In this document: positions 1 through 64,000 of the stretch, one piece after another
Numbering within the stretch: the stretch's first letter is position 1
Layout: each line of letters starts with the position of its first letter
Assembly: GCA_965205945.1 (NCBI GenBank)
Contig: CBDBIB010000001.1
Span: 544,001-608,000 of the forward strand
Origin: Bdellovibrionales bacterium
GTDB taxonomy: Bacteria > Bdellovibrionota > Bdellovibrionia > Bdellovibrionales > UBA1609
Direction: 5' to 3'
DNA length: 64,000 nt
Made by a program: the position numbers and the translations under genes
The notes under the pieces: generated by a model
The model's input: the letters and a program-made list of their open reading frames with translations, nothing else
Told to the model about the DNA's origin: nothing
The model's database searches: none

Positions 1-913
1 CCCTAACTTTGTTTCGTCCTGTTTTTTTTGACTCATAAAGAGCTTTATCCGCCCATTGAACTAGTTTTTCAGCGCTTAAATTTATACTCGCATTAGGATT
101 TAAAACAGCAAGACCTATACTCATTGTTAAATTCATTCTACGCTCACCATCATTAAAATCATAAGTTTGAATGGCTTTTCTAAGTCTTTGAGCATATTTC
201 ATAGCACCTTCATAACCTGTACTTGTTAAAACAATCATAAATTCATCCCCACCATACCGAGCACCAAAATCCACATCACGCATTGAATTTTTAATAATTC
301 CACCAATTTCCTTTAATACAAAACTTCCAAAAAGATGATCATGGTCATCATTCACTCTTTTAAAATGATCCATATCCATCATAATCACACAAATTCCCGA
401 GCCAAATCTTTTATTTCTACTAATTTCTAAATTAATGCGATCATATGTACTACGCATATTATACAAACCCGTTAAATCATCAATTTGAACAAGCTCTTTA
501 AGCCTCTTATTTGCCCAAAACAATTTGTCTGTTAAATTCTTAATTCTTAATTGAGTCTTTACCCTTGCAACTAATTCATGGGGGTTAAATGGTTTACGAA
601 TATAATCATCGGCCCCTGCCTCAAGTCCTTTAATGACATCTTGAGTATCTGAATTACCAGAAACAAGAACAACTGGTGTATAATCCTCTTTTTTTCTAAC
701 TATTTCTAAGGTTTCTAGCCCACTAAGCCCTGGCATATTTATATCAAGAAGAACCAGGTATGGTGCTATTTCACTAAGCCTCTTTAAAGCCTCACCCCCA
801 GACTCAGCCACAATAACCTTATAACCACAAGATTCTAAAATCACAGTCATTAAATTTGAAACTTGAGGATCATCATCAACAATCAGAATTTTTTGTGATT
901 TTACATTCTCCAC
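1..913 (-). CDS. Response regulator diguanylate cyclase (REC-GGDEF), 3' end runs off the window; absent from the ORF track
   Basis: Manual translation of the minus strand. GTG at 913 follows AGGAGG. N-terminus MENVKSQKILIVDDDPQ is a receiver domain. RDVDFGARYGGDEF has an intact RxxD I-site and GGDEF. ADKALYESKKTGRN lies near position 1 with no stop inside the window. Confidence 0.93.
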   Translation of the reverse strand, partial: MENVKSQKILIVDDDPQVSNLMTVILESCGYKVIVAESGGEALKRLSEIAPYLVLLDINMPGLSGLETLEIVRKKEDYTPVVLVSGNSDTQDVIKGLEAGADDYIRKPFNPHELVARVKTQLRIKNLTDKLFWANKRLKELVQIDDLTGLYNMRSTYDRINLEISRNKRFGSGICVIMMDMDHFKRVNDDHDHLFGSFVLKEIGGIIKNSMRDVDFGARYGGDEFMIVLTSTGYEGAMKYAQRLRKAIQTYDFNDGERRMNLTMSIGLAVLNPNASINLSAEKLVQWADKALYESKKTGRNKVR

Positions 914-936
914 CCTCTAAACCTCCTAATACTAAC

Positions 937-964
937 TTATCGAACTTTAAATCAAAAATATTAA
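937..964 (-). promoter_or_regulatory. Putative sigma28/FliA-type promoter of the diguanylate cyclase
   Basis: Minus strand TTAA-N16-TTCGATAA just upstream of the RBS; resembles TAAA-N15/16-GCCGATAA. Confidence 0.55.
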
Positions 965-1050
965 GATCTAAAACTCTTTCTAAGGTGACTTTCATATCTT
1001 ACTTAGGTATTGATCTTATTCATATTTACCTATTTCTAGGAGACTTTAGT

Positions 1051-3432
1051 ATGGCCTTTAACCATTCAGAAATTGAACAAAGGTGGCAATCTATATGGGA
1101 TAAAAACAACACCTTTACAGCTAAGTTTCCATCTAAAAAACCCAAGTTTTATGCTCTAAACATGTTTCCATACCCTTCAGGGTCTGGGCTACATGTTGGA
1201 CACTTGGCCTCATACCTACCCACTGATGTTATCTCCAGATATAAAAAAGCAAACGGCTTTAATGTTCTTCATCCCATAGGATACGATGCCTTTGGACTTC
1301 CTGCCGAACAGTATGCAATACAAACTGGAGTGCACCCTCAAGTTACAACGGAGCAAGCCATCACAAATTTTAAACGCCAACTTAAATCTTTTGGCTTTAG
1401 TTTTGATTGGTCAAAAAGTTTCGCCACTACGGACCCTAGTTTTTTAAAATGGACTCAATATATTTTTACAAAGCTTTTTAATAACGGACTAGCATACCAA
1501 AAAAAAGTTCCTGTAAACTGGTGCCCAGCACTTAAAACAGTTCTAGCAAATGAAGAAGTCGTTAATGGAAAAAGCGAACGAGGCGGACACCCTGTAAAAA
1601 GACTTGCAATGAAGCAATGGATGCTTAAAATAACCCACTACACTCAAAGACTTTTAAATGACCTTGATACAGTCCAATGGCCTTACAAAACCAAAGAAGG
1701 TCAGAAAAACTGGATCGGAAAAAGTGTCGGTGCAAGCGTTGAGTTTAAAATTGAAAACTCAGATTTAAACCTTAAAGTATTTACAACACGACCTGATACT
1801 TTATTTGGCGTCACTTTTATAGTGCTTGCACCTGAGCATAGTTTTGTAAAAAAAATTACAAATCCAGCTCAAAAAGAATCTATTAATGATTATATACAAA
1901 AAACAATCTTAAAAAGCGAGGTTGCACGAAAATCTGATACCAATAAAACAGGTTCTTTCACAGGCGCTTATGCCCTGCACCCACTTACAGAAAAAAAAAT
2001 CCCCATTTGGATTTCAGACTATGTTTTAATGGATTATGGAACAGGCGCCATCATGGCTGTACCTGGACACGATGAACGTGATTTTACATTTGCTCAAAAA
2101 TTTAACCTTCCTACCCAAAGAGTTTTAGATGGTGGCAAGCTTCCTTTTACAGGCGAGGGCAGACTTATTAACTCTAAAGATTTAAACGGTCTTAAAAAAA
2201 ATGACGCCATTAAAAAAGTAATTTCAATACTTAAAGAAAAATCTGCTGGAAAAAAAGAAGTTCAATACAAACTACGTGACTGGCTTTTTAGCAGACAACG
2301 TTACTGGGGTGAGCCTATTCCAATAATTCATAAAAATGATGGCACCTTTAAAGCGCTAACATTAAATGAACTCCCGCTGCTCTTGCCTAAAATAGACAAC
2401 TACGAGCCTTGTGATACTGGTGAAGCTCCACTGGCAAAAAATAAAGATTGGCTTCATACCCCTGATGGGGTTAGAGCTTCTCACACCATGCCTGGATCAG
2501 CCGGATCTTCTTGGTATTTTTTAAGATATCCTGATACAAAAAATGAAAATGAAATCTGTAGCAAAGAAAAGCAAGACTACTGGCTTCCTGTAGACCTTTA
2601 TGTTGGAGGTTGTGAGCACACAGTTGGCCATCTTCTTTACTCAAGATTTTGGACTAAATTTTTAAAAGATCAAAAACTAATTAGTATTAATGAGCCTTTT
2701 ACAAAGCTTGCTCACCAAGGAATGATTTTAGGTCACAACGGTGAGAAAATGTCTAAGTCTCAAGGCAATATAATCAACCCTGACGAAATTAAGGAAGAAT
2801 TTGGAGCCGATGCTGTTCGAGTCTACATTTGCTTTATGGGTCCTTTTGAAAAAGATAAACCTTGGAATACAAAAGGTATTCAAGGAAGTCGTAGATTCTT
2901 AAATCGTATATGGAGACTTTGTTTAGACGATGACAACCAATCTGTTCTTTTAAAAAACTTACCCTCTAAAAATCTAGAAAAAACTCTTCATAAAACTATT
3001 AAAAAAGTTACTAACGACATTGAATCCATGAGCTTTAACACAGCAATAAGTGCAATGATGATTTTAGTAAATGAGCTTTATAAAGAAAACTCTCATTCAG
3101 ACAAAATTATTTTCCCCCTCATAAAGCTTTTAAGTCCCTTTGCTCCTCATTTCTCACAGGAACTTTGGAGCCTTACTAAAAACACCACTCTTGTTTGTGA
3201 AGAGGCTTGGCCTGAATACAATAAATCCTTATGCAAACAAGATTTAATTAAAATGGGTGTTCAGATAAACGGTAAAATGCGCGGCCTAATCAGCGTTTCA
3301 AAAGAAACTTTAAAAGAAGAAGCCTTATCTTTAGCAAAAGCATCCTCTAATATTTCCTCTCAATTAGAAAACAAAAGTATTGTAAAAGTAATTTATAAGG
3401 CCTGTAAAATTTTAAACATAATTACAAAGTAG
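1051..3432 (+). CDS. leuS: Leucine--tRNA ligase
   Basis: MFPYPSGSGLHVGH (HIGH), DWLFSRQRYWGEPIP and KMSKS motifs. Start moved from 856 to the ATG at 1051, which follows AGGAG; the upstream extension overlaps the divergent cyclase gene. Confidence 0.98.
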   Translation: MAFNHSEIEQRWQSIWDKNNTFTAKFPSKKPKFYALNMFPYPSGSGLHVGHLASYLPTDVISRYKKANGFNVLHPIGYDAFGLPAEQYAIQTGVHPQVTTEQAITNFKRQLKSFGFSFDWSKSFATTDPSFLKWTQYIFTKLFNNGLAYQKKVPVNWCPALKTVLANEEVVNGKSERGGHPVKRLAMKQWMLKITHYTQRLLNDLDTVQWPYKTKEGQKNWIGKSVGASVEFKIENSDLNLKVFTTRPDTLFGVTFIVLAPEHSFVKKITNPAQKESINDYIQKTILKSEVARKSDTNKTGSFTGAYALHPLTEKKIPIWISDYVLMDYGTGAIMAVPGHDERDFTFAQKFNLPTQRVLDGGKLPFTGEGRLINSKDLNGLKKNDAIKKVISILKEKSAGKKEVQYKLRDWLFSRQRYWGEPIPIIHKNDGTFKALTLNELPLLLPKIDNYEPCDTGEAPLAKNKDWLHTPDGVRASHTMPGSAGSSWYFLRYPDTKNENEICSKEKQDYWLPVDLYVGGCEHTVGHLLYSRFWTKFLKDQKLISINEPFTKLAHQGMILGHNGEKMSKSQGNIINPDEIKEEFGADAVRVYICFMGPFEKDKPWNTKGIQGSRRFLNRIWRLCLDDDNQSVLLKNLPSKNLEKTLHKTIKKVTNDIESMSFNTAISAMMILVNELYKENSHSDKIIFPLIKLLSPFAPHFSQELWSLTKNTTLVCEEAWPEYNKSLCKQDLIKMGVQINGKMRGLISVSKETLKEEALSLAKASSNISSQLENKSIVKVIYKACKILNIITK

Positions 3433-3439
3433 GTTTATT

Positions 3440-5341
3440 ATGACTTGGACTCATGAAGACAGTAAAAAATTATATAGCATTAATAAATGGGGCAAGCCTT
3501 TTTTTAATATAAACAGTGAAGGCAATATAATAGTTTCCACAAATGTTAACGATCCAAAAGTAAAATCTTTAGACCTATTTCATCTCACTAATGATTTACA
3601 AGATAGAGGAGTTAGACTTCCTATTCTAATTAGATTTCCAGATATTTTAAAAGCACGAATAGAAAGCTTAAACACATATTTTAGTAATGCAATTTCTGAA
3701 AACAATTATACGGGTAAATTTTATGGTGTATATCCTGTTAAAGTTAATCAAGAAAAACACCTTGTTGAAGACATTGTTAAACTTGGTGCTAATTTAAATT
3801 TAGGACTTGAATGCGGAAGTAAGCCAGAACTTCTTGTTGCATTGTCTAAAATGAAAAACCCAAATGGTTTAATTATTTGCAATGGGTTTAAGGATCGCGA
3901 TTATATAGAAACAGCTCTTTTGTCTAAAAAACTTGGAAGGCAAACCATTATTGTTGTAGATCGTTTTTTAGAATTACAACTAATTATTGATTCTTCTAAA
4001 AAGTATGATATCAAACCCCTTATTGGACTACGAGGAAAACTCTCCACCCAGGGAGCCGGAAGATGGGCTGAAAGCTCTGGCAACAAATCTAAATTCGGAT
4101 TAACTCCAAATCAGATTATTCAAGCCATCACTATTTTAAAAACTGAAAACATGATAGACAGCCTAGAGCTCTTACACTTTCATATAGGATCACAAGTTCC
4201 TTCTATTCAAAATATTAAAAGCTCTCTTAAAGAAGGCGCAAGATTTTTTACTGAATTTTTTAATCTTGGAGCAACACCAAAATACTTAGATATTGGAGGT
4301 GGTCTTGGCGTTGATTACGATGGCTCTGGAAATTCAGACAGTTCTGTTGACTATTCTAATCAAGAATATGCAAACGATGTTATCTATACTGTTAAATCTA
4401 TTTGTGATGAAAAGTCTATCCCCTGCCCTGATATAATTACTGAGTCAGGAAGAGCCTTAGTTGCACACACTTCTCTTTTAATCTTTAATGTTTTAGGATC
4501 TAATAATATTCAATCAACCACAGACCTAACACATATAACTGCAAAAGATCACCAAATTTTAAAAGATCTTTTTGACATTGAAAAAAATCTTTCAACAAAA
4601 AATATAAAAGAATCCTTTAATGATCTATCACAAATAAAAAGAGACACCTTACAACTTTTTACTTATGGGGTTTTAAACCTTAAACAAAGAGCTTTAGCTG
4701 AAGCAATAATTAACAATTCATATATTAAAATAAAAGCTCTTTTATCTAAAAACTCAGAACTTCTTCCTGACCTTATTTATGAAATTAATTCCATCTTATG
4801 TGAGAGTTATTTTTGTAATTTCTCAGTGTTTCAATCTCTTCCTGATTCATGGGCTATGAATCAGCTTTTCCCTGTTGTACCTATTCATAGATTGTCTGAA
4901 GAACCTGATAGAAGGGCTGTCTTAGTTGACCTTACTTGTGATTCTGATGGGGCCATAAATCACTTCATAAACTCAACTTCAGATACACCTCAAAAGTATT
5001 TAGAGGTTCACAGTCTAAAAAAAGCAAAACCCTATTATATTGGTGTTTTCTTAATCGGCGCCTATCAAGAAATTTTAGGCGATATGCACAATCTTTTTGG
5101 AGATACAGATGCTGTCCATGTTCGTTTTACAGAAAAAGGCTATCGCATTGAAAATTTAGTTAAAGGAGATACTATCTCTGATGTTTTAAAATATGTTTCT
5201 TTTCTACCAAATCAACTCCTAGAGCAGTTACGTAATGACTGTGAGGAAGGTATTATTTCTGAAAATCTGACTTCACTTCAAGCTCGCACTTTAATGTCTA
5301 AATTCGAATCTGCTCTTAGAAGCTACACATATCTTAATTAA
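3440..5341 (+). CDS. speA: Biosynthetic arginine decarboxylase
   Basis: GVYPVKVNQ (PLP Lys), LECGSKPEL, HFHIGSQ, LDIGGGLGVDYDG, FSVFQSLPDSW, DLTCDSDG and GAYQEILGDMHNLFG motifs. Confidence 0.96.
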   Translation: MTWTHEDSKKLYSINKWGKPFFNINSEGNIIVSTNVNDPKVKSLDLFHLTNDLQDRGVRLPILIRFPDILKARIESLNTYFSNAISENNYTGKFYGVYPVKVNQEKHLVEDIVKLGANLNLGLECGSKPELLVALSKMKNPNGLIICNGFKDRDYIETALLSKKLGRQTIIVVDRFLELQLIIDSSKKYDIKPLIGLRGKLSTQGAGRWAESSGNKSKFGLTPNQIIQAITILKTENMIDSLELLHFHIGSQVPSIQNIKSSLKEGARFFTEFFNLGATPKYLDIGGGLGVDYDGSGNSDSSVDYSNQEYANDVIYTVKSICDEKSIPCPDIITESGRALVAHTSLLIFNVLGSNNIQSTTDLTHITAKDHQILKDLFDIEKNLSTKNIKESFNDLSQIKRDTLQLFTYGVLNLKQRALAEAIINNSYIKIKALLSKNSELLPDLIYEINSILCESYFCNFSVFQSLPDSWAMNQLFPVVPIHRLSEEPDRRAVLVDLTCDSDGAINHFINSTSDTPQKYLEVHSLKKAKPYYIGVFLIGAYQEILGDMHNLFGDTDAVHVRFTEKGYRIENLVKGDTISDVLKYVSFLPNQLLEQLRNDCEEGIISENLTSLQARTLMSKFESALRSYTYLN

Positions 5342-5357
5342 TTTTTAAGGAGAACCC

Positions 5358-6605
5358 ATGCACATAGCTTTAATATCTGTTGCTATACTATTTTTTACAG
5401 GCCATGCATTAAGCTGGTTTTTTGAAAAAACTAAAATCCCAGATCTTTTAATTCTTGTAATTATTGGTTATATCATGGGCCCTATTCTTGGCTACCTTTC
5501 CCCTGAAGACTTTGGAAAAGCGGGAACTCTTTTATCTACTCTAGCCCTTGTTGTTATCTTATATGAAGGGGGACTTCACTTAACTGCAAAAGATCTTAGT
5601 CAAGGATTTTTAACTTCCGCAGGGTTAGCAGTCTTAGGTTTTTTAAGCATTGCTATACTTGCAGGCCTTGTTGTCACCTCTACTGGACAACCTTTTCATA
5701 TAGCGCTTCTTTTAGGTTTAGGAATAGGAAGCACATCATCAGCTATAGTTATTCCCATGGTTAAACCTCTTTCCATTAAAAACAATACTAAAACAATTTT
5801 ATCTTTAGAGTCTGCAGTCACTGATGTTTTAGCTATTGTAATTTTCTTAGTTGTTGTAGATGGAATTGTTGCTGGAAAATTTTCTACTAAAGCCTTACTA
5901 ATGGGCCTTGGCCCTAATACTCTACTAGCTGCATTATATGGAATTGCTGGAGGCCTTATTTGGGCAGCTTTAAAGAAATATTTTAACCCTGTATTTAAAA
6001 TGGCTTTTGCAGGTGAGGCCTGGGCACTTTTAAATTATGGACTTTTAGAACTCCTAAGATTAAATGGTGCCATTGGAGTTTTAACTCTTGGCTTTATGTT
6101 GGCCAATTTAGACTTACTGCCTAACTGGATAAAAAGTAAAATAAGTTCTGTTCCCGTATCTTACAGAGACCTTTCATTTTTAAACACCTTAACATTCATG
6201 CTTAAAACGTTTTTCTTTATATACCTAGGTGTCTTAGTTAAATTTTCAGATCCAATTATTGTAGCTCTTGCTCTCTTAATTACACTCTTAATTTTTATAT
6301 CAAGATTTTTTGTTATTAAAATCACAATGAACAGTTCAACCACAAATAAACTAGATGCTATGATCACAACAGCCATGGGTCCAAGGGGCTTAGCTTGTGC
6401 AGTTCTAGCCACCATCCCTCTTCAAAAAGGAATTTCAGGAGGTCAGTGGCTCCAAGATATTATTTTTGCAATTATTCCTTTAACAATTTTATTTACTGCA
6501 TTTTTTGTTTCTATTTTTGAAAACAAGAAGACTCGCCTTAAATTTAGCCGATTTTGGTTAAAATACTCTGAAGAAAGTGAGTTTTCTAATATAAAAAATG
6601 AATGA
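5358..6605 (+). CDS. Cation:proton antiporter (CPA1/NhaP-like)
   Basis: About 12 hydrophobic segments; ILYEGGL, STSSAIVIP, LSLESAVTDVL and MGPRGLA motifs. Confidence 0.88.
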   Translation: MHIALISVAILFFTGHALSWFFEKTKIPDLLILVIIGYIMGPILGYLSPEDFGKAGTLLSTLALVVILYEGGLHLTAKDLSQGFLTSAGLAVLGFLSIAILAGLVVTSTGQPFHIALLLGLGIGSTSSAIVIPMVKPLSIKNNTKTILSLESAVTDVLAIVIFLVVVDGIVAGKFSTKALLMGLGPNTLLAALYGIAGGLIWAALKKYFNPVFKMAFAGEAWALLNYGLLELLRLNGAIGVLTLGFMLANLDLLPNWIKSKISSVPVSYRDLSFLNTLTFMLKTFFFIYLGVLVKFSDPIIVALALLITLLIFISRFFVIKITMNSSTTNKLDAMITTAMGPRGLACAVLATIPLQKGISGGQWLQDIIFAIIPLTILFTAFFVSIFENKKTRLKFSRFWLKYSEESEFSNIKNE

Positions 6606-6758
6606 TTTTAAATGGTATTATTAAGCTAAGGTACTCTAGCCTAGGTATCTAATCTTTTTAACGCATTAAAGTAAGGTTTTAAAAACAAGCATGCTATAAC
6701 TTTCTCCCTTTTAAATAAAATTTTATCTCTTAATTCATTAGCAATTTAATAAAATCAC

Positions 6759-8951
6759 CTATCTCATAAACAATAAATCAAAGTATGTTGGAAGTGGCCA
6801 AAGCTCATCAGTAATATTTTTTTCTAAATAAATAATATCATTAGCAATTTCTTCTGATAAAGGAAGCAATGTTTGAGCTATTTTATCAGCATCCGCAATA
6901 TTATGGTTTAGTCCTACAAGTCCCTGCTGCAAACTTTGTACTTTTTCATAAAGCCCTAAAATATGAGTATCAATATTCTTAAGTAACATTAAATCTATCT
7001 TCGCCTCAATTCCTACACTTTTTTGATGTTTAATCCCTTGAGCAAGTAAGCCTTTATATCTTATTGCAACAGGTAAAATATCCCTATGAATCATACTTAT
7101 AAAGGTTTTAAATTCAATTTCTCTATAAAGGCAATACCTCTCTACCCTAACATTAAAGCGCATCTTTAACTCAGCCTCAGAATAAATTTTAAGCTTAGTT
7201 AAAAACTCATTTGCTTTTGAATTTGTTAAAAGCCTTAACGCCTCAGGCGTTGTTTTCATATTAGGTAAGCCTCTTTTTTTTGCTTCATCTTGCCACTCTT
7301 TAGAATAGCCATCACCATTAAAAACAATCTTAGAACAATTATTATAAAGATCTTTTATAATTTTTATTAAAATATCATCAACCTTTTTACCCGTTTCTAA
7401 CTCTTTTTTAATACGTAAATTCACATCATTAAAAACATCTGTAACAGCTGCGTTTAAAATAGTTAAAGCAACTCCAACATTAGCAATCGAGCCCACCGCT
7501 CTAAATTCAAACCTATTGCCTGTAAAAGCAAAGGGCGATGTTCTATTACGATCTGTATTGTCTTTTTGAAGGGGTGCTAATTGATCCGTTCCTAAATTAA
7601 GAGTTTTTATCTTTTTTTCCGTATAAGTTTTCCCTGCAGCATAAGCCTCTAAAATTTCTGTTAATGTATCTCCTAAAAAAACAGAGATAATACTAGGGGG
7701 GGCTTCATTTGCTCCAAGACGGTGATCATTAGAATGACTTGCCACCGCAGTTCTTAAAGAACCTCCTCTTTTATAAACGGCCTCACAAATTATAGCAACT
7801 ATAGCAAGGAAGCGATAGTTATTATGAGGGGTTGGCGTCGGCTCTAATAAATTCCCAGTTTCTGCTGATCCCATAGACCAGTTTAAGTGCTTGCCTGAAC
7901 CGTTGATTCCTACAAAAGGTCTTTCATGAAGCAAACAAAAAAAACCATGTTTATCAGCAATATCCTTTAAAATCGTCATAATTATTTGATTCTGATCAAC
8001 AGCAATATTTGCTTCATCAAAAATAGGTGCAAGTTCAAACTGACCTGGAGCCACTTCGTTATGCCTTGTTTTAGCTGGAATCCCTAATCGATAAAGCTCA
8101 ACTTCAACTTCTTGCATATAGGCTAAAACTCTCTCCGGTACAGTTCCAAAATAATGATCCTCTAACTGCTGATTTTTAGATGGGGCTTGGCCAAATAAAG
8201 CTCTCCCTGTCATCATTAAATCAGGTCTTTGTAAATAAAGACCCTTATCAATAAGAAAATACTCTTGTTCACAACCACAACTAACATTAACTTTGTCATG
8301 CTTTTTTGAATCAGATTCCTCTAGTAAATTAAGAAATTCTGTTACTGATTTAGAAAGCTGGGTTATTGATCTAAGTAAAGGGGTTTTAATATCTAAAGCT
8401 TCTCCATAATAAGATACAAAAGCCGCTGGAATACATAAAGTTTTTCCATTAGTATGACTCTTTAAAAAAATAGGAGATGAAAAGTCCCATGAAGTATAGC
8501 CTCTTGCCTGAAAAGTTGATCTTGCCCCTCCATTAGGAAATGAGGATGCATCTGGTTCTCCTTGAATAAGCTGAGAGGCTTTAAATTTCTCAATGGGTTT
8601 ACCCTTTTCAATGGACAAAAAAGCATCATGTTTTTCAGCAGTAGCCTCTGTCATAGGCTGAAATAGGTGAATAAAATGTGTAGCGCCTTTACTTGTGGCC
8701 CAGTTAAGAACAGCAGCAGCAAACTTTTCAGCAAGGATCTTACTCAACTCTTTTTTCTTTTGAAAAACATCTTTTATTTCTTGCTTATCCGCTTTAGTTA
8801 AAATCTGTGATTCCATAAAGTTAAAAACATTTTCCCCATAATATTCACTCACTTTAAGTGGGTTCTTTTTTACGTCAGAAGGAAGATCAAACCTTCTAAT
8901 TGAAGTTTTAAAAAGATTTGATTGGGCTTTTAAGCGTAAACTTCTTATCAT
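6759..8951 (-). CDS. glnA: Glutamine synthetase type III
   Basis: 730 aa; AEKHDAF, QGEPDASSFPNGG, CEQEYFLID, HNEVAPGQFE, NGSGKHLNWS, DHRLGANEAPP and DRNRTSPFAFTGNRFEFRAVG motifs. Confidence 0.96.
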   Translation of the reverse strand: MIRSLRLKAQSNLFKTSIRRFDLPSDVKKNPLKVSEYYGENVFNFMESQILTKADKQEIKDVFQKKKELSKILAEKFAAAVLNWATSKGATHFIHLFQPMTEATAEKHDAFLSIEKGKPIEKFKASQLIQGEPDASSFPNGGARSTFQARGYTSWDFSSPIFLKSHTNGKTLCIPAAFVSYYGEALDIKTPLLRSITQLSKSVTEFLNLLEESDSKKHDKVNVSCGCEQEYFLIDKGLYLQRPDLMMTGRALFGQAPSKNQQLEDHYFGTVPERVLAYMQEVEVELYRLGIPAKTRHNEVAPGQFELAPIFDEANIAVDQNQIIMTILKDIADKHGFFCLLHERPFVGINGSGKHLNWSMGSAETGNLLEPTPTPHNNYRFLAIVAIICEAVYKRGGSLRTAVASHSNDHRLGANEAPPSIISVFLGDTLTEILEAYAAGKTYTEKKIKTLNLGTDQLAPLQKDNTDRNRTSPFAFTGNRFEFRAVGSIANVGVALTILNAAVTDVFNDVNLRIKKELETGKKVDDILIKIIKDLYNNCSKIVFNGDGYSKEWQDEAKKRGLPNMKTTPEALRLLTNSKANEFLTKLKIYSEAELKMRFNVRVERYCLYREIEFKTFISMIHRDILPVAIRYKGLLAQGIKHQKSVGIEAKIDLMLLKNIDTHILGLYEKVQSLQQGLVGLNHNIADADKIAQTLLPLSEEIANDIIYLEKNITDELWPLPTYFDLLFMR

Positions 8952-9031
8952 TTTATCTTTCCTTATTTTTTAATATTGCTAAAACTCTTAAAATAATTAC
9001 TTTTTTTTACCATAATAATCACTACTTTTCC

Positions 9032-10591
9032 TTAAGCTTTAAAGCTTTCTAACAAATTAATTATTGCCCGATGACCTTCTCTTCTTGCGTTATCAAGAGC
9101 AGTTTCTCCTCTACGATCTTTTATCTCTTTATCTGCTCCATTTTCTATTAAAAACTGAGCTATTTTTAAATGACCATGACCCGATGCGATATGAAGTGGC
9201 GTTCGTCCATCATAATCTCCCTTAGAAAGGTCTGCTCCTTGGGCCATTAACTGTTTTAACTCAAAAATATCGTTTTGAGCAGCCGACATACAAAGGGCCA
9301 CTGTATTGTGAAAAATCTTTTTATTCTTTCTAAGTCTTGGATCAACTTTTTCACTATCTGTTGCACTAAGATTGCTGTAAGGATGAAAATTAAAAATTTC
9401 TACTAACCATCTACAAAACTCAATTCCCCGCACAGAGTTTCCATTATTATCTAAAGGAGGGGACCAAATACAAACCCCCATAACGTTAGGAATAATAAGA
9501 ATAAGCCCCCCTCCCACTCCAGATTTAGCTGGCAGCCCAACAGAAAAAGCAAACTCTCCTGAGTAATTATACATTCCTGATGAATACATGAGAGACAAGC
9601 AATTCTTAATATTCTCAGATTCAAAAATCTTCTTTCCAGAAAAAGGATTCTGTCCTGATTTTGCCAATGTTGCTGCTGCAATGGCAAAATCATCTGTTGT
9701 AAGCTCTACAGAACAACACTGCATATAAAACTCTAATGTTTTTAAAAGATTTGTATTCTTAGGAAAAGAGTCATGCTCATTCATAAAATAGGCAAGAGCA
9801 AAGTTACGATTTGCTGTTTCCTTTTCTGAAAGATAAACCTCATTATTAAAATAAGGCTCCATTCCCCCTGTCATCTCTTTCCACATATTAAGAATATAAT
9901 CAAACCTCTTTACTAAACTCATCTTCGTCTTAATAAGAGAGGCCGACATAATAGCTCCAGCATTAATCATTGGATTATGCGGTCTTTTCATATAATCTAA
10001 AGTAATTTCATCAAAACTATGCCCACTAGGTTCTCTTCCAATATATTTATGAACAATATTTTCTCCATGTTCCTCTAAAGCAAAAAGATAATTAAAAGGT
10101 TTAAAACAAGATTGAATACTAAAGTACTCCTTACAATCACCAAGAGAAAAACGTTGACCATCAACAGTGCAAATAGAGACTCCAAATTTATCAGGAACGA
10201 TTTTTTTAAGCTGAGGAATGTTTTCTGTAACATTTCCTTTTTTAATTTTTTTTACTTCATCATAAATAGGCGTAATTAAGTTAGTAAAATCTTTAAAATG
10301 AGGAATTACAAGTTTCCCCACTACGGCACGGTCAATTAAAGTTTTCGCACCCACCTCGTTCTTTAAACAATCTAAAAAATATTTTTTATCAATCCTGCCC
10401 TCTACACTAAAGGCATAAAAACGCTTAAAAAATTCTTTTAAACGCGGGTCATCTTTTTTTAAACCCCTTTTACCTAACTCTTCTTCTACAACTTTAACAT
10501 TGATAAAATCTAAATCGTTTTTTCCATCACCTTTAAGATTAAAAAATTTTTCACTAGAAGAAAATATTTCCGCTATATTTTCATGCTCCAC
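9032..10591 (-). CDS. glsA: Glutaminase with N-terminal helical (EF-hand-like) domain and C-terminal ankyrin repeats
   Basis: QSCFK (catalytic S-x-x-K), EPSG, HNPMINAGAI, GMYNYSG and PAKSGVGG motifs; ankyrin GDYDGRTPLHIASGHGH; GTG start after GGGGGGAG. Confidence 0.93.
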   Translation of the reverse strand: MEHENIAEIFSSSEKFFNLKGDGKNDLDFINVKVVEEELGKRGLKKDDPRLKEFFKRFYAFSVEGRIDKKYFLDCLKNEVGAKTLIDRAVVGKLVIPHFKDFTNLITPIYDEVKKIKKGNVTENIPQLKKIVPDKFGVSICTVDGQRFSLGDCKEYFSIQSCFKPFNYLFALEEHGENIVHKYIGREPSGHSFDEITLDYMKRPHNPMINAGAIMSASLIKTKMSLVKRFDYILNMWKEMTGGMEPYFNNEVYLSEKETANRNFALAYFMNEHDSFPKNTNLLKTLEFYMQCCSVELTTDDFAIAAATLAKSGQNPFSGKKIFESENIKNCLSLMYSSGMYNYSGEFAFSVGLPAKSGVGGGLILIIPNVMGVCIWSPPLDNNGNSVRGIEFCRWLVEIFNFHPYSNLSATDSEKVDPRLRKNKKIFHNTVALCMSAAQNDIFELKQLMAQGADLSKGDYDGRTPLHIASGHGHLKIAQFLIENGADKEIKDRRGETALDNARREGHRAIINLLESFKA

Positions 10592-10603
10592 ACTCCCCCC
10601 TAC

Positions 10604-10657
10604 TTGATTAAACGCTGTTTAATCAAAAAAAATATCTAACGACTCTTAAACAGTCAA
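10604..10657 (-). promoter_or_regulatory. Putative sigma70 promoter plus a perfect 10-bp inverted repeat upstream of the glutaminase
   Basis: Minus strand TTGACT-N17-TATTTT (10657-10629), then TTGATTAAAC-N3-GTTTAATCAA (10626-10604) immediately before the RBS. Confidence 0.55.
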
Positions 10658-10673
10658 GTTCCCTGTCCTTTTC

Positions 10674-13238
10674 TTATAAGTACTTAAAACTTACAATTGT
10701 GATGTCATCAAACTGATTAGCTCCGTCAGTAAAGACATCAATATCATTTACAATAGCATCCACTATTTTAAAATTATCACTATTTTGTAGTAAACTATGC
10801 AAACGAACATCTCCATAAAAATCTTTTTTCTTATTTTGAGATTCAACAACTCCGTCAGTATAAAGCACTAACGTATCTCCTGAATCTATTTTAATTTCTT
10901 GTTGAGAAAATTTAGCATCACTAAAAGTTCCGACTAATGGTCCATCAATTTTTGATAACTCTATAAAAGTACCTTTTTTACGTTTAAGATAAGGGGCATT
11001 ATGCCCGGCATTAGTGATCTGCATAACACCTGTTTTTAAATTCACAATACAAACAATTAAAGTTAAAAACATACAGTTATCATTATTATGTGAGAGCTCT
11101 TTATTTACACTAGCCACTAGTTCACTTACTTGAGTTTTAGCATTAAGCCCTTTACTTAAATGAATTTTTGCCATTGACATAAAAAGAGCAGCGGCAACAC
11201 CTTTTCCAGAAACATCGCCAATAGAAAAATAAACTATATCTTCTGTTATAAAGGAATAATCATAAAAATCTCCTGAAACAATCATAGCTGGTTGCAAATA
11301 AGCTTGCAGATCAAAATAATCACTGCTCAAAGGGGCCGGCAGCATTTCTATTTGTACTTTTTGTCCTAAAATTAAGTCATTTTCCATTTGCTCTTTTTGT
11401 TTCTTAATCGTTTCATAAGTTAAATTCAGCTCTTCATTAATAGTAAGAATTTTTAAACGATTCCAAATAAAAACAATCGTAAGAGCAATAATTAAAAAAA
11501 GAGCTAATAAAACTCCAATTAGATTTTGCCTCTCATAGAATTTAATAAAACTACGCGCTTCTTTTTCATGAGACTCTACAACAACCCCAAAACCATAAGT
11601 ATTATCCCACCTCCAAACTCCTAAAACATACTCCCCTAGATAGTTTTGATACCGTCTTAGTTTATCACTAGATTTTGCCTGTTTAACCGCAAGCGCAGGT
11701 TTTGTAAGCTCCCCTTTAAACTCAACCCTCCCCCCTAAAATTGTTTTCTTCTCTTTACCTACTTTCCTTAAAACTTGTTCTCTCCACCTTCCTTTAGTAA
11801 CAAATTCTCCGAAAAGATTTATCATATAAACATCGCCACTCTTTCCAAAGAAATTTCTTTTAAAAATTTGATTTAATCTTTTTTTAGATGAAATTAAAAA
11901 ATAAACAAACCCACTTCCTTCTGGCAGAGGAGAACGAAATACAATTTTATTTAAAAAAGCCTCCCTCCCAACTCCTTTACTGTTTGGAATATGAATGTCT
12001 TTGTGCAAAAAACTATCTTCCTGATTAGTTATACTAAGAGAGTTAATATTCTTACCTATAAGATTCGTTAGATTACTAGAGGCAATAATTCCCTGAGAAT
12101 TTGTTAAGAAATAATCTGTAAAAAGATCTTTTTTTAATAATTCACTGCTTTGTAATTTTTGGTGAAAAGAGGTGAAAATATTTTTTTCAATCTCAACAAA
12201 ATACTTAGAGGCAATGTGTAATTTTATTACTTTAGAAACATGTCTTATTTCAGAGCGCACCTCTTCTAGCCAATCATAAACACTATAATAAACTTTATTT
12301 AATGTTGATTCATGAACAAGTTCAACATTTTGATTTGCTGCTGCTTTTATATCTTTTAAAAAATACCAAGAAGAACCCATTATCATAAAAATGATAACAA
12401 AAGAAGACATCATAAATGGCCACTCTTTCCACACTCGATTTGTAAAAAAATATAAAAAAGGCCGATTTTTTGTTTTTTTTGATCCAAAAGAAATGAGAAA
12501 GAAAGAAAGAAAAATAAGTACAATAGAGACAATCATTGTCACCAACAAAACAAAACTTAATCTTTTTCGTTTTTCATAATGAAAAAGAATGTCCTTTTTT
12601 GTTCTTTTTTCAATGGATTCAAAAAACTCATTTAAAGGCTGCATGATTTTTTCTTTAGCAACATGGTAATCTAAACCGTGCAAAATCTTTCTTGCATAGG
12701 ACTGATCCGCCTCTTTTTTTATGTTATACTCTCCAGACGGTCCCTTATAAAGCCCCACCATAGCATTCATTGCCTCTGTCTCAAGAGATACAAGCTCATT
12801 GGAAAGTCGCTCCGCATTTTCAAGTAAAAGAAACTCCTCTGTAGTAAACCCTGCTTTTTTCATCAAGGTTTTTAATGGCACAAACTCATTTCCTTTAATA
12901 CTTTCTTTCCCTCTTGCAAGAACAAAATCCCAATAAATGCGATGATAGTTTTTAGGTCTTGCTTTTTTTCCGTCTCTAATGTCTAAAATTTCTTGAAAAT
13001 AATCTTTAAAGAGCCTATTACCCGTTACAGTATAAGTCCTTGCCATGCGAGTAAGCTCATCAGAGCTTTGCTTTAATTCACTAGCAAGTAAATAAGACTC
13101 ATATCTTTGGGATTCTTTTTTTACTGTCTCTTGTTCATTTTTAAGGATTTGATAAAATAGACCTAAATTAAATAACGTCAGCAGTATTAAGGAAATAAAA
13201 ATAGCGTAAAGACTTTTTTTAGAAAATGCATTATTCAT
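10674..13238 (-). CDS. Membrane-bound SpoIIE/RsbU-family PP2C phosphatase with two extracytoplasmic sensor domains
   Basis: Four predicted TM segments. C-terminal PP2C motifs VSGDFYD, IGDVSGKGVAAA, NAGHN, LYTDGVVE and QFDDIT. N-terminal ELKQSSDELTRMARTYTVTG sensor region. Confidence 0.92.
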   Translation of the reverse strand: MNNAFSKKSLYAIFISLILLTLFNLGLFYQILKNEQETVKKESQRYESYLLASELKQSSDELTRMARTYTVTGNRLFKDYFQEILDIRDGKKARPKNYHRIYWDFVLARGKESIKGNEFVPLKTLMKKAGFTTEEFLLLENAERLSNELVSLETEAMNAMVGLYKGPSGEYNIKKEADQSYARKILHGLDYHVAKEKIMQPLNEFFESIEKRTKKDILFHYEKRKRLSFVLLVTMIVSIVLIFLSFFLISFGSKKTKNRPFLYFFTNRVWKEWPFMMSSFVIIFMIMGSSWYFLKDIKAAANQNVELVHESTLNKVYYSVYDWLEEVRSEIRHVSKVIKLHIASKYFVEIEKNIFTSFHQKLQSSELLKKDLFTDYFLTNSQGIIASSNLTNLIGKNINSLSITNQEDSFLHKDIHIPNSKGVGREAFLNKIVFRSPLPEGSGFVYFLISSKKRLNQIFKRNFFGKSGDVYMINLFGEFVTKGRWREQVLRKVGKEKKTILGGRVEFKGELTKPALAVKQAKSSDKLRRYQNYLGEYVLGVWRWDNTYGFGVVVESHEKEARSFIKFYERQNLIGVLLALFLIIALTIVFIWNRLKILTINEELNLTYETIKKQKEQMENDLILGQKVQIEMLPAPLSSDYFDLQAYLQPAMIVSGDFYDYSFITEDIVYFSIGDVSGKGVAAALFMSMAKIHLSKGLNAKTQVSELVASVNKELSHNNDNCMFLTLIVCIVNLKTGVMQITNAGHNAPYLKRKKGTFIELSKIDGPLVGTFSDAKFSQQEIKIDSGDTLVLYTDGVVESQNKKKDFYGDVRLHSLLQNSDNFKIVDAIVNDIDVFTDGANQFDDITIVSFKYL

Positions 13239-13466
13239 ATTTTATTTTTTTACCTGAAAAAATTTATTTTTTTATAATAACTAAAAAATTTTGCCTAGCT
13301 TTATACGCAAAGTTTAATTTTTAAAATCCTAATAATAACCTTTTCTACCTATTTACAAAAAAAGAGAAATCCTCATAATAAAAAGCACTTTTAATATGAG
13401 CCAGCATCAGTCCTCTTTAAACCTGTCTTATTTAACTAGCTTCTCTATTTTCTTTAAAAAAACCCC

Positions 13467-13817
13467 TCATAAAGACAATACTTTAAGGGCGGCTTCTTTA
13501 TCATCATAAATTTGTAATACGTTTGCTAAAGAGGCAAGGTCTAATATTCGCTTAACATTCTGACTCGGAGAACAAAGCCCTACTTCTCCATTTTTTAATT
13601 TCATTTTCTTTGCTGAAAATAAGAAAATTCTTAAACCAGCACTGGATATATAAGAAAGTTCACCTAAATCAAAAACCAGTTTTTTACTCTTACCTTCTAA
13701 GATAGATCCTATTTCACCATTAAGATTACTCACCATGCTTGCATCAAGATGACCACTCAAGTAACAAATTGTAACGCCCTTTATTTCCTCTATTTTTAGC
13801 ATTTTATTTTCTGCCAT
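13467..13817 (-). CDS. STAS-domain anti-sigma factor antagonist (RsbV/SpoIIAA-like)
   Basis: LSGHLD and FDLGELSYISSAGLR with the phospho-acceptor Ser. ATG at 13817 preferred; GTG at 13826 possible. Confidence 0.92.
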   Translation of the reverse strand: MAENKMLKIEEIKGVTICYLSGHLDASMVSNLNGEIGSILEGKSKKLVFDLGELSYISSAGLRIFLFSAKKMKLKNGEVGLCSPSQNVKRILDLASLANVLQIYDDKEAALKVLSL

Positions 13818-13850
13818 ATTTCCCACTCTTGTTTTATTGTTTACTTCTAA

Positions 13851-14273
13851 TTAATAATTTTTATGCAATATAATTTTGTTGCCATTTTCCATTGGATAGT
13901 AATTAAATTTATCAGATAAATTCTTTATTAAATGAATTCCAATTCCTCCAATCTTACAACTTTCTAAATTTGCGGCTAAAACTGGATCATAAGTTTGTGT
14001 TAATGGATTAAATGGAGTTGCGTTATCTGTAATTGTAACCACATAATTATTACAATCCTTTTCAATAAGAATAGCCACATCAGGTGTTCTTTTAATTCTC
14101 TTAAAACCATAATCAAATATATTAATAACTAACTCTTCTAAACAAACATTAAGATCAAAATACTTATCATCTAAATCACCACTACAACTTTTATAATAAT
14201 CTTTAAAAACTTCACAAAAAGTTTTAAAATCTTCTTTTTTTGTAAGAGAATGAGTCAAACTATTTTTTTTCAT
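13851..14273 (-). CDS. RsbW/SpoIIAB-like anti-sigma factor Ser kinase (HATPase_c-like)
   Basis: CLEELVINIFDYG N-box, DNATPFNPL and GGIGIHLIK motifs. Confidence 0.9.
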   Translation of the reverse strand: MKKNSLTHSLTKKEDFKTFCEVFKDYYKSCSGDLDDKYFDLNVCLEELVINIFDYGFKRIKRTPDVAILIEKDCNNYVVTITDNATPFNPLTQTYDPVLAANLESCKIGGIGIHLIKNLSDKFNYYPMENGNKIILHKNY

Positions 14274-14285
14274 AAAAACCTCCCT

Positions 14286-15653
14286 TTATTTATCCTGCAT
14301 ATTATCTAAATTAAGAAATTCAGGGTAAGCTTCTACTCCTAACTCAACTAAATCTTGCCCTAAAAACTCTTCATCTTCAGAGATTCTAATTCCAAAAAGC
14401 CTTTCTAACAACAACCACAATAAAGTAGAAGTTATAAGGGTGAAAGCTGCAACACTTAAAACCCCTATAAGCTGAGTTTTAAAAGAAGCCTCAGTAAAAA
14501 TCCCAACAGCTAATGTCCCCCATACCCCTCCAACTAAATGCACTGGAATAGCACCAACAACATCATCTATTTTTAATTTTTCTAATAAAGGAATTGAAAG
14601 GGTTGCAAAAAGACCTCCAATAGCTCCAATTAAAAGGGCTAATCCAGGATTTGTAATGTCTGGTCCAGCAGTGATGGAAACAAGACCTGCAAGTGCTCCA
14701 TTTAATACAGTCATAATTCTCATTTTCTTATAATAAAAAAAACAAAAAGCAACAGTACTACAGATTCCCGCTGCTGCTGCAAGATTTGTATTAAAAAAAA
14801 CAATTCCCATATTCACTGCATCTAAACCCCTAGCATAACTTAAAACAGAGCCTCCATTAAAACCTAACCAACCAAACCATAAAATAAAAACTCCTAAGGT
14901 AACCAAAGGAACATTAGACGGTGGCGTAGGAACTACTTCACCATTTTCTTTAAACTTTCCTTTTCTAGCCCCTAAAAAAATAGCTCCAGTAAGTGAAGCC
15001 CAACCTCCAAGAGAATGAACAATGGTTGATCCAGCAAAATCTTTAAACCCTAGCTGTCCAAGCCACCCATTCCCCCAAGTCCATGCACCCACAGTTGGAT
15101 AAATAAAAATAGAAAGAACCCCAACGAAAATAAGAAACGGCCATAGCTTTACTCTCTCAGCTAGAGCCCCCGATATAACTGAAGCCGTTGTTGCTACAAA
15201 AACACTCTGAAAAAGAACCCCTGCTAGAGAAAAATAACCCCCTTCTACAAGTGAACTCACAGCCCCTATTTGCTTTGAATCTGCTAGAAACTGGAGCTCT
15301 TCTGGTTTTAAATCTACAAGAAACTTAAAAGTTCCTATCCATGTTCCCACATCTTCAAACATAAGGTTATAACCCAAAAAATAATAGCAAAGACAAGCAA
15401 GAGCATAAATAGTAATGTTTTTAAGACAAATAATACTCACACTTTTTGAGCGAACAAGGCCACTTTCTAGCATACAAAAACCTGCGGCCATAAACATAAC
15501 CAAGGCGCTTGCTAGTAAAAGCACGAGTGTTGTAAGCATATAAGAAAACTCTTGCTGCTGCATTTGAACAAAACCCTGACTTGCTAAGGCAGGGCTTAAA
15601 TAACAAAATAAAAAAGCACTTAATGCAACAATCTTAATACAGGTAGCTTTCAT
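14286..15653 (-). CDS. amtB: Ammonium transporter
   Basis: FMAAGFCMLESG, SGALAER, DFAGSTIVH, LWFGWLGFNGGS, NGALAGLVSIT and DDVVGAIPVH motifs (both pore His present); cleavable signal-like N-terminus. Confidence 0.96.
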   Translation of the reverse strand: MKATCIKIVALSAFLFCYLSPALASQGFVQMQQQEFSYMLTTLVLLLASALVMFMAAGFCMLESGLVRSKSVSIICLKNITIYALACLCYYFLGYNLMFEDVGTWIGTFKFLVDLKPEELQFLADSKQIGAVSSLVEGGYFSLAGVLFQSVFVATTASVISGALAERVKLWPFLIFVGVLSIFIYPTVGAWTWGNGWLGQLGFKDFAGSTIVHSLGGWASLTGAIFLGARKGKFKENGEVVPTPPSNVPLVTLGVFILWFGWLGFNGGSVLSYARGLDAVNMGIVFFNTNLAAAAGICSTVAFCFFYYKKMRIMTVLNGALAGLVSITAGPDITNPGLALLIGAIGGLFATLSIPLLEKLKIDDVVGAIPVHLVGGVWGTLAVGIFTEASFKTQLIGVLSVAAFTLITSTLLWLLLERLFGIRISEDEEFLGQDLVELGVEAYPEFLNLDNMQDK

Positions 15654-15939
15654 AAATAATAACCTCTTTTATACACAAACAGGTAACAGTTTTAATTAAG
15701 TTAATCAATTATATTGAAGCCAAATAATAAACCCTAAGATCATTGCGCGACGCAGTGAAACCAATGACACAAAACCTTTATAAAGGCTAAAACCTCTTAG
15801 AAGAGCCCTACTAGAAAAAATAATAATAGCTTTTTTATAACACATTAAAAAAGGACTTAACTACCTTCAATTTTCATTCTAAAACTCTAAATATACCAAA
15901 TAACTTAGCTTTAAAAAACAATAGAGCAAATCACCTAAA

Positions 15940-17385
15940 CTAAGTTAATGAAATACAAACTGCCTTTGACTCTGTAAAAAACTTAATAGAGTCCTCTCCT
16001 CCTTCTCGCCCAAGCCCTGAGTCTTTCATTCCACCAAAAGGCATTCTTAAGTCTCTTTTTAACCACGTGTTCACCCATACAGTTCCAACATCTAACTGAG
16101 ATGCTATCTTATGAGCTCTCTTAAGGTCGTTAGTCCAAATGGATGCCGACAAACCATATGGTGTAGTGTTAGTCCGTTTTACGACGTCTTTTAAATACTT
16201 AAAAGATGATATTATTACAACAGGTCCAAAAATTTCAACTTGCTGTAAAATCGAGCAATCTGAAAGATCGCTAATAATTGTGGGTCTTATAAAATATCCA
16301 TTTTTAAGATCATCAGAAAGGTTTAAATCTTCATCACCTGCAAGTAACACTCCCTTATCTTTTCTAGCCATTTGAATATATGATTTAATCTTTTCACAGT
16401 GTTCTTTTGAAACCACTGGGCCACAAAAGGTTTCCTCTCTCATAGGATTGCCAAGAACTAAAGCCTTTGTGCGCTTTACAAACTCTGATTTAAACTCTTT
16501 AAATATCTGCTCTTGAACAAAAATTCTAGAACCACAAAGACAAATCTCACCTTGATTTAAAAATGAAGATTTAATTGTAGTATTTAAAGCTTTTTCTAAG
16601 TCAGCATCTTTAAAAATTATATTTGCGTTCTTACCACCTAGCTCTAAACTAAGTTTCTTAAACTGTGCAGCTGCTTTTGACGCAATAACAGATCCTGTTT
16701 TAGTTCCCCCAGTAAATGAAACAAGGCTTACTCCAGGATGAGTTACAAGTGCATCTCCTACAGTAGCACCTAAGCCAAAAACTATATTACAAACAGCTTT
16801 TGGTAAACCCACTTCATCCATAATCTGAGAAAGCATAAATGCCGTCATTGGTGTTATTTCTGAAGGCTTACAAACCACTGTATTACCTGCAGCTAAAGCA
16901 GGAGCAATCTTCCAAGTTAAAAGATACAAAGGTAAATTCCAAGGCGTGATCAATGCCGCCACACCAATAGGCTGCCTAAGCTCATAGTTTAAAGAACCAT
17001 CCGCCATTGTTGTTGACCTTTCTTTTTTATGAAGAATCTCTGTAGCAAAAAATCTAAAATTATGAATAGCCCTATTAATATCCATTTTCTTAGACAACCA
17101 TAACGGCTTTCCAACATCTTTTGTTTCCGCTTTAGCAAAAGAATCGGCTTTTTCTTCTAACTTACCTGCAATCTTATAAAGCCAATCAGAACGTTCTTTA
17201 ACAGAAGTCTGGCTCCACTTTAAAAAAGCTTTTTTAGCTGAAACTACCGCTGAAATAACATCCATAGCACCTGAATCCGGTTGCATAGCATAGACTTGAG
17301 CCTTTGCAGGATTATAAACATCTAAAGTCTTACCTGAAATCGCTTTTTCAAACTTACCATTTATATAATTTTTAATTTCATTCAT
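15940..17385 (-). CDS. Aldehyde dehydrogenase, 2-aminomuconate/2-hydroxymuconate semialdehyde dehydrogenase-like
   Basis: ITPWNLPLYLLTWK, LELGGKN, NQGEICLCGSR and RDLRMPFGGMKDSGLGREGG motifs. Start moved to the ATG at 17385 (MNEIKNY), which follows AGGAGG. Confidence 0.9.
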   Translation of the reverse strand: MNEIKNYINGKFEKAISGKTLDVYNPAKAQVYAMQPDSGAMDVISAVVSAKKAFLKWSQTSVKERSDWLYKIAGKLEEKADSFAKAETKDVGKPLWLSKKMDINRAIHNFRFFATEILHKKERSTTMADGSLNYELRQPIGVAALITPWNLPLYLLTWKIAPALAAGNTVVCKPSEITPMTAFMLSQIMDEVGLPKAVCNIVFGLGATVGDALVTHPGVSLVSFTGGTKTGSVIASKAAAQFKKLSLELGGKNANIIFKDADLEKALNTTIKSSFLNQGEICLCGSRIFVQEQIFKEFKSEFVKRTKALVLGNPMREETFCGPVVSKEHCEKIKSYIQMARKDKGVLLAGDEDLNLSDDLKNGYFIRPTIISDLSDCSILQQVEIFGPVVIISSFKYLKDVVKRTNTTPYGLSASIWTNDLKRAHKIASQLDVGTVWVNTWLKRDLRMPFGGMKDSGLGREGGEDSIKFFTESKAVCISLT

Positions 17386-17398
17386 CTTAACCTTCCTC

Positions 17399-18625
17399 CT
17401 AAGACTCAATAAGAGGAACAACTTTTTCTCTAAATAACACCATAGATTTTTTAATATCTTTGTTCTCATGATTATTAAAATCAAACCACAACATTAGTCT
17501 GTCATGGGAGTGATACTTAAAACATATCTTTTGAGCAACTTGTTCAGGAGATCCAAAAACAGTATTGTCTACAGCCTCTTTAACTTTTTTTTGATCTATT
17601 GTTCCCGCCATAGCTTTCCAATAATTTTCCCAAGCAGAATGAGCTTTAAGTTTAGCCTTTTCGTTCTTTTGCTCTACACTAAACCCCTTTGTGTCGTCCA
17701 TAAAAATCATGACTGTTCGTGGCATAAACCACCTTTGCCATGAACCCCCATCTTGATGATAGATTTTTTTCATTCTAACGTGAGTCTCCTCTATAATATG
17801 AGGAGGTGTTATAGATAAATTAAAAACTCTAGTTGGAAAAAATCTATTACAGCTCTCTTGCACCTTTGGGTCATGTGTTCCCACTATGAACTGTAATTTT
17901 GACATATCCGTATCCATTGGAATTAGTGATAACATTTCAAAATCGTAAAACTTTTTAATCTTAATTTTAAAAGACTCAAAACTCCCTTGAACTCTTGCAA
18001 GATCTAAAGCTTTCTCCCAATCTTTTTTAGTTCTAAAGTCTGACTCCGTTAAGTATTTTTGAGAAACCATTAATGAACTTAATTCTTCACCAGCTAAAAG
18101 TCTCATAAAAATCTCAGAAGCTTCTTGTAATACTGATGATTTAACCAAATGCCAAAACAATGTTTCAAATTTATTTCTAGGCCTTACTCCGTATGGGGCA
18201 TTAGTAAAATCAAATCTTCCTGCTGCAAAACCTAGTTCTAACTCTCGATCCTGATGCTTAGTAAATTGTTTAAACGTAAGAAAAGTTTTTAAAGCTTCTG
18301 CATGAGCTATAGGGCCTCCATTACAAAGAATATTCCTAATAGCAGATCCAATTTTTATTTTTTTAGTTTGATCATAAACAGCATTTGCAATTTGTAAAAT
18401 ATCAGTATTTAAACCAACCTCACCCTTAAAATCTGGAACTACTTTTAGTGAAGTTTTTTTCTGTGTCTGGCAGGAAAGATGCGTTTCAGCAACCCAAGCT
18501 GTTCCAAATTCAAGTTCATCGGCTAATTTTACTTGATCAAAAAAGTTAGAAAATATCTGATTTGTTGTTGGTATAAAACCATTTACTTTAGTCTGTGATA
18601 TAGAAAAAAAAATGTCATATTTCAT
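17399..18625 (-). CDS. Luciferase-like (LLM class) flavin-dependent oxidoreductase
   Basis: LADELEFGTAWVAETH, TKKIKIGSAI, RELELGFAAG and VFGSPEQVAQKI motifs. Confidence 0.85.
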   Translation of the reverse strand: MKYDIFFSISQTKVNGFIPTTNQIFSNFFDQVKLADELEFGTAWVAETHLSCQTQKKTSLKVVPDFKGEVGLNTDILQIANAVYDQTKKIKIGSAIRNILCNGGPIAHAEALKTFLTFKQFTKHQDRELELGFAAGRFDFTNAPYGVRPRNKFETLFWHLVKSSVLQEASEIFMRLLAGEELSSLMVSQKYLTESDFRTKKDWEKALDLARVQGSFESFKIKIKKFYDFEMLSLIPMDTDMSKLQFIVGTHDPKVQESCNRFFPTRVFNLSITPPHIIEETHVRMKKIYHQDGGSWQRWFMPRTVMIFMDDTKGFSVEQKNEKAKLKAHSAWENYWKAMAGTIDQKKVKEAVDNTVFGSPEQVAQKICFKYHSHDRLMLWFDFNNHENKDIKKSMVLFREKVVPLIES

Positions 18626-18638
18626 TAAAAACTACCTT

Positions 18639-19409
18639 TTAAATTGAGCCTGTTCGACCACCATCAACCGGTAGGCTTACTCCATTAACATATGAAGCCT
18701 CATCACTAGCTAAAAAACACACAATATTTGCAACCTCTACAGGTTTAGCAAACCTACCCATAGGAACTCTTGCCTTCCAAAGCCTATGAATTTGCTCAAT
18801 ACTTACTCCTTGTTTCTTACTTGCTGCAACAACTAACTCTTTAAGCCTACCTGTTTCAGTATAGCCTGGTAAAACATTATTCACTGTAATATTGTCCTTG
18901 CCTAGTTCTATGGATAATGTTTTTGCCCATGAGGCTACAGCCCCTCTTACAGTATTTGACACACCTAAATTAGGAATCGAAATTTTAACCGATGTTGAGA
19001 TTATATTTACTAGACGCCCTTTTCCCTCAAATTTCATCTGTGGAACTAAAACCTTTAAAATCTCTTGGGCTGAAAGAACATGAGCTTTAAAACTTTCTTT
19101 AAAACTTTCAGCCTCAGCATCTAATAATGGCCCTGCCTTAGGCCCTCCTGAATTATTAATAAAAACTGTATAAGGCCCCGTACTCTTTAAATGGTTACAC
19201 AAATTTTGAACAGACTGCGTATTTGTCATATCAACACAAAAATATGAATTCTCCCCTTCTAAAGAATTTAAGACGTTTTTAAGTTTACTCTGAGTTCTTG
19301 CTGCTAATGTTACATGAACACCACTTGTTGCCATTTTTTTAGCAACAGCCTCGCCTATTCCTTCGGAGGCTCCTAATATAAGAGCTTTAGTATTTTTTGA
19401 AAATTTCAT
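18639..19409 (-). CDS. SDR family oxidoreductase
   Basis: GASEGIG, NNSGGP, NIISTS, NNVLPG and PMGRFAKP motifs. Confidence 0.92.
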   Translation of the reverse strand: MKFSKNTKALILGASEGIGEAVAKKMATSGVHVTLAARTQSKLKNVLNSLEGENSYFCVDMTNTQSVQNLCNHLKSTGPYTVFINNSGGPKAGPLLDAEAESFKESFKAHVLSAQEILKVLVPQMKFEGKGRLVNIISTSVKISIPNLGVSNTVRGAVASWAKTLSIELGKDNITVNNVLPGYTETGRLKELVVAASKKQGVSIEQIHRLWKARVPMGRFAKPVEVANIVCFLASDEASYVNGVSLPVDGGRTGSI

Positions 19410-19664
19410 AAATTAACTATACCATGGAGAATTCCATGTTTTACGACAAGGCGCGTCTCTATATAGTTCCTGTTAAAAAAAGTTTTCCTCCACAGTTTTA
19501 TTATAAGCACTACGATTCTTATTCAATCTTAAAAAGCTTCACCATCTAAGATGTTCATCTATATTTTTAATTTGAGTCAGACTTAACTCTCTTATAATTA
19601 TTAGCTAACATACTTACTAAGGAATCAAACTACAATACGCTAGATTATCCCCTAGGAGGACTTT

Positions 19665-20183
19665 GTGAGTAAAATACATACTAAATATTTATGGATTGAT
19701 CTAGAAATGACAGGGCTTAATGTTGAAAAAGAGCGTATTATTGAAATTGGAGCAATCATTACAGATACCGACCTTAAGCAAATCTCTACCTATGAAACAG
19801 CTATAAAGCAGCCCTTAAAACTCATTAAAAACATGGATGAGTGGAACACTAAAAATCATAAAAAATCAGGCTTAATTGCTAAAATACCTTATGGTAAAAC
19901 CGAGGAACAGGCCGAACAAGAGCTTAGCCTGTGGTGTAAAAAATATTTTAATGAACCTATTATTATTGCTGGAAACTCTATTGCTCAAGATCGCTTATTT
20001 TTAGAAAAATACTTTAAAAGGTTTTCTAAACTTTTACACTATAGACAACTTGATGTTACAGCATTTAAACTAGCTTTTGCCCCTAAAGGTATTGAGTTTA
20101 AAAAACAGAATTCACATCGCGCAATTAATGATATAAAAGAAAGTATTGCTGAATTTAAGTTCTTTATGAGCAATTTTAATTAA
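19665..20183 (+). CDS. orn: Oligoribonuclease
   Basis: WIDLEMTGL, GNSIAQDRLFL, HYRQLDV and HRAINDIKES (DEDDh); GTG start after AGGAGG. Confidence 0.95.
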   Translation: MSKIHTKYLWIDLEMTGLNVEKERIIEIGAIITDTDLKQISTYETAIKQPLKLIKNMDEWNTKNHKKSGLIAKIPYGKTEEQAEQELSLWCKKYFNEPIIIAGNSIAQDRLFLEKYFKRFSKLLHYRQLDVTAFKLAFAPKGIEFKKQNSHRAINDIKESIAEFKFFMSNFN

Positions 20184-20586
20184 TAGCTTTTATACCAACA
20201 AACTTTTTTATGTATTTTAATAAATATGACCCACATTCTTATAAAAAAATGCAGATGTTGCTCTTAAAGTTTCTTTTCTGAAGATATTTTTTTAGCAAAG
20301 ATTTAATCATCTTTAGACCTATAATAATCACTAATTGCTTTTTTGCTATAAAATTGATTTGTTCTACGTCTTTTTGTGATTTTTATAATAACACCAGATA
20401 GATCTCCTTTAAAAATAACCTTCATATCAGCGTTATTAATAACAACTAAAGACTTATGATAAATAAAAATCTGTTAAATTTATGAAAATACTTTTTTATT
20501 TAAATAACTCATTAAGTATTAAATTTAAATCTTATTTTTAAAGCTCAAATAAATTATGAACAACCCTTAATTAAGCAACTCACCCC

Positions 20587-21948
20587 TTAATATCTATAAT
20601 ATTCAGGTTTATATGGACCTTCAGGCTTAAGACCTAAGTACGCTGATTGTCTATGAGAAAGCTTTGTAAGCCTTGCCCCCACTTTTTTTAAATGAAGGTC
20701 TGCCACCTTTTCATCTAAGTTTTTAGGAAGTCTATAAACACCAATCTTATATTTATTTGGATTCGTATAAAGCTCAATCTGCGCCATTACTTGATTTGTA
20801 AATGATGCACTCATTACAAAAGATGGATGACCTGTAGCACAACCAAGATTTACTAATCGACCTTTTGCTAACACAATGACTCTATTTCCATTTTTAAGCC
20901 TATGAAGATCAACCTGAGGCTTTATCTCAACAACCTTAGAGTTCTTACCAAGCCAGGCCATATCAATTTCAATGTCAAAGTGACCAATATTACAAACAAT
21001 TGCACCATCTTTCATTTTCTCAAAGTGCTCCTTTGTAATAATATCGCAACAGCCTGTGGCTGTAACAAAAATATCCGCACAAGATGCTGCCTCCTCCATT
21101 GTTATAACTTGATAACCTTCCATTGAAGCCTGAAGGGCACAAATTGGATCAATCTCTGTAACTAAAATTTTAGCTCCAAGCCCCTTTAAAGATTGAACAG
21201 AGCCTTTACCTACATCTCCATAACCGGCAACACAAGCAACCTTTCCTGCTATCATCACATCTGTTGCTCGCTTAATAGCGTCTACAAGTGATTCTCTACA
21301 ACCATACATATTATCAAATTTAGATTTTGTTACTGAGTCATTTACGTTTATTGCCGGAATTTTTAATTTCCCTTCTTTAAACATTTTCTCTAAATTATGA
21401 ACTCCTGTTGTAGTCTCTTCCGTAACACCAATTACATTTTTAAGCATTGGAGCAAAAAGATCTTCATGGATCATACCTGTTAAGTCCCCACCATCATCTA
21501 AGATCATATTACAACCCCCGTCACCCCAGCCAATAATAGTCTGCTTTAAACACCATTCATACTCTTCTTGAGTTTCACCTTTCCAAGCAAATACTGGAAT
21601 TCCTGCAGCAGCAATTGCACAAGCTGCATGGTCTTGAGTTGAATAAATATTACAAGAACTCCACCTAACATCAGCTCCAAGATCAACTAAAGTTTCAATC
21701 AAAACTGCTGTCTGAATTGTCATATGAATGCAGCCTGTAATCTTAGCTCCTTTTAAAGGAAATTTACCTTTGTACTCTAAACGTAGAGCCATAAGACCTG
21801 GCATTTCAGTTTCAGCAATATTAATTTCTTCTCTTCCCCATTTAACTAAGCGGGTAAATTCTTTTTCTGAATTCATTGCTGCTGCACATACTTTATAATC
21901 TGTAAATCCCATACCTTTCCCTGTTTGACTGGTTGTTTCTAACTCCAT
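20587..21948 (-). CDS. ahcY: Adenosylhomocysteinase
   Basis: [48 protein letters not shown] and [18 protein letters not shown] motifs. Confidence 0.98.
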
Positions 21949-21980
21949 AACCCTCTCCTAATTAATTCTTAAAAAAGATC

Positions 21981-22009
21981 ATATTAAGGAATAAGAGTTT
22001 GAGAGTCCA
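21981..22009 (-). promoter_or_regulatory. Putative sigma70 promoter of ahcY
   Basis: Minus strand TGGACT-N17-TAATAT, about 30 nt upstream of the start. Confidence 0.45.
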
Positions 22010-22314
22010 GCTACAGACTTATTTTTTTACTTGTTTTAGCCCACCTTTTTAAAGAAAATTTTATAAAAGTCTTATCTTTGATGACATTTTGATCAGCTCT
22101 ATGAAAGATTTTGCATTTTCTTTATTAAAATAGCTTTTATAACCTATTACATAGTTTTAAAAAACCAAAAACTCTAACTAATTTGACTATTGTGTATTCT
22201 AAATTACACAAAAGTTTTTTTTAAAATGTAAGCCTTATTGTATACATACAGTTTTACCTAAAATTTCTTAATTTAAAAGAATAATTAAAAATAAAGTACA
22301 TAACCACTTAAATC

Positions 22315-22343
22315 TTGCCCACAAAGCCTTTAAGGGCTACCTT
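22315..22343 (+). promoter_or_regulatory. Putative sigma70 promoter of EVE-dus
   Basis: TTGCCC-N17-TACCTT followed by an AAGGA RBS. Confidence 0.4.
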
Positions 22344-22360
22344 CTTTTAAAGGAAAACTT

Positions 22361-22819
22361 ATGAACTACTGGTTAATGAAATCTGAGCCTAGTACTTATT
22401 CCATTGATACTTTGAAAAAAGACAAGTTTACTCTCTGGGATGGGGTAAGAAACTATCAAGCTAGAAATTTTATGATGAAAGATATGAAAGTTGGTGATCA
22501 AGTTCTTTTTTATCATTCAAACACTAAGCCGCCTGGAATTGCAGGTCTTGCTACCATATCAAAAACTGCAGCACCTGACCTTACAGCTTTTGATAAAAAG
22601 TCAGAATACTTTTGTAAAAAATCAGACGAAAAAAACCCAAGGTGGTTTTGTGTAGAAATAATGTATAAAAAAAAATTTAAAAACTATATTTCCTTAGAGG
22701 AAATAAAAAATATCAAAGAACTTAAAAACATGATGGTAATTCGTAAAGGATTAAGACTGTCTATTCAACCAGTAACTCAAGTAGAATACAATATAATCTG
22801 TAAAATAGGCACTACATGA
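22361..22819 (+). CDS. EVE domain-containing protein
   Basis: YWLMKSEP, WDGVRNYQARN, FYHS and RLSIQPVT motifs. Confidence 0.95.
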   Translation: MNYWLMKSEPSTYSIDTLKKDKFTLWDGVRNYQARNFMMKDMKVGDQVLFYHSNTKPPGIAGLATISKTAAPDLTAFDKKSEYFCKKSDEKNPRWFCVEIMYKKKFKNYISLEEIKNIKELKNMMVIRKGLRLSIQPVTQVEYNIICKIGTT

Positions 22820-23763
22820 TCATTGGTTTAGCTCCTATGGAGGGTGTTTTAGACCCTCTTATGAGAAAATTTATTACTAAAGTAAGCCATGTAAACTATT
22901 GCTCAACAGAGTTTGTTAGAGTTACGAATAAAGTACTCCCTAAGCATACTTTTTTTCATTATGCCCCCGAGCTAAACAATAACTCTAAAACTGAATCAGG
23001 AACCCCTGTGCTTGTACAATTACTAGGGGGGCAACCTGAATGTATGGCTGAAAATGCTTACTTAGCACTCTCTCTTGGAGCATATGGTATTGATATAAAC
23101 TTTGGCTGCCCGGCTAAAACCGTAAACCGTCATGATGGAGGGGCCTCTTTACTTAAATCCCCACAAAGACTTTTTAACACTATTTCAACTATAAGAAAAA
23201 AAATTGGTAATAACATACACCTTTCAGCAAAAGTTCGCCTAGGGTTTTCTGATAAAAGTAAGATTCTAGATATTTCAAAAGCCTGTTCTGATGCTGGGGC
23301 GAGTTGGCTTACCATTCACGCTAGAACAAAAGATGAAGCTTATAGACCTCCTGCTCACTGGCATTTAATAAAAAAAATGAAAGAGGTTTCAAATATACCT
23401 GTTTTTGCAAATGGTGACATTTGGGACCTTAAGGCTTATAAAAAATGTGTACTCGAATCAAGCTGCACTAATGTGATGATTGGACGAGGTCTTATAAGAA
23501 ATCCGTTTCTTGCATCTGAAATAAAAGAAAATATTGAACTTGATGCTGATTTAAAAAACCAAAACACTCTTAAGCTTATCCTTGCTTATTTAAATGAGGC
23601 TCAATTTTTATATGGTGAAAAAACCGCATTAGGCCGCATTAAACAATGGGTAAAAATATGCTCTCACCCTACAAACCTGTTTTTTAAAAATCTATTTGAA
23701 GAAATAAAAAAAATTCGTACTGCAAAAGAAATTATTAAACTTATGTCAAAGAAATTTATTTAA
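22816..23763 (+). CDS. dusC: tRNA-dihydrouridine synthase (DusC-like)
   Basis: LAPMEGV, TEFVRVT, DINFGCPAKTVNRHDGGA, TIHARTK and ANGDIW motifs; ATGA overlap with the EVE gene. Confidence 0.88.
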   Translation: MIIGLAPMEGVLDPLMRKFITKVSHVNYCSTEFVRVTNKVLPKHTFFHYAPELNNNSKTESGTPVLVQLLGGQPECMAENAYLALSLGAYGIDINFGCPAKTVNRHDGGASLLKSPQRLFNTISTIRKKIGNNIHLSAKVRLGFSDKSKILDISKACSDAGASWLTIHARTKDEAYRPPAHWHLIKKMKEVSNIPVFANGDIWDLKAYKKCVLESSCTNVMIGRGLIRNPFLASEIKENIELDADLKNQNTLKLILAYLNEAQFLYGEKTALGRIKQWVKICSHPTNLFFKNLFEEIKKIRTAKEIIKLMSKKFI

Positions 23764-24332
23764 AGAAAAACTCCTGCGCCGAAAGTTAGATCCATTGAGG
23801 AATAAGTTTTTCCACCTAAAAGATATTTTAAATTTCCTGAAAAAAACATTCTAGAATTCCAAATATAACGACCACCAAACCTTACAAAGGGGCCACCACG
23901 AATTTCACTATCAAGCTCTACAGATTTTAAAAACCTTTCCTCAACTCCAAACCCATAAAAATATGCTGTTTGGCCCACACCGTTAATATATACATTCCTA
24001 GCTTTAAACTCTGACTTAACAGGGCTCCCTTTAAAATAAAAATTTATAAAACCACCTAAACCAAAACTTAAATTTTCTTGACTAATTAAACTGGTTTGAG
24101 CTCCACCAAAAACCCCCATGGCAATTTTAGTAGAAAAATTTATTTCATACTCTGCACCAACAGCGCCCAATGCAATTCTTTTTATATCTTTACCACTATC
24201 GGCTTGAAATGTTTCATGCTGTAAGGCCATTGAAAACACTAGTGAATCCGCATAAGATTCGCTAATAATCATAAATAAAGCTATCAGCACTAATAAAAAT
24301 TTATTAGCTTGCTTTAAAAATTGTCTCATCAT
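23760..24332 (-). CDS. Putative small outer-membrane beta-barrel protein
   Basis: Signal peptide MMRQFLKQANKFLLVLIALFMIISESYA, alternating hydrophobic beta-strands and C-terminal DLTFGAGVFL. Start moved from 24452 to 24332. Confidence 0.7.
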   Translation of the reverse strand: MMRQFLKQANKFLLVLIALFMIISESYADSLVFSMALQHETFQADSGKDIKRIALGAVGAEYEINFSTKIAMGVFGGAQTSLISQENLSFGLGGFINFYFKGSPVKSEFKARNVYINGVGQTAYFYGFGVEERFLKSVELDSEIRGGPFVRFGGRYIWNSRMFFSGNLKYLLGGKTYSSMDLTFGAGVFL

Positions 24333-25986
24333 AATTCTGCGCGCCTTTATAGCTGTAGACTTTTTTGATCTTATTTCTAAAAACTCTCCAGTTAATATTT
24401 GTCTCTTTATTCTTAGAAATTTTTTCTTGAATTCTAAACTGTGTTCTTTCATCTAAAAGATTTATGGCTTCCTTATGATCAATACTGTGTTCTTTAAACC
24501 ATTTTATCTCAGACCCTGACAAATTAGTAAGAAATACTTTAAGTTTAGTTATATCTTCTAAATCAATCCAAGACATACAAGGTATTTCAGCTCTTAAAAC
24601 ATCATTACTTTTCATAGCATCAACTTTAGAAAGTTCACCTTCTGACAATCCATAAATCATATGCACTACTTTAGCATTAACAGATTTTTTCTCTGTGCCT
24701 GATACTTTAAAAGAGTCAGCATTAAGAAAATTTACAAAGCTTTTATACTGTTTATCGGTTGCATGATCTCTTAATGGATCAAACATCAATAAGTCATTAA
24801 TCTTATCTAAAACATTTGAGTCTGTAGATTCTGAAACAAAATTCATAAATTGATCTTTAAATAATTTATATAAAACAATATAATGCTCATTTAAACCATT
24901 TTTAAAAACCTCACTTAAATTATCAGCCTTAGTAGGATACATTGCACTAAATGCTTCTTCAACTAATGCATGAGGCTTAGCATACCTAAGCCTTGCAAGC
25001 GCTACAGAAATAACCGAAAGAGTATTTTTATTAAACCCTTTAGATCTTTGATTGTGCAAAACACTTGAAGCTCTTTTTTCAAAATTATAGACTTCATGAA
25101 TAACCTTATAAGTTTCGTTTAAAATAATTTCAGAAATTTGATTCTGAATTCGAATGATTTCATAAAATTGAATTTGTGTTTGAAGATCCGGCATATGTGC
25201 CCATAAAATATGAGCTGTAGATCCTGGAGATTTCTTATAAGCATCATTTATATTCTGACACAAAGATCCAAAATTAAAGGTTTCAAATTCATGACTATTT
25301 AACGAAATATCTGTGCCATTCTCTAATTCATTATTTTCTCTTTGAGTCTGAGCAACCTGTATACCTTCACCGCCACCAGACATAGTAACCTCACCATCAC
25401 CTTCAGATCTAGATTTCCAAACTCTTGCTAAAAACCACAATGCTACAATAAAACCAATGGAGAAAATTAAAATCCATAAAAATTGACCATTTTTTACTAA
25501 GGTTTTATATGCACCAAAAATAAAATCAGATTTAATATTGTTAACAGCATCTCCTAATTTTGGAGTATCATCTAAGACTGTAAATGCTGTATCTTCTGGA
25601 AGAAAAAGTCTTTCTTTAAGGGAGGATTTTACAAGGGCCATCTCTTCTTTAGAAATCTCTCTTTTTTGAATAAAAACAACTTTTCTTTCATAAAGATTTA
25701 AAACATTTTGTATTTTTGAATCATGTGCATTACCAGTTTTTTGATATAAACCAGGAAGGTTAACTATCAACTCTTCATCTAGCTTAGAATCTTGCCTCTT
25801 TAATTCAATACGAATAGTCAAACTGTCTTCTAATGTATAATCTTTTAAAAGCTGCTCGATTTCAATTTTATGATATTTACTAACAGTTTCATAATCTGAC
25901 TTTATACCAAAGGCATTAGACAGTATAAAAAATAACAATGCCAACACTAATACCGTCTTTTTAATTAAGTTTTTAACTAAACCCAC
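24304..25986 (-). CDS. Membrane protein with a putative FliF-like periplasmic ring-building domain and FliG-like cytoplasmic domains
   Basis: N-terminal signal or TM, periplasmic alpha/beta domain, TM FLWILIFSIGFIVALWFL, Gly-rich linker, then a helical region patterned like FliG-M and FliG-C. Lies directly downstream of motB. The domain call is by eye only. Confidence 0.6.
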   Translation of the reverse strand: MGLVKNLIKKTVLVLALLFFILSNAFGIKSDYETVSKYHKIEIEQLLKDYTLEDSLTIRIELKRQDSKLDEELIVNLPGLYQKTGNAHDSKIQNVLNLYERKVVFIQKREISKEEMALVKSSLKERLFLPEDTAFTVLDDTPKLGDAVNNIKSDFIFGAYKTLVKNGQFLWILIFSIGFIVALWFLARVWKSRSEGDGEVTMSGGGEGIQVAQTQRENNELENGTDISLNSHEFETFNFGSLCQNINDAYKKSPGSTAHILWAHMPDLQTQIQFYEIIRIQNQISEIILNETYKVIHEVYNFEKRASSVLHNQRSKGFNKNTLSVISVALARLRYAKPHALVEEAFSAMYPTKADNLSEVFKNGLNEHYIVLYKLFKDQFMNFVSESTDSNVLDKINDLLMFDPLRDHATDKQYKSFVNFLNADSFKVSGTEKKSVNAKVVHMIYGLSEGELSKVDAMKSNDVLRAEIPCMSWIDLEDITKLKVFLTNLSGSEIKWFKEHSIDHKEAINLLDERTQFRIQEKISKNKETNINWRVFRNKIKKVYSYKGAQNYDETIFKAS

Positions 25987-26007
25987 AACACTCCCCTCCT
26001 TCTACTA

Positions 26008-26763
26008 TTATAATACTAAATCTACAAAACTATTTGCTTTATCATCTGCGATCTGCACTCTGACCTCTATACGTCTATTTTTTAAGCCTTTGATTGGAAT
26101 ATACTTATCACTCGAAGGACTTCTATCATTCACTAGCGGCAATGCTGAACCATATCCAACAACCCTAATCCTAGATTCTAACAGTTGATTAGAAATTAAA
26201 ACATTCGCTGCCTGAGATGCTCTTAAAGAACTTAAGTTTAAATTTGTTTTATACGAAGACATTGGATTAACAGCTAAACTGTCTGAATGCCCCTCTACCT
26301 TAATCAAGATTTTATCTTGATAAGGTTTTAGCAAGCCTGCAACTCCTTTTAAAACTTTATGACCATTTGGTTTTAAAATAAAACTCCCTATATGAAAAAA
26401 ATCTCTCTCATATAATCTTAAAAGAATTTCTCTTCTCCTTCTGTTAATACTCATATTAATTTTTTTAATTTCAAATTGAGCTAACTCAGATCTTACCTCT
26501 GCTTCGATTTTTGATAACATCTGAGCACGCATTCTATTCTTACCTTCATTTTTAGTGTTCTCACCTTGTGATTGATGCATATTTTTTCCAAGCTCAATAA
26601 GCATATCCTCATCAGCTTTTTTACTATGCTCATTTAAAAAAGTGATAAAAAAACATAACAGTAATGTAACCGTATCCGCATAAGAAATAACCCACATACT
26701 GCTACTATCTTTCCCATCGCCCTCAAAAATTGATACCTTACTCCTACCTAAATTATGCCGCAC
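26008..26763 (-). CDS. motB: MotB-family stator protein (TM plus OmpA-like peptidoglycan-binding domain)
   Basis: WVISYADTVTLLLCFF with the conserved Asp; VEGHSD, NLNLSSLRA, GYG and NRRIE motifs. Confidence 0.9.
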   Translation of the reverse strand: MRHNLGRSKVSIFEGDGKDSSSMWVISYADTVTLLLCFFITFLNEHSKKADEDMLIELGKNMHQSQGENTKNEGKNRMRAQMLSKIEAEVRSELAQFEIKKINMSINRRRREILLRLYERDFFHIGSFILKPNGHKVLKGVAGLLKPYQDKILIKVEGHSDSLAVNPMSSYKTNLNLSSLRASQAANVLISNQLLESRIRVVGYGSALPLVNDRSPSSDKYIPIKGLKNRRIEVRVQIADDKANSFVDLVL

Positions 26764-27553
26764 TCTTAGCTCCTAAACTACCACCAATATAATTAACGGC
26801 CTCTCTTGGCGGCATTAATGAGTTTATTGTGTCCTGAATAACTACTAAAGAGGCCCCATTTTTAACCAAAAGAGCCGTTTCCATAATCAACTGACGCATT
26901 TTAAAACTTTTCTTAGCTCCAATTTCTAAATTGTCTGAAATTGGACTAAAAATAAAATTTGAAATCATTAAACCATAAAGTGTTGTTGTTAAGGCAATAG
27001 CCATATACTGGCCCATTTCACCCATATTAATAGATTCACCCCCTATTGATGACATTAAAGCAATCAAACCGACAACAGTACCAACCATCCCAAAGGCAGG
27101 GGGATACTTTGACATTGATTTGATAATTCCTACTTCATACTTTTCATTATCAAATGTAGACATAATCCTTTGCTCAAGCATTTCTTTTATCTCTTGATCA
27201 TTATAGCCATCATTAATAAGAACTAAACAATCATTTAAAAAAGGATGTACAGTACCTATTGCGTCTGTAGGGGCCCCTTTAAATAAAGACATCTCTGCAA
27301 ACTTCATAAGATCCATACCCATTTTATGAAAACTCTTATCTTTTCTTAAAAAGATTTTCCCTATTACTGATATAACCCTTGTAACATCTGTCATAGAGTA
27401 AGAAAGAAGTACTGCTGAGATAGTCCCTCCTATAACAATTCCTAAACCTAATATATTAACAAAAAATTTTACATCCACACCAGATGTTAAAAATGTCATT
27501 GTCGCCACTGACAAAGCTAAACCTGCACCTATAATTGCGGATATTTTTCTCAT
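26753..27553 (-). CDS. motA: MotA/PomA-family stator protein
   Basis: IVIGGT, PPAFGMVGTVVGLI and MAIALTTTLYG..SNFIFSP motifs; overlaps motB. Confidence 0.9.
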   Translation of the reverse strand: MRKISAIIGAGLALSVATMTFLTSGVDVKFFVNILGLGIVIGGTISAVLLSYSMTDVTRVISVIGKIFLRKDKSFHKMGMDLMKFAEMSLFKGAPTDAIGTVHPFLNDCLVLINDGYNDQEIKEMLEQRIMSTFDNEKYEVGIIKSMSKYPPAFGMVGTVVGLIALMSSIGGESINMGEMGQYMAIALTTTLYGLMISNFIFSPISDNLEIGAKKSFKMRQLIMETALLVKNGASLVVIQDTINSLMPPREAVNYIGGSLGAKSAA

Positions 27554-27556
27554 TTC

Positions 27557-28195
27557 CTATCTCCCTATTTCTTTTTCTAACTGCTCAATAACTGATTTAA
27601 TTTCATAATTTTTAGAATATAAACTAAAGGATCTCTTATAAGAGTTTAAAGCACTTTTCTTATTACCTTTTAAATAACTTAAATTTCCTTCTAAAAGACT
27701 CACCACAGCTCCAGGTGTTTTTAGTCTCTTTAAATTTATAACTTCTGCTCCAGCTTTACTAAACTCACCCCGTAAAAGCTGCTTTTGAAACGCTAGGACA
27801 CTTAAAATTTGAGAGGTGTTTAAATTCTGCATTTTTTCAACCATTTTTTCTTCAACTTCTAACGGAAGAAGCTTCTCTTTTCTTTTAAGCTTTACATTTA
27901 ACTCTCCTTGTTTCCAATCAGAAGGAAGAATCATTTGGTAATCCTCATATTTATCCGAAATAAATTTTAAATAAATAAAATCACCTTTTGCAATCTGTGT
28001 AAAATTCACTTCTAAGGGAGTTCTTCCTATTGAATTACCCAGGTCATGACTCCCATCTCCAAGAATGACCTCAGCTCCAGGGTTAGAGTTTATTTTAATA
28101 ACTTTACCCTTTTTAGGTAAGACTCCACACCCCACAAGGCTTAATATAAATACAGCACTTAAAATTTGAAACAATATTTTCTTATCTATATACAT
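27557..28195 (-). CDS. Lipoprotein with PEGA-like domain and C-terminal TPR-like helices
   Basis: Lipobox LVG-C; INSNPGAEV and IGRTPL (PEGA-like); LLEGNLSYLKGNKKSALNSYKRSFSL (TPR-like). Confidence 0.75.
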   Translation of the reverse strand: MYIDKKILFQILSAVFILSLVGCGVLPKKGKVIKINSNPGAEVILGDGSHDLGNSIGRTPLEVNFTQIAKGDFIYLKFISDKYEDYQMILPSDWKQGELNVKLKRKEKLLPLEVEEKMVEKMQNLNTSQILSVLAFQKQLLRGEFSKAGAEVINLKRLKTPGAVVSLLEGNLSYLKGNKKSALNSYKRSFSLYSKNYEIKSVIEQLEKEIGR

Positions 28196-28217
28196 TTTTA
28201 AAACTCCATTAATAAAC

Positions 28218-28245
28218 TTATCGTCTCAATACATAATCACCTTTA
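28218..28245 (-). promoter_or_regulatory. Putative sigma28/FliA-type promoter of the lipoprotein-motA-motB operon
   Basis: Minus strand TAAA-N16-GACGATAA, about 22 nt upstream of the ATG. Confidence 0.6.
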
Positions 28246-28405
28246 CAAAACTCTTATTAAACTGGATTAAAGAATGGCCTTTGATCAAAATCAATTTTCA
28301 ATTCTTAGCTTTAAATAAAACTAAGCCTACATAATTCTACCTAAAAGGTATTAATACCAAAAAAAAGTCTAGGCCTATAAAACTAATTACATAGCAGCTA
28401 CGTAA

Positions 28406-31400
28406 TTAGTTTATAAACCTTAGTTGAGGATATCCATTAACAGGAACAATCCAAATTGTTATAAAATCCCAGCCTGTATAAATTGAATTGTCATAATCTT
28501 GCATTTCCATAGTCGTATGGCCTGAAACACTGCTGCCTATTGTAATAGAGCCATTACCAGTTGCAAATGCTTTAGTTGAAACCTCTTTATCCCAAAAAGA
28601 ATTATTAATTGTATAAAAATTCCCATCCGACTTACCCAAAACACCACCACGATTAGTTGGACCACCTAAAACAGCTGAGGCTGAATAACAATTGTTAATA
28701 ATAATCGAACCCCCTATAAAATCATAACCACCAATAAGACCACCTGCTTGAGACCCTGCATAAACAGCTCCTAATGAGTAACAGTTTAAGATGTTCACAC
28801 TAGAGCCAGAACTTGCATTGATTTTACCTACTAACCCACCATACTGTAGGTTTTGGACAGCAAAATTTGTTCCCACCTGTGAAGTTGAAAAAACTTCAGA
28901 AATACTAAGCGTAGAATTAGACGCTCCATCAATAGAACCAATTAAGCCACCAACACCGCTAAATGACGTATCCACCAAACCTTTAGAATATGATTTTGAA
29001 ATTAACGATGTCTCTAATTCACCAACAGAAACCTTACCTATGAGTCCACCAACCTCACTACCTCCAGAAACTAAACCTCCAGTTGCGTAAGAATTACTAA
29101 GTGTAGAATTTAACATCTCACCAATTAGTCCACCTGATGAATTCATAACATTATGATTTGCTGTAGAATATACATTTGAAATACTTGCATTACTTGCATA
29201 ACCGATGACTCCACCAGCTCTCCTTCCTGTAGAAGTAACCGGTATTTTTGAATATACATTTATAACTGTACCCTCTAAGGTTCCAGCAATACCACCAACA
29301 TTATCTACTGCTAAAACAGCTCCATTTTCTGTATATGAATTTGTAATTGATGCTCCAGATTTAACTTCACCAACTAATCCACCTGCAGTATTGCCAGTTG
29401 CCTGAACTACAGCTCTTGAAAAAGAGCTCTTAAGTTGTTTATTTTCTCCTAGGTTTCCAAACAATCCACCAATATTATTCGTACCCGTAACCATTCCTTC
29501 AGAATAAATTGAACTAAAAACCCCTCCTAAATTAGGCCCCGATAATCCAACAATACCCCCTCCGTACCCAGTAAGGCCACTTGCAGTAACCGTTCCAATA
29601 AAATAAGATTCTGTTACTTCAAAATTTAGATGTTCACCTGACTTTCTTCCAATCAAGCCACCAACATAATCCTCTGCCGTAATATTACCTGTAACAAAAA
29701 CATTTGAAATAAGACCTGTTTTGTTATTTCCACCTTCAGCCACACCAATAATACCACCAACTGATTGAGTAGCCGTAATATCAACATTAACAAGTCCTAA
29801 ATTAGAGACTTGAAAATCTCCAATTACATGACCCAAGAATCCAACATTAAATTGAGCATTGTTATACGTCCAATTTAAAATAATATGCCCATCCCCATCA
29901 AAGTTTCCTGAAAATTTTTGAGTTGTATTTCCCAGAGGATCAAAACTAATATTCATTAAATCAATATTTTTGCCAAGTTTATAGTACTTTCCTGAATCTG
30001 AATTCTGCCTAACATTAGCTAAATGTGTTTCATCACAAATAATATAAGGATCAGCTATACTTTCCCCTGAACCTGCAGCAAAATGTGTATCCCAAGAATT
30101 CGTATCTTCGCACAATGTTGGACTAAAACTATAGGTATATCCATTTGACAAGGTATCTTCTGATTTAACTATATTTCCTAAGAAGGCCGGATTGTTAACC
30201 TTAGTTCTAACCCTAACCTCAACACCACCCGGAGCTTGAGCTTGCGGCGTTATACAAGTCAATGCTTTTTCACTAAGCACATTAACATTGGTACAGGTTT
30301 TACCAGAAATAAGAACCTCAGTATCTTCTCCCACGCCGTTATCATTATCTGAGCTAAACCCTGTTCCATAAACAACAATAAGTTGGTTACCTTGAACAGG
30401 TCCAGCCGTTCCTTTAACGCTTGTAATCGTTAAGATGTTATTAATATCTACGGTAACATTTGCTCTAGACTCATTTCCTTGCTCATCTCTTACTATCAGT
30501 AAATAGTTAATTTTTCTATTTAAATCTGGAGGACCGCTTAGTGGATCCAAATTTAAAGCGTTAGCTGTTGAGATTGTTCCGTTAGTAATTAATGTTGATC
30601 CAAGCCCTCTATAAACAACTTCATCTGTATTTGCTGCAAGGTCCCCCATCTCTGAAACCCTTCTTCTAATTTCAACTTGTAAATCTGCATTATCTGAAGT
30701 GTTATCACTCATCTCCCACTCTAACTCCCACACTTTTGATTTAATAGTTTTTGTAGAAACTAAATTTATAATACTAGGGGGTGTTACGTCAGGAACATTA
30801 AGGTTTCTAGTCAACTGATCACACGTGGTATTGTTTGAGGCATCCTTTGCACAAACAGTATAGTAATATATTTGTGCCTCAATAAGACCACTGTCTTGAA
30901 AAGATAGCATTGTAGTTGATGTTTTTAAATTCCCACTTGGCCTAGATGGATTTAAAAAGTCAAAAGGAGCATTGTTGCTATAAATCTCATATCTAATTTC
31001 AGCTCCAGGCTCTGATGCGTACTGATTATCTATAGCAGAATCCCAAGATAAAACAAACGTTGGCGAAGCTCCAATAGTTAACTTAGAATCAAATATGGGA
31101 GCTGTACTATCAATAGTTCTTTTATCTGAATAGTTACTTACAGGATCTAAATACAGTGTTTCATTATTAACATTATCATATGCTCTTACGTGAAGTCTAT
31201 ACGTTCTATAAGAATCTAATCCATTTACTGTACATTGAGTAATGTTATCCGAACAACCATAGTCAGCACAAGGACATGTCCTCATTAAGGTTAATACATT
31301 AGTTAAAGGATCCACTTGATACACTCTAAACCCTCTATAATCTGTCCAATCTGCTGGTGCATTCCATTTAACCGTAAATTCACCTTCTCTAGGTGTTAAA

Positions 31401-33190
31401 ATTTCTGAAGGTCCTTTAATACCAATAAAATTAGGAGGAGGTGTCACGTCAAAAACTGTTGTCGATCTAAAAACCCCTGTTGTTGAGCAATTCTGTACAC
31501 CAAATGGGGACTCTGTCATGTCACATGCTTCTACTAAAGCATAAACATCATCATTATCTAAAATTGAAAATTCAGTATTGGAAATTGATGCACCCGTTGA
31601 CGACACTGCATGGCTTTTTAATAAAACTACAGGGTTTTGAGGAAGTTCGGATTGATTTGCCCATAATGTTATTTTATACTCTTTAATATCAGAAGCCGTG
31701 CTTGCATTCCATGAAAGGTCTAAAAATTGGCTCTGATCATTAAAAGCTATTCCTTGAATACCAATAAAATCTGGAGGCGTGATGTCTAATGTGTTTAGTT
31801 GTAATGAATTGTTATTTGTTGAAATATTCCCTGCTAAATCAACAACCTTAATACATACGGAATGATATAATTTTTCACTTAAACCTATTAAATCAAAATT
31901 TACGACTGCTTGAGCCGTATAGTTTGAAACATTAAGCTCTTCTTGTTGTACTCCAGAGACACACGAATTACTTGTAATCGGAGATGGACTAGATAATAAA
32001 AAAATTCTATACTTGTCTCCGCCATTTATAGGATCTACAAGTTCTGTAGCAATCCCTATCCACGATAAAGACATAACAGAGTCTGCAGGAACTCCTCTAA
32101 CCATATTTAAAATCCCACCAAAACTTGGAGGTGTAATATCTACTACATTAATTGTCTGAAAACTTGAGACTACAGATCTATTCCCCGTAGGATCTTCATC
32201 TTGAACAATAATATTATATGTTTGACCTTCTTGAAGAGAACTCAGATCTAATTCTTGCGGAGGAGAATGTAAATCATCACCTGATAAAAGATATGTTTTT
32301 TCTAATACGTAATCTCCAATGTTTGTTCCCCCTGTAGCACCTTTACGTACATATATATATCTTCTAGAAATTCCCCCTTGAACCTGTGTCCAAGGTGCTG
32401 TTATTTTTAAAATTCCATTTTCAAGAGCTAATTTAGAGGCTCCGGTAGTAAGCGGAGCTCCACCATCAGAAGTAAACACTGTTTGTTGAACTGTATTAGT
32501 TTCACAAGTGTCACCCTCTGAACAAGCCCTTACACCAAAAACATAATTAAGCTCATCACCCAGACCACTAAGTACCACCTCTGCTGGACTTCCTTGTAAA
32601 ACAACAGCCCTTGGAGGGGCTGTCCAATCTAGATTGCTGCCTACATTCGCAAAAATTTTATATGAATAAGCCGACACTGGATCATCAGCAATAGATGACT
32701 CCCATGTCACTTTTACTGAATGTGGATCTACTTCTACAGCTGCTGTAATTCCTATAAATACCGGAGCATTGATTGCAAGTGTAGACAATTGAAGATTATT
32801 TGTTCCTTCAGACCACACACCATCAACTAAAGCCTCACATGTATATAAATATGTAGCACCCTCTCTAAGCCCATCATCATCTATATGAGAAGTTATAGCA
32901 TTTGCTCTAGAAAACTCTGCAATTTGATTTCCGTTTCTTCTAAGTCTAATTCTTAAAGCTTCTTCTGGAAAAAGGAAATTTAATTCTATACTTTTTGTTC
33001 CAACACCCTGCCCATCTACACAACCAATATAATCAAACTTACCCTCACCTTCACCACCAGAACCCCCTACACCCCCACTACTACTTGTAGCCTGACCTGA
33101 GATGCTCTCTATAACACAACCCGTTTGCGCTACTAAAACCACAATAAAGCTAAATAAATATATTTTTTTTATGAAAGACTTAAAACTCAT
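28406..33190 (-). CDS. Large Cys-containing surface lipoprotein or adhesin with Fn3-like repeats, an IPT/TIG domain and a GLUG-repeat domain
   Basis: Signal ending QTG-C. Repeated D-x-T-P-P-x-F-x-G-I modules. GPVQGNQLIVVYGTGF..LTCITP (IPT/TIG). AGSGESIADPYII, many VGGLIG repeats and WDF..W..NGYPQL (GLUG-type). Confidence 0.8.
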   Translation of the reverse strand: MSFKSFIKKIYLFSFIVVLVAQTGCVIESISGQATSSSGGVGGSGGEGEGKFDYIGCVDGQGVGTKSIELNFLFPEEALRIRLRRNGNQIAEFSRANAITSHIDDDGLREGATYLYTCEALVDGVWSEGTNNLQLSTLAINAPVFIGITAAVEVDPHSVKVTWESSIADDPVSAYSYKIFANVGSNLDWTAPPRAVVLQGSPAEVVLSGLGDELNYVFGVRACSEGDTCETNTVQQTVFTSDGGAPLTTGASKLALENGILKITAPWTQVQGGISRRYIYVRKGATGGTNIGDYVLEKTYLLSGDDLHSPPQELDLSSLQEGQTYNIIVQDEDPTGNRSVVSSFQTINVVDITPPSFGGILNMVRGVPADSVMSLSWIGIATELVDPINGGDKYRIFLLSSPSPITSNSCVSGVQQEELNVSNYTAQAVVNFDLIGLSEKLYHSVCIKVVDLAGNISTNNNSLQLNTLDITPPDFIGIQGIAFNDQSQFLDLSWNASTASDIKEYKITLWANQSELPQNPVVLLKSHAVSSTGASISNTEFSILDNDDVYALVEACDMTESPFGVQNCSTTGVFRSTTVFDVTPPPNFIGIKGPSEILTPREGEFTVKWNAPADWTDYRGFRVYQVDPLTNVLTLMRTCPCADYGCSDNITQCTVNGLDSYRTYRLHVRAYDNVNNETLYLDPVSNYSDKRTIDSTAPIFDSKLTIGASPTFVLSWDSAIDNQYASEPGAEIRYEIYSNNAPFDFLNPSRPSGNLKTSTTMLSFQDSGLIEAQIYYYTVCAKDASNNTTCDQLTRNLNVPDVTPPSIINLVSTKTIKSKVWELEWEMSDNTSDNADLQVEIRRRVSEMGDLAANTDEVVYRGLGSTLITNGTISTANALNLDPLSGPPDLNRKINYLLIVRDEQGNESRANVTVDINNILTITSVKGTAGPVQGNQLIVVYGTGFSSDNDNGVGEDTEVLISGKTCTNVNVLSEKALTCITPQAQAPGGVEVRVRTKVNNPAFLGNIVKSEDTLSNGYTYSFSPTLCEDTNSWDTHFAAGSGESIADPYIICDETHLANVRQNSDSGKYYKLGKNIDLMNISFDPLGNTTQKFSGNFDGDGHIILNWTYNNAQFNVGFLGHVIGDFQVSNLGLVNVDITATQSVGGIIGVAEGGNNKTGLISNVFVTGNITAEDYVGGLIGRKSGEHLNFEVTESYFIGTVTASGLTGYGGGIVGLSGPNLGGVFSSIYSEGMVTGTNNIGGLFGNLGENKQLKSSFSRAVVQATGNTAGGLVGEVKSGASITNSYTENGAVLAVDNVGGIAGTLEGTVINVYSKIPVTSTGRRAGGVIGYASNASISNVYSTANHNVMNSSGGLIGEMLNSTLSNSYATGGLVSGGSEVGGLIGKVSVGELETSLISKSYSKGLVDTSFSGVGGLIGSIDGASNSTLSISEVFSTSQVGTNFAVQNLQYGGLVGKINASSGSSVNILNCYSLGAVYAGSQAGGLIGGYDFIGGSIIINNCYSASAVLGGPTNRGGVLGKSDGNFYTINNSFWDKEVSTKAFATGNGSITIGSSVSGHTTMEMQDYDNSIYTGWDFITIWIVPVNGYPQLRFIN

Positions 33191-33229
33191 CTTCTCCCCT
33201 TAAAATTAAAAAGCATTCTTCTCTGTATA

Positions 33230-33257
33230 CTTTCGGCAAAAAATTCTATTCAGCTTA
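33230..33257 (-). promoter_or_regulatory. Putative sigma28/FliA-type promoter of the 1594-aa surface protein
   Basis: Minus strand TAAG-N16-GCCGAAAG, about 40 nt upstream of the ATG. Confidence 0.6.
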
Positions 33258-33594
33258 AATACTTTAATAAGTTTAATTATTTATTTAGTCATAAGTCTAA
33301 AAAACAAAATTAAGTAACTTAAATTTAAGCCTTAGCAAGACTTAAATCTTAACTAAATTAAAAATCACTAATTTAAACAATGATACTTCTTAGTTTTCCA
33401 TCTTTTTTGTAGACCCTAAGAAGCAAAGCACCATTAAGGTTTAAATCACTGCTTATTAAATACAAAACACCTATTTGACACATTATCGTTTGCAAAAGTG
33501 TCAAAACCTTTAGTATCTACTGAAGAAATTTCAATTACTTTTATTCAAACGACTTAAACTTGACCCCAACATGCCTAAATTTTAAACATGTCTT

Positions 33595-34221
33595 ATGAGT
33601 AAGTTAAGATCAGTCACAGTAAAATCAGCTGTTTACGCTTGTTTAATGGGGGCTGTAGGGACCATAATATTATACGTTCCTTCTAATTGGTTTTTTAATG
33701 CCAAGAATAAACAAACTCTTATTCAGTCCACTGGCTTAGGAAAAACCTTAGATAATAAGATTTTTCCCATTGGAACAAAGCTTCCTCCCTTTAGTTTTAC
33801 AGATTTATTATCCGGAGAAATTTATCTTTTAGAAAAAGATTTAAAACCCATTAAGATTATAAATTTTTGGGCAAGTTGGTGTAAGCCTTGTGTGGAGGAG
33901 TTTTCATCCTTTGCCCGGTTAATTAAACAATTAAACAATCAAGTTTCTTTTATAGGAATAAATGAAGATAAAACCGTTGATACCGCAAAAGAGTTCTTAA
34001 AAGCTTTTAGTACAGATTTTAAAAATCTTAAGGGAACTTATTTTGGGTTTGATCAAGACAAGACCTTATTAAAAAAATATGGGGTTCTAGCTCTCCCAGA
34101 GAGTTTTTTAGTAGACCCTCATGGAAAACTTATTCAAAGAGTCTCAGGTTTTGAAAACTGGGACACTCCAGAGGCTATAAAGTATTTTAAAAATCTACTT
34201 AACAAATATAAGAAACGATGA
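33595..34221 (+). CDS. TlpA/ResA-family thiol:disulfide oxidoreductase
   Basis: N-terminal membrane anchor; INFWASWCKPC and YGVLALPESFLVD motifs. Confidence 0.92.
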   Translation: MSKLRSVTVKSAVYACLMGAVGTIILYVPSNWFFNAKNKQTLIQSTGLGKTLDNKIFPIGTKLPPFSFTDLLSGEIYLLEKDLKPIKIINFWASWCKPCVEEFSSFARLIKQLNNQVSFIGINEDKTVDTAKEFLKAFSTDFKNLKGTYFGFDQDKTLLKKYGVLALPESFLVDPHGKLIQRVSGFENWDTPEAIKYFKNLLNKYKKR

Positions 34222-35195
34222 TCATGGGATTTTTTAAACCTTATTTTAAACTTAATAAAGTTCTACTACAAAGTATGAGTGGAATAGTGTTTCTTATCAA
34301 TCCAAGCATTGAAGTAATTAAGAATGATTATAACTTAACAGATAAAAAAATAATTCAGCTCCCTTTTGAAATGGACAATGAGTACTTTAAAACACCTAAA
34401 GAAATTGATACGTTTTTTTTATCAGCTAACAGGGTGAGTACTAAGAATATTAATAAGTATCTTACAATATATAAACCGTTAATTTTAAGTGCTTCTAATA
34501 TTTTTAAAATACCTTTTTCATTTCAATCCTGTTTAATTTTTAAAGAATCAAGATTCGATAAGAATGCCTTAAGTGCAGTGGGTGCTATGGGAATGGCCCA
34601 GTTTACAAAAGATACTTATCACTTCTTATCTAGAGCCTTACGCATAGGGCAAAATTCTTTAGAACATAAAAGAAAAAAAATACTAAATACAAGTGAATTC
34701 TTTTTTGTTGAATCTAATAGCAACAAACTTTCATACCCTAAGTATAATACAAGAATTTTCACTAAAATATATAGAATGTGGCTGGCATACTTAATAAGCA
34801 ATGACTTAAAAGAAATAAACTTAAGCTCTAAATCATTTAAAAATATATTATATAAACCAGAGTATTCAATAGGGTTATCTTCAATGTACTTGTACTACTT
34901 AAAGTATCGTGTACGGTATGGAATACGTAAACATATTGATGATGAAGATCCTAATGATCCAAATTTTATCCTCAGCATTGCAGGAGCTTATAATCAAGGC
35001 CCTAGACGAGTTCTTAAAGCTATAAAAAAAGATAGTACACCAAAATTTTTAACATTGATTGCATATCAATCTAAAATTAGAGAAACAAAAGACTACATCA
35101 GCTCAATTAGAAATTGTATGAGGAAAAATTCAAATACAGATTATGTGTTAAAAAAGCATCTAAATACTAAAAAAATAACTTTAATTAATCTTTAA
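34218..35195 (+). CDS. Lytic transglycosylase (SLT domain)
   Basis: KESRF..A.S..GAMGMAQF, AGAYNQGP and ETKDY motifs; ATGA overlap with the TlpA gene. Confidence 0.85.
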   Translation: MIMGFFKPYFKLNKVLLQSMSGIVFLINPSIEVIKNDYNLTDKKIIQLPFEMDNEYFKTPKEIDTFFLSANRVSTKNINKYLTIYKPLILSASNIFKIPFSFQSCLIFKESRFDKNALSAVGAMGMAQFTKDTYHFLSRALRIGQNSLEHKRKKILNTSEFFFVESNSNKLSYPKYNTRIFTKIYRMWLAYLISNDLKEINLSSKSFKNILYKPEYSIGLSSMYLYYLKYRVRYGIRKHIDDEDPNDPNFILSIAGAYNQGPRRVLKAIKKDSTPKFLTLIAYQSKIRETKDYISSIRNCMRKNSNTDYVLKKHLNTKKITLINL

Positions 35196-35241
35196 GGTTG
35201 AAAATTAAAACAAGTTAGTTTAATTTCGTTTTTTCTTAAAT

Positions 35242-35318
35242 GGTGGCATAGCTCAGCTGGATAGAGCAACAGCCTTCTAAGCTGTGGGTCCCAGGTTCGA
35301 ATCCTGGTGCCATCACCA
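35242..35318 (+). tRNA. tRNA-Arg (anticodon TCT)
   Basis: GGTGGCA acceptor pairs with TGCCATC. D-arm GCTC/GAGC, anticodon stem ACAGC-CTTCTAA-GCTGT, T-arm CCAGG-TTCGAAT-CCTGG, and encoded CCA; 77 nt. Confidence 0.98.
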
Positions 35319-35417
35319 TTTTTTTAAAATCTATTTTAATCCAAAAATTTATAAAACCCACTTTTTTCTATTTATTTAAGTGTTTAGACTACAGACCTTT
35401 TTTAATTAGTAGATTAG

Positions 35418-35585
35418 GTGGCGAAAAAAAAGAGGACAGAAAGTAAAGCCAAGCTTGCTTTAGGACTGGATATTAAAAACTCTTATCTTTCACGAGTCCT
35501 TAAAGGACACAGTGACCTTACTTCTAAGCAGGCATATAAGTGTTTAATTTTTTTTAAAGCTTCAGCGAGTTTAAATGAAATTTAG
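35418..35585 (+). pseudogene. 55-aa XRE-type HTH fragment, probable remnant of a TIGR02147/DUF4423-like gene
   Basis: GTG..TAG gives MAKKKRTESKAKLALGLDIKNSYLSRVLKGHSDLTSKQAYKCLIFF.., an HTH pattern (KLA..L.I..SYLSRVLKG..DL...QA). Confidence 0.55.
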
Positions 35586-35630
35586 TTATTAAAAAAAGCC
35601 GAGTCTAAACTACCGCACATTAACAGTGCC

Positions 35631-38600
35631 TTAAAATTTCCCAACTACGTTAAAAAACCACCCATAACTATTAAAACTAAAATTTATAAGATCATCATTA
35701 AACCTAGTAAAGTTAAAACCTGTTCCCACTTTTAAATTGCCACCAAGGTGATAATCTAAGCCTACTAAAAAACCTTTTTGCAGATCTTTTGACTCTTTAA
35801 CCTGAACAAGCCTGTATTCAAAAATACCATCCCATTTTTTAATAAAATGATATCTTAATCTAATCTGTTCGAATGTAAGAGTTGTATCAACCCACAAACC
35901 ACTGTTTCTATTCACTCTTTGAGAGCCGATTTTTTGAGCAAGCCTTGCTCCCAACTCCCAACGCCTATTTAAGTCATATGTTCCCTCAACCGATCCAATA
36001 TGAACCTTCTGACTACCGCGAGCATTTGCTTGTGCTTGTGAATCCAAATCATACAGATACGTATATCTAGCAAAAAAATTCCAACGGTCTCTAAAAATAG
36101 GTCTAAGTGCATAACCTAAGTTCCCCTCTATATACCTTGCTAAAGCCTGAGTTGTATCCGTTGGATCTTCAGACAAAGAATAGTCTGCCTCTAAAAACCA
36201 AGTACTAGACGGACTCACTTTAAATTTTAAAGAGTTCGTTAATAACAACTGATCCAAATTTGTAACACCTTTATTCTTAACCAAAGAAACCTTAGAAGAT
36301 GCTGTAATATCTGTGTCTTTTGTATAAACAAACCCTAAACTAACAGCATTTTTACTTGTAACATCTCCTGTTAAATCGCTTTTAAGATCTCCCATTTGAT
36401 ATGAAAATGTCATCGATAACATTCTATTTAAGTTATAATCTAAACCATATAATTGGTTAATTCCAACACTGTCTCCTGTTTCTTGAAACTGATTTTCCGT
36501 AGTCATTCTTATTCCATTTTTAAAACTCTTACTCTGCCCAAGAGTAATCCCATTAGTAACAGGGCCACTTAAACTATCTACAGATTTATCTAAATTAGCA
36601 TATACCTTATGACCTTCTGTCACATTATAGCCAAGACCTGCCACTACAGCCTCTCCCCTATCTCCATTAGAATACTCTGTTGCTCCATCCCATTTACGAT
36701 TAATCTTAAACTTAGATCCTAATGCTGCACGATCATTTTTTCCGTAGCCACCCTTATACTTAGTAGTTGTTTGCCCTTTGACATAAACACTTAAACCAGG
36801 TTCTAATTTTTGACTATACTTTAGCCCAATTAAATGCCCTTCTTTTTTAGGCACAGATAAAGCTTCACTACTATCAATACGATACTCTAGACTGCTGCTA
36901 GCAGCACCCTCTTTAAACCTTCTACCATAAGAAATTATAAACGTATTTTTATCTACCCCATCTATCTCTTTTAAAAGGGCCATTTTAGATTTAATGATAT
37001 CTTTTTTATTAACATCAATCTCAAAATCATAACCATATTCTTTTAAATCATTTTGTGCTTGCCTTCTTGCAGTAGAAAACCCCTCTTCGTAGTCTCTATA
37101 CCATGTAGAAAAAACACCTTCTACTTTTGATTCCACAAAATCATTTAAAAAAAACTGTGACTCTACACCCCATGCTTTAGCTTTTGTAATAGGAGTTGCT
37201 GCCACAGGCTTTGCAATAAAACTCAACCCTCCATCTGTTGATTCAAAATTAGACCCTGACTGAATATCTTTTGTTTCTGAAGTTTCAGCCTTAACAAAGC
37301 TCTCTTTACCTAATCTTAATGTTGCATCTAAACCTGAAAGGTTATACTCAGATTTAATCCTACTTTCTTTCACATGTGTTCCACCTATGGAAACATAATC
37401 ACCAACCCACTGTTCAAGCCTCCCCCCATAAGTAAGAGTATTTAAGCTACCTCCTGTATCACTATATTCATAATCTGCAATTAAATAGTATTTATTATTT
37501 CCTATTCCATCAGGATCTATAACTTCATTAGAAGACTGCATCACAAACGTTGTTAAAGGTTGTGTAAGAACAACTCTTCCAGCCAAATAATCAAACTCGT
37601 AATGCTCATAAGGTTTTAATACAATCTGCTCTTTTAAACGCCCTGAATCTCTATACCTAACCTCAATAACTAGTTTCTCAGAGCCCTGTACAATATCATT
37701 ATGCTTTAATATATATAATCTACTACCTGTTCCTAAAAACTCATTGTGACCGAAAAGTGTTTCTGGTTCAGAAATAAAACCTGTAATTTTTGTTTTTTCT
37801 TCACCAAATTTTGTTTGAGATCTAGATTTGTGTTTTATATGTCCTCCATATAAAGTTCTATTGTATTGTGAAAATAAAGTGCTGGTTAAACCAGAATTTG
37901 CGTTACCCCACATAGCATGAGATTTATCCACTTCAATTTTTATATAAATTTTTCCTAATGTTGGAGTTGTTTGAATTGTTGTTGAATTATCACCGTATAC
38001 AGGGTAATATCTATCCGGATCTAATCTTCTAAACAAAGCCTCAGAATTTTTACGATGTAAGCCTTTAAAAATATCTCTAACATCCCCTTCTGTTGTATCT
38101 AATTTTGAAGTGAGCAAATACTTTCCTTTAACTTTTCCTTTTAAAAAATATGCTAATCTACCATCTAAAAAAACCTTTCCATCATATTCATCCGTGCTTA
38201 CGATTCCTGCAACTTTCTCACTTAAGCGATTTTCTCCAACCCTCATGTCGGCAAGTCCAATCATAAAAAAATATTTTCCAGAAACATCTACACTAAAAGG
38301 CACAGTAAAAACCTCATTGTTTGTCTTATCTTGAATGTCAATTTTGATTTTATGTTTCCCTATTGGAAAGTGTTCTTCAATAACAAATTTACCTTGCTCA
38401 TCTACTCGAACAGACTGACCTCGATAAGAAATGAAATGATCTTTTGGTATATTATTACCCACAAGTCTTACACGGCTACCTTTTATTACAATGTTTTGTT
38501 TTTCAACACTAGAATGACCCCAAATCTCAGCAATAGCATTGGACTCAATAAAACTATCTTTTTCATCTAAATTCTGATTTACAGATTTTTTAATAAAGGT

Positions 38601-39320
38601 GATTTTTTTAACTCTTACAATATCAAAAACTCTCTTTGACTCAAAAACTTTAAATTCATAATATAAAGAATCTCCAATATTATATTCTTTTTCATCAAAC
38701 TTATACTCTATATCATAAATAGAATTTGAATCTCCCTTTAAAGTTTTAATATCTATTTGAGAACTAAGTTTTCCTTTTTTAAATATCCTAAGTTCCCAAT
38801 TTTTAATAAAGGGTAAATAATTTGTATAAACTCTAAATTTAAGGCTGCCTGGTTTAAGCTCTACTTCTTTTTCAGTAGTGATCTCTAGCTGTGGAGATGT
38901 TATACCAGAATCTTCCGTCGCCCATATGGCAGCACCGTTTCTTAAACGAACTCTCCCTTCATAAAAAACATCAACTCTTCTTTGAAGTTGAAGTTCATTA
39001 TCTAGGTCTTTTCTCATTTTAACTGTTGTCACATCTTTAGAATCTAAAGCTCCATCTTTTTTTTCTTCCCCAGATGCAGGGCCTCTCAATTTTTCAGGTT
39101 CAGGGTAATCCTCTCCAAAACCTTGCGCTTCAAACATCCCCTTAGTTTCTTTCGGGTAACCCTTTGTAAACGCTGCTGGCACTCGACCTTTTGCATTATC
39201 TAACTCTAGATTCCCCGGAGTAACCTCTGCATTTGAAACTCCTACTGAGAGAAACAACAGGCAGAAGACAAAAACTTTTTTATCTACTTTCCTCTTTATT
39301 TTTCCCATCATATTCTCCAC
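35631..39320 (-). CDS. Large outer-membrane protein with a C-terminal beta-barrel; partner of the giant DUF11 protein
   Basis: Signal peptide (true start may be ATG 39311 or 39308). DGRLAYFLKGK and DPDRYYPVYGDNS motifs. Long amphipathic beta-strand C-terminal half ending YGWFFNVVGKF with terminal Phe. Overlaps the end of the giant gene. Confidence 0.8.
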   Translation of the reverse strand: MENMMGKIKRKVDKKVFVFCLLFLSVGVSNAEVTPGNLELDNAKGRVPAAFTKGYPKETKGMFEAQGFGEDYPEPEKLRGPASGEEKKDGALDSKDVTTVKMRKDLDNELQLQRRVDVFYEGRVRLRNGAAIWATEDSGITSPQLEITTEKEVELKPGSLKFRVYTNYLPFIKNWELRIFKKGKLSSQIDIKTLKGDSNSIYDIEYKFDEKEYNIGDSLYYEFKVFESKRVFDIVRVKKITFIKKSVNQNLDEKDSFIESNAIAEIWGHSSVEKQNIVIKGSRVRLVGNNIPKDHFISYRGQSVRVDEQGKFVIEEHFPIGKHKIKIDIQDKTNNEVFTVPFSVDVSGKYFFMIGLADMRVGENRLSEKVAGIVSTDEYDGKVFLDGRLAYFLKGKVKGKYLLTSKLDTTEGDVRDIFKGLHRKNSEALFRRLDPDRYYPVYGDNSTTIQTTPTLGKIYIKIEVDKSHAMWGNANSGLTSTLFSQYNRTLYGGHIKHKSRSQTKFGEEKTKITGFISEPETLFGHNEFLGTGSRLYILKHNDIVQGSEKLVIEVRYRDSGRLKEQIVLKPYEHYEFDYLAGRVVLTQPLTTFVMQSSNEVIDPDGIGNNKYYLIADYEYSDTGGSLNTLTYGGRLEQWVGDYVSIGGTHVKESRIKSEYNLSGLDATLRLGKESFVKAETSETKDIQSGSNFESTDGGLSFIAKPVAATPITKAKAWGVESQFFLNDFVESKVEGVFSTWYRDYEEGFSTARRQAQNDLKEYGYDFEIDVNKKDIIKSKMALLKEIDGVDKNTFIISYGRRFKEGAASSSLEYRIDSSEALSVPKKEGHLIGLKYSQKLEPGLSVYVKGQTTTKYKGGYGKNDRAALGSKFKINRKWDGATEYSNGDRGEAVVAGLGYNVTEGHKVYANLDKSVDSLSGPVTNGITLGQSKSFKNGIRMTTENQFQETGDSVGINQLYGLDYNLNRMLSMTFSYQMGDLKSDLTGDVTSKNAVSLGFVYTKDTDITASSKVSLVKNKGVTNLDQLLLTNSLKFKVSPSSTWFLEADYSLSEDPTDTTQALARYIEGNLGYALRPIFRDRWNFFARYTYLYDLDSQAQANARGSQKVHIGSVEGTYDLNRRWELGARLAQKIGSQRVNRNSGLWVDTTLTFEQIRLRYHFIKKWDGIFEYRLVQVKESKDLQKGFLVGLDYHLGGNLKVGTGFNFTRFNDDLINFSFNSYGWFFNVVGKF

Positions 39321-42300
39321 TTAACGTTCTAGTTATATTCTTTACCTTATATTTAAACTTCTTAAGTTTCTTTAAATTATAATAACTATTTTGCTCCATA
39401 GTAAAACTATCAATTGGATCAAAAAATTTAATATCTTCTTGAAGATCTCCAATAAATTTAACTGGAATCACAACCCTTGCAGTTTCACCAGCTCTTAACT
39501 TTTTAAGTTTCCAAACCCCGTTACTATAGTCTCCTTGAGAAGCCTTAGCAGCAGATGTAAAAATTAAATACTTTTTATCAATATAATCTTTAATTTCAAT
39601 ATTTGAAGCAATCTGTTTTCCTACATTTTGAATTTTAATAATGTAATTAAATAACTCTCCTTCATAAATATCTTTTCTTGATACTGATTTTTTCACCCTT
39701 ACTTTAGCAGTATTATTAACTTTTATTGCACTTTTTTGTACATCTAACGTTAACTCACTATCAACTTGATTCATTGAAAAATCTGTATAACCTGCAAGCT
39801 TTACTGGAGTAGTGAAATTATTTAATTCAAAAGTCCAAATCATATCTACGACCTGCTTCGGAAAAATTTCTTTAATGAACCAAATCCCTCTAGCACTATA
39901 ATCTGTATCTGTTGCAATATCTCTATTTATAGATTTTAATGAATTTTGATCAAATAAAGGTTTAATTTTAATATTTGTTGCCACAGCAGGGCCATTGTTT
40001 CTTATTGTATATTTATATGTGACGTATGGAACATTAATTTTCTTCTTTAAGGCTTTAATTTCAATATTAATATCTGATTTATTCTCAATCACATACTCTT
40101 TGCTATAAATATCAATTTGTTTATTCAAATCATCTTTATCAATCTTATGTCTTTTTATTCTAATAAAAGCTTTTGTATTAGAAGTTTTAAATTTTACTTT
40201 TACCCTAATCTTTAAAGTTTCAATATCTTTATATTTAATATCTTTAACTGTCCACGTTAAATCCTCTACATTACCTTTTGTAAGGTTTGTTTTAATCAAC
40301 TCTAAGGAAGGACTGATTTCAAAATCTAATTCTGATTTATTAACAAACGCTGGACCTAAATTAGATTGCGAAATAATAAACTCAACCTCCTCTCCTTCCT
40401 CTAACGTATCCTTAGATTCAGATATTACTACAGCATAATCAACTTCTTTATTTATTTTCACAGAAACAGTAGTCGTATTACCTTTATCAGAAATCTCGGT
40501 TTGCTTCATATCTATAATACCAAAAGCATTAATCAATTCATCCTTATTGCAATTGTATTTAGGCTTCACTCTTAACGTCATCGTTAACGATTCTTTAAAA
40601 CCCAATTTATCTACACTTAGAGTTTTCTTCCTAACATCACCAACAGTTGAACGAGATGAAACCAATATCAAGCACCTATGTAAAGGAGGATTTAATTTAA
40701 GATTTTTTACCATTGCAGGGCCCTGGTTGCTCACAAAATAACTTAACTCAAACTCTTCACCTAAGTTAACATTTTTAACATTAGAAGAGATTTTTGTTAA
40801 AAGATCAGTTTTGTTATTAATCCTAAGCTTAGGTGATAATGAATCTTTAGAGATGATTACAAAATCCTCTCTCATTTTAATTTCATCAATTTTATCCTCA
40901 ATAACAAAACCTCCAGATCCTGGAGTTATTTCTGATAGCCATGTAAGCTCAGCTTTTTCATGAACCTTAAGAGTTGGAATTAACCATGAATTACTAATAA
41001 GATTAGTATTTTTAGACACAGATACATATTTATGTTTAACTAAATGACTGTGAATAATATCTTTGATTCTAATATTGTTTGCCATAGCTGGGCCCATGTT
41101 TTTAATTCTAGTACTTGTTAAGATTTTATCTCCTTCATCAGCTCTAGATTTACTAAATTCTTTTACCAATATGATATTTGTCTGACTAGCTACTCTAATC
41201 TTAACTGTATCAATAGAATTTTTTAATAAATCTTTTTGCTCATGAGTAAATTTTTCTACTGGATCTAGAATCGTTGAGCCACCAGTTCCTTCTAATATTT
41301 TTACAGATACCTTCATTTTAGCAGATTCACCTTTTAACAATTCTAAAATAGTCCATTTTGCACCAGAAGCACTTCCTTTACTTACCTTAAGATCCCCTAA
41401 TTTAATAAGTGATGAATCAATAATATCTTCAAGCACCAGATCTTGCGCTACAGCTGGACCTTTATTTATAATCCTCCAAGTTATAAACACCTCATCGCCT
41501 TCTTCAGGATAAGTATCAGAAACTGTTTTTGTTAGAATAATATCAGTATTATTTAGAATTTGTATTTCATCTTCAAAAATATCTTTTGTTAACTCTAAAT
41601 CAATTTGATCTAAAGAAACATCATAAACCATTCCTTTTAAAATGGAAGATCCTGATCTAGGTTTAGGTGTCAATACAAATACAATCTCCTCTGAGTTTCC
41701 ATAATCAATAAAGTTAATGCTCCATATATTGTCCTTAAAACTTCCTTTTGTAGCTTTTGTTGATAGCAGCTTAAACTCTTCATCAAATGATATGGCCACC
41801 CCTACATTAGTAGCCTTAATTGGTCCTTTATTATAAGCCTTTACTAAAAATCTAATTTGATCACCTTCATTAGCTGCTTTAACATTAAATGATGATGCAA
41901 TTACAAGATCTAAATTGTTCCTAACCTGAATAGACAACGTTTCAATATCTTTTGTTTTATCTATATCTACCTGTTCTGCATATACAGTTGCTACTCCTAC
42001 TACCATTTCTTTAGTAGCAGATCCCACCTTACTGTTAGCATTAATTTTTGCCACCGCTTTTTCACCACTCATCAATGTTCCAATAATCCATTGATCTTTA
42101 GTAACTACACCATGTGATACAGATATATTTTGTATGTTAATAGATTTATCTTGAATAAGATCTACCACTAATTTAGTCGCTGCAGCAGGACCATTATTAA
42201 CCCCAGTAATCACATAGTTAAAGTTTTCACGCTCATCTACTTCAGTATGACTTAAATTTGTAGTAATATTAAAATCTAACTCATTCTTAATTCTACCAAT

Positions 42301-45300
42301 GGCAGCAATATCTTTAACACCTATTTGAGCCTGTAAACCTTCATAAATATAATGAGCTACTGGCAGCATAAATTCTTCATTACTTGTTAATACTTTAACT
42401 TTAGCGCTGAATTCTAATTTTGCTCCAGACTTCCCCTCTAAATTTTTGATGAACCACCTATTTCCGTTATAGTTACCTAAACTTGATTTAATTCTACCAT
42501 GCAATTTAAATTGCTCCGGTAATGGAAGATTAATCTCTAAATTAGATACACTAGATAACCCTTTATTTTTAACCTGTGCTACGAATTTGACAATATCTTG
42601 TTCATGAGGGGCTGTGTTATCTACGTCCACTAAAAATTTTAAATCAGCAGTAACATCTTGTATTTTATTCATGATAGTTTTAGCCCTATTCATTGACAAT
42701 ATTTTATTTTTTTCAGCCAAACCCCTAAAATCAGCAAAGCCTTGAACAAAAACCTTTCCGTCATTTAAGTCTAGTGGTAAATTACTTAATTCTTTTGTTA
42801 GTTTTTCAACCTTATTAACTTCAGATTCTCTAATATTTGATTTAGCAACGTTAAAAAGAATACTTTCTGAAATCTTTTTTGACTGAAAGACCTTACCTTC
42901 TGATAAAATTGGGATTTTCACTCCAAAATTAAACTTTGTAAATAATCCGCCTGTTAATTTTATAACTCTTGGATTTTCAGTAGTAAATGTTGAATTCTTA
43001 GGTAACGTTTTAGGATCTACTTTTAATATATAGTTATGACCTCTATTATGCTTAAACTCAATATCTGGAATATGGAATCTACCAAATCCATCTGTTTCAT
43101 GAGCTAATCCATTAACTCCATATATTCTCACCCCTGGAATTCCTTCTTCATCAACACCCATATTGTTAATTGTCACTAGTAAGAATTTTTCTTTTTCCTC
43201 TTCAATGATAGTGTGCGACACTAAAATATCTTGAGAGCTCATTCCTTTACGACGAAGTCCTGTTAACTCCTCTATAACCCTACCATCACTCTTAAAAAGA
43301 AGAGCTGTTCCTTCGGATGTAACAACCCCTAAATCTTTTTTAATAGACTCTTTTATTGGAATCTTTAATTTAACATATGTAGTTTTAGAATAATCATTTC
43401 TCGATGACCTTCCACTTAAGGCTCCTAATCTATAACCTTTTTTAACATCTCCACTAATTTTCTTAAATCCATTTCCTCTATCTATCATAGAATCTGTATC
43501 TCTTACGTTCTCAAGACTTGTTCCACCATAAACCTTTAAACCCCTAACTATAGATTCATCTTGATAACCATCACCATCTCTATCATGAAACACTTTACCT
43601 ATAATACTAGTAATATCAAAAATTACGCTCTTTTGGATTACAATCAAAGCTCGGACTTCAGAAGTAACTTTAAAATTTTCAAATTCAGCAAATGCCCCTA
43701 TAGATACTCCATTTCCAACAATGGAAGAACCAACTCTAGTTTGAAAAATAATTTTATATTTTTCTAAACCCGTTGTAGACATTAAAAAACTTAACTCTTT
43801 TCCATCAACTGCAAGCTTTTCACTTGTACTTAAGCTCTTAACTGTTTCTATATCTAAATCTAAAAAGACATCATCTTCTGTCTCAAAAATACCATCATCT
43901 CCAGCCCTTAATACTTTCGTAGTCCCCTTAATATATGATAAACCCTGTGGTAAATTAGCTACTACTTTTAATGGCTCAAAAACATCTGTCACTAAACTTT
44001 CTACTTCTAATTCAACACCTAGTAGGTCACCCATAGAAGCCACATCTTTATCTGTCTTAATCCTAATTATTACCGAACTATTACCTAATATATTTAACTC
44101 AGCTATTAAATCATCTGGAGTAGTATTGCTATCTAACTTATCAGATTCTATTCTAGAAATTTTATTTATAATCTTTGTATTTTGAGCATCTTCATTAGGA
44201 CGAACCTCTAAGTTTAACGTAGCCTTCTCACCAACTAATAGCGAGCCTACGGACCAGACTGGCTCTAAAAAACTTCCCTTTGAAGCCGTAGAACTAATTA
44301 ATATAAATCTATCATCTAAATCATCATCAATTTCTAAACCATTTACTGCTAAAGGTCCTTTATTCTCAACTGTAATGGTAAATATAGCTGTTGCACTCTC
44401 ACCATATACAACTCCTGTATTAATATTTTTTGTTACATAAATATCAGATTCATTTCTAATATCTATCTGCTCAGATAAATCATCCGGTGAAAGATTTATA
44501 TCTGTTTGATCTAAAGTTATATCTGAAATAGTATTGATTACCGTTTGACCTGATGTTCCTGAGTTTACCCTAGCAACAATACTTAATTCAACAACATCAC
44601 CTGCATCAAGCTGTGGAATTACCCAATCTGGATAAGAAAAAGTGTTTCCAGAAAAAGCCGTGGCTGATACAAACGTAAGTTGTGCTGGCAATATATCTTT
44701 CATGAAAATGTTTGTCGCTCTTGCAGGGCCGTTATTTTCTACTATAATAGTAAATATAATCTCCTCATCTTCATTTGGCCTAGCATTATTTACTGTTTTA
44801 AAAATAACTAAATCTAAATCACTATTAACAGTTACATCTGCTGATAAAGTATCACCAACTGTGCTATCTATCTGATCTAAAGTGTAAGAAATTGTATTTG
44901 ATATTATTTGCCCTGATGTTCCCTTCAAAGCCCTTGCTTTAATATTTAAAGCAACAGTCTCTCCTGAGGCTAAATCCCCAATATTCCACGTCCTAGTACT
45001 AACTATAAAATTTAAAGAGTCGGCACTAATAAGCTCTAGCTGTGAAGGCCAATCATCTATAATTTTAAAATTCGAAGCTTGATTTGGTCCATTATTTCTA
45101 ACTACAATTGTATACGTAAACTCTTCACCTTCATCGATTATAGTTTTATCAACTGACAAGTTAATATCTAGATCAAGATCATTTTCAACAGTAATTGACT
45201 CCTCTAAGTCATCCCCTGCAGGGTTTAAATCTATCTGATCCAAGTCTACAGTTAAAATTTGATTTACAATAGTATTCCCAGATTGACCAATATCTATAGA

Positions 45301-48300
45301 AACTATTAATGTTAAAGTTTCTGTTTGAGCATTTTCAAGCGTACCTACAGACCAAAGATTTGCAGTATAAATTCCCTGACTTGCCGTAGAGCTTAATAAA
45401 GTTAGACCTGCAGGAATCACGTCTTCTATTGTAACGTTTGTTGCCCTTGCAGGACCGTTATTATAAACTGTAATTGTATAACTAATTAAAGACTGTTCGT
45501 AAGGAGTTGGGTTGTCTACAATCTTAGTAACTATAAGATCAGTCCCATTATCAATATTCACAGATTCTTCAAGATCATCCGTATCAGTTGAATCAAACTG
45601 ATCCATTGTGTAATTACTAATTATATTTGTAATTCTCGTGTTTGTAGTTCCCGCATCCACAGTTGCTGAGATTTCTAGATTTGCTATTTCTCCAATATTA
45701 AGTCGTGGAATTATCCATTGTGGTTTTACAAATGTTCCATGACTTGGTATAGAGGCTGATGAAAATGTTAATCCTGTGGGCAAAGTATCATCAATAACAA
45801 GATTATCAATTGCAATCGGTCCATTATTTGTTGCTTGAATTGTAAATTCAATCAAATCTCCTTCAAATGAATTTGAATCATCTACAGTTTTTGTAATCAT
45901 TAAATCCACCTGCTTATCTACAACAATTACTTCTTCTAAATCATCGCCTAAAGGATCTATATCTGTTCCACTTTGCAAAACATTTGTAATAATATTAGTA
46001 ATTATTTGTCCATTTGTTTCCTTATCCACTGTTGCAAGAATTTGAATAGAAGCTGTTTCACCCATTGAAAGGTTTCCAACAATCCACTTGTTTACTAAGT
46101 AGCTACCGTGCGTTGCTGCAGCTGAAGAAGCAAATGTCAAACCTGCTGGCATAGCATCTATGATTTCAAGATTTCGTGCTTGCGCAGGACCTTGGTTTTC
46201 AACTGTTAATGTGAATGTAACAACCTCCCCTTCACGTGGAGTGTTATTGTCTACTATTTTAGTTAAGATTAAATTATTATTATTATTAATAAACACATCA
46301 GTAGTATCTATATCATTACTTGTTTCAAGTTCTTCTTGGTCTACCAATAATACTTGAGCTTGAGTAGTTGCCGTTTGCCCACCAGATCCTTCTAGGGCTT
46401 TAGCTGTAATTTCTAACGTAAAAAATTCATTTCTATCTATAGTTGGTATAGACCAGATCCTAGTATTACTATCAAAAGATCCGCCTGTTATATTATAAGA
46501 TTCAAAGTTAAACAAAACAGGAAGAGCGATTAAGACGCCTACATTTGTTCCTCTTGCTGGTCCTATATTTGAAACCACAACAGTAAATGTTACATCATCC
46601 TGCTCATTAAGAAAAACCTGATCTGAAATAATAGATACCACTAAATCAAGTTCATTAACAATTTGAATTGTTTCATCTAAATCATCATTTGAATGATTTA
46701 AATCAGTTTCATCTAAAGTTATATTGCTTACTGTATTTGTAATAAATTGACCTTTGGTACCCACATTAGCTGTGGCATCAATTGTTAAAGTTTTACTCTC
46801 ATCCACAGCAATATCGCCAAGAGTCCACACTCCATTACTTATACTGTAGGCCGTTCCATCTGATTCGTTATGAGCCAAATATGTTAGCCCTGCAGGAATT
46901 TGATCTTGAACACTAACATTCTCAGCTAGTGCAGGACCATTGTTTGTAACATTAATAGTGAATCTAACCATTTCACCTTCTGAATAAATAGACTCATCTG
47001 TAATTTTTGTGATAAAAAGATCTGTCTCATGTTTAACTAAAATATCTGCAAATAAAATATCATTAGAAGCGCCAATAGAATCATTCTGATCAAAAGTGAC
47101 TGATGAAATCTCATTTCTAATGACACTCCCACCTTGACCATAATCAACTTCAGTTTCAATCTCTAAAGTACTAATAAATCCATTTGGTATTACCCTTATT
47201 GACCAAACATCATCTTGAAAACTTCCTAAGTTAGCCCGGGCACTGATAAATGTAACCCCTGCTGGTAAAATATCTGTTAAGCTAAAATTAGTTGCTCCTG
47301 AAGGACCATTGTTTCTAACCGTAATGGTGTATGTAATCAGCTCACCTTCATTTGGAGTTCGATTTGAAACGGTTTTAGAAATTTCAAGGTTAGTATTATT
47401 ACCGACACTTAAAACCTCTGATAAATCATCTGGCGTAATATTACTATCTGTTTGATCAAAACTATTTAATTGAACAGTATTTATAATATCAATACCACCA
47501 GCCTCTAATTCAACACGGGATCGAAGATTTAATACAGCAGTATCATTAACAGGCAAAGAGCTAATATCCCAAAGCATTGTGTTCGAATCAAATATTCCTT
47601 TAGTTGAAAAATAAGACTCTAAACTAAGTAATGTTGAAGGAAATATATCTTGAATTTGAATTCCTGTTGCATTTGCTGGGCCTTTATTCTCTACTCGCAC
47701 AGTAAATGTAACTTCATCACCCTCTTGTGGTGCTTGAACATCTACAGTTTTAGTAATATGTAAATCTACTTTATCATCAACAGTGAAAACTTCTGTTAAA
47801 TCATCCGGGGTTTTATTAGAATCAAACTGATCCAGTGTAAAACCTATTACTTGAGCCGTTATAACTTGATTAAATATTCCAGTTTTTACTTTAGATTGAA
47901 TTTTTAATGTTGCACTACTTCCTGAATTAACGGCAGGAATACTCCAGGTTGGAAAAAAGTACGTACCTGCAGATGCAACGACTCCATTATTTATAAAATC
48001 CACTTGAGGTGGCGCAAAAAAGTCCATCGATAAATTCTCAGCCCTATTTGGACCATTATTTACAACCTCAATCTGATATGTGAAAACTTGATTCTCTTCT
48101 AATATTTCATCAGCACCAGGATCATCTATAATAGTAACTAATATCTGTAAATCTGTATTTGTACCAACAACTACCGTTTCCTCTAAATCGTCTGCCTCAA
48201 TATTTAAATCTATTTGATCTTGGCTCTGATTATCAAGTCTATTAACAATAACTTGCCCTGAAGCGCCTGGGTTAACATCAACAGTTAATATTAATGTTTC

Positions 48301-51300
48301 TACTTGCCCCATATTTAATGTGCCTATGGACCATTTAGATCCAGCATAAGCACCCTGTGTTGGAACCTGAGAATTTAATGTAAAGAACGTTGATAAAATG
48401 TCATAAATTTCAACGTTTTTAGCTTGTGCTGGACCATTATTTGTGACCTGAATTGTAAAGACAACTTGATCTCCCTCATCAACAGCATTTAAATTAGCTG
48501 TTTTACTAAAGAAAATATCAGCCTCATTTTTAATAATTAGACTTAATTCATTATTATCTACAACTTGTGTATCTTCCGTTTGATCTATTGCTGTAATATC
48601 TAAAACTGTTGAAAGTGTGCTTCCCCCAGATCCAACATCTACACTAACCTGAAAACTTATAGTTTCTGTCACACCCACTGCAAGAGTGTTTATATCCCAA
48701 GTTAAAGTCGCCCCTATATTATTAACATTATCTGCCCCAACCATAGTCCCAGGAATAAACGTTAACCCCTCAGGAACTATTGTCTGAAGAGTCATATTGG
48801 TTGCAACCTTTGGACCGTTATTTGTTACATTATAAGTAAGCGTAACAAAATCACCTTCCTCAGGGTTTGAGTTCACAACTATACCATCAATATAAACATC
48901 TATTTTCTCAATAACTCTTATATCTTCAGTATAATCATCACTTGTTAGATTTGTATCTATTACATCTAAGATAAAATTTGTAACCGTATTAGTAATTATG
49001 CTCCCACCAGTACCTGGAAGTGGGCTAGCAGAAATTTCAAGTGAAATTGATGCCCCCACTGGTAAAAATGATGTGACACCCCAATTTCCTGTCACAGAAT
49101 CATATGTACCTAAGGAGTTATCCGATATATATGTAAGTCCAGCAGGAAGTAAATCATTAAGTTGAATACTCTCAACTGTGACGGGTCCATTATTTGTAAC
49201 TGTTATAATATATTTAAAAATTTCCCCAATACTTGGAGTCGAATTGTCTACTACTTTAGAAATTTGAACATCTGATCTACTCTCTAGATTAACCGTAACA
49301 CTTAATGTATCATTACTCTGAGTATCTAAATACGAGTGGGTATAACTTACGGTATTTGTAATAGATAAGTTTTTAGCCCCTAAACCTGAAATTACTTTAA
49401 ATGTAAGAGTTTTAGTAGCTCCTATTGCAATTTCATTTATTATCCACACAAGACCTGTTCCTGCAGGATCTAATTCATTTCGATCATCAGCACCCGTCAT
49501 AGAACCCAAAACATAATCCATAAAATCAGGCACAATATCTGTTATTTGAATATTTTCACCAACTGATGGCCCAAAGTTTTCAACAGTAATTGTATACGTC
49601 ATTTCTGATAATAAAGCTGGCTGTAGACTACTTGCAGTCTTTATAACCTGAAGATCTATAACATTTTGAACTGTAACTGCTTCAGATAAATCGTCAGGCG
49701 TTGTATTTGTGTCAACCTGATCTAGTGCAACTCTGGTTAATGTATTTACAATAACATCACCTGCAGTCTTTGCATTCACTATAACTTGAAAAATTAATGT
49801 TTCAGTTTGCAATGGACCTAGCTGTATAATAGTCCAATTAAGACCTGCTTGAGCAGGATCTGCATCAAGACGTGTAGAGCCTCCGTTAATTGAACCCGTT
49901 ACATATGTTAAACCTGGTGGTATAATATCTGTAATAGTAATATTTGAAGCTCTTGTTTTTAAACTCTTATTACTAACATTAATCGTATAAGTAAGCGTTT
50001 CTAATTCTAAAGGATTGTTCTTATCCACTTGCTTTTCAATAAAAAGATCTAATGTATTATCTACAGTCACATCTATTCTTGACGTGTTGTTAGCAAAATC
50101 TACTTCCGTACTTATAAATGATGTAATATTTGAAACAGTTGATATAACTTCTCCTGCAAAGCCAGAATCCACTGTTACCTCATAAGTTAAAATACTCACC
50201 TCACCGCTTAGAATTTGATGGACCGTCCACTCAAGTCCCGAAGCTGTAGATGGAGTAAGATCATTCTGTATGTGACCTCCACTAATTGAATTTTCTACAT
50301 AAGTTAATCCTGTCGGAACTAAATTACTAACCACAACATCTCTAGATGTAGTTGGCCCATTATTTCTAAGAGTTAATGTATATGTTAGTGTATCTGTTTC
50401 TGACGGTGTTGTTGATGTTACAGCTTGAATAATTTCAAGGTCAGCATCATTTCTAACGTCAATACTAACTAAAGAAGTGTCATTACTATTATCTATATCT
50501 AACTGAGCAGAAGAGAGTAAATTACCAGTATTAACAATTGCCCTTCCTGAAGTTCCTTCCTTAGGAGCTGCTCGAAATATCAAATCAAGGTTCTCGCCTT
50601 TTAACAACTGATTGATTGTCCACTTTAACCCATCTCCAGAGCCAGGAGTCCTGTCATCTTGATGATCTCCTCCCACCATTGAACCTGCAATATACGATAA
50701 GTTAGAGTCTAGTAAATCAACAACTTTAATATCTGATGCCGCTGCGGGTCCGTTGTTCTTAACATTAACAGTATAAACTACCTCCTCTAGCTCAAAAGGA
50801 AGAATATTACTTACTGTTTTTGTAATTTGAATATCAAGATCTGAATTTACATTTAAATCAACATTTCCTGAATTATTTAAATCATTTATATCTGTTTGAG
50901 CAGAGCTAGATAATTGCGCCGTATTTGTAATAGGATTGTGTAAATTAGAAGACTCTAACACCATCACATCAAATGTAATGTTTTTAGTTTGACCTGAACT
51001 AATTTTACCAATAGAAAAATCAACTCCTGTACCTGATGGATCAGTACTATTTACTGAATCTACGCCACTATCTGTTCTAGGCATATAGAATAATCCTGTA
51101 GGAATAATATCATTGATCACAACTGAACTTGCCTGTGTTGGACCTGCATTTGTAACACCAATTGTATATGTAACTATCTCACCTATATTAGGCGTTGTAT
51201 TAGAAACTGCTTTAGTTAATGAAATATCTAAGTTATTTAGGATATTAATATCTCTTGTACCCACATTGTTTACAGGATTTATCTCTGTTTGATCAACACT

Positions 51301-54300
51301 TGTGTATGAAGCACTATTTGTAATAAGAGTATTTAAATTCGCTCCGGCACCAACCACACCTTTAAATGTTAAATCTACTGAATTTAAAGGACCTACTGAA
51401 GTTAACGAATTGATTGTCCACTTTAAGCCTGTTCCATAAGGGGAGCTTTCAATCTGAGCATCCCCTCCAAGCATAGAGGCCGTAGTATATATAATATCTA
51501 AAGGAACAATATCTTTAATTACTAAACCAGTAGCACGTGATGGTCCATGATTTGTAACAGTAATTGTATATGTAACCTCTTCACCTTCTTCATAATTTGA
51601 CTTATTCGAAGTCTTTGCTACTTGAATATCTAAATCTGTTGTAACAGTCACAGTGACTGAGTCTGTGTTATTTGTTAAATTCTCTTCTGTTTGATCAATG
51701 GAGAAAATATCACTCGTATTTGTAATACTCATTCCGCCTGCACCTGAGTCAATTTGAGCATTAAAAGTAACTGTTTTACTTTCACCACTAAGTAGTGAAT
51801 TAATTGTCCACCTCAACCCTGCACCCGTTGGATCAGATTCATTTTTTAAATCTCCACCTATCATCGTACCTACTTGATAAGTTAAACCTGGTGGTAAAAT
51901 ATCTCTTACAACAATATTTGTTGCATCTGCAGGACCAGAATTTGTAACAACCAATGAATACGTAATGACTTGAGTCTCATTCGGCATACTTTCATTAACT
52001 TGTTTATTTATTACAATATCTACACCACGTGCTAAGAAATCAGCAGTATCACTATCATTGTCTAAATTAGAATCGGTTTGATCTAAAGAAGTTATTGTAC
52101 CGGTATTTATAACAGACCCTAATCCCCTAGCACCCACATCTACCGTAGCTTGAAATGTTAAGCTTGCTATATTTTCTGGACCTACACCTGATAAAGATTC
52201 AATTAACCAAGTTAAGCCTGTTGTATCTGGATTTATATCATTATACAATGCTTGACCTGCAATTGAACCTGGTACATACGTCACTCCATCTGGAACTATA
52301 TCCGTAATATTAATATTTGTTGCCGTAGCACCACTAAAATTTTTAACTAAAAGAGTATACGTAACAATTTGACCTTCAATGGGTTCTGTATTAGATATTT
52401 GTTTTTCTATTTCAATATCTAAAGCCTGAACAATTATATCTACTGCTCCTACATTATTACCTAAATTATCTTCTGATTGATCCGCCGAAGAAAACTCTGC
52501 GCTATTTGTAATTGTTCCATATTCATTATAAGCACCCGCATTTACTTGTGCATTAAACATTACATCTACAATTTGATTTGGAGCCAATGTATTGATTGTC
52601 CACGTTAAGCCGGTTATATCATCTGGAGTCAGATCATTTTGTATATCTCCTCCTGCTATTGTTCCTTGCCTATAAGTAATACCTGCCGGCACTAAATCTT
52701 TTAACACAACATTTGTTGCTGGCTGACTGCTTAAGTTCTTTACAGAAATTGTATAGGTAACTGTTTCAAATTCGACAGGTGTTGGGTTGTTGACAACTTT
52801 AAGAACTTCTAAATCAAGTCCTCGTACAGTGATATCTACTAAGCCTTCATTATTTACCTGATTTGAATCAACCTGATTAAGATTAATCAATCTTGCAGTA
52901 TTTGTGATAGTCCCACCGGAATTAACTTTTGCACCTATATCAACCCTAGCTTTAAAACGAAGACTTACACTATCTCCCCCAGCAAGAGTATTGATATGCC
53001 AAACAAGACCATCTCCTAAGGTAGGAGTAGTATCATCTTGTAAACTTCCACCACGCATCGAAAAGTCCACATAAGTTATACCCTCTGGAACAATATCACC
53101 AATAACTATACCTGTTCCCACCTCATCATCTATTTTATTTGTAACGGTAATTATATATTCAATCTCTTCACCCTCTTCAGGACTAAAGTTACTCACTGTT
53201 TTTAAAACACTTAAATCAAATGCTTTAATTGTAATAAGAGCTGAACTAATATTATTAGACACATTGTCTTCTGATTGATCCGCCGAAGAAAATTCTGCAC
53301 TATTTATAATTGCTCCGTATGTTGCTTGTGAGCCAGCATCTACCTGAGCTCTAAATGTTACTGATTTTGTTTCTCCGGCTAAAAGGCTTGCATGAGTCCA
53401 AGTCAGCCCATCTCCAGAAGTTGGAGTTGAATCATTTCTTGATGTTCCTCCTCTAATTGAATTTTGTACATATGTTACACCTGCTGGCACCAAATCTTTT
53501 AACACAACATTTGTTGCTTCTTGCTGGCTTAGGTTTGCAACACTAATCTTATAAATTACCTCACTTCTTTCAAGAGGATTGGCATTATCTACAGTTTTTA
53601 TAACTTCTAAATCAAGGCCACTAACCGTAATCATAGCCCCGTCTGTGTTATTTGTATTGTCCTCTTCTGATTGATCTGATAACTTTAAATTAACTGTATT
53701 AGTAATTGTTCCATAATCATCTTTTGCTCGAGGATCCACTGTCGCCTGAAAACTCAGAGTCTCTACAGCACCCACACTTAATGTGGGAAAAACCCATACT
53801 AAACCTGTTGTATCATGGTTCTCATCATTTCTCTGTGTTCCACCCTTAATTGAATTCAACACATATGTTACACCATCAGGAACTATATCCTCTACCACTA
53901 TATTTGTAGCGGTTTGTCCACTTAAATTACTCACTATAATTGTATACGTAATCTTAGCCCCTTCTTCTGGACTTTGATTATCAACAGTTTTTACTATGCT
54001 TAAATCTATTCCTCTAACAGTAATATCTACTGATCCTTGATCATTTTCTGGAGTAGAATCTGCTTGATCAACATTGGTCATCTGTGCTGTATTTGTAATT
54101 ATTCCATAATTATCTTTTGCTCTAGCGTTCACAACTGCATCAAAAGTTAGAATAATATCTGTTTCACTTGCAATGGAGTTAATATTCCAAGTTAAACCTC
54201 CTGTGATTGTATAAGGATCTAAATCATTTCTTTCTGTTCCTCCTCTAATTGAACCTTGCACATATGTTACACCTTCTGGAACAACATCCGTAATTTCTAA

Positions 54301-57300
54301 ACCTGTTCCTATCGTGTCAATAGCATTATTTGTAACTGTAATCGTGTATGTTATAACTTCGCCCTCTTCAGGGTTACTTTCACTAACTGTTTTAACAATT
54401 CCAATATCAAAAATTCTTGCTTCTATATTAGCAGCATCAATATTATTTAACGGATTTTCTTCAGTCTCGTTAAAACTTAATACTTTTGCAGTGTTTGTAA
54501 TTACTCCTAAAGCATGAGCTCCAGCATTTACTCTTGACCTAAAAGTTAATGTACTTGTTACTCCAGCTCCTATAGATCCAATAGTCCAAGTTAAACCCCC
54601 TGTAACTGTACCAGGATCTAAATCATTTCTTTCTGTTCCTCCTCTAATTGAATCTTGAACATATGTTACACCTGCTGGAACAACATCCCCTATGACTACA
54701 TCTGTTGCAACTTGTGTACTTAAGTTTTCTACCGTAATTGTGTATGTGATTTCTTCACCCTCTGCTGGTGTCGCATTACTTACAGTTTTAATTAATTCTA
54801 AATCTATTCCTTTTATTGTAATAACAACTGAATCTCTATCATTAGCCGCTTGATCATCTGTTTGATCCAAAGACGTAATCTCACTCGTATTTGTGATGTC
54901 TCCTTCAGATGCTTTAGCACCTGGATCTACCTTAACTCTAAAAGTTAGCTCCGTAGTAACTCCACCTGCTATTGTATCAATTGTCCATGTAAGCCCTGAA
55001 CCTAAAACATTCTGGTTGTCGCCTCCAAAAATAGAACCTTGAACATATGTTAAACCTGCTGGAACTAGATTCGTTACCTCTACCCCTGTAGCATCTTGTG
55101 TACTTAAATTTCTTACTCTTAATGTATATGTAATCTCTTCACCTTCTGTCGGTGTCGTATTGTTTACACTTGTTTCTATACTTAAATCTAATCCTACTAC
55201 CGCAACCGTCACTTCTCCTGTATCATTTAACGAATCTGAATCTATTTGATCCGAACTTATTCTAGATGCACTATTAATTATTTCTCTATAAAATGCTTGA
55301 GCACCTAAATCCACCGTTGCTTGAAATGTTAAATCTATATCCGAATTTGGTGCTAAACTTGAAATCCTCCACTCTAACCCTGCTGTAACAGGATCTGACT
55401 CATCTACTAATGCTACACCTCCAATGGAACCTTGAACATATGTTAAACCTGCTGGAACTACATCTTTAATTACTATATTTGTTCCAACTGCCACACTAGA
55501 TCTGTTGTCAACATTTATTGTATACGTAAATGTTTCACCTTCTTGAACACTTGTTTTACTTGATCTTTTTGTAACCGCTACATCAAATTCTTGAGCTGTA
55601 ATATTTCGACTTCCATTATTATTTAACGGATTTTCTTCAGTCTCGTTAAAACTTAATACTTTTGCAGTGTTTGTAATTACTCCTAAAGCATGAGCTCCAG
55701 CATTTACTCTTGACCTAAAAGTTAATGTACTTGTTACTCCAGCTCCTATAGATCCAATAGTCCAAGTTAAACCCCCCGTAACTGTACCAGGATCTAAATC
55801 ATTTCTTTCTGTTCCTCCTCTAATTGAATCTTGAACATATGTTACACCTGCTGGAACAACATCCCCTATGACTACATCTGTTGCAACTTGTGTACTTAAG
55901 TTTTCTACCGTAATTGTGTATGTGATTTCTTCACCTTCTGCTGGTGTCGCATTACTTACAGTTTTAATTAATTCTAAATCTATTCCTTTTATTGTAATAA
56001 CAACTGAATCTCTATCATTAGCCGCTTGATCATCTGTTTGATCCAAAGACGTAATCTCACTCGTATTTGTGATGTCTCCTTCAGATGCTTTAGCACCTGG
56101 ATCTACCTTAACTCTAAAAGTTAGCTCCGTAGTAACTCCACCTGCTATTGTATCAATTGTCCATGTAAGCCCTGAACCTAAAACATTCTGGTTGTCGCCT
56201 CCAAAAATAGAACCTTGAACATATGTTAAACCTGCTGGAACTAGATTCGTTACCTCTACCCCTGTAGCATCTTGTGTACTTAAATTTCTTACTCTTAATG
56301 TATATGTAATCTCTTCACCTTCTGTCGGTGTCGTATTGTTTACACTTGTTTCTATACTTAAATCTAATCCTACTACCGCAACCGTCACTTCTCCTGTATC
56401 ATTTAACGAATCTGAATCTATTTGATCCGAACTTATTCTAGATGCACTATTAATTATTTCTCTATAAAATGCTTGAGCACCTAAATCCACCGTTGCTTGA
56501 AATGTTAAATCTATATCCGAATTTGGTGCTAAACTTGAAATCCTCCACTCTAACCCTGCTGTAACAGGATCTGACTCATCTACTAATGCTACACCTCCAA
56601 TGGAACCTTGAACATATGTTAAACCTGCTGGAACTACATCTTTAATTACTATATTTGTTCCAACTGCCACACTAGATCTGTTGTCAACATTTATTGTATA
56701 CGTAAATGTTTCACCTTCTTGAACACTTGTTTTACTTGATCTTTTTGTAACCGCTACATCAAATTCTTGAGCTGTAATATTTCGACTTCCATTATTATTT
56801 AACGGATTTTCTTCAGTCTCGTTAAAACTTAATACTTTTGCAGTGTTTGTAATTACTCCTAAAGCATGAGCTCCAGCATTTACTCTTGACCTAAAAGTTA
56901 ATGTACTTGTTACTCCAGCTCCTATAGATCCAATAGTCCAAGTTAAACCCCCTGTAACTGTACCAGGATCTAAATCATTTCTTTCTGTTCCTCCTCTAAT
57001 TGAATCTTGAACATATGTTACACCTGCTGGAACAACATCCCCTATGACTACATCTGTTGCAACTTGTGTACTTAAGTTTTCTACCGTAATTGTGTATGTG
57101 ATTTCTTCACCCTCTGCTGGTGTCGCATTACTTACAGTTTTAATTAATTCTAAATCTATTCCTTTTATTGTAATAACAACTGAATCTCTATCATTAGCCG
57201 CTTGATCATCTGTTTGATCCAAAGACGTAATCTCACTCGTATTTGTGATGTCTCCTTCAGATGCTTTAGCACCTGGATCTACCTTAACTCTAAAAGTTAG

Positions 57301-60300
57301 CTCCGTAGTAACTCCACCTGCTATTGTATCAATTGTCCATGTAAGCCCTGAACCTAAAACATTCTGGTTGTCGCCTCCAAAAATAGAACCTTGAACATAT
57401 GTTAAACCTGCTGGAACTAGATTCGTTACCTCTACCCCTGTAGCATCTTGTGTACTTAAATTTCTTACTCTTAATGTATATGTAATCTCTTCACCTTCTG
57501 TCGGTGTCGTATTGTTTACACTTGTTTCTATACTTAAATCTAATCCTACTACCGCAACCGTCACTTCTCCTGTATCATTTAACGAATCTGAATCTATTTG
57601 ATCCGAACTTATTCTAGATGCACTATTAATTATTTCTCTATAAAATGCTTGAGCACCTAAATCCACCGTTGCTTGAAATGTTAAATCTATATCCGAATTT
57701 GGTGCTAAACTTGAAATCCTCCACTCTAACCCTGCTGTAACAGGATCTGACTCATCTACTAATGCTACACCTCCAATGGAACCTTGAACATATGTTAAAC
57801 CTGCTGGAACTACATCTTTAATTACTATATTTGTTCCAACTGCCACACTAGATCTGTTGTCAACATTTATTGTATACGTAAATGTTTCACCTTCTTGAAC
57901 ACTTGTTTTACTTGATCTTTTTGTAACCGCTACATCAAATTCTTGAGCTGTAATATTTCGACTTCCATTATTATTTAACGGATTTTCTTCAGTCTCGTTA
58001 AAACTTAATACTTTTGCAGTGTTTGTAATTACTCCTAAAGCATGAGCTCCAGCATTTACTCTTGACCTAAAAGTTAATGTACTTGTTACTCCAGCTCCTA
58101 TAGATCCAATAGTCCAAGTTAAACCCCCTGTAACTGTACCAGGATCTAAATCATTTCTTTCTGTTCCTCCTCTAATTGAATCTTGAACATATGTTACACC
58201 TGCTGGAACAACATCCCCTATGACTACATCTGTTGCAACTTGTGTACTTAAGTTTTCTACCGTAATTGTGTATGTGATTTCTTCACCCTCTGCTGGTGTC
58301 GCATTACTTACAGTTTTAATTAATTCTAAATCTATTCCTTTTATTGTAATAACAACTGAATCTCTATCATTAGCCGCTTGATCATCTGTTTGATCCAAAG
58401 ACGTAATCTCACTCGTATTTGTGATGTCTCCTTCAGATGCTTTAGCACCTGGATCTACCTTAACTCTAAAAGTTAGCTCCGTAGTAACTCCACCTGCTAT
58501 TGTATCAATTGTCCATGTAAGCCCTGAACCTAAAACATTCTGGTTGTCGCCTCCAAAAATAGAACCTTGAACATATGTTAAACCTGCTGGAACTAGATTC
58601 GTTACCTCTACCCCTGTAGCATCTTGTGTACTTAAACTTCTTACTCTTAATGTATATGTAATCTCTTCACCTTCTGTCGGTGTCGTATTGTTTACACTTG
58701 TTTCTATACTTAAATCTAATCCTGCAATCGTTAATATCTGTTCAACACTATTATTTGCGATAACAGAATCGATTTGATCTAATGACTGAATCATTGCAAC
58801 ATTTGTGATTGTTTCGGATATAGCCCTAGCCCCTATATCAACAGTAGCTCGAAAAATTAAATTTGTACTGCTTGCATTTGGAAGAGAGTTTATTGTCCAA
58901 TTTAAACCTGTTAAAGGTGTTAAATCATTATTGCTGTCACCACCTTCAATTGAATCTGGTACATAAGTTAGGCCTACAGGAACTATATTGTTTACAATAA
59001 TATTAGTTCCTTCTACAAGCGCATTATTGTTCGTAAGTGTTAAAGTTACTACTACCTCTTCTCCCTCTTCTAGGGTGCTTTCAGACACCTCCTGTGAAAT
59101 GCCTATATCAAAAGTAATTGGAGTTATAGAAGCCACTGAAGTATCGTTTGTAGTATTTGTATCATTTTCCATTAAAGAAATAATACTTGCTCTGTTTTCA
59201 ATGTTTCTTAAGCTCGCAGCTCCAGCATCCACAGTTACATCAAATGTAATGATGGCTTGATTAAAAGGCGCTTCACTAACAGGCCTTAATTGCGGAATAG
59301 TAAATTCTAACCCCGTGGCTGGAGAAGACTCATCTACAGTAGTTCCTGCAATACTTGATTCCCATGAGTCTGCCACATATGTTACACCATCTGGTACGAT
59401 ATCCCTTACTAAAATAGTATTTAATGTATTTTCTTGTGCGTTGTTTACCGTAAGAGTATAAGAGGCTGTTCCACCTTCTATGACAATCATTGGATTAACT
59501 GTTTTCGTAATACTTGCATCAAAATTAACAATAGTAATTGTAGTATCTGAGGCGTTGTTAGAAAGGTTTTCATCTACTGGATTACTTGCCTGTAAATGCC
59601 CTTCTATCCTTCTAGTTCCATAATTTAAAGCAGCCCCTGGATTCACTATAACTTTATAAGTCATCGTTATAACTTCACCCACCTCAATAGTACCTATGGA
59701 GAATATAATTCCATTATTACCTGGATCAGTATCATCCGGAGTAACACCCTCACCTAAAGCACTAGATGGAACATAGTTTAGCCCAATTGGAACGACAGAT
59801 ATTATTTCAGCACTTGTTAGTTCTTGAGCGCTAACATTTTCTACACTAATTGTAAGTGTAACCGTATCACCTTCATTTACTACTGTTGTGCTTGGTTGAA
59901 TCTGAACCTTTAAATCAGCAGCAGCTACAATAATATCGACTGAATCTGTATTATTAGATACATTACTCTCAGCCTGATCCACAGCTGTTATTGTTGCTGA
60001 ATTTGGAATTGTTGCAATTACATTTGGTATTGCTGAAAAAGTTAATGTTATTACTTGATTAGAATTTATAGTTCCTAATGTCCAAATGATTCCTGTCCCT
60101 GGGTTACTATCATTTACTAAAACCCCTCCCTTTGCAGAAGATGAAACATACGTTAACCTCGGATCTAAAATATCTGTTAATTCAACCCCTGTAGCAGAAT
60201 TTGTACCTAAATTTGAAACTGTAATAGTGTAATCAACTTGCTGACCTAATCCCGGTGCTACTGTATTTGCTGTTTTTAAAACCTTTAAATCAATACCTTG

Positions 60301-61545
60301 AGCTCTTATTTGCCCTGTGCCTGTATTATTAGTCTCATCAACATCTACACCCAAATAACTTTTAGTCTCCGCAGTAGATACGATTAACCTTCCATCTGTT
60401 CCTGTATCTAGCATAGCTTTAAAAATTAGAGTCACGCTCTCCCCCGCTAAAAGAGGGCCTATATTCCAGCTTAATCCCACGCCTACAGGATCAGAATCAT
60501 TCCTACTCTGACCACCGGTAATACTTTCAAGCATATAAGTTAAACCATTTGGTATAACAGATGAAATAACTATCTCGGATGTTCCATTAGGCCCTCTGTT
60601 AGAAACATTTACCGTATAAGTAACGATATCACCTATGTTAGGCTCCATAACCGATGGACTAATTGTAACCTGAAGATCCATATCATCATTTACCGTTCCC
60701 CACTTACAGTTTAAGTAGTCAGCTAAATCTGAAAAGTTTGTCGCAGCAAAGTTAAGCATTCCAAACTCATATATATTAGCTTCCTGATAATTTATGTCAT
60801 TCCTATTTACCCACAGTTTTATCCTATCAATATTGAGTTCATTAACTATACTTCTTGAATCATGAAGCAATCCATCTATAAAAAATTTTGCTTCTTTAGT
60901 TGATGCATCATAAGTTAAATAAAAAGAGTGAGGTTTATTATCAAGAGATCGACCACAAAGACGATGTGCACTAGATCCATCTCTCACCAACCAAGAAAAT
61001 TGGTTTCTCTTAGGACAATCCCTTGAACTAGCTCCTCTTGTGGACAGGTCAAACTGCCAAGATCCAGCATCAGAACTATTGTCCCCTCCACTCATAAAAG
61101 CTCTGAAATCTTGATTAATTTGTGGATCTAGAAATGACTTAAATACAAAATAAACTGTAAAACTTTGATCACGTAACCCTGCACTATATTGAAGGGTATC
61201 ATCAACGCCATCCGCTCGTAAATAATTCTCCGCTAGCCCACCAGTGCTTCCGCTTTCAAAACGAGGTCTTGCGTCAGATGTTGGAGCAATTAACTCAGGC
61301 CCATTCTCTAAATTTTCAGCGTTTATCCATTTGTTAACATAATTTGAAAAATTACTACTTGTTGCATCATTACCATCCCCATCTATAATGGATTTTTTTA
61401 CATTTGCGTCTAAGTTTAAAATCACATCGCTTGAAGAGTAAATATCCGGGGTTAAACTATCACAAGATTGCGCAAGAGCAGTACCACTACTAACACTTAA
61501 TGCTAATAAAAATACCCCTATATATGTGTATCGAATAAGATCCAA
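39280..61545 (-). CDS. Giant (7421 aa) secreted adhesin-like protein with about 53 DUF11 Ig-like domains, an N-terminal LamG/lectin-like domain, an SdrD-B-like domain and a partial OmpA-like domain
   Basis: TTG start and Sec signal ..SGTALA-Q. Repeats of DL.I.K.V....P..G....YTI.V.N.GP..AT...I.D..P.GL.Y: 44 before and 9 after the IIGKVFHDRDGDGYQD..GIPGVRI..TDGFGRFH and ILFNVAKS..GFADFRG..N..LS..RA segments (manual count). Confidence 0.92.
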   Translation of the reverse strand: MDLIRYTYIGVFLLALSVSSGTALAQSCDSLTPDIYSSSDVILNLDANVKKSIIDGDGNDATSSNFSNYVNKWINAENLENGPELIAPTSDARPRFESGSTGGLAENYLRADGVDDTLQYSAGLRDQSFTVYFVFKSFLDPQINQDFRAFMSGGDNSSDAGSWQFDLSTRGASSRDCPKRNQFSWLVRDGSSAHRLCGRSLDNKPHSFYLTYDASTKEAKFFIDGLLHDSRSIVNELNIDRIKLWVNRNDINYQEANIYEFGMLNFAATNFSDLADYLNCKWGTVNDDMDLQVTISPSVMEPNIGDIVTYTVNVSNRGPNGTSEIVISSVIPNGLTYMLESITGGQSRNDSDPVGVGLSWNIGPLLAGESVTLIFKAMLDTGTDGRLIVSTAETKSYLGVDVDETNNTGTGQIRAQGIDLKVLKTANTVAPGLGQQVDYTITVSNLGTNSATGVELTDILDPRLTYVSSSAKGGVLVNDSNPGTGIIWTLGTINSNQVITLTFSAIPNVIATIPNSATITAVDQAESNVSNNTDSVDIIVAAADLKVQIQPSTTVVNEGDTVTLTISVENVSAQELTSAEIISVVPIGLNYVPSSALGEGVTPDDTDPGNNGIIFSIGTIEVGEVITMTYKVIVNPGAALNYGTRRIEGHLQASNPVDENLSNNASDTTITIVNFDASITKTVNPMIVIEGGTASYTLTVNNAQENTLNTILVRDIVPDGVTYVADSWESSIAGTTVDESSPATGLEFTIPQLRPVSEAPFNQAIITFDVTVDAGAASLRNIENRASIISLMENDTNTTNDTSVASITPITFDIGISQEVSESTLEEGEEVVVTLTLTNNNALVEGTNIIVNNIVPVGLTYVPDSIEGGDSNNDLTPLTGLNWTINSLPNASSTNLIFRATVDIGARAISETITNVAMIQSLDQIDSVIANNSVEQILTIAGLDLSIETSVNNTTPTEGEEITYTLRVRSLSTQDATGVEVTNLVPAGLTYVQGSIFGGDNQNVLGSGLTWTIDTIAGGVTTELTFRVKVDPGAKASEGDITNTSEITSLDQTDDQAANDRDSVVITIKGIDLELIKTVSNATPAEGEEITYTITVENLSTQVATDVVIGDVVPAGVTYVQDSIRGGTERNDLDPGTVTGGLTWTIGSIGAGVTSTLTFRSRVNAGAHALGVITNTAKVLSFNETEENPLNNNGSRNITAQEFDVAVTKRSSKTSVQEGETFTYTINVDNRSSVAVGTNIVIKDVVPAGLTYVQGSIGGVALVDESDPVTAGLEWRISSLAPNSDIDLTFQATVDLGAQAFYREIINSASRISSDQIDSDSLNDTGEVTVAVVGLDLSIETSVNNTTPTEGEEITYTLRVRNLSTQDATGVEVTNLVPAGLTYVQGSIFGGDNQNVLGSGLTWTIDTIAGGVTTELTFRVKVDPGAKASEGDITNTSEITSLDQTDDQAANDRDSVVITIKGIDLELIKTVSNATPAEGEEITYTITVENLSTQVATDVVIGDVVPAGVTYVQDSIRGGTERNDLDPGTVTGGLTWTIGSIGAGVTSTLTFRSRVNAGAHALGVITNTAKVLSFNETEENPLNNNGSRNITAQEFDVAVTKRSSKTSVQEGETFTYTINVDNRSSVAVGTNIVIKDVVPAGLTYVQGSIGGVALVDESDPVTAGLEWRISSLAPNSDIDLTFQATVDLGAQAFYREIINSASRISSDQIDSDSLNDTGEVTVAVVGLDLSIETSVNNTTPTEGEEITYTLRVRNLSTQDATGVEVTNLVPAGLTYVQGSIFGGDNQNVLGSGLTWTIDTIAGGVTTELTFRVKVDPGAKASEGDITNTSEITSLDQTDDQAANDRDSVVITIKGIDLELIKTVSNATPAEGEEITYTITVENLSTQVATDVVIGDVVPAGVTYVQDSIRGGTERNDLDPGTVTGGLTWTIGSIGAGVTSTLTFRSRVNAGAHALGVITNTAKVLSFNETEENPLNNNGSRNITAQEFDVAVTKRSSKTSVQEGETFTYTINVDNRSSVAVGTNIVIKDVVPAGLTYVQGSIGGVALVDESDPVTAGLEWRISSLAPNSDIDLTFQATVDLGAQAFYREIINSASRISSDQIDSDSLNDTGEVTVAVVGLDLSIETSVNNTTPTEGEEITYTLRVRNLSTQDATGVEVTNLVPAGLTYVQGSIFGGDNQNVLGSGLTWTIDTIAGGVTTELTFRVKVDPGAKASEGDITNTSEITSLDQTDDQAANDRDSVVITIKGIDLELIKTVSNATPAEGEEITYTITVENLSTQVATDVVIGDVVPAGVTYVQDSIRGGTERNDLDPGTVTGGLTWTIGSIGAGVTSTLTFRSRVNAGAHALGVITNTAKVLSFNETEENPLNNIDAANIEARIFDIGIVKTVSESNPEEGEVITYTITVTNNAIDTIGTGLEITDVVPEGVTYVQGSIRGGTERNDLDPYTITGGLTWNINSIASETDIILTFDAVVNARAKDNYGIITNTAQMTNVDQADSTPENDQGSVDITVRGIDLSIVKTVDNQSPEEGAKITYTIIVSNLSGQTATNIVVEDIVPDGVTYVLNSIKGGTQRNDENHDTTGLVWVFPTLSVGAVETLSFQATVDPRAKDDYGTITNTVNLKLSDQSEEDNTNNTDGAMITVSGLDLEVIKTVDNANPLERSEVIYKISVANLSQQEATNVVLKDLVPAGVTYVQNSIRGGTSRNDSTPTSGDGLTWTHASLLAGETKSVTFRAQVDAGSQATYGAIINSAEFSSADQSEDNVSNNISSALITIKAFDLSVLKTVSNFSPEEGEEIEYIITVTNKIDDEVGTGIVIGDIVPEGITYVDFSMRGGSLQDDTTPTLGDGLVWHINTLAGGDSVSLRFKARVDIGAKVNSGGTITNTARLINLNQVDSNQVNNEGLVDITVRGLDLEVLKVVNNPTPVEFETVTYTISVKNLSSQPATNVVLKDLVPAGITYRQGTIAGGDIQNDLTPDDITGLTWTINTLAPNQIVDVMFNAQVNAGAYNEYGTITNSAEFSSADQSEDNLGNNVGAVDIIVQALDIEIEKQISNTEPIEGQIVTYTLLVKNFSGATATNINITDIVPDGVTYVPGSIAGQALYNDINPDTTGLTWLIESLSGVGPENIASLTFQATVDVGARGLGSVINTGTITSLDQTDSNLDNDSDTADFLARGVDIVINKQVNESMPNETQVITYSLVVTNSGPADATNIVVRDILPPGLTYQVGTMIGGDLKNESDPTGAGLRWTINSLLSGESKTVTFNAQIDSGAGGMSITNTSDIFSIDQTEENLTNNTDSVTVTVTTDLDIQVAKTSNKSNYEEGEEVTYTITVTNHGPSRATGLVIKDIVPLDIIYTTASMLGGDAQIESSPYGTGLKWTINSLTSVGPLNSVDLTFKGVVGAGANLNTLITNSASYTSVDQTEINPVNNVGTRDINILNNLDISLTKAVSNTTPNIGEIVTYTIGVTNAGPTQASSVVINDIIPTGLFYMPRTDSGVDSVNSTDPSGTGVDFSIGKISSGQTKNITFDVMVLESSNLHNPITNTAQLSSSAQTDINDLNNSGNVDLNVNSDLDIQITKTVSNILPFELEEVVYTVNVKNNGPAAASDIKVVDLLDSNLSYIAGSMVGGDHQDDRTPGSGDGLKWTINQLLKGENLDLIFRAAPKEGTSGRAIVNTGNLLSSAQLDIDNSNDTSLVSIDVRNDADLEIIQAVTSTTPSETDTLTYTLTLRNNGPTTSRDVVVSNLVPTGLTYVENSISGGHIQNDLTPSTASGLEWTVHQILSGEVSILTYEVTVDSGFAGEVISTVSNITSFISTEVDFANNTSRIDVTVDNTLDLFIEKQVDKNNPLELETLTYTINVSNKSLKTRASNITITDIIPPGLTYVTGSINGGSTRLDADPAQAGLNWTIIQLGPLQTETLIFQVIVNAKTAGDVIVNTLTRVALDQVDTNTTPDDLSEAVTVQNVIDLQVIKTASSLQPALLSEMTYTITVENFGPSVGENIQITDIVPDFMDYVLGSMTGADDRNELDPAGTGLVWIINEIAIGATKTLTFKVISGLGAKNLSITNTVSYTHSYLDTQSNDTLSVTVNLESRSDVQISKVVDNSTPSIGEIFKYIITVTNNGPVTVESIQLNDLLPAGLTYISDNSLGTYDSVTGNWGVTSFLPVGASISLEISASPLPGTGGSIITNTVTNFILDVIDTNLTSDDYTEDIRVIEKIDVYIDGIVVNSNPEEGDFVTLTYNVTNNGPKVATNMTLQTIVPEGLTFIPGTMVGADNVNNIGATLTWDINTLAVGVTETISFQVSVDVGSGGSTLSTVLDITAIDQTEDTQVVDNNELSLIIKNEADIFFSKTANLNAVDEGDQVVFTIQVTNNGPAQAKNVEIYDILSTFFTLNSQVPTQGAYAGSKWSIGTLNMGQVETLILTVDVNPGASGQVIVNRLDNQSQDQIDLNIEADDLEETVVVGTNTDLQILVTIIDDPGADEILEENQVFTYQIEVVNNGPNRAENLSMDFFAPPQVDFINNGVVASAGTYFFPTWSIPAVNSGSSATLKIQSKVKTGIFNQVITAQVIGFTLDQFDSNKTPDDLTEVFTVDDKVDLHITKTVDVQAPQEGDEVTFTVRVENKGPANATGIQIQDIFPSTLLSLESYFSTKGIFDSNTMLWDISSLPVNDTAVLNLRSRVELEAGGIDIINTVQLNSFDQTDSNITPDDLSEVLSVGNNTNLEISKTVSNRTPNEGELITYTITVRNNGPSGATNFSLTDILPAGVTFISARANLGSFQDDVWSIRVIPNGFISTLEIETEVDYGQGGSVIRNEISSVTFDQNDSIGASNDILFADILVKHETDLFITKITDESIYSEGEMVRFTINVTNNGPALAENVSVQDQIPAGLTYLAHNESDGTAYSISNGVWTLGDIAVDESKTLTIDATANVGTKGQFITNTVSNITLDETDLNHSNDDLDETIQIVNELDLVVSIISDQVFLNEQDDVTFTVVVSNIGPARGTNVGVLIALPVLFNFESYNITGGSFDSNTRIWSIPTIDRNEFFTLEITAKALEGSGGQTATTQAQVLLVDQEELETSNDIDTTDVFINNNNNLILTKIVDNNTPREGEVVTFTLTVENQGPAQARNLEIIDAMPAGLTFASSAAATHGSYLVNKWIVGNLSMGETASIQILATVDKETNGQIITNIITNVLQSGTDIDPLGDDLEEVIVVDKQVDLMITKTVDDSNSFEGDLIEFTIQATNNGPIAIDNLVIDDTLPTGLTFSSASIPSHGTFVKPQWIIPRLNIGEIANLEISATVDAGTTNTRITNIISNYTMDQFDSTDTDDLEESVNIDNGTDLIVTKIVDNPTPYEQSLISYTITVYNNGPARATNVTIEDVIPAGLTLLSSTASQGIYTANLWSVGTLENAQTETLTLIVSIDIGQSGNTIVNQILTVDLDQIDLNPAGDDLEESITVENDLDLDINLSVDKTIIDEGEEFTYTIVVRNNGPNQASNFKIIDDWPSQLELISADSLNFIVSTRTWNIGDLASGETVALNIKARALKGTSGQIISNTISYTLDQIDSTVGDTLSADVTVNSDLDLVIFKTVNNARPNEDEEIIFTIIVENNGPARATNIFMKDILPAQLTFVSATAFSGNTFSYPDWVIPQLDAGDVVELSIVARVNSGTSGQTVINTISDITLDQTDINLSPDDLSEQIDIRNESDIYVTKNINTGVVYGESATAIFTITVENKGPLAVNGLEIDDDLDDRFILISSTASKGSFLEPVWSVGSLLVGEKATLNLEVRPNEDAQNTKIINKISRIESDKLDSNTTPDDLIAELNILGNSSVIIRIKTDKDVASMGDLLGVELEVESLVTDVFEPLKVVANLPQGLSYIKGTTKVLRAGDDGIFETEDDVFLDLDIETVKSLSTSEKLAVDGKELSFLMSTTGLEKYKIIFQTRVGSSIVGNGVSIGAFAEFENFKVTSEVRALIVIQKSVIFDITSIIGKVFHDRDGDGYQDESIVRGLKVYGGTSLENVRDTDSMIDRGNGFKKISGDVKKGYRLGALSGRSSRNDYSKTTYVKLKIPIKESIKKDLGVVTSEGTALLFKSDGRVIEELTGLRRKGMSSQDILVSHTIIEEEKEKFLLVTINNMGVDEEGIPGVRIYGVNGLAHETDGFGRFHIPDIEFKHNRGHNYILKVDPKTLPKNSTFTTENPRVIKLTGGLFTKFNFGVKIPILSEGKVFQSKKISESILFNVAKSNIRESEVNKVEKLTKELSNLPLDLNDGKVFVQGFADFRGLAEKNKILSMNRAKTIMNKIQDVTADLKFLVDVDNTAPHEQDIVKFVAQVKNKGLSSVSNLEINLPLPEQFKLHGRIKSSLGNYNGNRWFIKNLEGKSGAKLEFSAKVKVLTSNEEFMLPVAHYIYEGLQAQIGVKDIAAIGRIKNELDFNITTNLSHTEVDERENFNYVITGVNNGPAAATKLVVDLIQDKSINIQNISVSHGVVTKDQWIIGTLMSGEKAVAKINANSKVGSATKEMVVGVATVYAEQVDIDKTKDIETLSIQVRNNLDLVIASSFNVKAANEGDQIRFLVKAYNKGPIKATNVGVAISFDEEFKLLSTKATKGSFKDNIWSINFIDYGNSEEIVFVLTPKPRSGSSILKGMVYDVSLDQIDLELTKDIFEDEIQILNNTDIILTKTVSDTYPEEGDEVFITWRIINKGPAVAQDLVLEDIIDSSLIKLGDLKVSKGSASGAKWTILELLKGESAKMKVSVKILEGTGGSTILDPVEKFTHEQKDLLKNSIDTVKIRVASQTNIILVKEFSKSRADEGDKILTSTRIKNMGPAMANNIRIKDIIHSHLVKHKYVSVSKNTNLISNSWLIPTLKVHEKAELTWLSEITPGSGGFVIEDKIDEIKMREDFVIISKDSLSPKLRINNKTDLLTKISSNVKNVNLGEEFELSYFVSNQGPAMVKNLKLNPPLHRCLILVSSRSTVGDVRKKTLSVDKLGFKESLTMTLRVKPKYNCNKDELINAFGIIDMKQTEISDKGNTTTVSVKINKEVDYAVVISESKDTLEEGEEVEFIISQSNLGPAFVNKSELDFEISPSLELIKTNLTKGNVEDLTWTVKDIKYKDIETLKIRVKVKFKTSNTKAFIRIKRHKIDKDDLNKQIDIYSKEYVIENKSDINIEIKALKKKINVPYVTYKYTIRNNGPAVATNIKIKPLFDQNSLKSINRDIATDTDYSARGIWFIKEIFPKQVVDMIWTFELNNFTTPVKLAGYTDFSMNQVDSELTLDVQKSAIKVNNTAKVRVKKSVSRKDIYEGELFNYIIKIQNVGKQIASNIEIKDYIDKKYLIFTSAAKASQGDYSNGVWKLKKLRAGETARVVIPVKFIGDLQEDIKFFDPIDSFTMEQNSYYNLKKLKKFKYKVKNITRTLSGEYDGKNKEESR
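54441..58723. repeat. Near-identical tandem repeat, 1176-bp unit (392 aa, 3 DUF11 domains), about 3.6 copies
   Basis: The anchor CGGATTTTCTTCAGTCTCG starts at 54451, 55627, 56803 and 57979 (period 1176). Only a few SNPs were seen between copies. Confidence 0.97.
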
Positions 61546-61580
61546 ATATAACCTACTTTTTTACACTTTATTCAGTAGTT

Positions 61581-61608
61581 TTATCGGTTTTATATAAATA
61601 CAAATTCA
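61581..61608 (-). promoter_or_regulatory. Putative sigma28/FliA-type promoter of the giant adhesin operon
   Basis: Minus strand TGAA-N16-ACCGATAA, about 35 nt upstream of the TTG start. Confidence 0.55.
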
Positions 61609-61746
61609 TATTCTCTTTAGTTTTTATGACTAAAGATGGTACTTTTAAGACTTAAGTTTATAAAAATATTTTACTTTAAAACTAGCCTATTAGTTAGTTT
61701 TAAAAACTTTAAGTAATTCTGTACTTTAATACAACAAAAGACGCTT

Positions 61747-62310
61747 TTATTCAGACTTAATCTCAAACTGATACTTTTTAACGGTAAATTTTAAGAGCTT
61801 TTTACTAAAGAAAAAATATTGAATATCATCTCATCTGTGCTCAACCATACCTATAAATTCTCATTATTAGATATAATCTATACGAAAAAAATAAAATCAT
61901 CATTATCAACAACAAATAATTTTATATTCACTTTGTAATAATAAAATTATTAAATCCTTTTAATGCCAATTACATCAAATAATTCTTAAACAAAATTCTA
62001 TGAAAGTTTTTATTTAAAAAATAATTTTAATCTTAAAAAGATTCTTATAAGATAGATATAACCATAAATCATAATCTAACGCTTTACCCTCAAGCTTTAA
62101 AATTTAGTTCCACAGTTTGCTCAAATATTTGAAATACTCCTTATCATCAATATTATTACTACATGTAAGATAGAATTCTTTTCTCATTTAAAAACTAAGA
62201 AATAAAACGACATTCTTAAAGAGTTCACATCTTAAGCACTCCAAAAATAATTTAGTTTTTTTATCACTTGCGGCACCACATAAAAGGCAATTCTTCTTTT
62301 CTTCGTTCAT
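61747..62310 (-). pseudogene. Decayed class I SAM-dependent methyltransferase with an N-terminal CxxC..CxxC Zn-ribbon
   Basis: Fragments MNEEKKNCLLCG..ECLRCEL*, KEFYLTCSNNIDDKEYFKYLSKLW*, EGKALDY and FFFSKKLLKFTVKKYQFEI* appear in the expected order, broken by stops and frameshifts. Confidence 0.6.
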
Positions 62311-62347
62311 TTATTCACAGTAAGGTACTAAAATACGGGAGGTTAAT

Positions 62348-64000
62348 TTGGAAAGCCACAAATCAAGCTTGAACTGGATAATTGCAGCAGGTGTAGTTGG
62401 TGCAGATATTGGAACATCTGTTTTTTATGGAACAGGAATTTTATTTCCTATTGTTGGCTATCTTGCGCCCTTAATAATTCTTGCTGTTTGCCTTATGATG
62501 TGGGCTCTTAAAAAAACTTACGAAGAAGGCTTGGCACTTTCACCATATAATGGTGGAGCATATTCTATGATACTTCGTTCTTTAGGAAGACAAGCCGCCG
62601 TACTTGCTGGATCACTAACCGTTGTTTCATACCTTGCAACAGCGGCAGTAAGTTCATTATCAGGAGCTCATTATCTTTCTTCTATGTGGAAGCATGGACT
62701 ATCCAACTCAACAATAGTTTTACTCGCCTTTATTCCAATAGTTTTTTTCGCTTTACTAAACATCAAAGGAATTAAAGAACCTGCAAAACTTGTGACTATT
62801 ATTGCAACATTTCACTTTGCTCTTCTCATCTTAATATCTCTTTGGGGATTTGGGTTTTTAATTTGGAACTGGGGAGCTATTGATCTGTCAGGCTTTACAG
62901 AGTTTAAAACACCAAACAGCCACCTTTCTTTTAACCTTCTTATATATGGTTTTGCTGCAGGGTTTTTAGGGATTACAGGTTTTGAATCTGCTGCACAAAT
63001 CGTTGAAGAGCTTGAAGCACCTGCACTAGAGACCGTTAGAAAACTATATAAAACTGTTATAATTTTAGTTTCTCTAACAGCTCCCGCAATTTCTTTTCTC
63101 TGCTTAGCGCTTCTTACTCAAGATGAGGTTATGAAAAATACAGACGCTCTACTTTCAGTTTTAAGCAACAAGCTTGGCGGGCGCTTTTTATTAACTGTCA
63201 TTGTAATTGATGCCACCTTAACTTTATTTGCAGCAACCAACACTGCATTTGTAGGGTTTATTGGCTTAGCTACTACAATGGCAAAACAAGGAAATCTTCC
63301 AAAATTCATGCTTACACGAGTAGCCCATAAGTACCCTCAGCTTCAAGGCTACCCTCTTATTGCAGTGCCCTTTATGATTATTGCGCTTATGATGTGTGCC
63401 CTTGTTGCTGGAGAAGTTGGAATTTTAGCAAAGGTTTATGAAATCGCCTTCCTTGGAGTTATGGTGAGTTTTTGTGTAGGTGTTGTTCTTTTAAGAAACA
63501 GACCTTTAAGAAAAGACACTCCAAATAATTTTTTAAGCTCTTGGCTTTTTGTAACAAAAAAAAACAGTATCCCTGTTATCCCTCTTCTTTCAGGGTGTGT
63601 TCTTCTTTTTGCTCAGCTCACCTTATTCCTACACTCAAACGGTGAAGAAAGGTCTATGCTAATCCAACTCTTAGCTATGATACTTTTAGTTATGGCCTTT
63701 TATCGCTGGGGAATCTTAGAAAATAGACTTGAAACAAGATCTGATTTAAGGCTTGGGACTGGTAAGTTTGCTAAAAAAACTGACCTTCCTGAAGATCTTA
63801 AAAAATATATCCTCTGTACAGGTGGAACTGGAGCCAGAAGACTTATAAATGCCTCTATCAAACATATTCACAACAGCACACTTAAAGTATCCGAACCTTT
63901 TGAGCTTGTTATTTTCCATGCTGAAAACGGCCAAGACCCTGAAGGATATTTTTATGAACTCTTACAACGAGTTGTTTCCCAACAGATTGTCCCAATTTAT
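62348..64000 (+). CDS. APC-family permease (amino acid or cation transporter), 3' end runs off the window; absent from the ORF track
   Basis: TTG start after GGGAGG. MESHKSSLNWIIAAGVVGADIGTSVFYGTG, SPYNGGAY and GITGFESAAQIVEEL; many TM helices and a soluble C-terminal region. Confidence 0.9.
   Translation, partial: MESHKSSLNWIIAAGVVGADIGTSVFYGTGILFPIVGYLAPLIILAVCLMMWALKKTYEEGLALSPYNGGAYSMILRSLGRQAAVLAGSLTVVSYLATAAVSSLSGAHYLSSMWKHGLSNSTIVLLAFIPIVFFALLNIKGIKEPAKLVTIIATFHFALLILISLWGFGFLIWNWGAIDLSGFTEFKTPNSHLSFNLLIYGFAAGFLGITGFESAAQIVEELEAPALETVRKLYKTVIILVSLTAPAISFLCLALLTQDEVMKNTDALLSVLSNKLGGRFLLTVIVIDATLTLFAATNTAFVGFIGLATTMAKQGNLPKFMLTRVAHKYPQLQGYPLIAVPFMIIALMMCALVAGEVGILAKVYEIAFLGVMVSFCVGVVLLRNRPLRKDTPNNFLSSWLFVTKKNSIPVIPLLSGCVLLFAQLTLFLHSNGEERSMLIQLLAMILLVMAFYRWGILENRLETRSDLRLGTGKFAKKTDLPEDLKKYILCTGGTGARRLINASIKHIHNSTLKVSEPFELVIFHAENGQDPEGYFYELLQRVVSQQIVPIY

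Follow-up and report, generated by a model that had tools for sequence, protein, structure and literature searches.

Stators of the flagellar MotAB type and FliG are usually held to be specific to flagella, and a 2025 phylogeny of stators defines, in the part of the article available, a 'FIT' clade as flagellum-specific (PMC12505986). Fusions of FliF to FliG are nonetheless known. In Salmonella and Vibrio, engineered or spontaneous fusions join full-length FliF to FliG within a complete flagellum, and the title of the report announces ring formation in the membrane (PMC10941966). A natural fusion was described in Chlamydiaceae, bacteria regarded as non-flagellated: according to the accessible text of the preprint (Bergeron, bioRxiv 10.1101/023564), it has a shortened FliF with two transmembrane (TM) segments, a reduced periplasmic RBM region and a FliG-like domain at its cytosolic end. 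This protein of ~330 aa comprises RBM2, one RBM-like domain and only the M-like region of FliG, and is discussed there as partnering the T3SS (CdsQ) instead of MotAB. Other ion-driven inner-membrane motors with periplasmic or outer-membrane (OM) partners are those of GldLM/T9SS gliding, AglRQS-Glt, ExbBD-TonB and TolQR-TolA, and the gliding systems among these 5:2 motors have large surface adhesins too. Their stators are of a non-flagellar (GIT) class or of unrelated classes and act on periplasmic arms of the TonB, TolA or GldM type, with no FliG-like cytoplasmic partner reported in the available sections of these sources (PMC13104615, PMC12505986). Our full-text literature search found no MotAB-linked FliF-FliG fusion outside flagella, the shorter Chlamydiaceae protein being the nearest published precedent and the only natural fusion found.

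The window, i.e., the whole stretch of 64,000 nucleotides analysed here, contains an operon in which genes for a TPR lipoprotein, a flagellar-type MotA, a MotB, a FliF-FliG-like fusion (hereafter A-type) and a small OM barrel follow one another, overlapping or separated by 3-29 nt, and adjoin a giant adhesin-like gene:

28406..33190, minus strand: secreted or surface protein of 1594 aa with FN3, TIG and GLUG domains (Pfam)
27557..28195, minus strand: lipoprotein of 212 aa with an LVGC lipobox (ORF)
26753..27553, minus strand: MotA/PomA-like stator A subunit, 266 aa (Pfam MotA_ExbB, 6.2e-19)
26008..26763, minus strand: MotB-like stator B subunit, 251 aa (Pfam OmpA, 8.8e-15; MotB_plug, 9.9e-8)
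24304..25986, minus strand: whole A-type gene, a 560-aa mini-FliF(RBM3)-TM-FliG-like fusion (ORF and homologues)
23760..24332, minus strand: signal-peptide protein of ~190 aa, probably a small OM beta-barrel (from sequence)

Upstream of these genes and oriented like them, the gene of the 1594-aa protein is separated from the lipoprotein gene by 210 nt. Further down, motA overlaps motB by 11 nt, the stop codon of motB is 21 nt upstream of the start of the fusion gene, and the ATG of the barrel gene overlaps the end of the latter by 29 nt. The fusion gene starts with a GTG codon. A reading of this DNA from its sequence alone (the sequence-only reading) had proposed that this ORF encodes a FliF ring domain, a TM helix and FliG in one polypeptide; the ORF is indeed at this place, and all strings that were quoted occur in its translation. 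Its parts are as follows:

25995..26000, minus strand: Shine-Dalgarno AGGAGG, 8 nt before the GTG (direct sequence reading)
25906..25986, minus strand: N-terminal signal peptide or uncleaved anchor, residues 1-27 (within hydropathy segment 2-31)
25558..25905, minus strand: periplasmic RBM-like domain resembling FliF RBM3, residues 28-143 (AF2, VIA, hhalign)
25414..25500, minus strand: predicted TM helix, counterpart of FliF TM2, residues 163-191 (hydropathy; R/K residues follow)
25285..25413, minus strand: cytoplasmic linker rich in Gly and acidic residues, residues 192-234 (pLDDT 25-30; variable in the alignment)
24325..25284, minus strand: all-helical cytoplasmic region, residues 235-554 (model pLDDT 84)
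24706..24927, minus strand: region like the FliG middle domain (ARM_M), residues 354-427 (VIA structure search)
24346..24585, minus strand: region like the FliG C-terminal (torque) domain, residues 468-547 (VIA, chained alignment)

Hydropathy reveals two hydrophobic segments only (2-31 and 163-191); three of the first 10 residues are Lys, and the second segment is directly followed by R/K residues. This predicts a cytoplasmic location for the C-terminal 330 residues and a bitopic protein, with its periplasmic part between the two membrane segments and its C-terminus in the cytoplasm; the FliG-like part would thus lie on the side of the membrane that the sequence-only reading had given it, not in the periplasm. 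After the lysines, residues 1-27 continue with a hydrophobic core and then ..NAFG|IK, with an A-x-A/G site that is kept across the family alignment, so that this segment is predicted to be either a cleaved signal peptide or an uncleaved anchor. At the TM helix, the motif GQFLWI..W..K is invariant in the family.

The periplasmic region of ~140 residues contains a single RBM with an insert of ~33 residues, and neither RBM1, RBM2 nor a full beta-collar. The AlphaFold2 model (H32-49, E56-64, H89-96, E99-107, H113-127, E135-139, with 66-86 as a low-confidence insert) reproduces the helix-strand-insert-strand-helix-strand order that had been read from the sequence, i.e., alpha-beta-[insert 66-98 with PGLYQKTG]-beta-alpha-beta. 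The insertion splits the RBM after its first strand, at the same place as in FliF RBM3. The VIA structure search matched this domain to FliF RBM3 chains of at least 10 MS-ring entries (Z 7.1-8.1, rmsd 3.1-3.5, 88-94 residues), in agreement with the RBM proposed earlier; such values (up to 8.1) are low and within the tool's 'common arrangement' range, and the KH-like domain of ribosomal protein S3 ties with FliF RBM3 at Z 8.1. These matches span FliF 232-438 and bridge the insertion of FliF, and EscJ (Z 6.8) and SpoIIIAG (Z 6.4) score lower. The model thus points to a ring-building fold of the FliF RBM3 type, in joint first place with the S3 KH-like domain. At the level of sequence, hhalign aligned the A-type family with 21 FliF sequences (score 25.9, P 0.037), a suggestive match that places residues 109-180 on E. 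coli FliF 394-466 and extends into the TM helix. FliF HMMs gave no Pfam match in the fusion, PF01514 has no match anywhere in the genome, and PF08345 (YscJ_FliF_C) is listed neither for the fusion nor for 12 related (B-type) proteins described below. The linker had been likened to the FliF C-terminal helix, a resemblance that is not significant in the A-type protein (P 0.37).

Direct sequence searches do not detect FliG. Pfam (E up to 1) and NCBIfam return no family for the protein, the Pfam FliG models match none of 28 family members, the family profile has no match among all PDB sequences, and hhalign against canonical FliG is not significant (P 0.29-0.46). Likewise, hmmsearch with a FliG profile and with the cytoplasmic profile of the B-type family against the 1,876 ORFs of the genome did not rank the fusion gene, and the profile of its C-terminal half produced many FliG rows that are not significant (E 0.3-5). 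Structure gives a different picture. With the model of the cytoplasmic region, Foldseek placed chains from FliG entries at ranks 1-7 among 350,542 PDB chains (E 0.14-1.3) and in 11 of the top 14 positions. The VIA search, which is independent of Foldseek and covered 48,161 chains, had FliG at ranks 1-3 and FliG domains as 8 of the 20 best. A second look with VIA found 13 FliG chains and MgtE-N at Z 4.2-5.5, values of at most 5.5 that again fall in the low, 'common arrangement' range of the tool, and all others at or below 2.9. The best match of residues 354-427 was 3soh_B (Z 5.4, rmsd 3.2, 70/80 residues); a further middle domain (4fq0_D; Z 4.6, 76/80 residues) and a C-terminal domain (1qc7_B; Z 4.3, 80/89 residues) matched as well. 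Residues 38-323 of the model superpose on residues 4-331 of 8umx_B over 258 colinear residues (Z 5.5), so that from about residue 269 on the protein runs colinearly with the N, M and C domains of full-length FliG. A protein-language-model (Atlas) search returned clusters bearing FliG for 10 of the 10 matches listed, the best at a score of 0.93 with 200 of 256 features in common. As modelled, the cytoplasmic region is a colinear three-domain FliG fold, with N, ARM_M and C-terminal torque domains.

The link to FliG at the sequence level is provided by a sister family, the B-type fusions, of which we collected 12 syntenic proteins of 557-601 aa from relatives. They have length, topology and operon in common with the A-type, whose N-terminal half can be aligned with theirs, and they differ from it in having Pfam FliG scores and an alignment to FliF RBM3. 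FliG_C is found in 12/12 at E 0.0053 or better (above the cut-off in 8/12), FliG_M is listed in 7/12 and FliG_N in 2/12. Their cytoplasmic profile retrieves canonical FliG with E values of 1e-25 to 1e-17 (hmmsearch), and their C-terminal half aligns with FliG in hhalign (probability 98.2%, E 4.7e-14). On the FliF side, they align with RBM3b (probability 90.2%, E 1.5e-6, score 59.9, with 31 controls at or below 20.6), and their linker matches the FliF C-terminus (P 0.0054, 26 columns) directly before the match to FliG_N (P 8.9e-4). Databases name these proteins hypothetical or 'FliG C-terminal domain-containing'. A word-index search with one of them gave three matches only, all named 'hypothetical protein'.

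The A-type family aligns with this sister family in both halves: residues 1-261 with a probability of 96.5% (E 7.5e-10), and the cytoplasmic profiles over 217 colinear columns with a score of 36.8 (P 3.1e-4), where the reversed profile reached 18.5 and 30 column shuffles at most 16.9 (hhalign). This argues, indirectly and from sequence comparison, for homology of the cytoplasmic region to FliG through a syntenic intermediate. The profile hits to both parent families that the sequence-only reading had named as possible support were thus obtained through the sister family (FliG_C/M/N; FliF RBM3 at 90%), and failed to appear when Pfam, the PDB or a FliG profile was confronted with the A-type protein directly. 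Residues 468-547 include IPCMSW, the counterpart of the MFxF region, and the helix LDER514..R518..E521. The chained profile alignment sets R514 on E. coli FliG R281 and E521 on D288, with low confidence in its step from A-type to B-type (P 0.03 in that run), and it reproduces two assignments made by eye, of CMSWIDL to MF.FE.L and of LLDERTQFRIQEKI to NMS.R....L.EE. The assignment of EHY to the EHP(QR) motif fared worse. By the VIA ranges (model 123-196 on chain 113-186), EHY367-369 comes close to the EHPQ position, which we take to be near FliG residues 125-128, but hhalign puts EHPQ elsewhere and the His is not conserved among the 28 sequences. R514 and E521 are present in 28/28 members; position 522, equivalent to FliG D289, is K or R in 22/28, and the equivalents of D289, K264 and R297 are not conserved. 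In FliG, according to the available part of PMC12505986, R281 and D288 are the contacts of MotA E98 and R90. Overall, the resemblances noted by eye exceed chance on several tests, and their interpretation is now supported more firmly than it was by inspection.

We found 38 homologues of the A-type protein. Searched with the family profile, a set of 1.84 billion representatives gave 22 proteins at the 50% clustering level, all members of the family and of one architecture, and none that bridges it to FliG. The alignment has a mean column identity of 59% over 34 homologues and 77 invariant positions. The gene is present in 5/5 genomes of one genus, with extra paralogues in two. MotB stands directly before it in all five primary loci (the window and four others), and at three paralogous loci of the genus an OmpA-only protein replaces MotAB. 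Full-length B-type fusions occur in 66 of 301 sampled Bdellovibrionota genomes, including complete genomes of 3.6-4.2 Mb of one well-sampled genus, and MotA or MotB is present at 13 of 20 fusion loci examined. In flagellated relatives (G042, G007, G028) the B-type fusions coexist with canonical FliF and FliG, and they therefore represent a separate system, not a remnant.

The stator genes of the cluster are, judging from their sequences, of the flagellar type. All nine PDB matches of the MotA are flagellar MotA/PomA (E 2e-25 to 1e-18), and its best NCBIfam family is PomA, at 115.9 bits and under the cut-off of that family; the NCBIfam families of MotB are likewise under the equivalog cut-off. 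The MotB has the plug, the conserved channel Asp (SYAD) and the peptidoglycan-binding OmpA domain. Leaving aside the TPR lipoproteins L015 and L016, equivalents of P173 and P222 are found in 7/7 cluster MotAs and the Asp of Y-[AG]-D in 7/7 cluster MotBs. In the HMMER alignment to PomA, MotA D97 stands opposite an acidic residue at chain position 96, with no basic residue opposite 88/89; equivalents of MotA R90 and E98 could not be placed, the MAFFT alignment with E. coli MotA being unreliable in the cytoplasmic loop. Bdellovibrio reportedly has three motAB pairs, the subject of Morehouse et al. (2011).

The remaining neighbours recur at the sister loci. Counterparts of the lipoprotein have TPR in 7/7 scanned loci and PEGA in 2/7, and those of the small barrel give a weak OMP_b-brl match in 5/7; in the window, the lipoprotein has no significant Pfam match and the barrel no OMP_b-brl match. 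All seven scanned sister loci adjoin a protein of 900-1560 aa with FN3/Ig and FG-GAP or an NHL propeller. None of six flagellar markers (PF01514, PF01706, PF00771, PF01052, PF00669 and PF00460) was found in this 97.3%-complete genome, the absence of PF01052 meaning no match to FliM/N. Since none of the six families is present, the system presumably works without a flagellum.

We consider it probable, if far from assured, that in the A-type protein a reduced FliF and a complete FliG-like part have been fused naturally and have diverged strongly, and that the protein forms a ring and serves as the cytoplasmic-face partner of the upstream MotA/MotB without a flagellum. The FliF part would retain only the RBM3-type domain between the N-terminal anchor and the TM helix, and the FliG-like part would comprise N, M and C. 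The periplasmic RBM domains may hold copies of the protein together as a ring in the inner membrane, whose cytoplasmic face would present the FliG_C-like domains and, in them, the conserved R514/E521 helix. MotAB, anchored to the peptidoglycan and conducting ions through the conserved Asp of MotB, would push this helix, and the ring would turn or be stepped; the single gene could then supply both MS-ring and rotor, as the sequence-only reading suggested. The motion might be handed on in the periplasm to the TPR lipoprotein and the small OM barrel and finally to the giant adhesin-like protein. Against this reading stand the failure of all direct sequence searches, the low structural Z-scores, the variable equivalents of D289, K264 and R297, the MotA R90/E98 equivalents that could not be placed, the missing rod, export gate and FliM/N, the small size of the periplasmic part, and the three paralogous loci without MotAB.

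The same homology could also come without a rotor. The fusion would then stay static in the inner membrane, as a scaffold or force transducer that docks MotAB through its FliG_C-like domain and passes conformational work to the envelope, e.g., by holding, secreting or tensioning the neighbouring adhesin, with no closed rotating ring; TonB/TolA with ExbBD/TolQR, or the Myxococcus Agl-Glt gliding complex, offer an analogous logic. In flagella, the FliG N-M-C array polymerises around the ring, and the retention of the whole array in the fusion argues against a mere scaffold, as does that of specifically the FliF RBM3 type with the insertion at the same position. RBM3 alone forms a 33-mer ring, to go by the title of PDB entry 8ftf, which points the same way. 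The scaffold would nevertheless suit a genome with no axle, rod or export apparatus and a protein with so small a periplasmic domain, and the co-encoded OM lipoprotein, barrel and adhesin fit an envelope-spanning linkage. RBM folds also occur where no ring is built, as in the S3 KH-like domain that ties with FliF, and other 5:2 motors have non-rotary outputs, as described in the accessible parts of PMC13104615 and PMC12505986. We judge this alternative unlikely, yet serious.

The remaining explanations deny either the ancestry or the function. It is improbable that an unrelated alpha-beta domain and an armadillo-like repeat converged on this arrangement in an accessory of a MotAB-like channel: every direct sequence search was negative, the Z-scores are low, and helical repeats and RBM/KH-like folds are common, but both halves align (the C-terminal half colinearly and above 31 controls) with a FliG-bearing sister family that shares length, operon and neighbours. 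Two structure searches independent of each other also put FliG on top, well separated from other folds; in the chained alignment, two invariant residues map to R281 and D288, and the Atlas search agrees. That a lost flagellum left the gene behind as a decaying relic with no present function, as the missing markers and a FliG-like part diverged beyond Pfam detection might suggest, is hardly credible given the intact frame, the strong Shine-Dalgarno, the identity and invariant positions of the family, its presence and paralogues across the genus, and the sister fusions beside canonical FliF/FliG in flagellated relatives.

The locus as a whole suggests that the flagellar motor core was reused for another cell-envelope machine. 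We put forward more tentatively, and with considerable doubt, that the six-gene module (adhesin, TPR lipoprotein, MotA, MotB, mini-FliF-FliG fusion and OM barrel) is a self-contained rotary motor without a flagellum, in which a one-protein MS/C-ring and flagellar-type stators have an adhesin or envelope output in place of a filament. With no rod, export gate or FliM/N in the genome, nothing known would carry the rotation outward. Because full-length sister fusions are present in about one fifth of the sampled Bdellovibrionota, the module could be a motor of gliding or prey attachment in this group; or else it may represent an extant minimal rotor-stator pair that bears on the origin of the flagellar motor.

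A flagellar-type stator and a FliF-FliG-derived partner thus persist together in a genome without six other flagellar markers, and the operon that unites them with genes for outer-membrane and adhesin proteins is conserved. Should the fusion build a turning ring, the result would be a new and far simpler use of the best-known biological rotary motor, with a rotor-stator system of one rotor protein and two stator proteins that would lend itself to structural and single-molecule studies and to thoughts on how the motor arose. If it is a static scaffold instead, FliG-like domains would serve as docking sites for MotA outside flagella. The cluster is a concrete candidate for such studies, and cultivable relatives carry genes of the sister type.

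Set against the described systems, the A-type protein differs from the fusions of Salmonella and Vibrio in being natural, truncated and encoded in a genome without a flagellum. Unlike the Chlamydiaceae fusion, it has RBM3 and all of the FliG N-M-C array, torque domain included, and its own stator is encoded beside it. From the flagellar core it departs in several respects: one polypeptide takes the place of two, RBM1 and RBM2 are missing and only a remnant of ~33 residues stands at the position of the beta-collar, and the sequence is too diverged from FliF and FliG for Pfam models. The genome, judged by the six marker families, has no FliM/N, export gate, rod, hook or filament, and the neighbours are instead a TPR lipoprotein, an OM barrel and a giant adhesin. 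The locus nevertheless resembles the flagellar rotor-stator core (FliF MS-ring and FliG with MotAB/PomAB): an RBM3-type domain, a TM helix and a FliG N-M-C array follow one another as modelled, equivalents of the Arg and the acidic residue of the torque helix appear to be kept as R514 and E521, and the stator is of the same kind, with a MotA/PomA and a MotB that has plug, channel Asp and OmpA domain.

The gene under study lies where the sequence-only reading had placed it (24304-25986, minus strand, GTG start, 560 aa), as the fourth gene of what the open reading frames show to be a tight operon:

210 nt upstream of the operon, same orientation: gene for a 1594-aa protein with FN3, TIG and GLUG domains (Pfam)
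27557-28195, minus strand: lipoprotein gene, 212 aa, first in the operon
26753-27553, minus strand: MotA-like gene, beginning 3 nt past the lipoprotein gene
26008-26763, minus strand: MotB-like gene, overlapping motA by 11 nt
8 nt upstream of the target-gene start, minus strand: AGGAGG ribosome-binding site
24304-25986, minus strand: target gene, 21 nt past motB
ATG at 24332, minus strand: gene for a signal-peptide protein of ~190 aa, overlapping the target-gene end by 29 nt

The surroundings are rich in large genes. An ORF of 7421 aa (39280-61545, minus strand) encodes ~49 DUF11 repeats with CARDB, bMG10 and other Ig-like domains, and is followed by an ORF of 1229 aa without a Pfam match (35631-39320, minus strand). 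With the 1594-aa protein, three giant surface-type proteins are encoded in the 33 kb that precede the motor operon; the whole genome measures 1.87 Mb. Divergently from the 1594-aa adhesin-like gene, 33595-35195 on the plus strand encodes a redoxin of the AhpC/TSA type and a lytic transglycosylase with an SLT domain.

Hydropathy reveals two hydrophobic segments only in the target protein (2-31 and 163-191), with Lys ahead of the former and R/K after the latter. From these segments and their flanking charges we predict an N-terminal signal peptide or anchor, a periplasmic part (~28-162), one transmembrane (TM) helix and a cytoplasmic part made of the C-terminal 370 residues. The family of the target, hereafter A-type, is well conserved (mean column identity of 59% and 77 invariant positions in 34 sequences). 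Direct searches were uninformative on its origin: neither Pfam nor NCBIfam matched the target protein, the FliG and FliF Pfam models matched 0 of 28 A-type members (down to 18% identity), and a profile of 34 homologues matched none of the PDB chain sequences. Among 1.84 billion proteins, the same profile retrieved 22 representatives of uniform length and architecture, none of which bridged to a named family. In an independent language-model search of the ESM Atlas with the whole protein, all 10 clusters listed have FliG_C/FliG_M in part of their members (best score 0.93, with 200 of 256 features shared with the target). These look-alike clusters contain proteins of 478-625 aa, their commonest phylum is Myxococcota, Cloacimonadota, Pseudomonadota or Elusimicrobiota, and in two of them YscJ_FliF_C is also present in 22% and 55% of the members. 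Judged by these clusters, such fusions may extend far beyond the Bdellovibrionota.

The sequence evidence for the ancestry of the protein is indirect and comes through a sister family. We searched 61 related genomes with Pfam FliG_C and obtained a match in 43. Most of these relatives encode a canonical FliG (~345 aa), and matches were also found within open frames of 568-610 aa. Twelve such loci, with proteins of 557-601 aa, define the B-type set. They share the gene order of the window, rearranged at some loci: a large secreted protein, a ~200-aa lipoprotein, MotA, MotB, the 557-601-aa protein and a ~197-aa signal-peptide protein. At four of them (L049, L050, L052, L053) the gene directly upstream of the fusion gene encodes a protein of 304-343 aa that has a TM segment at its N-terminus and matches no Pfam family. 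All 12 B-type proteins match FliG_C at E ≤0.0053 (8 of 12 above the curated cut-off), and Pfam lists FliG_M in seven, MgtE_N in four and FliG_N in two of the twelve. The profile of their cytoplasmic part matches 30 canonical FliG proteins (E 3e-25 to 1.5e-17), with an hhalign probability of 97-98% over FliG residues 16-337. Their periplasmic domain aligns with FliF, represented by 20 relatives plus E. coli, with a probability of 90.2% (E 1.5e-6, score 59.9; reversed control 20.6, 30 column-shuffled controls ≤20.5). This alignment covers E. coli FliF 372-435, i.e., the second half of the ring-building motif RBM3, and a second one, weak but colinear, covers FliF 232-271. The linker weakly matches the extreme C-terminus of FliF (P 0.0054), and the FliG_N match (P 8.9e-4) begins directly after it. 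Given the Pfam FliG domains and the alignments with FliG, FliF RBM3 and the FliF C-terminus, the B-type proteins are, judged by sequence, literal FliF(RBM3-TM2-C-terminus)-FliG fusions.

The A-type family can be tied to this sister family. Residues 1-261 align with the B-type at a probability of 96.5% (E 7.5e-10), and the cytoplasmic halves alone align over 217 colinear columns in the M and C regions (score 36.8, P 3.1e-4; reversed control 18.5, 30 shuffles ≤16.9). When the A-type family is compared with FliF itself, the P value is 0.037 only, with target residues 109-180 falling onto E. coli FliF 394-466, TM helix included.

Predicted structures point in the same direction. In the AlphaFold2 model built on the full alignment (mean pLDDT 73), the periplasmic part consists of a helix (32-49), a strand (56-64), a low-confidence insert, a strand (99-107), a helix (113-127) and a strand (135-139), which is the split ring-building-motif order originally proposed by eye. 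FliF RBM3 chains align with it by VIA-align on Foldseek candidates at Z 7.1-8.1 (rmsd 3.1-3.5 Å, 88-94 residues across FliF 232-438). The KH-like domain of ribosomal protein S3 scores equally well, and EscJ (6.8), SpoIIIAG (6.4), PrgK (6.4) and SpoIIIAF (6.1) score lower. Since a Z below 8 can reflect a common arrangement, what this match establishes by itself is an RBM-like fold, not descent from FliF.

The cytoplasmic part was modelled alone (residues 232-560, pLDDT 84). Foldseek found no significant match among 350,542 chains, with ranks 1-7 occupied by FliG-entry or C-ring-entry chains 227-331 residues long; such chains make up 11 of the 14 top matches, in alignments spanning 200-333 columns. 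A Foldseek-independent search of 48,161 representative chains ranked FliG_M first (3soh_B, Z 5.4, 70 of 80 residues) and full-length FliG second and third (3hjl, 8umd_B). The top 20 holds five more FliG-domain entries, among them 1qc7_B, a FliG C-terminal domain (Z 4.3, 80 of 89 residues). In a second look, Z values of 4.2-5.5 were reached by 13 FliG chains and a single MgtE N-domain, against ≤2.9 for all other folds; its longest alignment places model residues 38-323 onto 8umx_B 4-331 (258 residues). In absolute terms these Z values are low, as is usual when three helical domains are joined by flexible links. The ranking is nevertheless specific and colinear.

We thus consider it very likely that the target is a natural fusion of a FliF ring domain, a TM helix and FliG, the architecture put forward by the sequence-only reading. 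One of its details fared less well: the equation of the target's EHY with EHPQ of FliG was not reproduced by hhalign, and the His is unconserved in the wider A-type family. The equation is compatible with the VIA ranges only if EHPQ is near FliG residues 125-128, where it presumably lies. Individual residues were mapped by chaining alignments from the target to the B-type and then to E. coli FliG. With a weak first step in that run (P 0.03), IPCMSWIDLED aligns with the MFLFENL region and LLDER514TQFR518IQE521K with NMSQR281AADILRD288D289. All 28 A-type members have R514 and E521, and each of D512, R518, R537 and K539 is shared by 27-28. Opposite D289, 22 of the 28 carry K or R, and the residues opposite K264 and R297 vary. 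FliG R281, D288 and D289 are named in PMC12505986 as contacts of MotA E98 and R90. Because of the weak target-to-B step, we regard the mapping onto R281/D288 as suggestive.

The stator genes are of flagellar type. All nine PDB sequence matches of the window MotA-like protein are flagellar MotA or PomA (E 2e-25 to 1e-18), and its best NCBIfam model is PomA (115.9 bits, under the equivalog cut-off). All 7 cluster MotAs have residues equivalent to P173 and P222 of E. coli MotA; for R90 and E98, no reliable placement was obtained. A channel Asp (Y-[AG]-D) occurs in 7/7 cluster MotBs, and the window MotB has a plug and an OmpA peptidoglycan-binding domain. Nearly all of 28 A-type proteins have ...KAS or ...AA at the C-terminus (24304-24315 in the window), and the C-termini of cluster MotAs are Ala-rich too: ...KSAA, ...KNAA, ...KKAA, ...RSA (26753-26770 in the window; L047-L057). 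One idea is that this common tail of rotor-like and stator proteins may be a proteolysis tag. The genome of the window has seven MotA_ExbB-family matches (L001-L007, contigs C1, C2 and C3), one of them in a 449-aa frame beside a 175-aa frame (C1:95805-96662). In B. bacteriovorus, a review ascribes all three motAB pairs to the flagellum (PMC13689555).

This genome (1.87 Mb, 5 contigs, 97.3% complete, 0.08% contaminated) has no match for YscJ_FliF, FliG_C, FHIPEP (FlhA), FliMN_C, Flagellin_N or Flg_bb_rod, families that the same searches found in each of four flagellated control genomes. The A-type gene is present in all five genomes of the genus, in three copies in G001 and two in G002, and was not found in any of 32 further genera searched within the family. 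None of the five encodes a canonical FliG, the sole FliG_C match in the genus being a 586-aa B-type frame in G002. Across the phylum, the B-type profile matches 256 of 301 sampled genomes at E ≤1e-5, mostly through canonical FliG. The best match reaches E ≤1e-30 in 66 of the 301 (counted from the per-genome table), and among the matches listed these are near-full-length, in frames of 541-718 aa. These fusions co-occur with canonical FliG in flagellated genomes, G042, G007 and G028 among them. One well-sampled genus of the order includes three complete genomes (3.8-4.2 Mb) in which the fusion has a MotA gene 4-6 kb upstream on the same strand:

G174:C1:3405528-3411831: B-type fusion locus, 9 MotA_ExbB matches in the genome
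G150:C1:3101768-3108118: B-type fusion locus, 9 MotA_ExbB matches in the genome
G260:C1:288474-294785: B-type fusion locus, 9 MotA_ExbB matches in the genome

MotB is directly ahead of the target-type gene in 5/5 primary A-type loci, and MotA or MotB occurs within the examined stretch at 13/20 fusion loci. The other neighbours also recur: the large proteins combine FN3/Ig with FG-GAP or NHL propellers (7/7 scanned), the lipoprotein counterparts have TPR repeats (7/7; also a PEGA domain in 2/7), and the small downstream proteins give weak outer-membrane (OM) beta-barrel matches (5/7). At three paralogous A-type loci (L014, L015 and L016, in G001 and G002), the gene is preceded by a TPR lipoprotein and an OmpA-domain protein of ~200 aa without the MotB plug, with no MotAB within the examined flank; these copies may rely on the primary locus for a shared stator.

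The target is a real, conserved gene for a new, extreme form of the FliF/FliG rotor, encoded in a flagellum-less genome beside a flagellar-type stator of its own; its function is predicted. In the scheme that we propose, the RBM domain would build an inner-membrane ring, the FliG_C-like domains would face the cytoplasm, peptidoglycan-anchored MotAB units would act on the R514/E521 helix, and movement would reach the TPR lipoprotein, the OM barrel and the adhesin. Ring formation is supported by analogy only: the title of PDB entry 8ftf gives a 33-mer of RBM3 alone, and that of PMC10941966 reports ring formation by a Vibrio FliF-FliG fusion. The main rival is that the protein is a non-rotating scaffold or force transducer, merely docking the stators. 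We find the four-step ring and stator scheme the most economical of the mechanisms, and we infer all of it that goes past domain presence and gene proximity. The gene is of high interest because, together with its stator, it may represent a rotary motor reduced to a minimum and put to another use.

Database names of the relatives are 'hypothetical protein' or automatic domain names, and a full-text literature search retrieved no MotAB-linked fusion in a non-flagellar context. A natural FliF-FliG fusion of ~330 aa is in print for the Chlamydiaceae (bioRxiv 10.1101/023564). As presented in that preprint, it differs from the target in combining RBM2 and one RBM-like domain with a FliG_M-like end only, and it is discussed alongside the T3SS.
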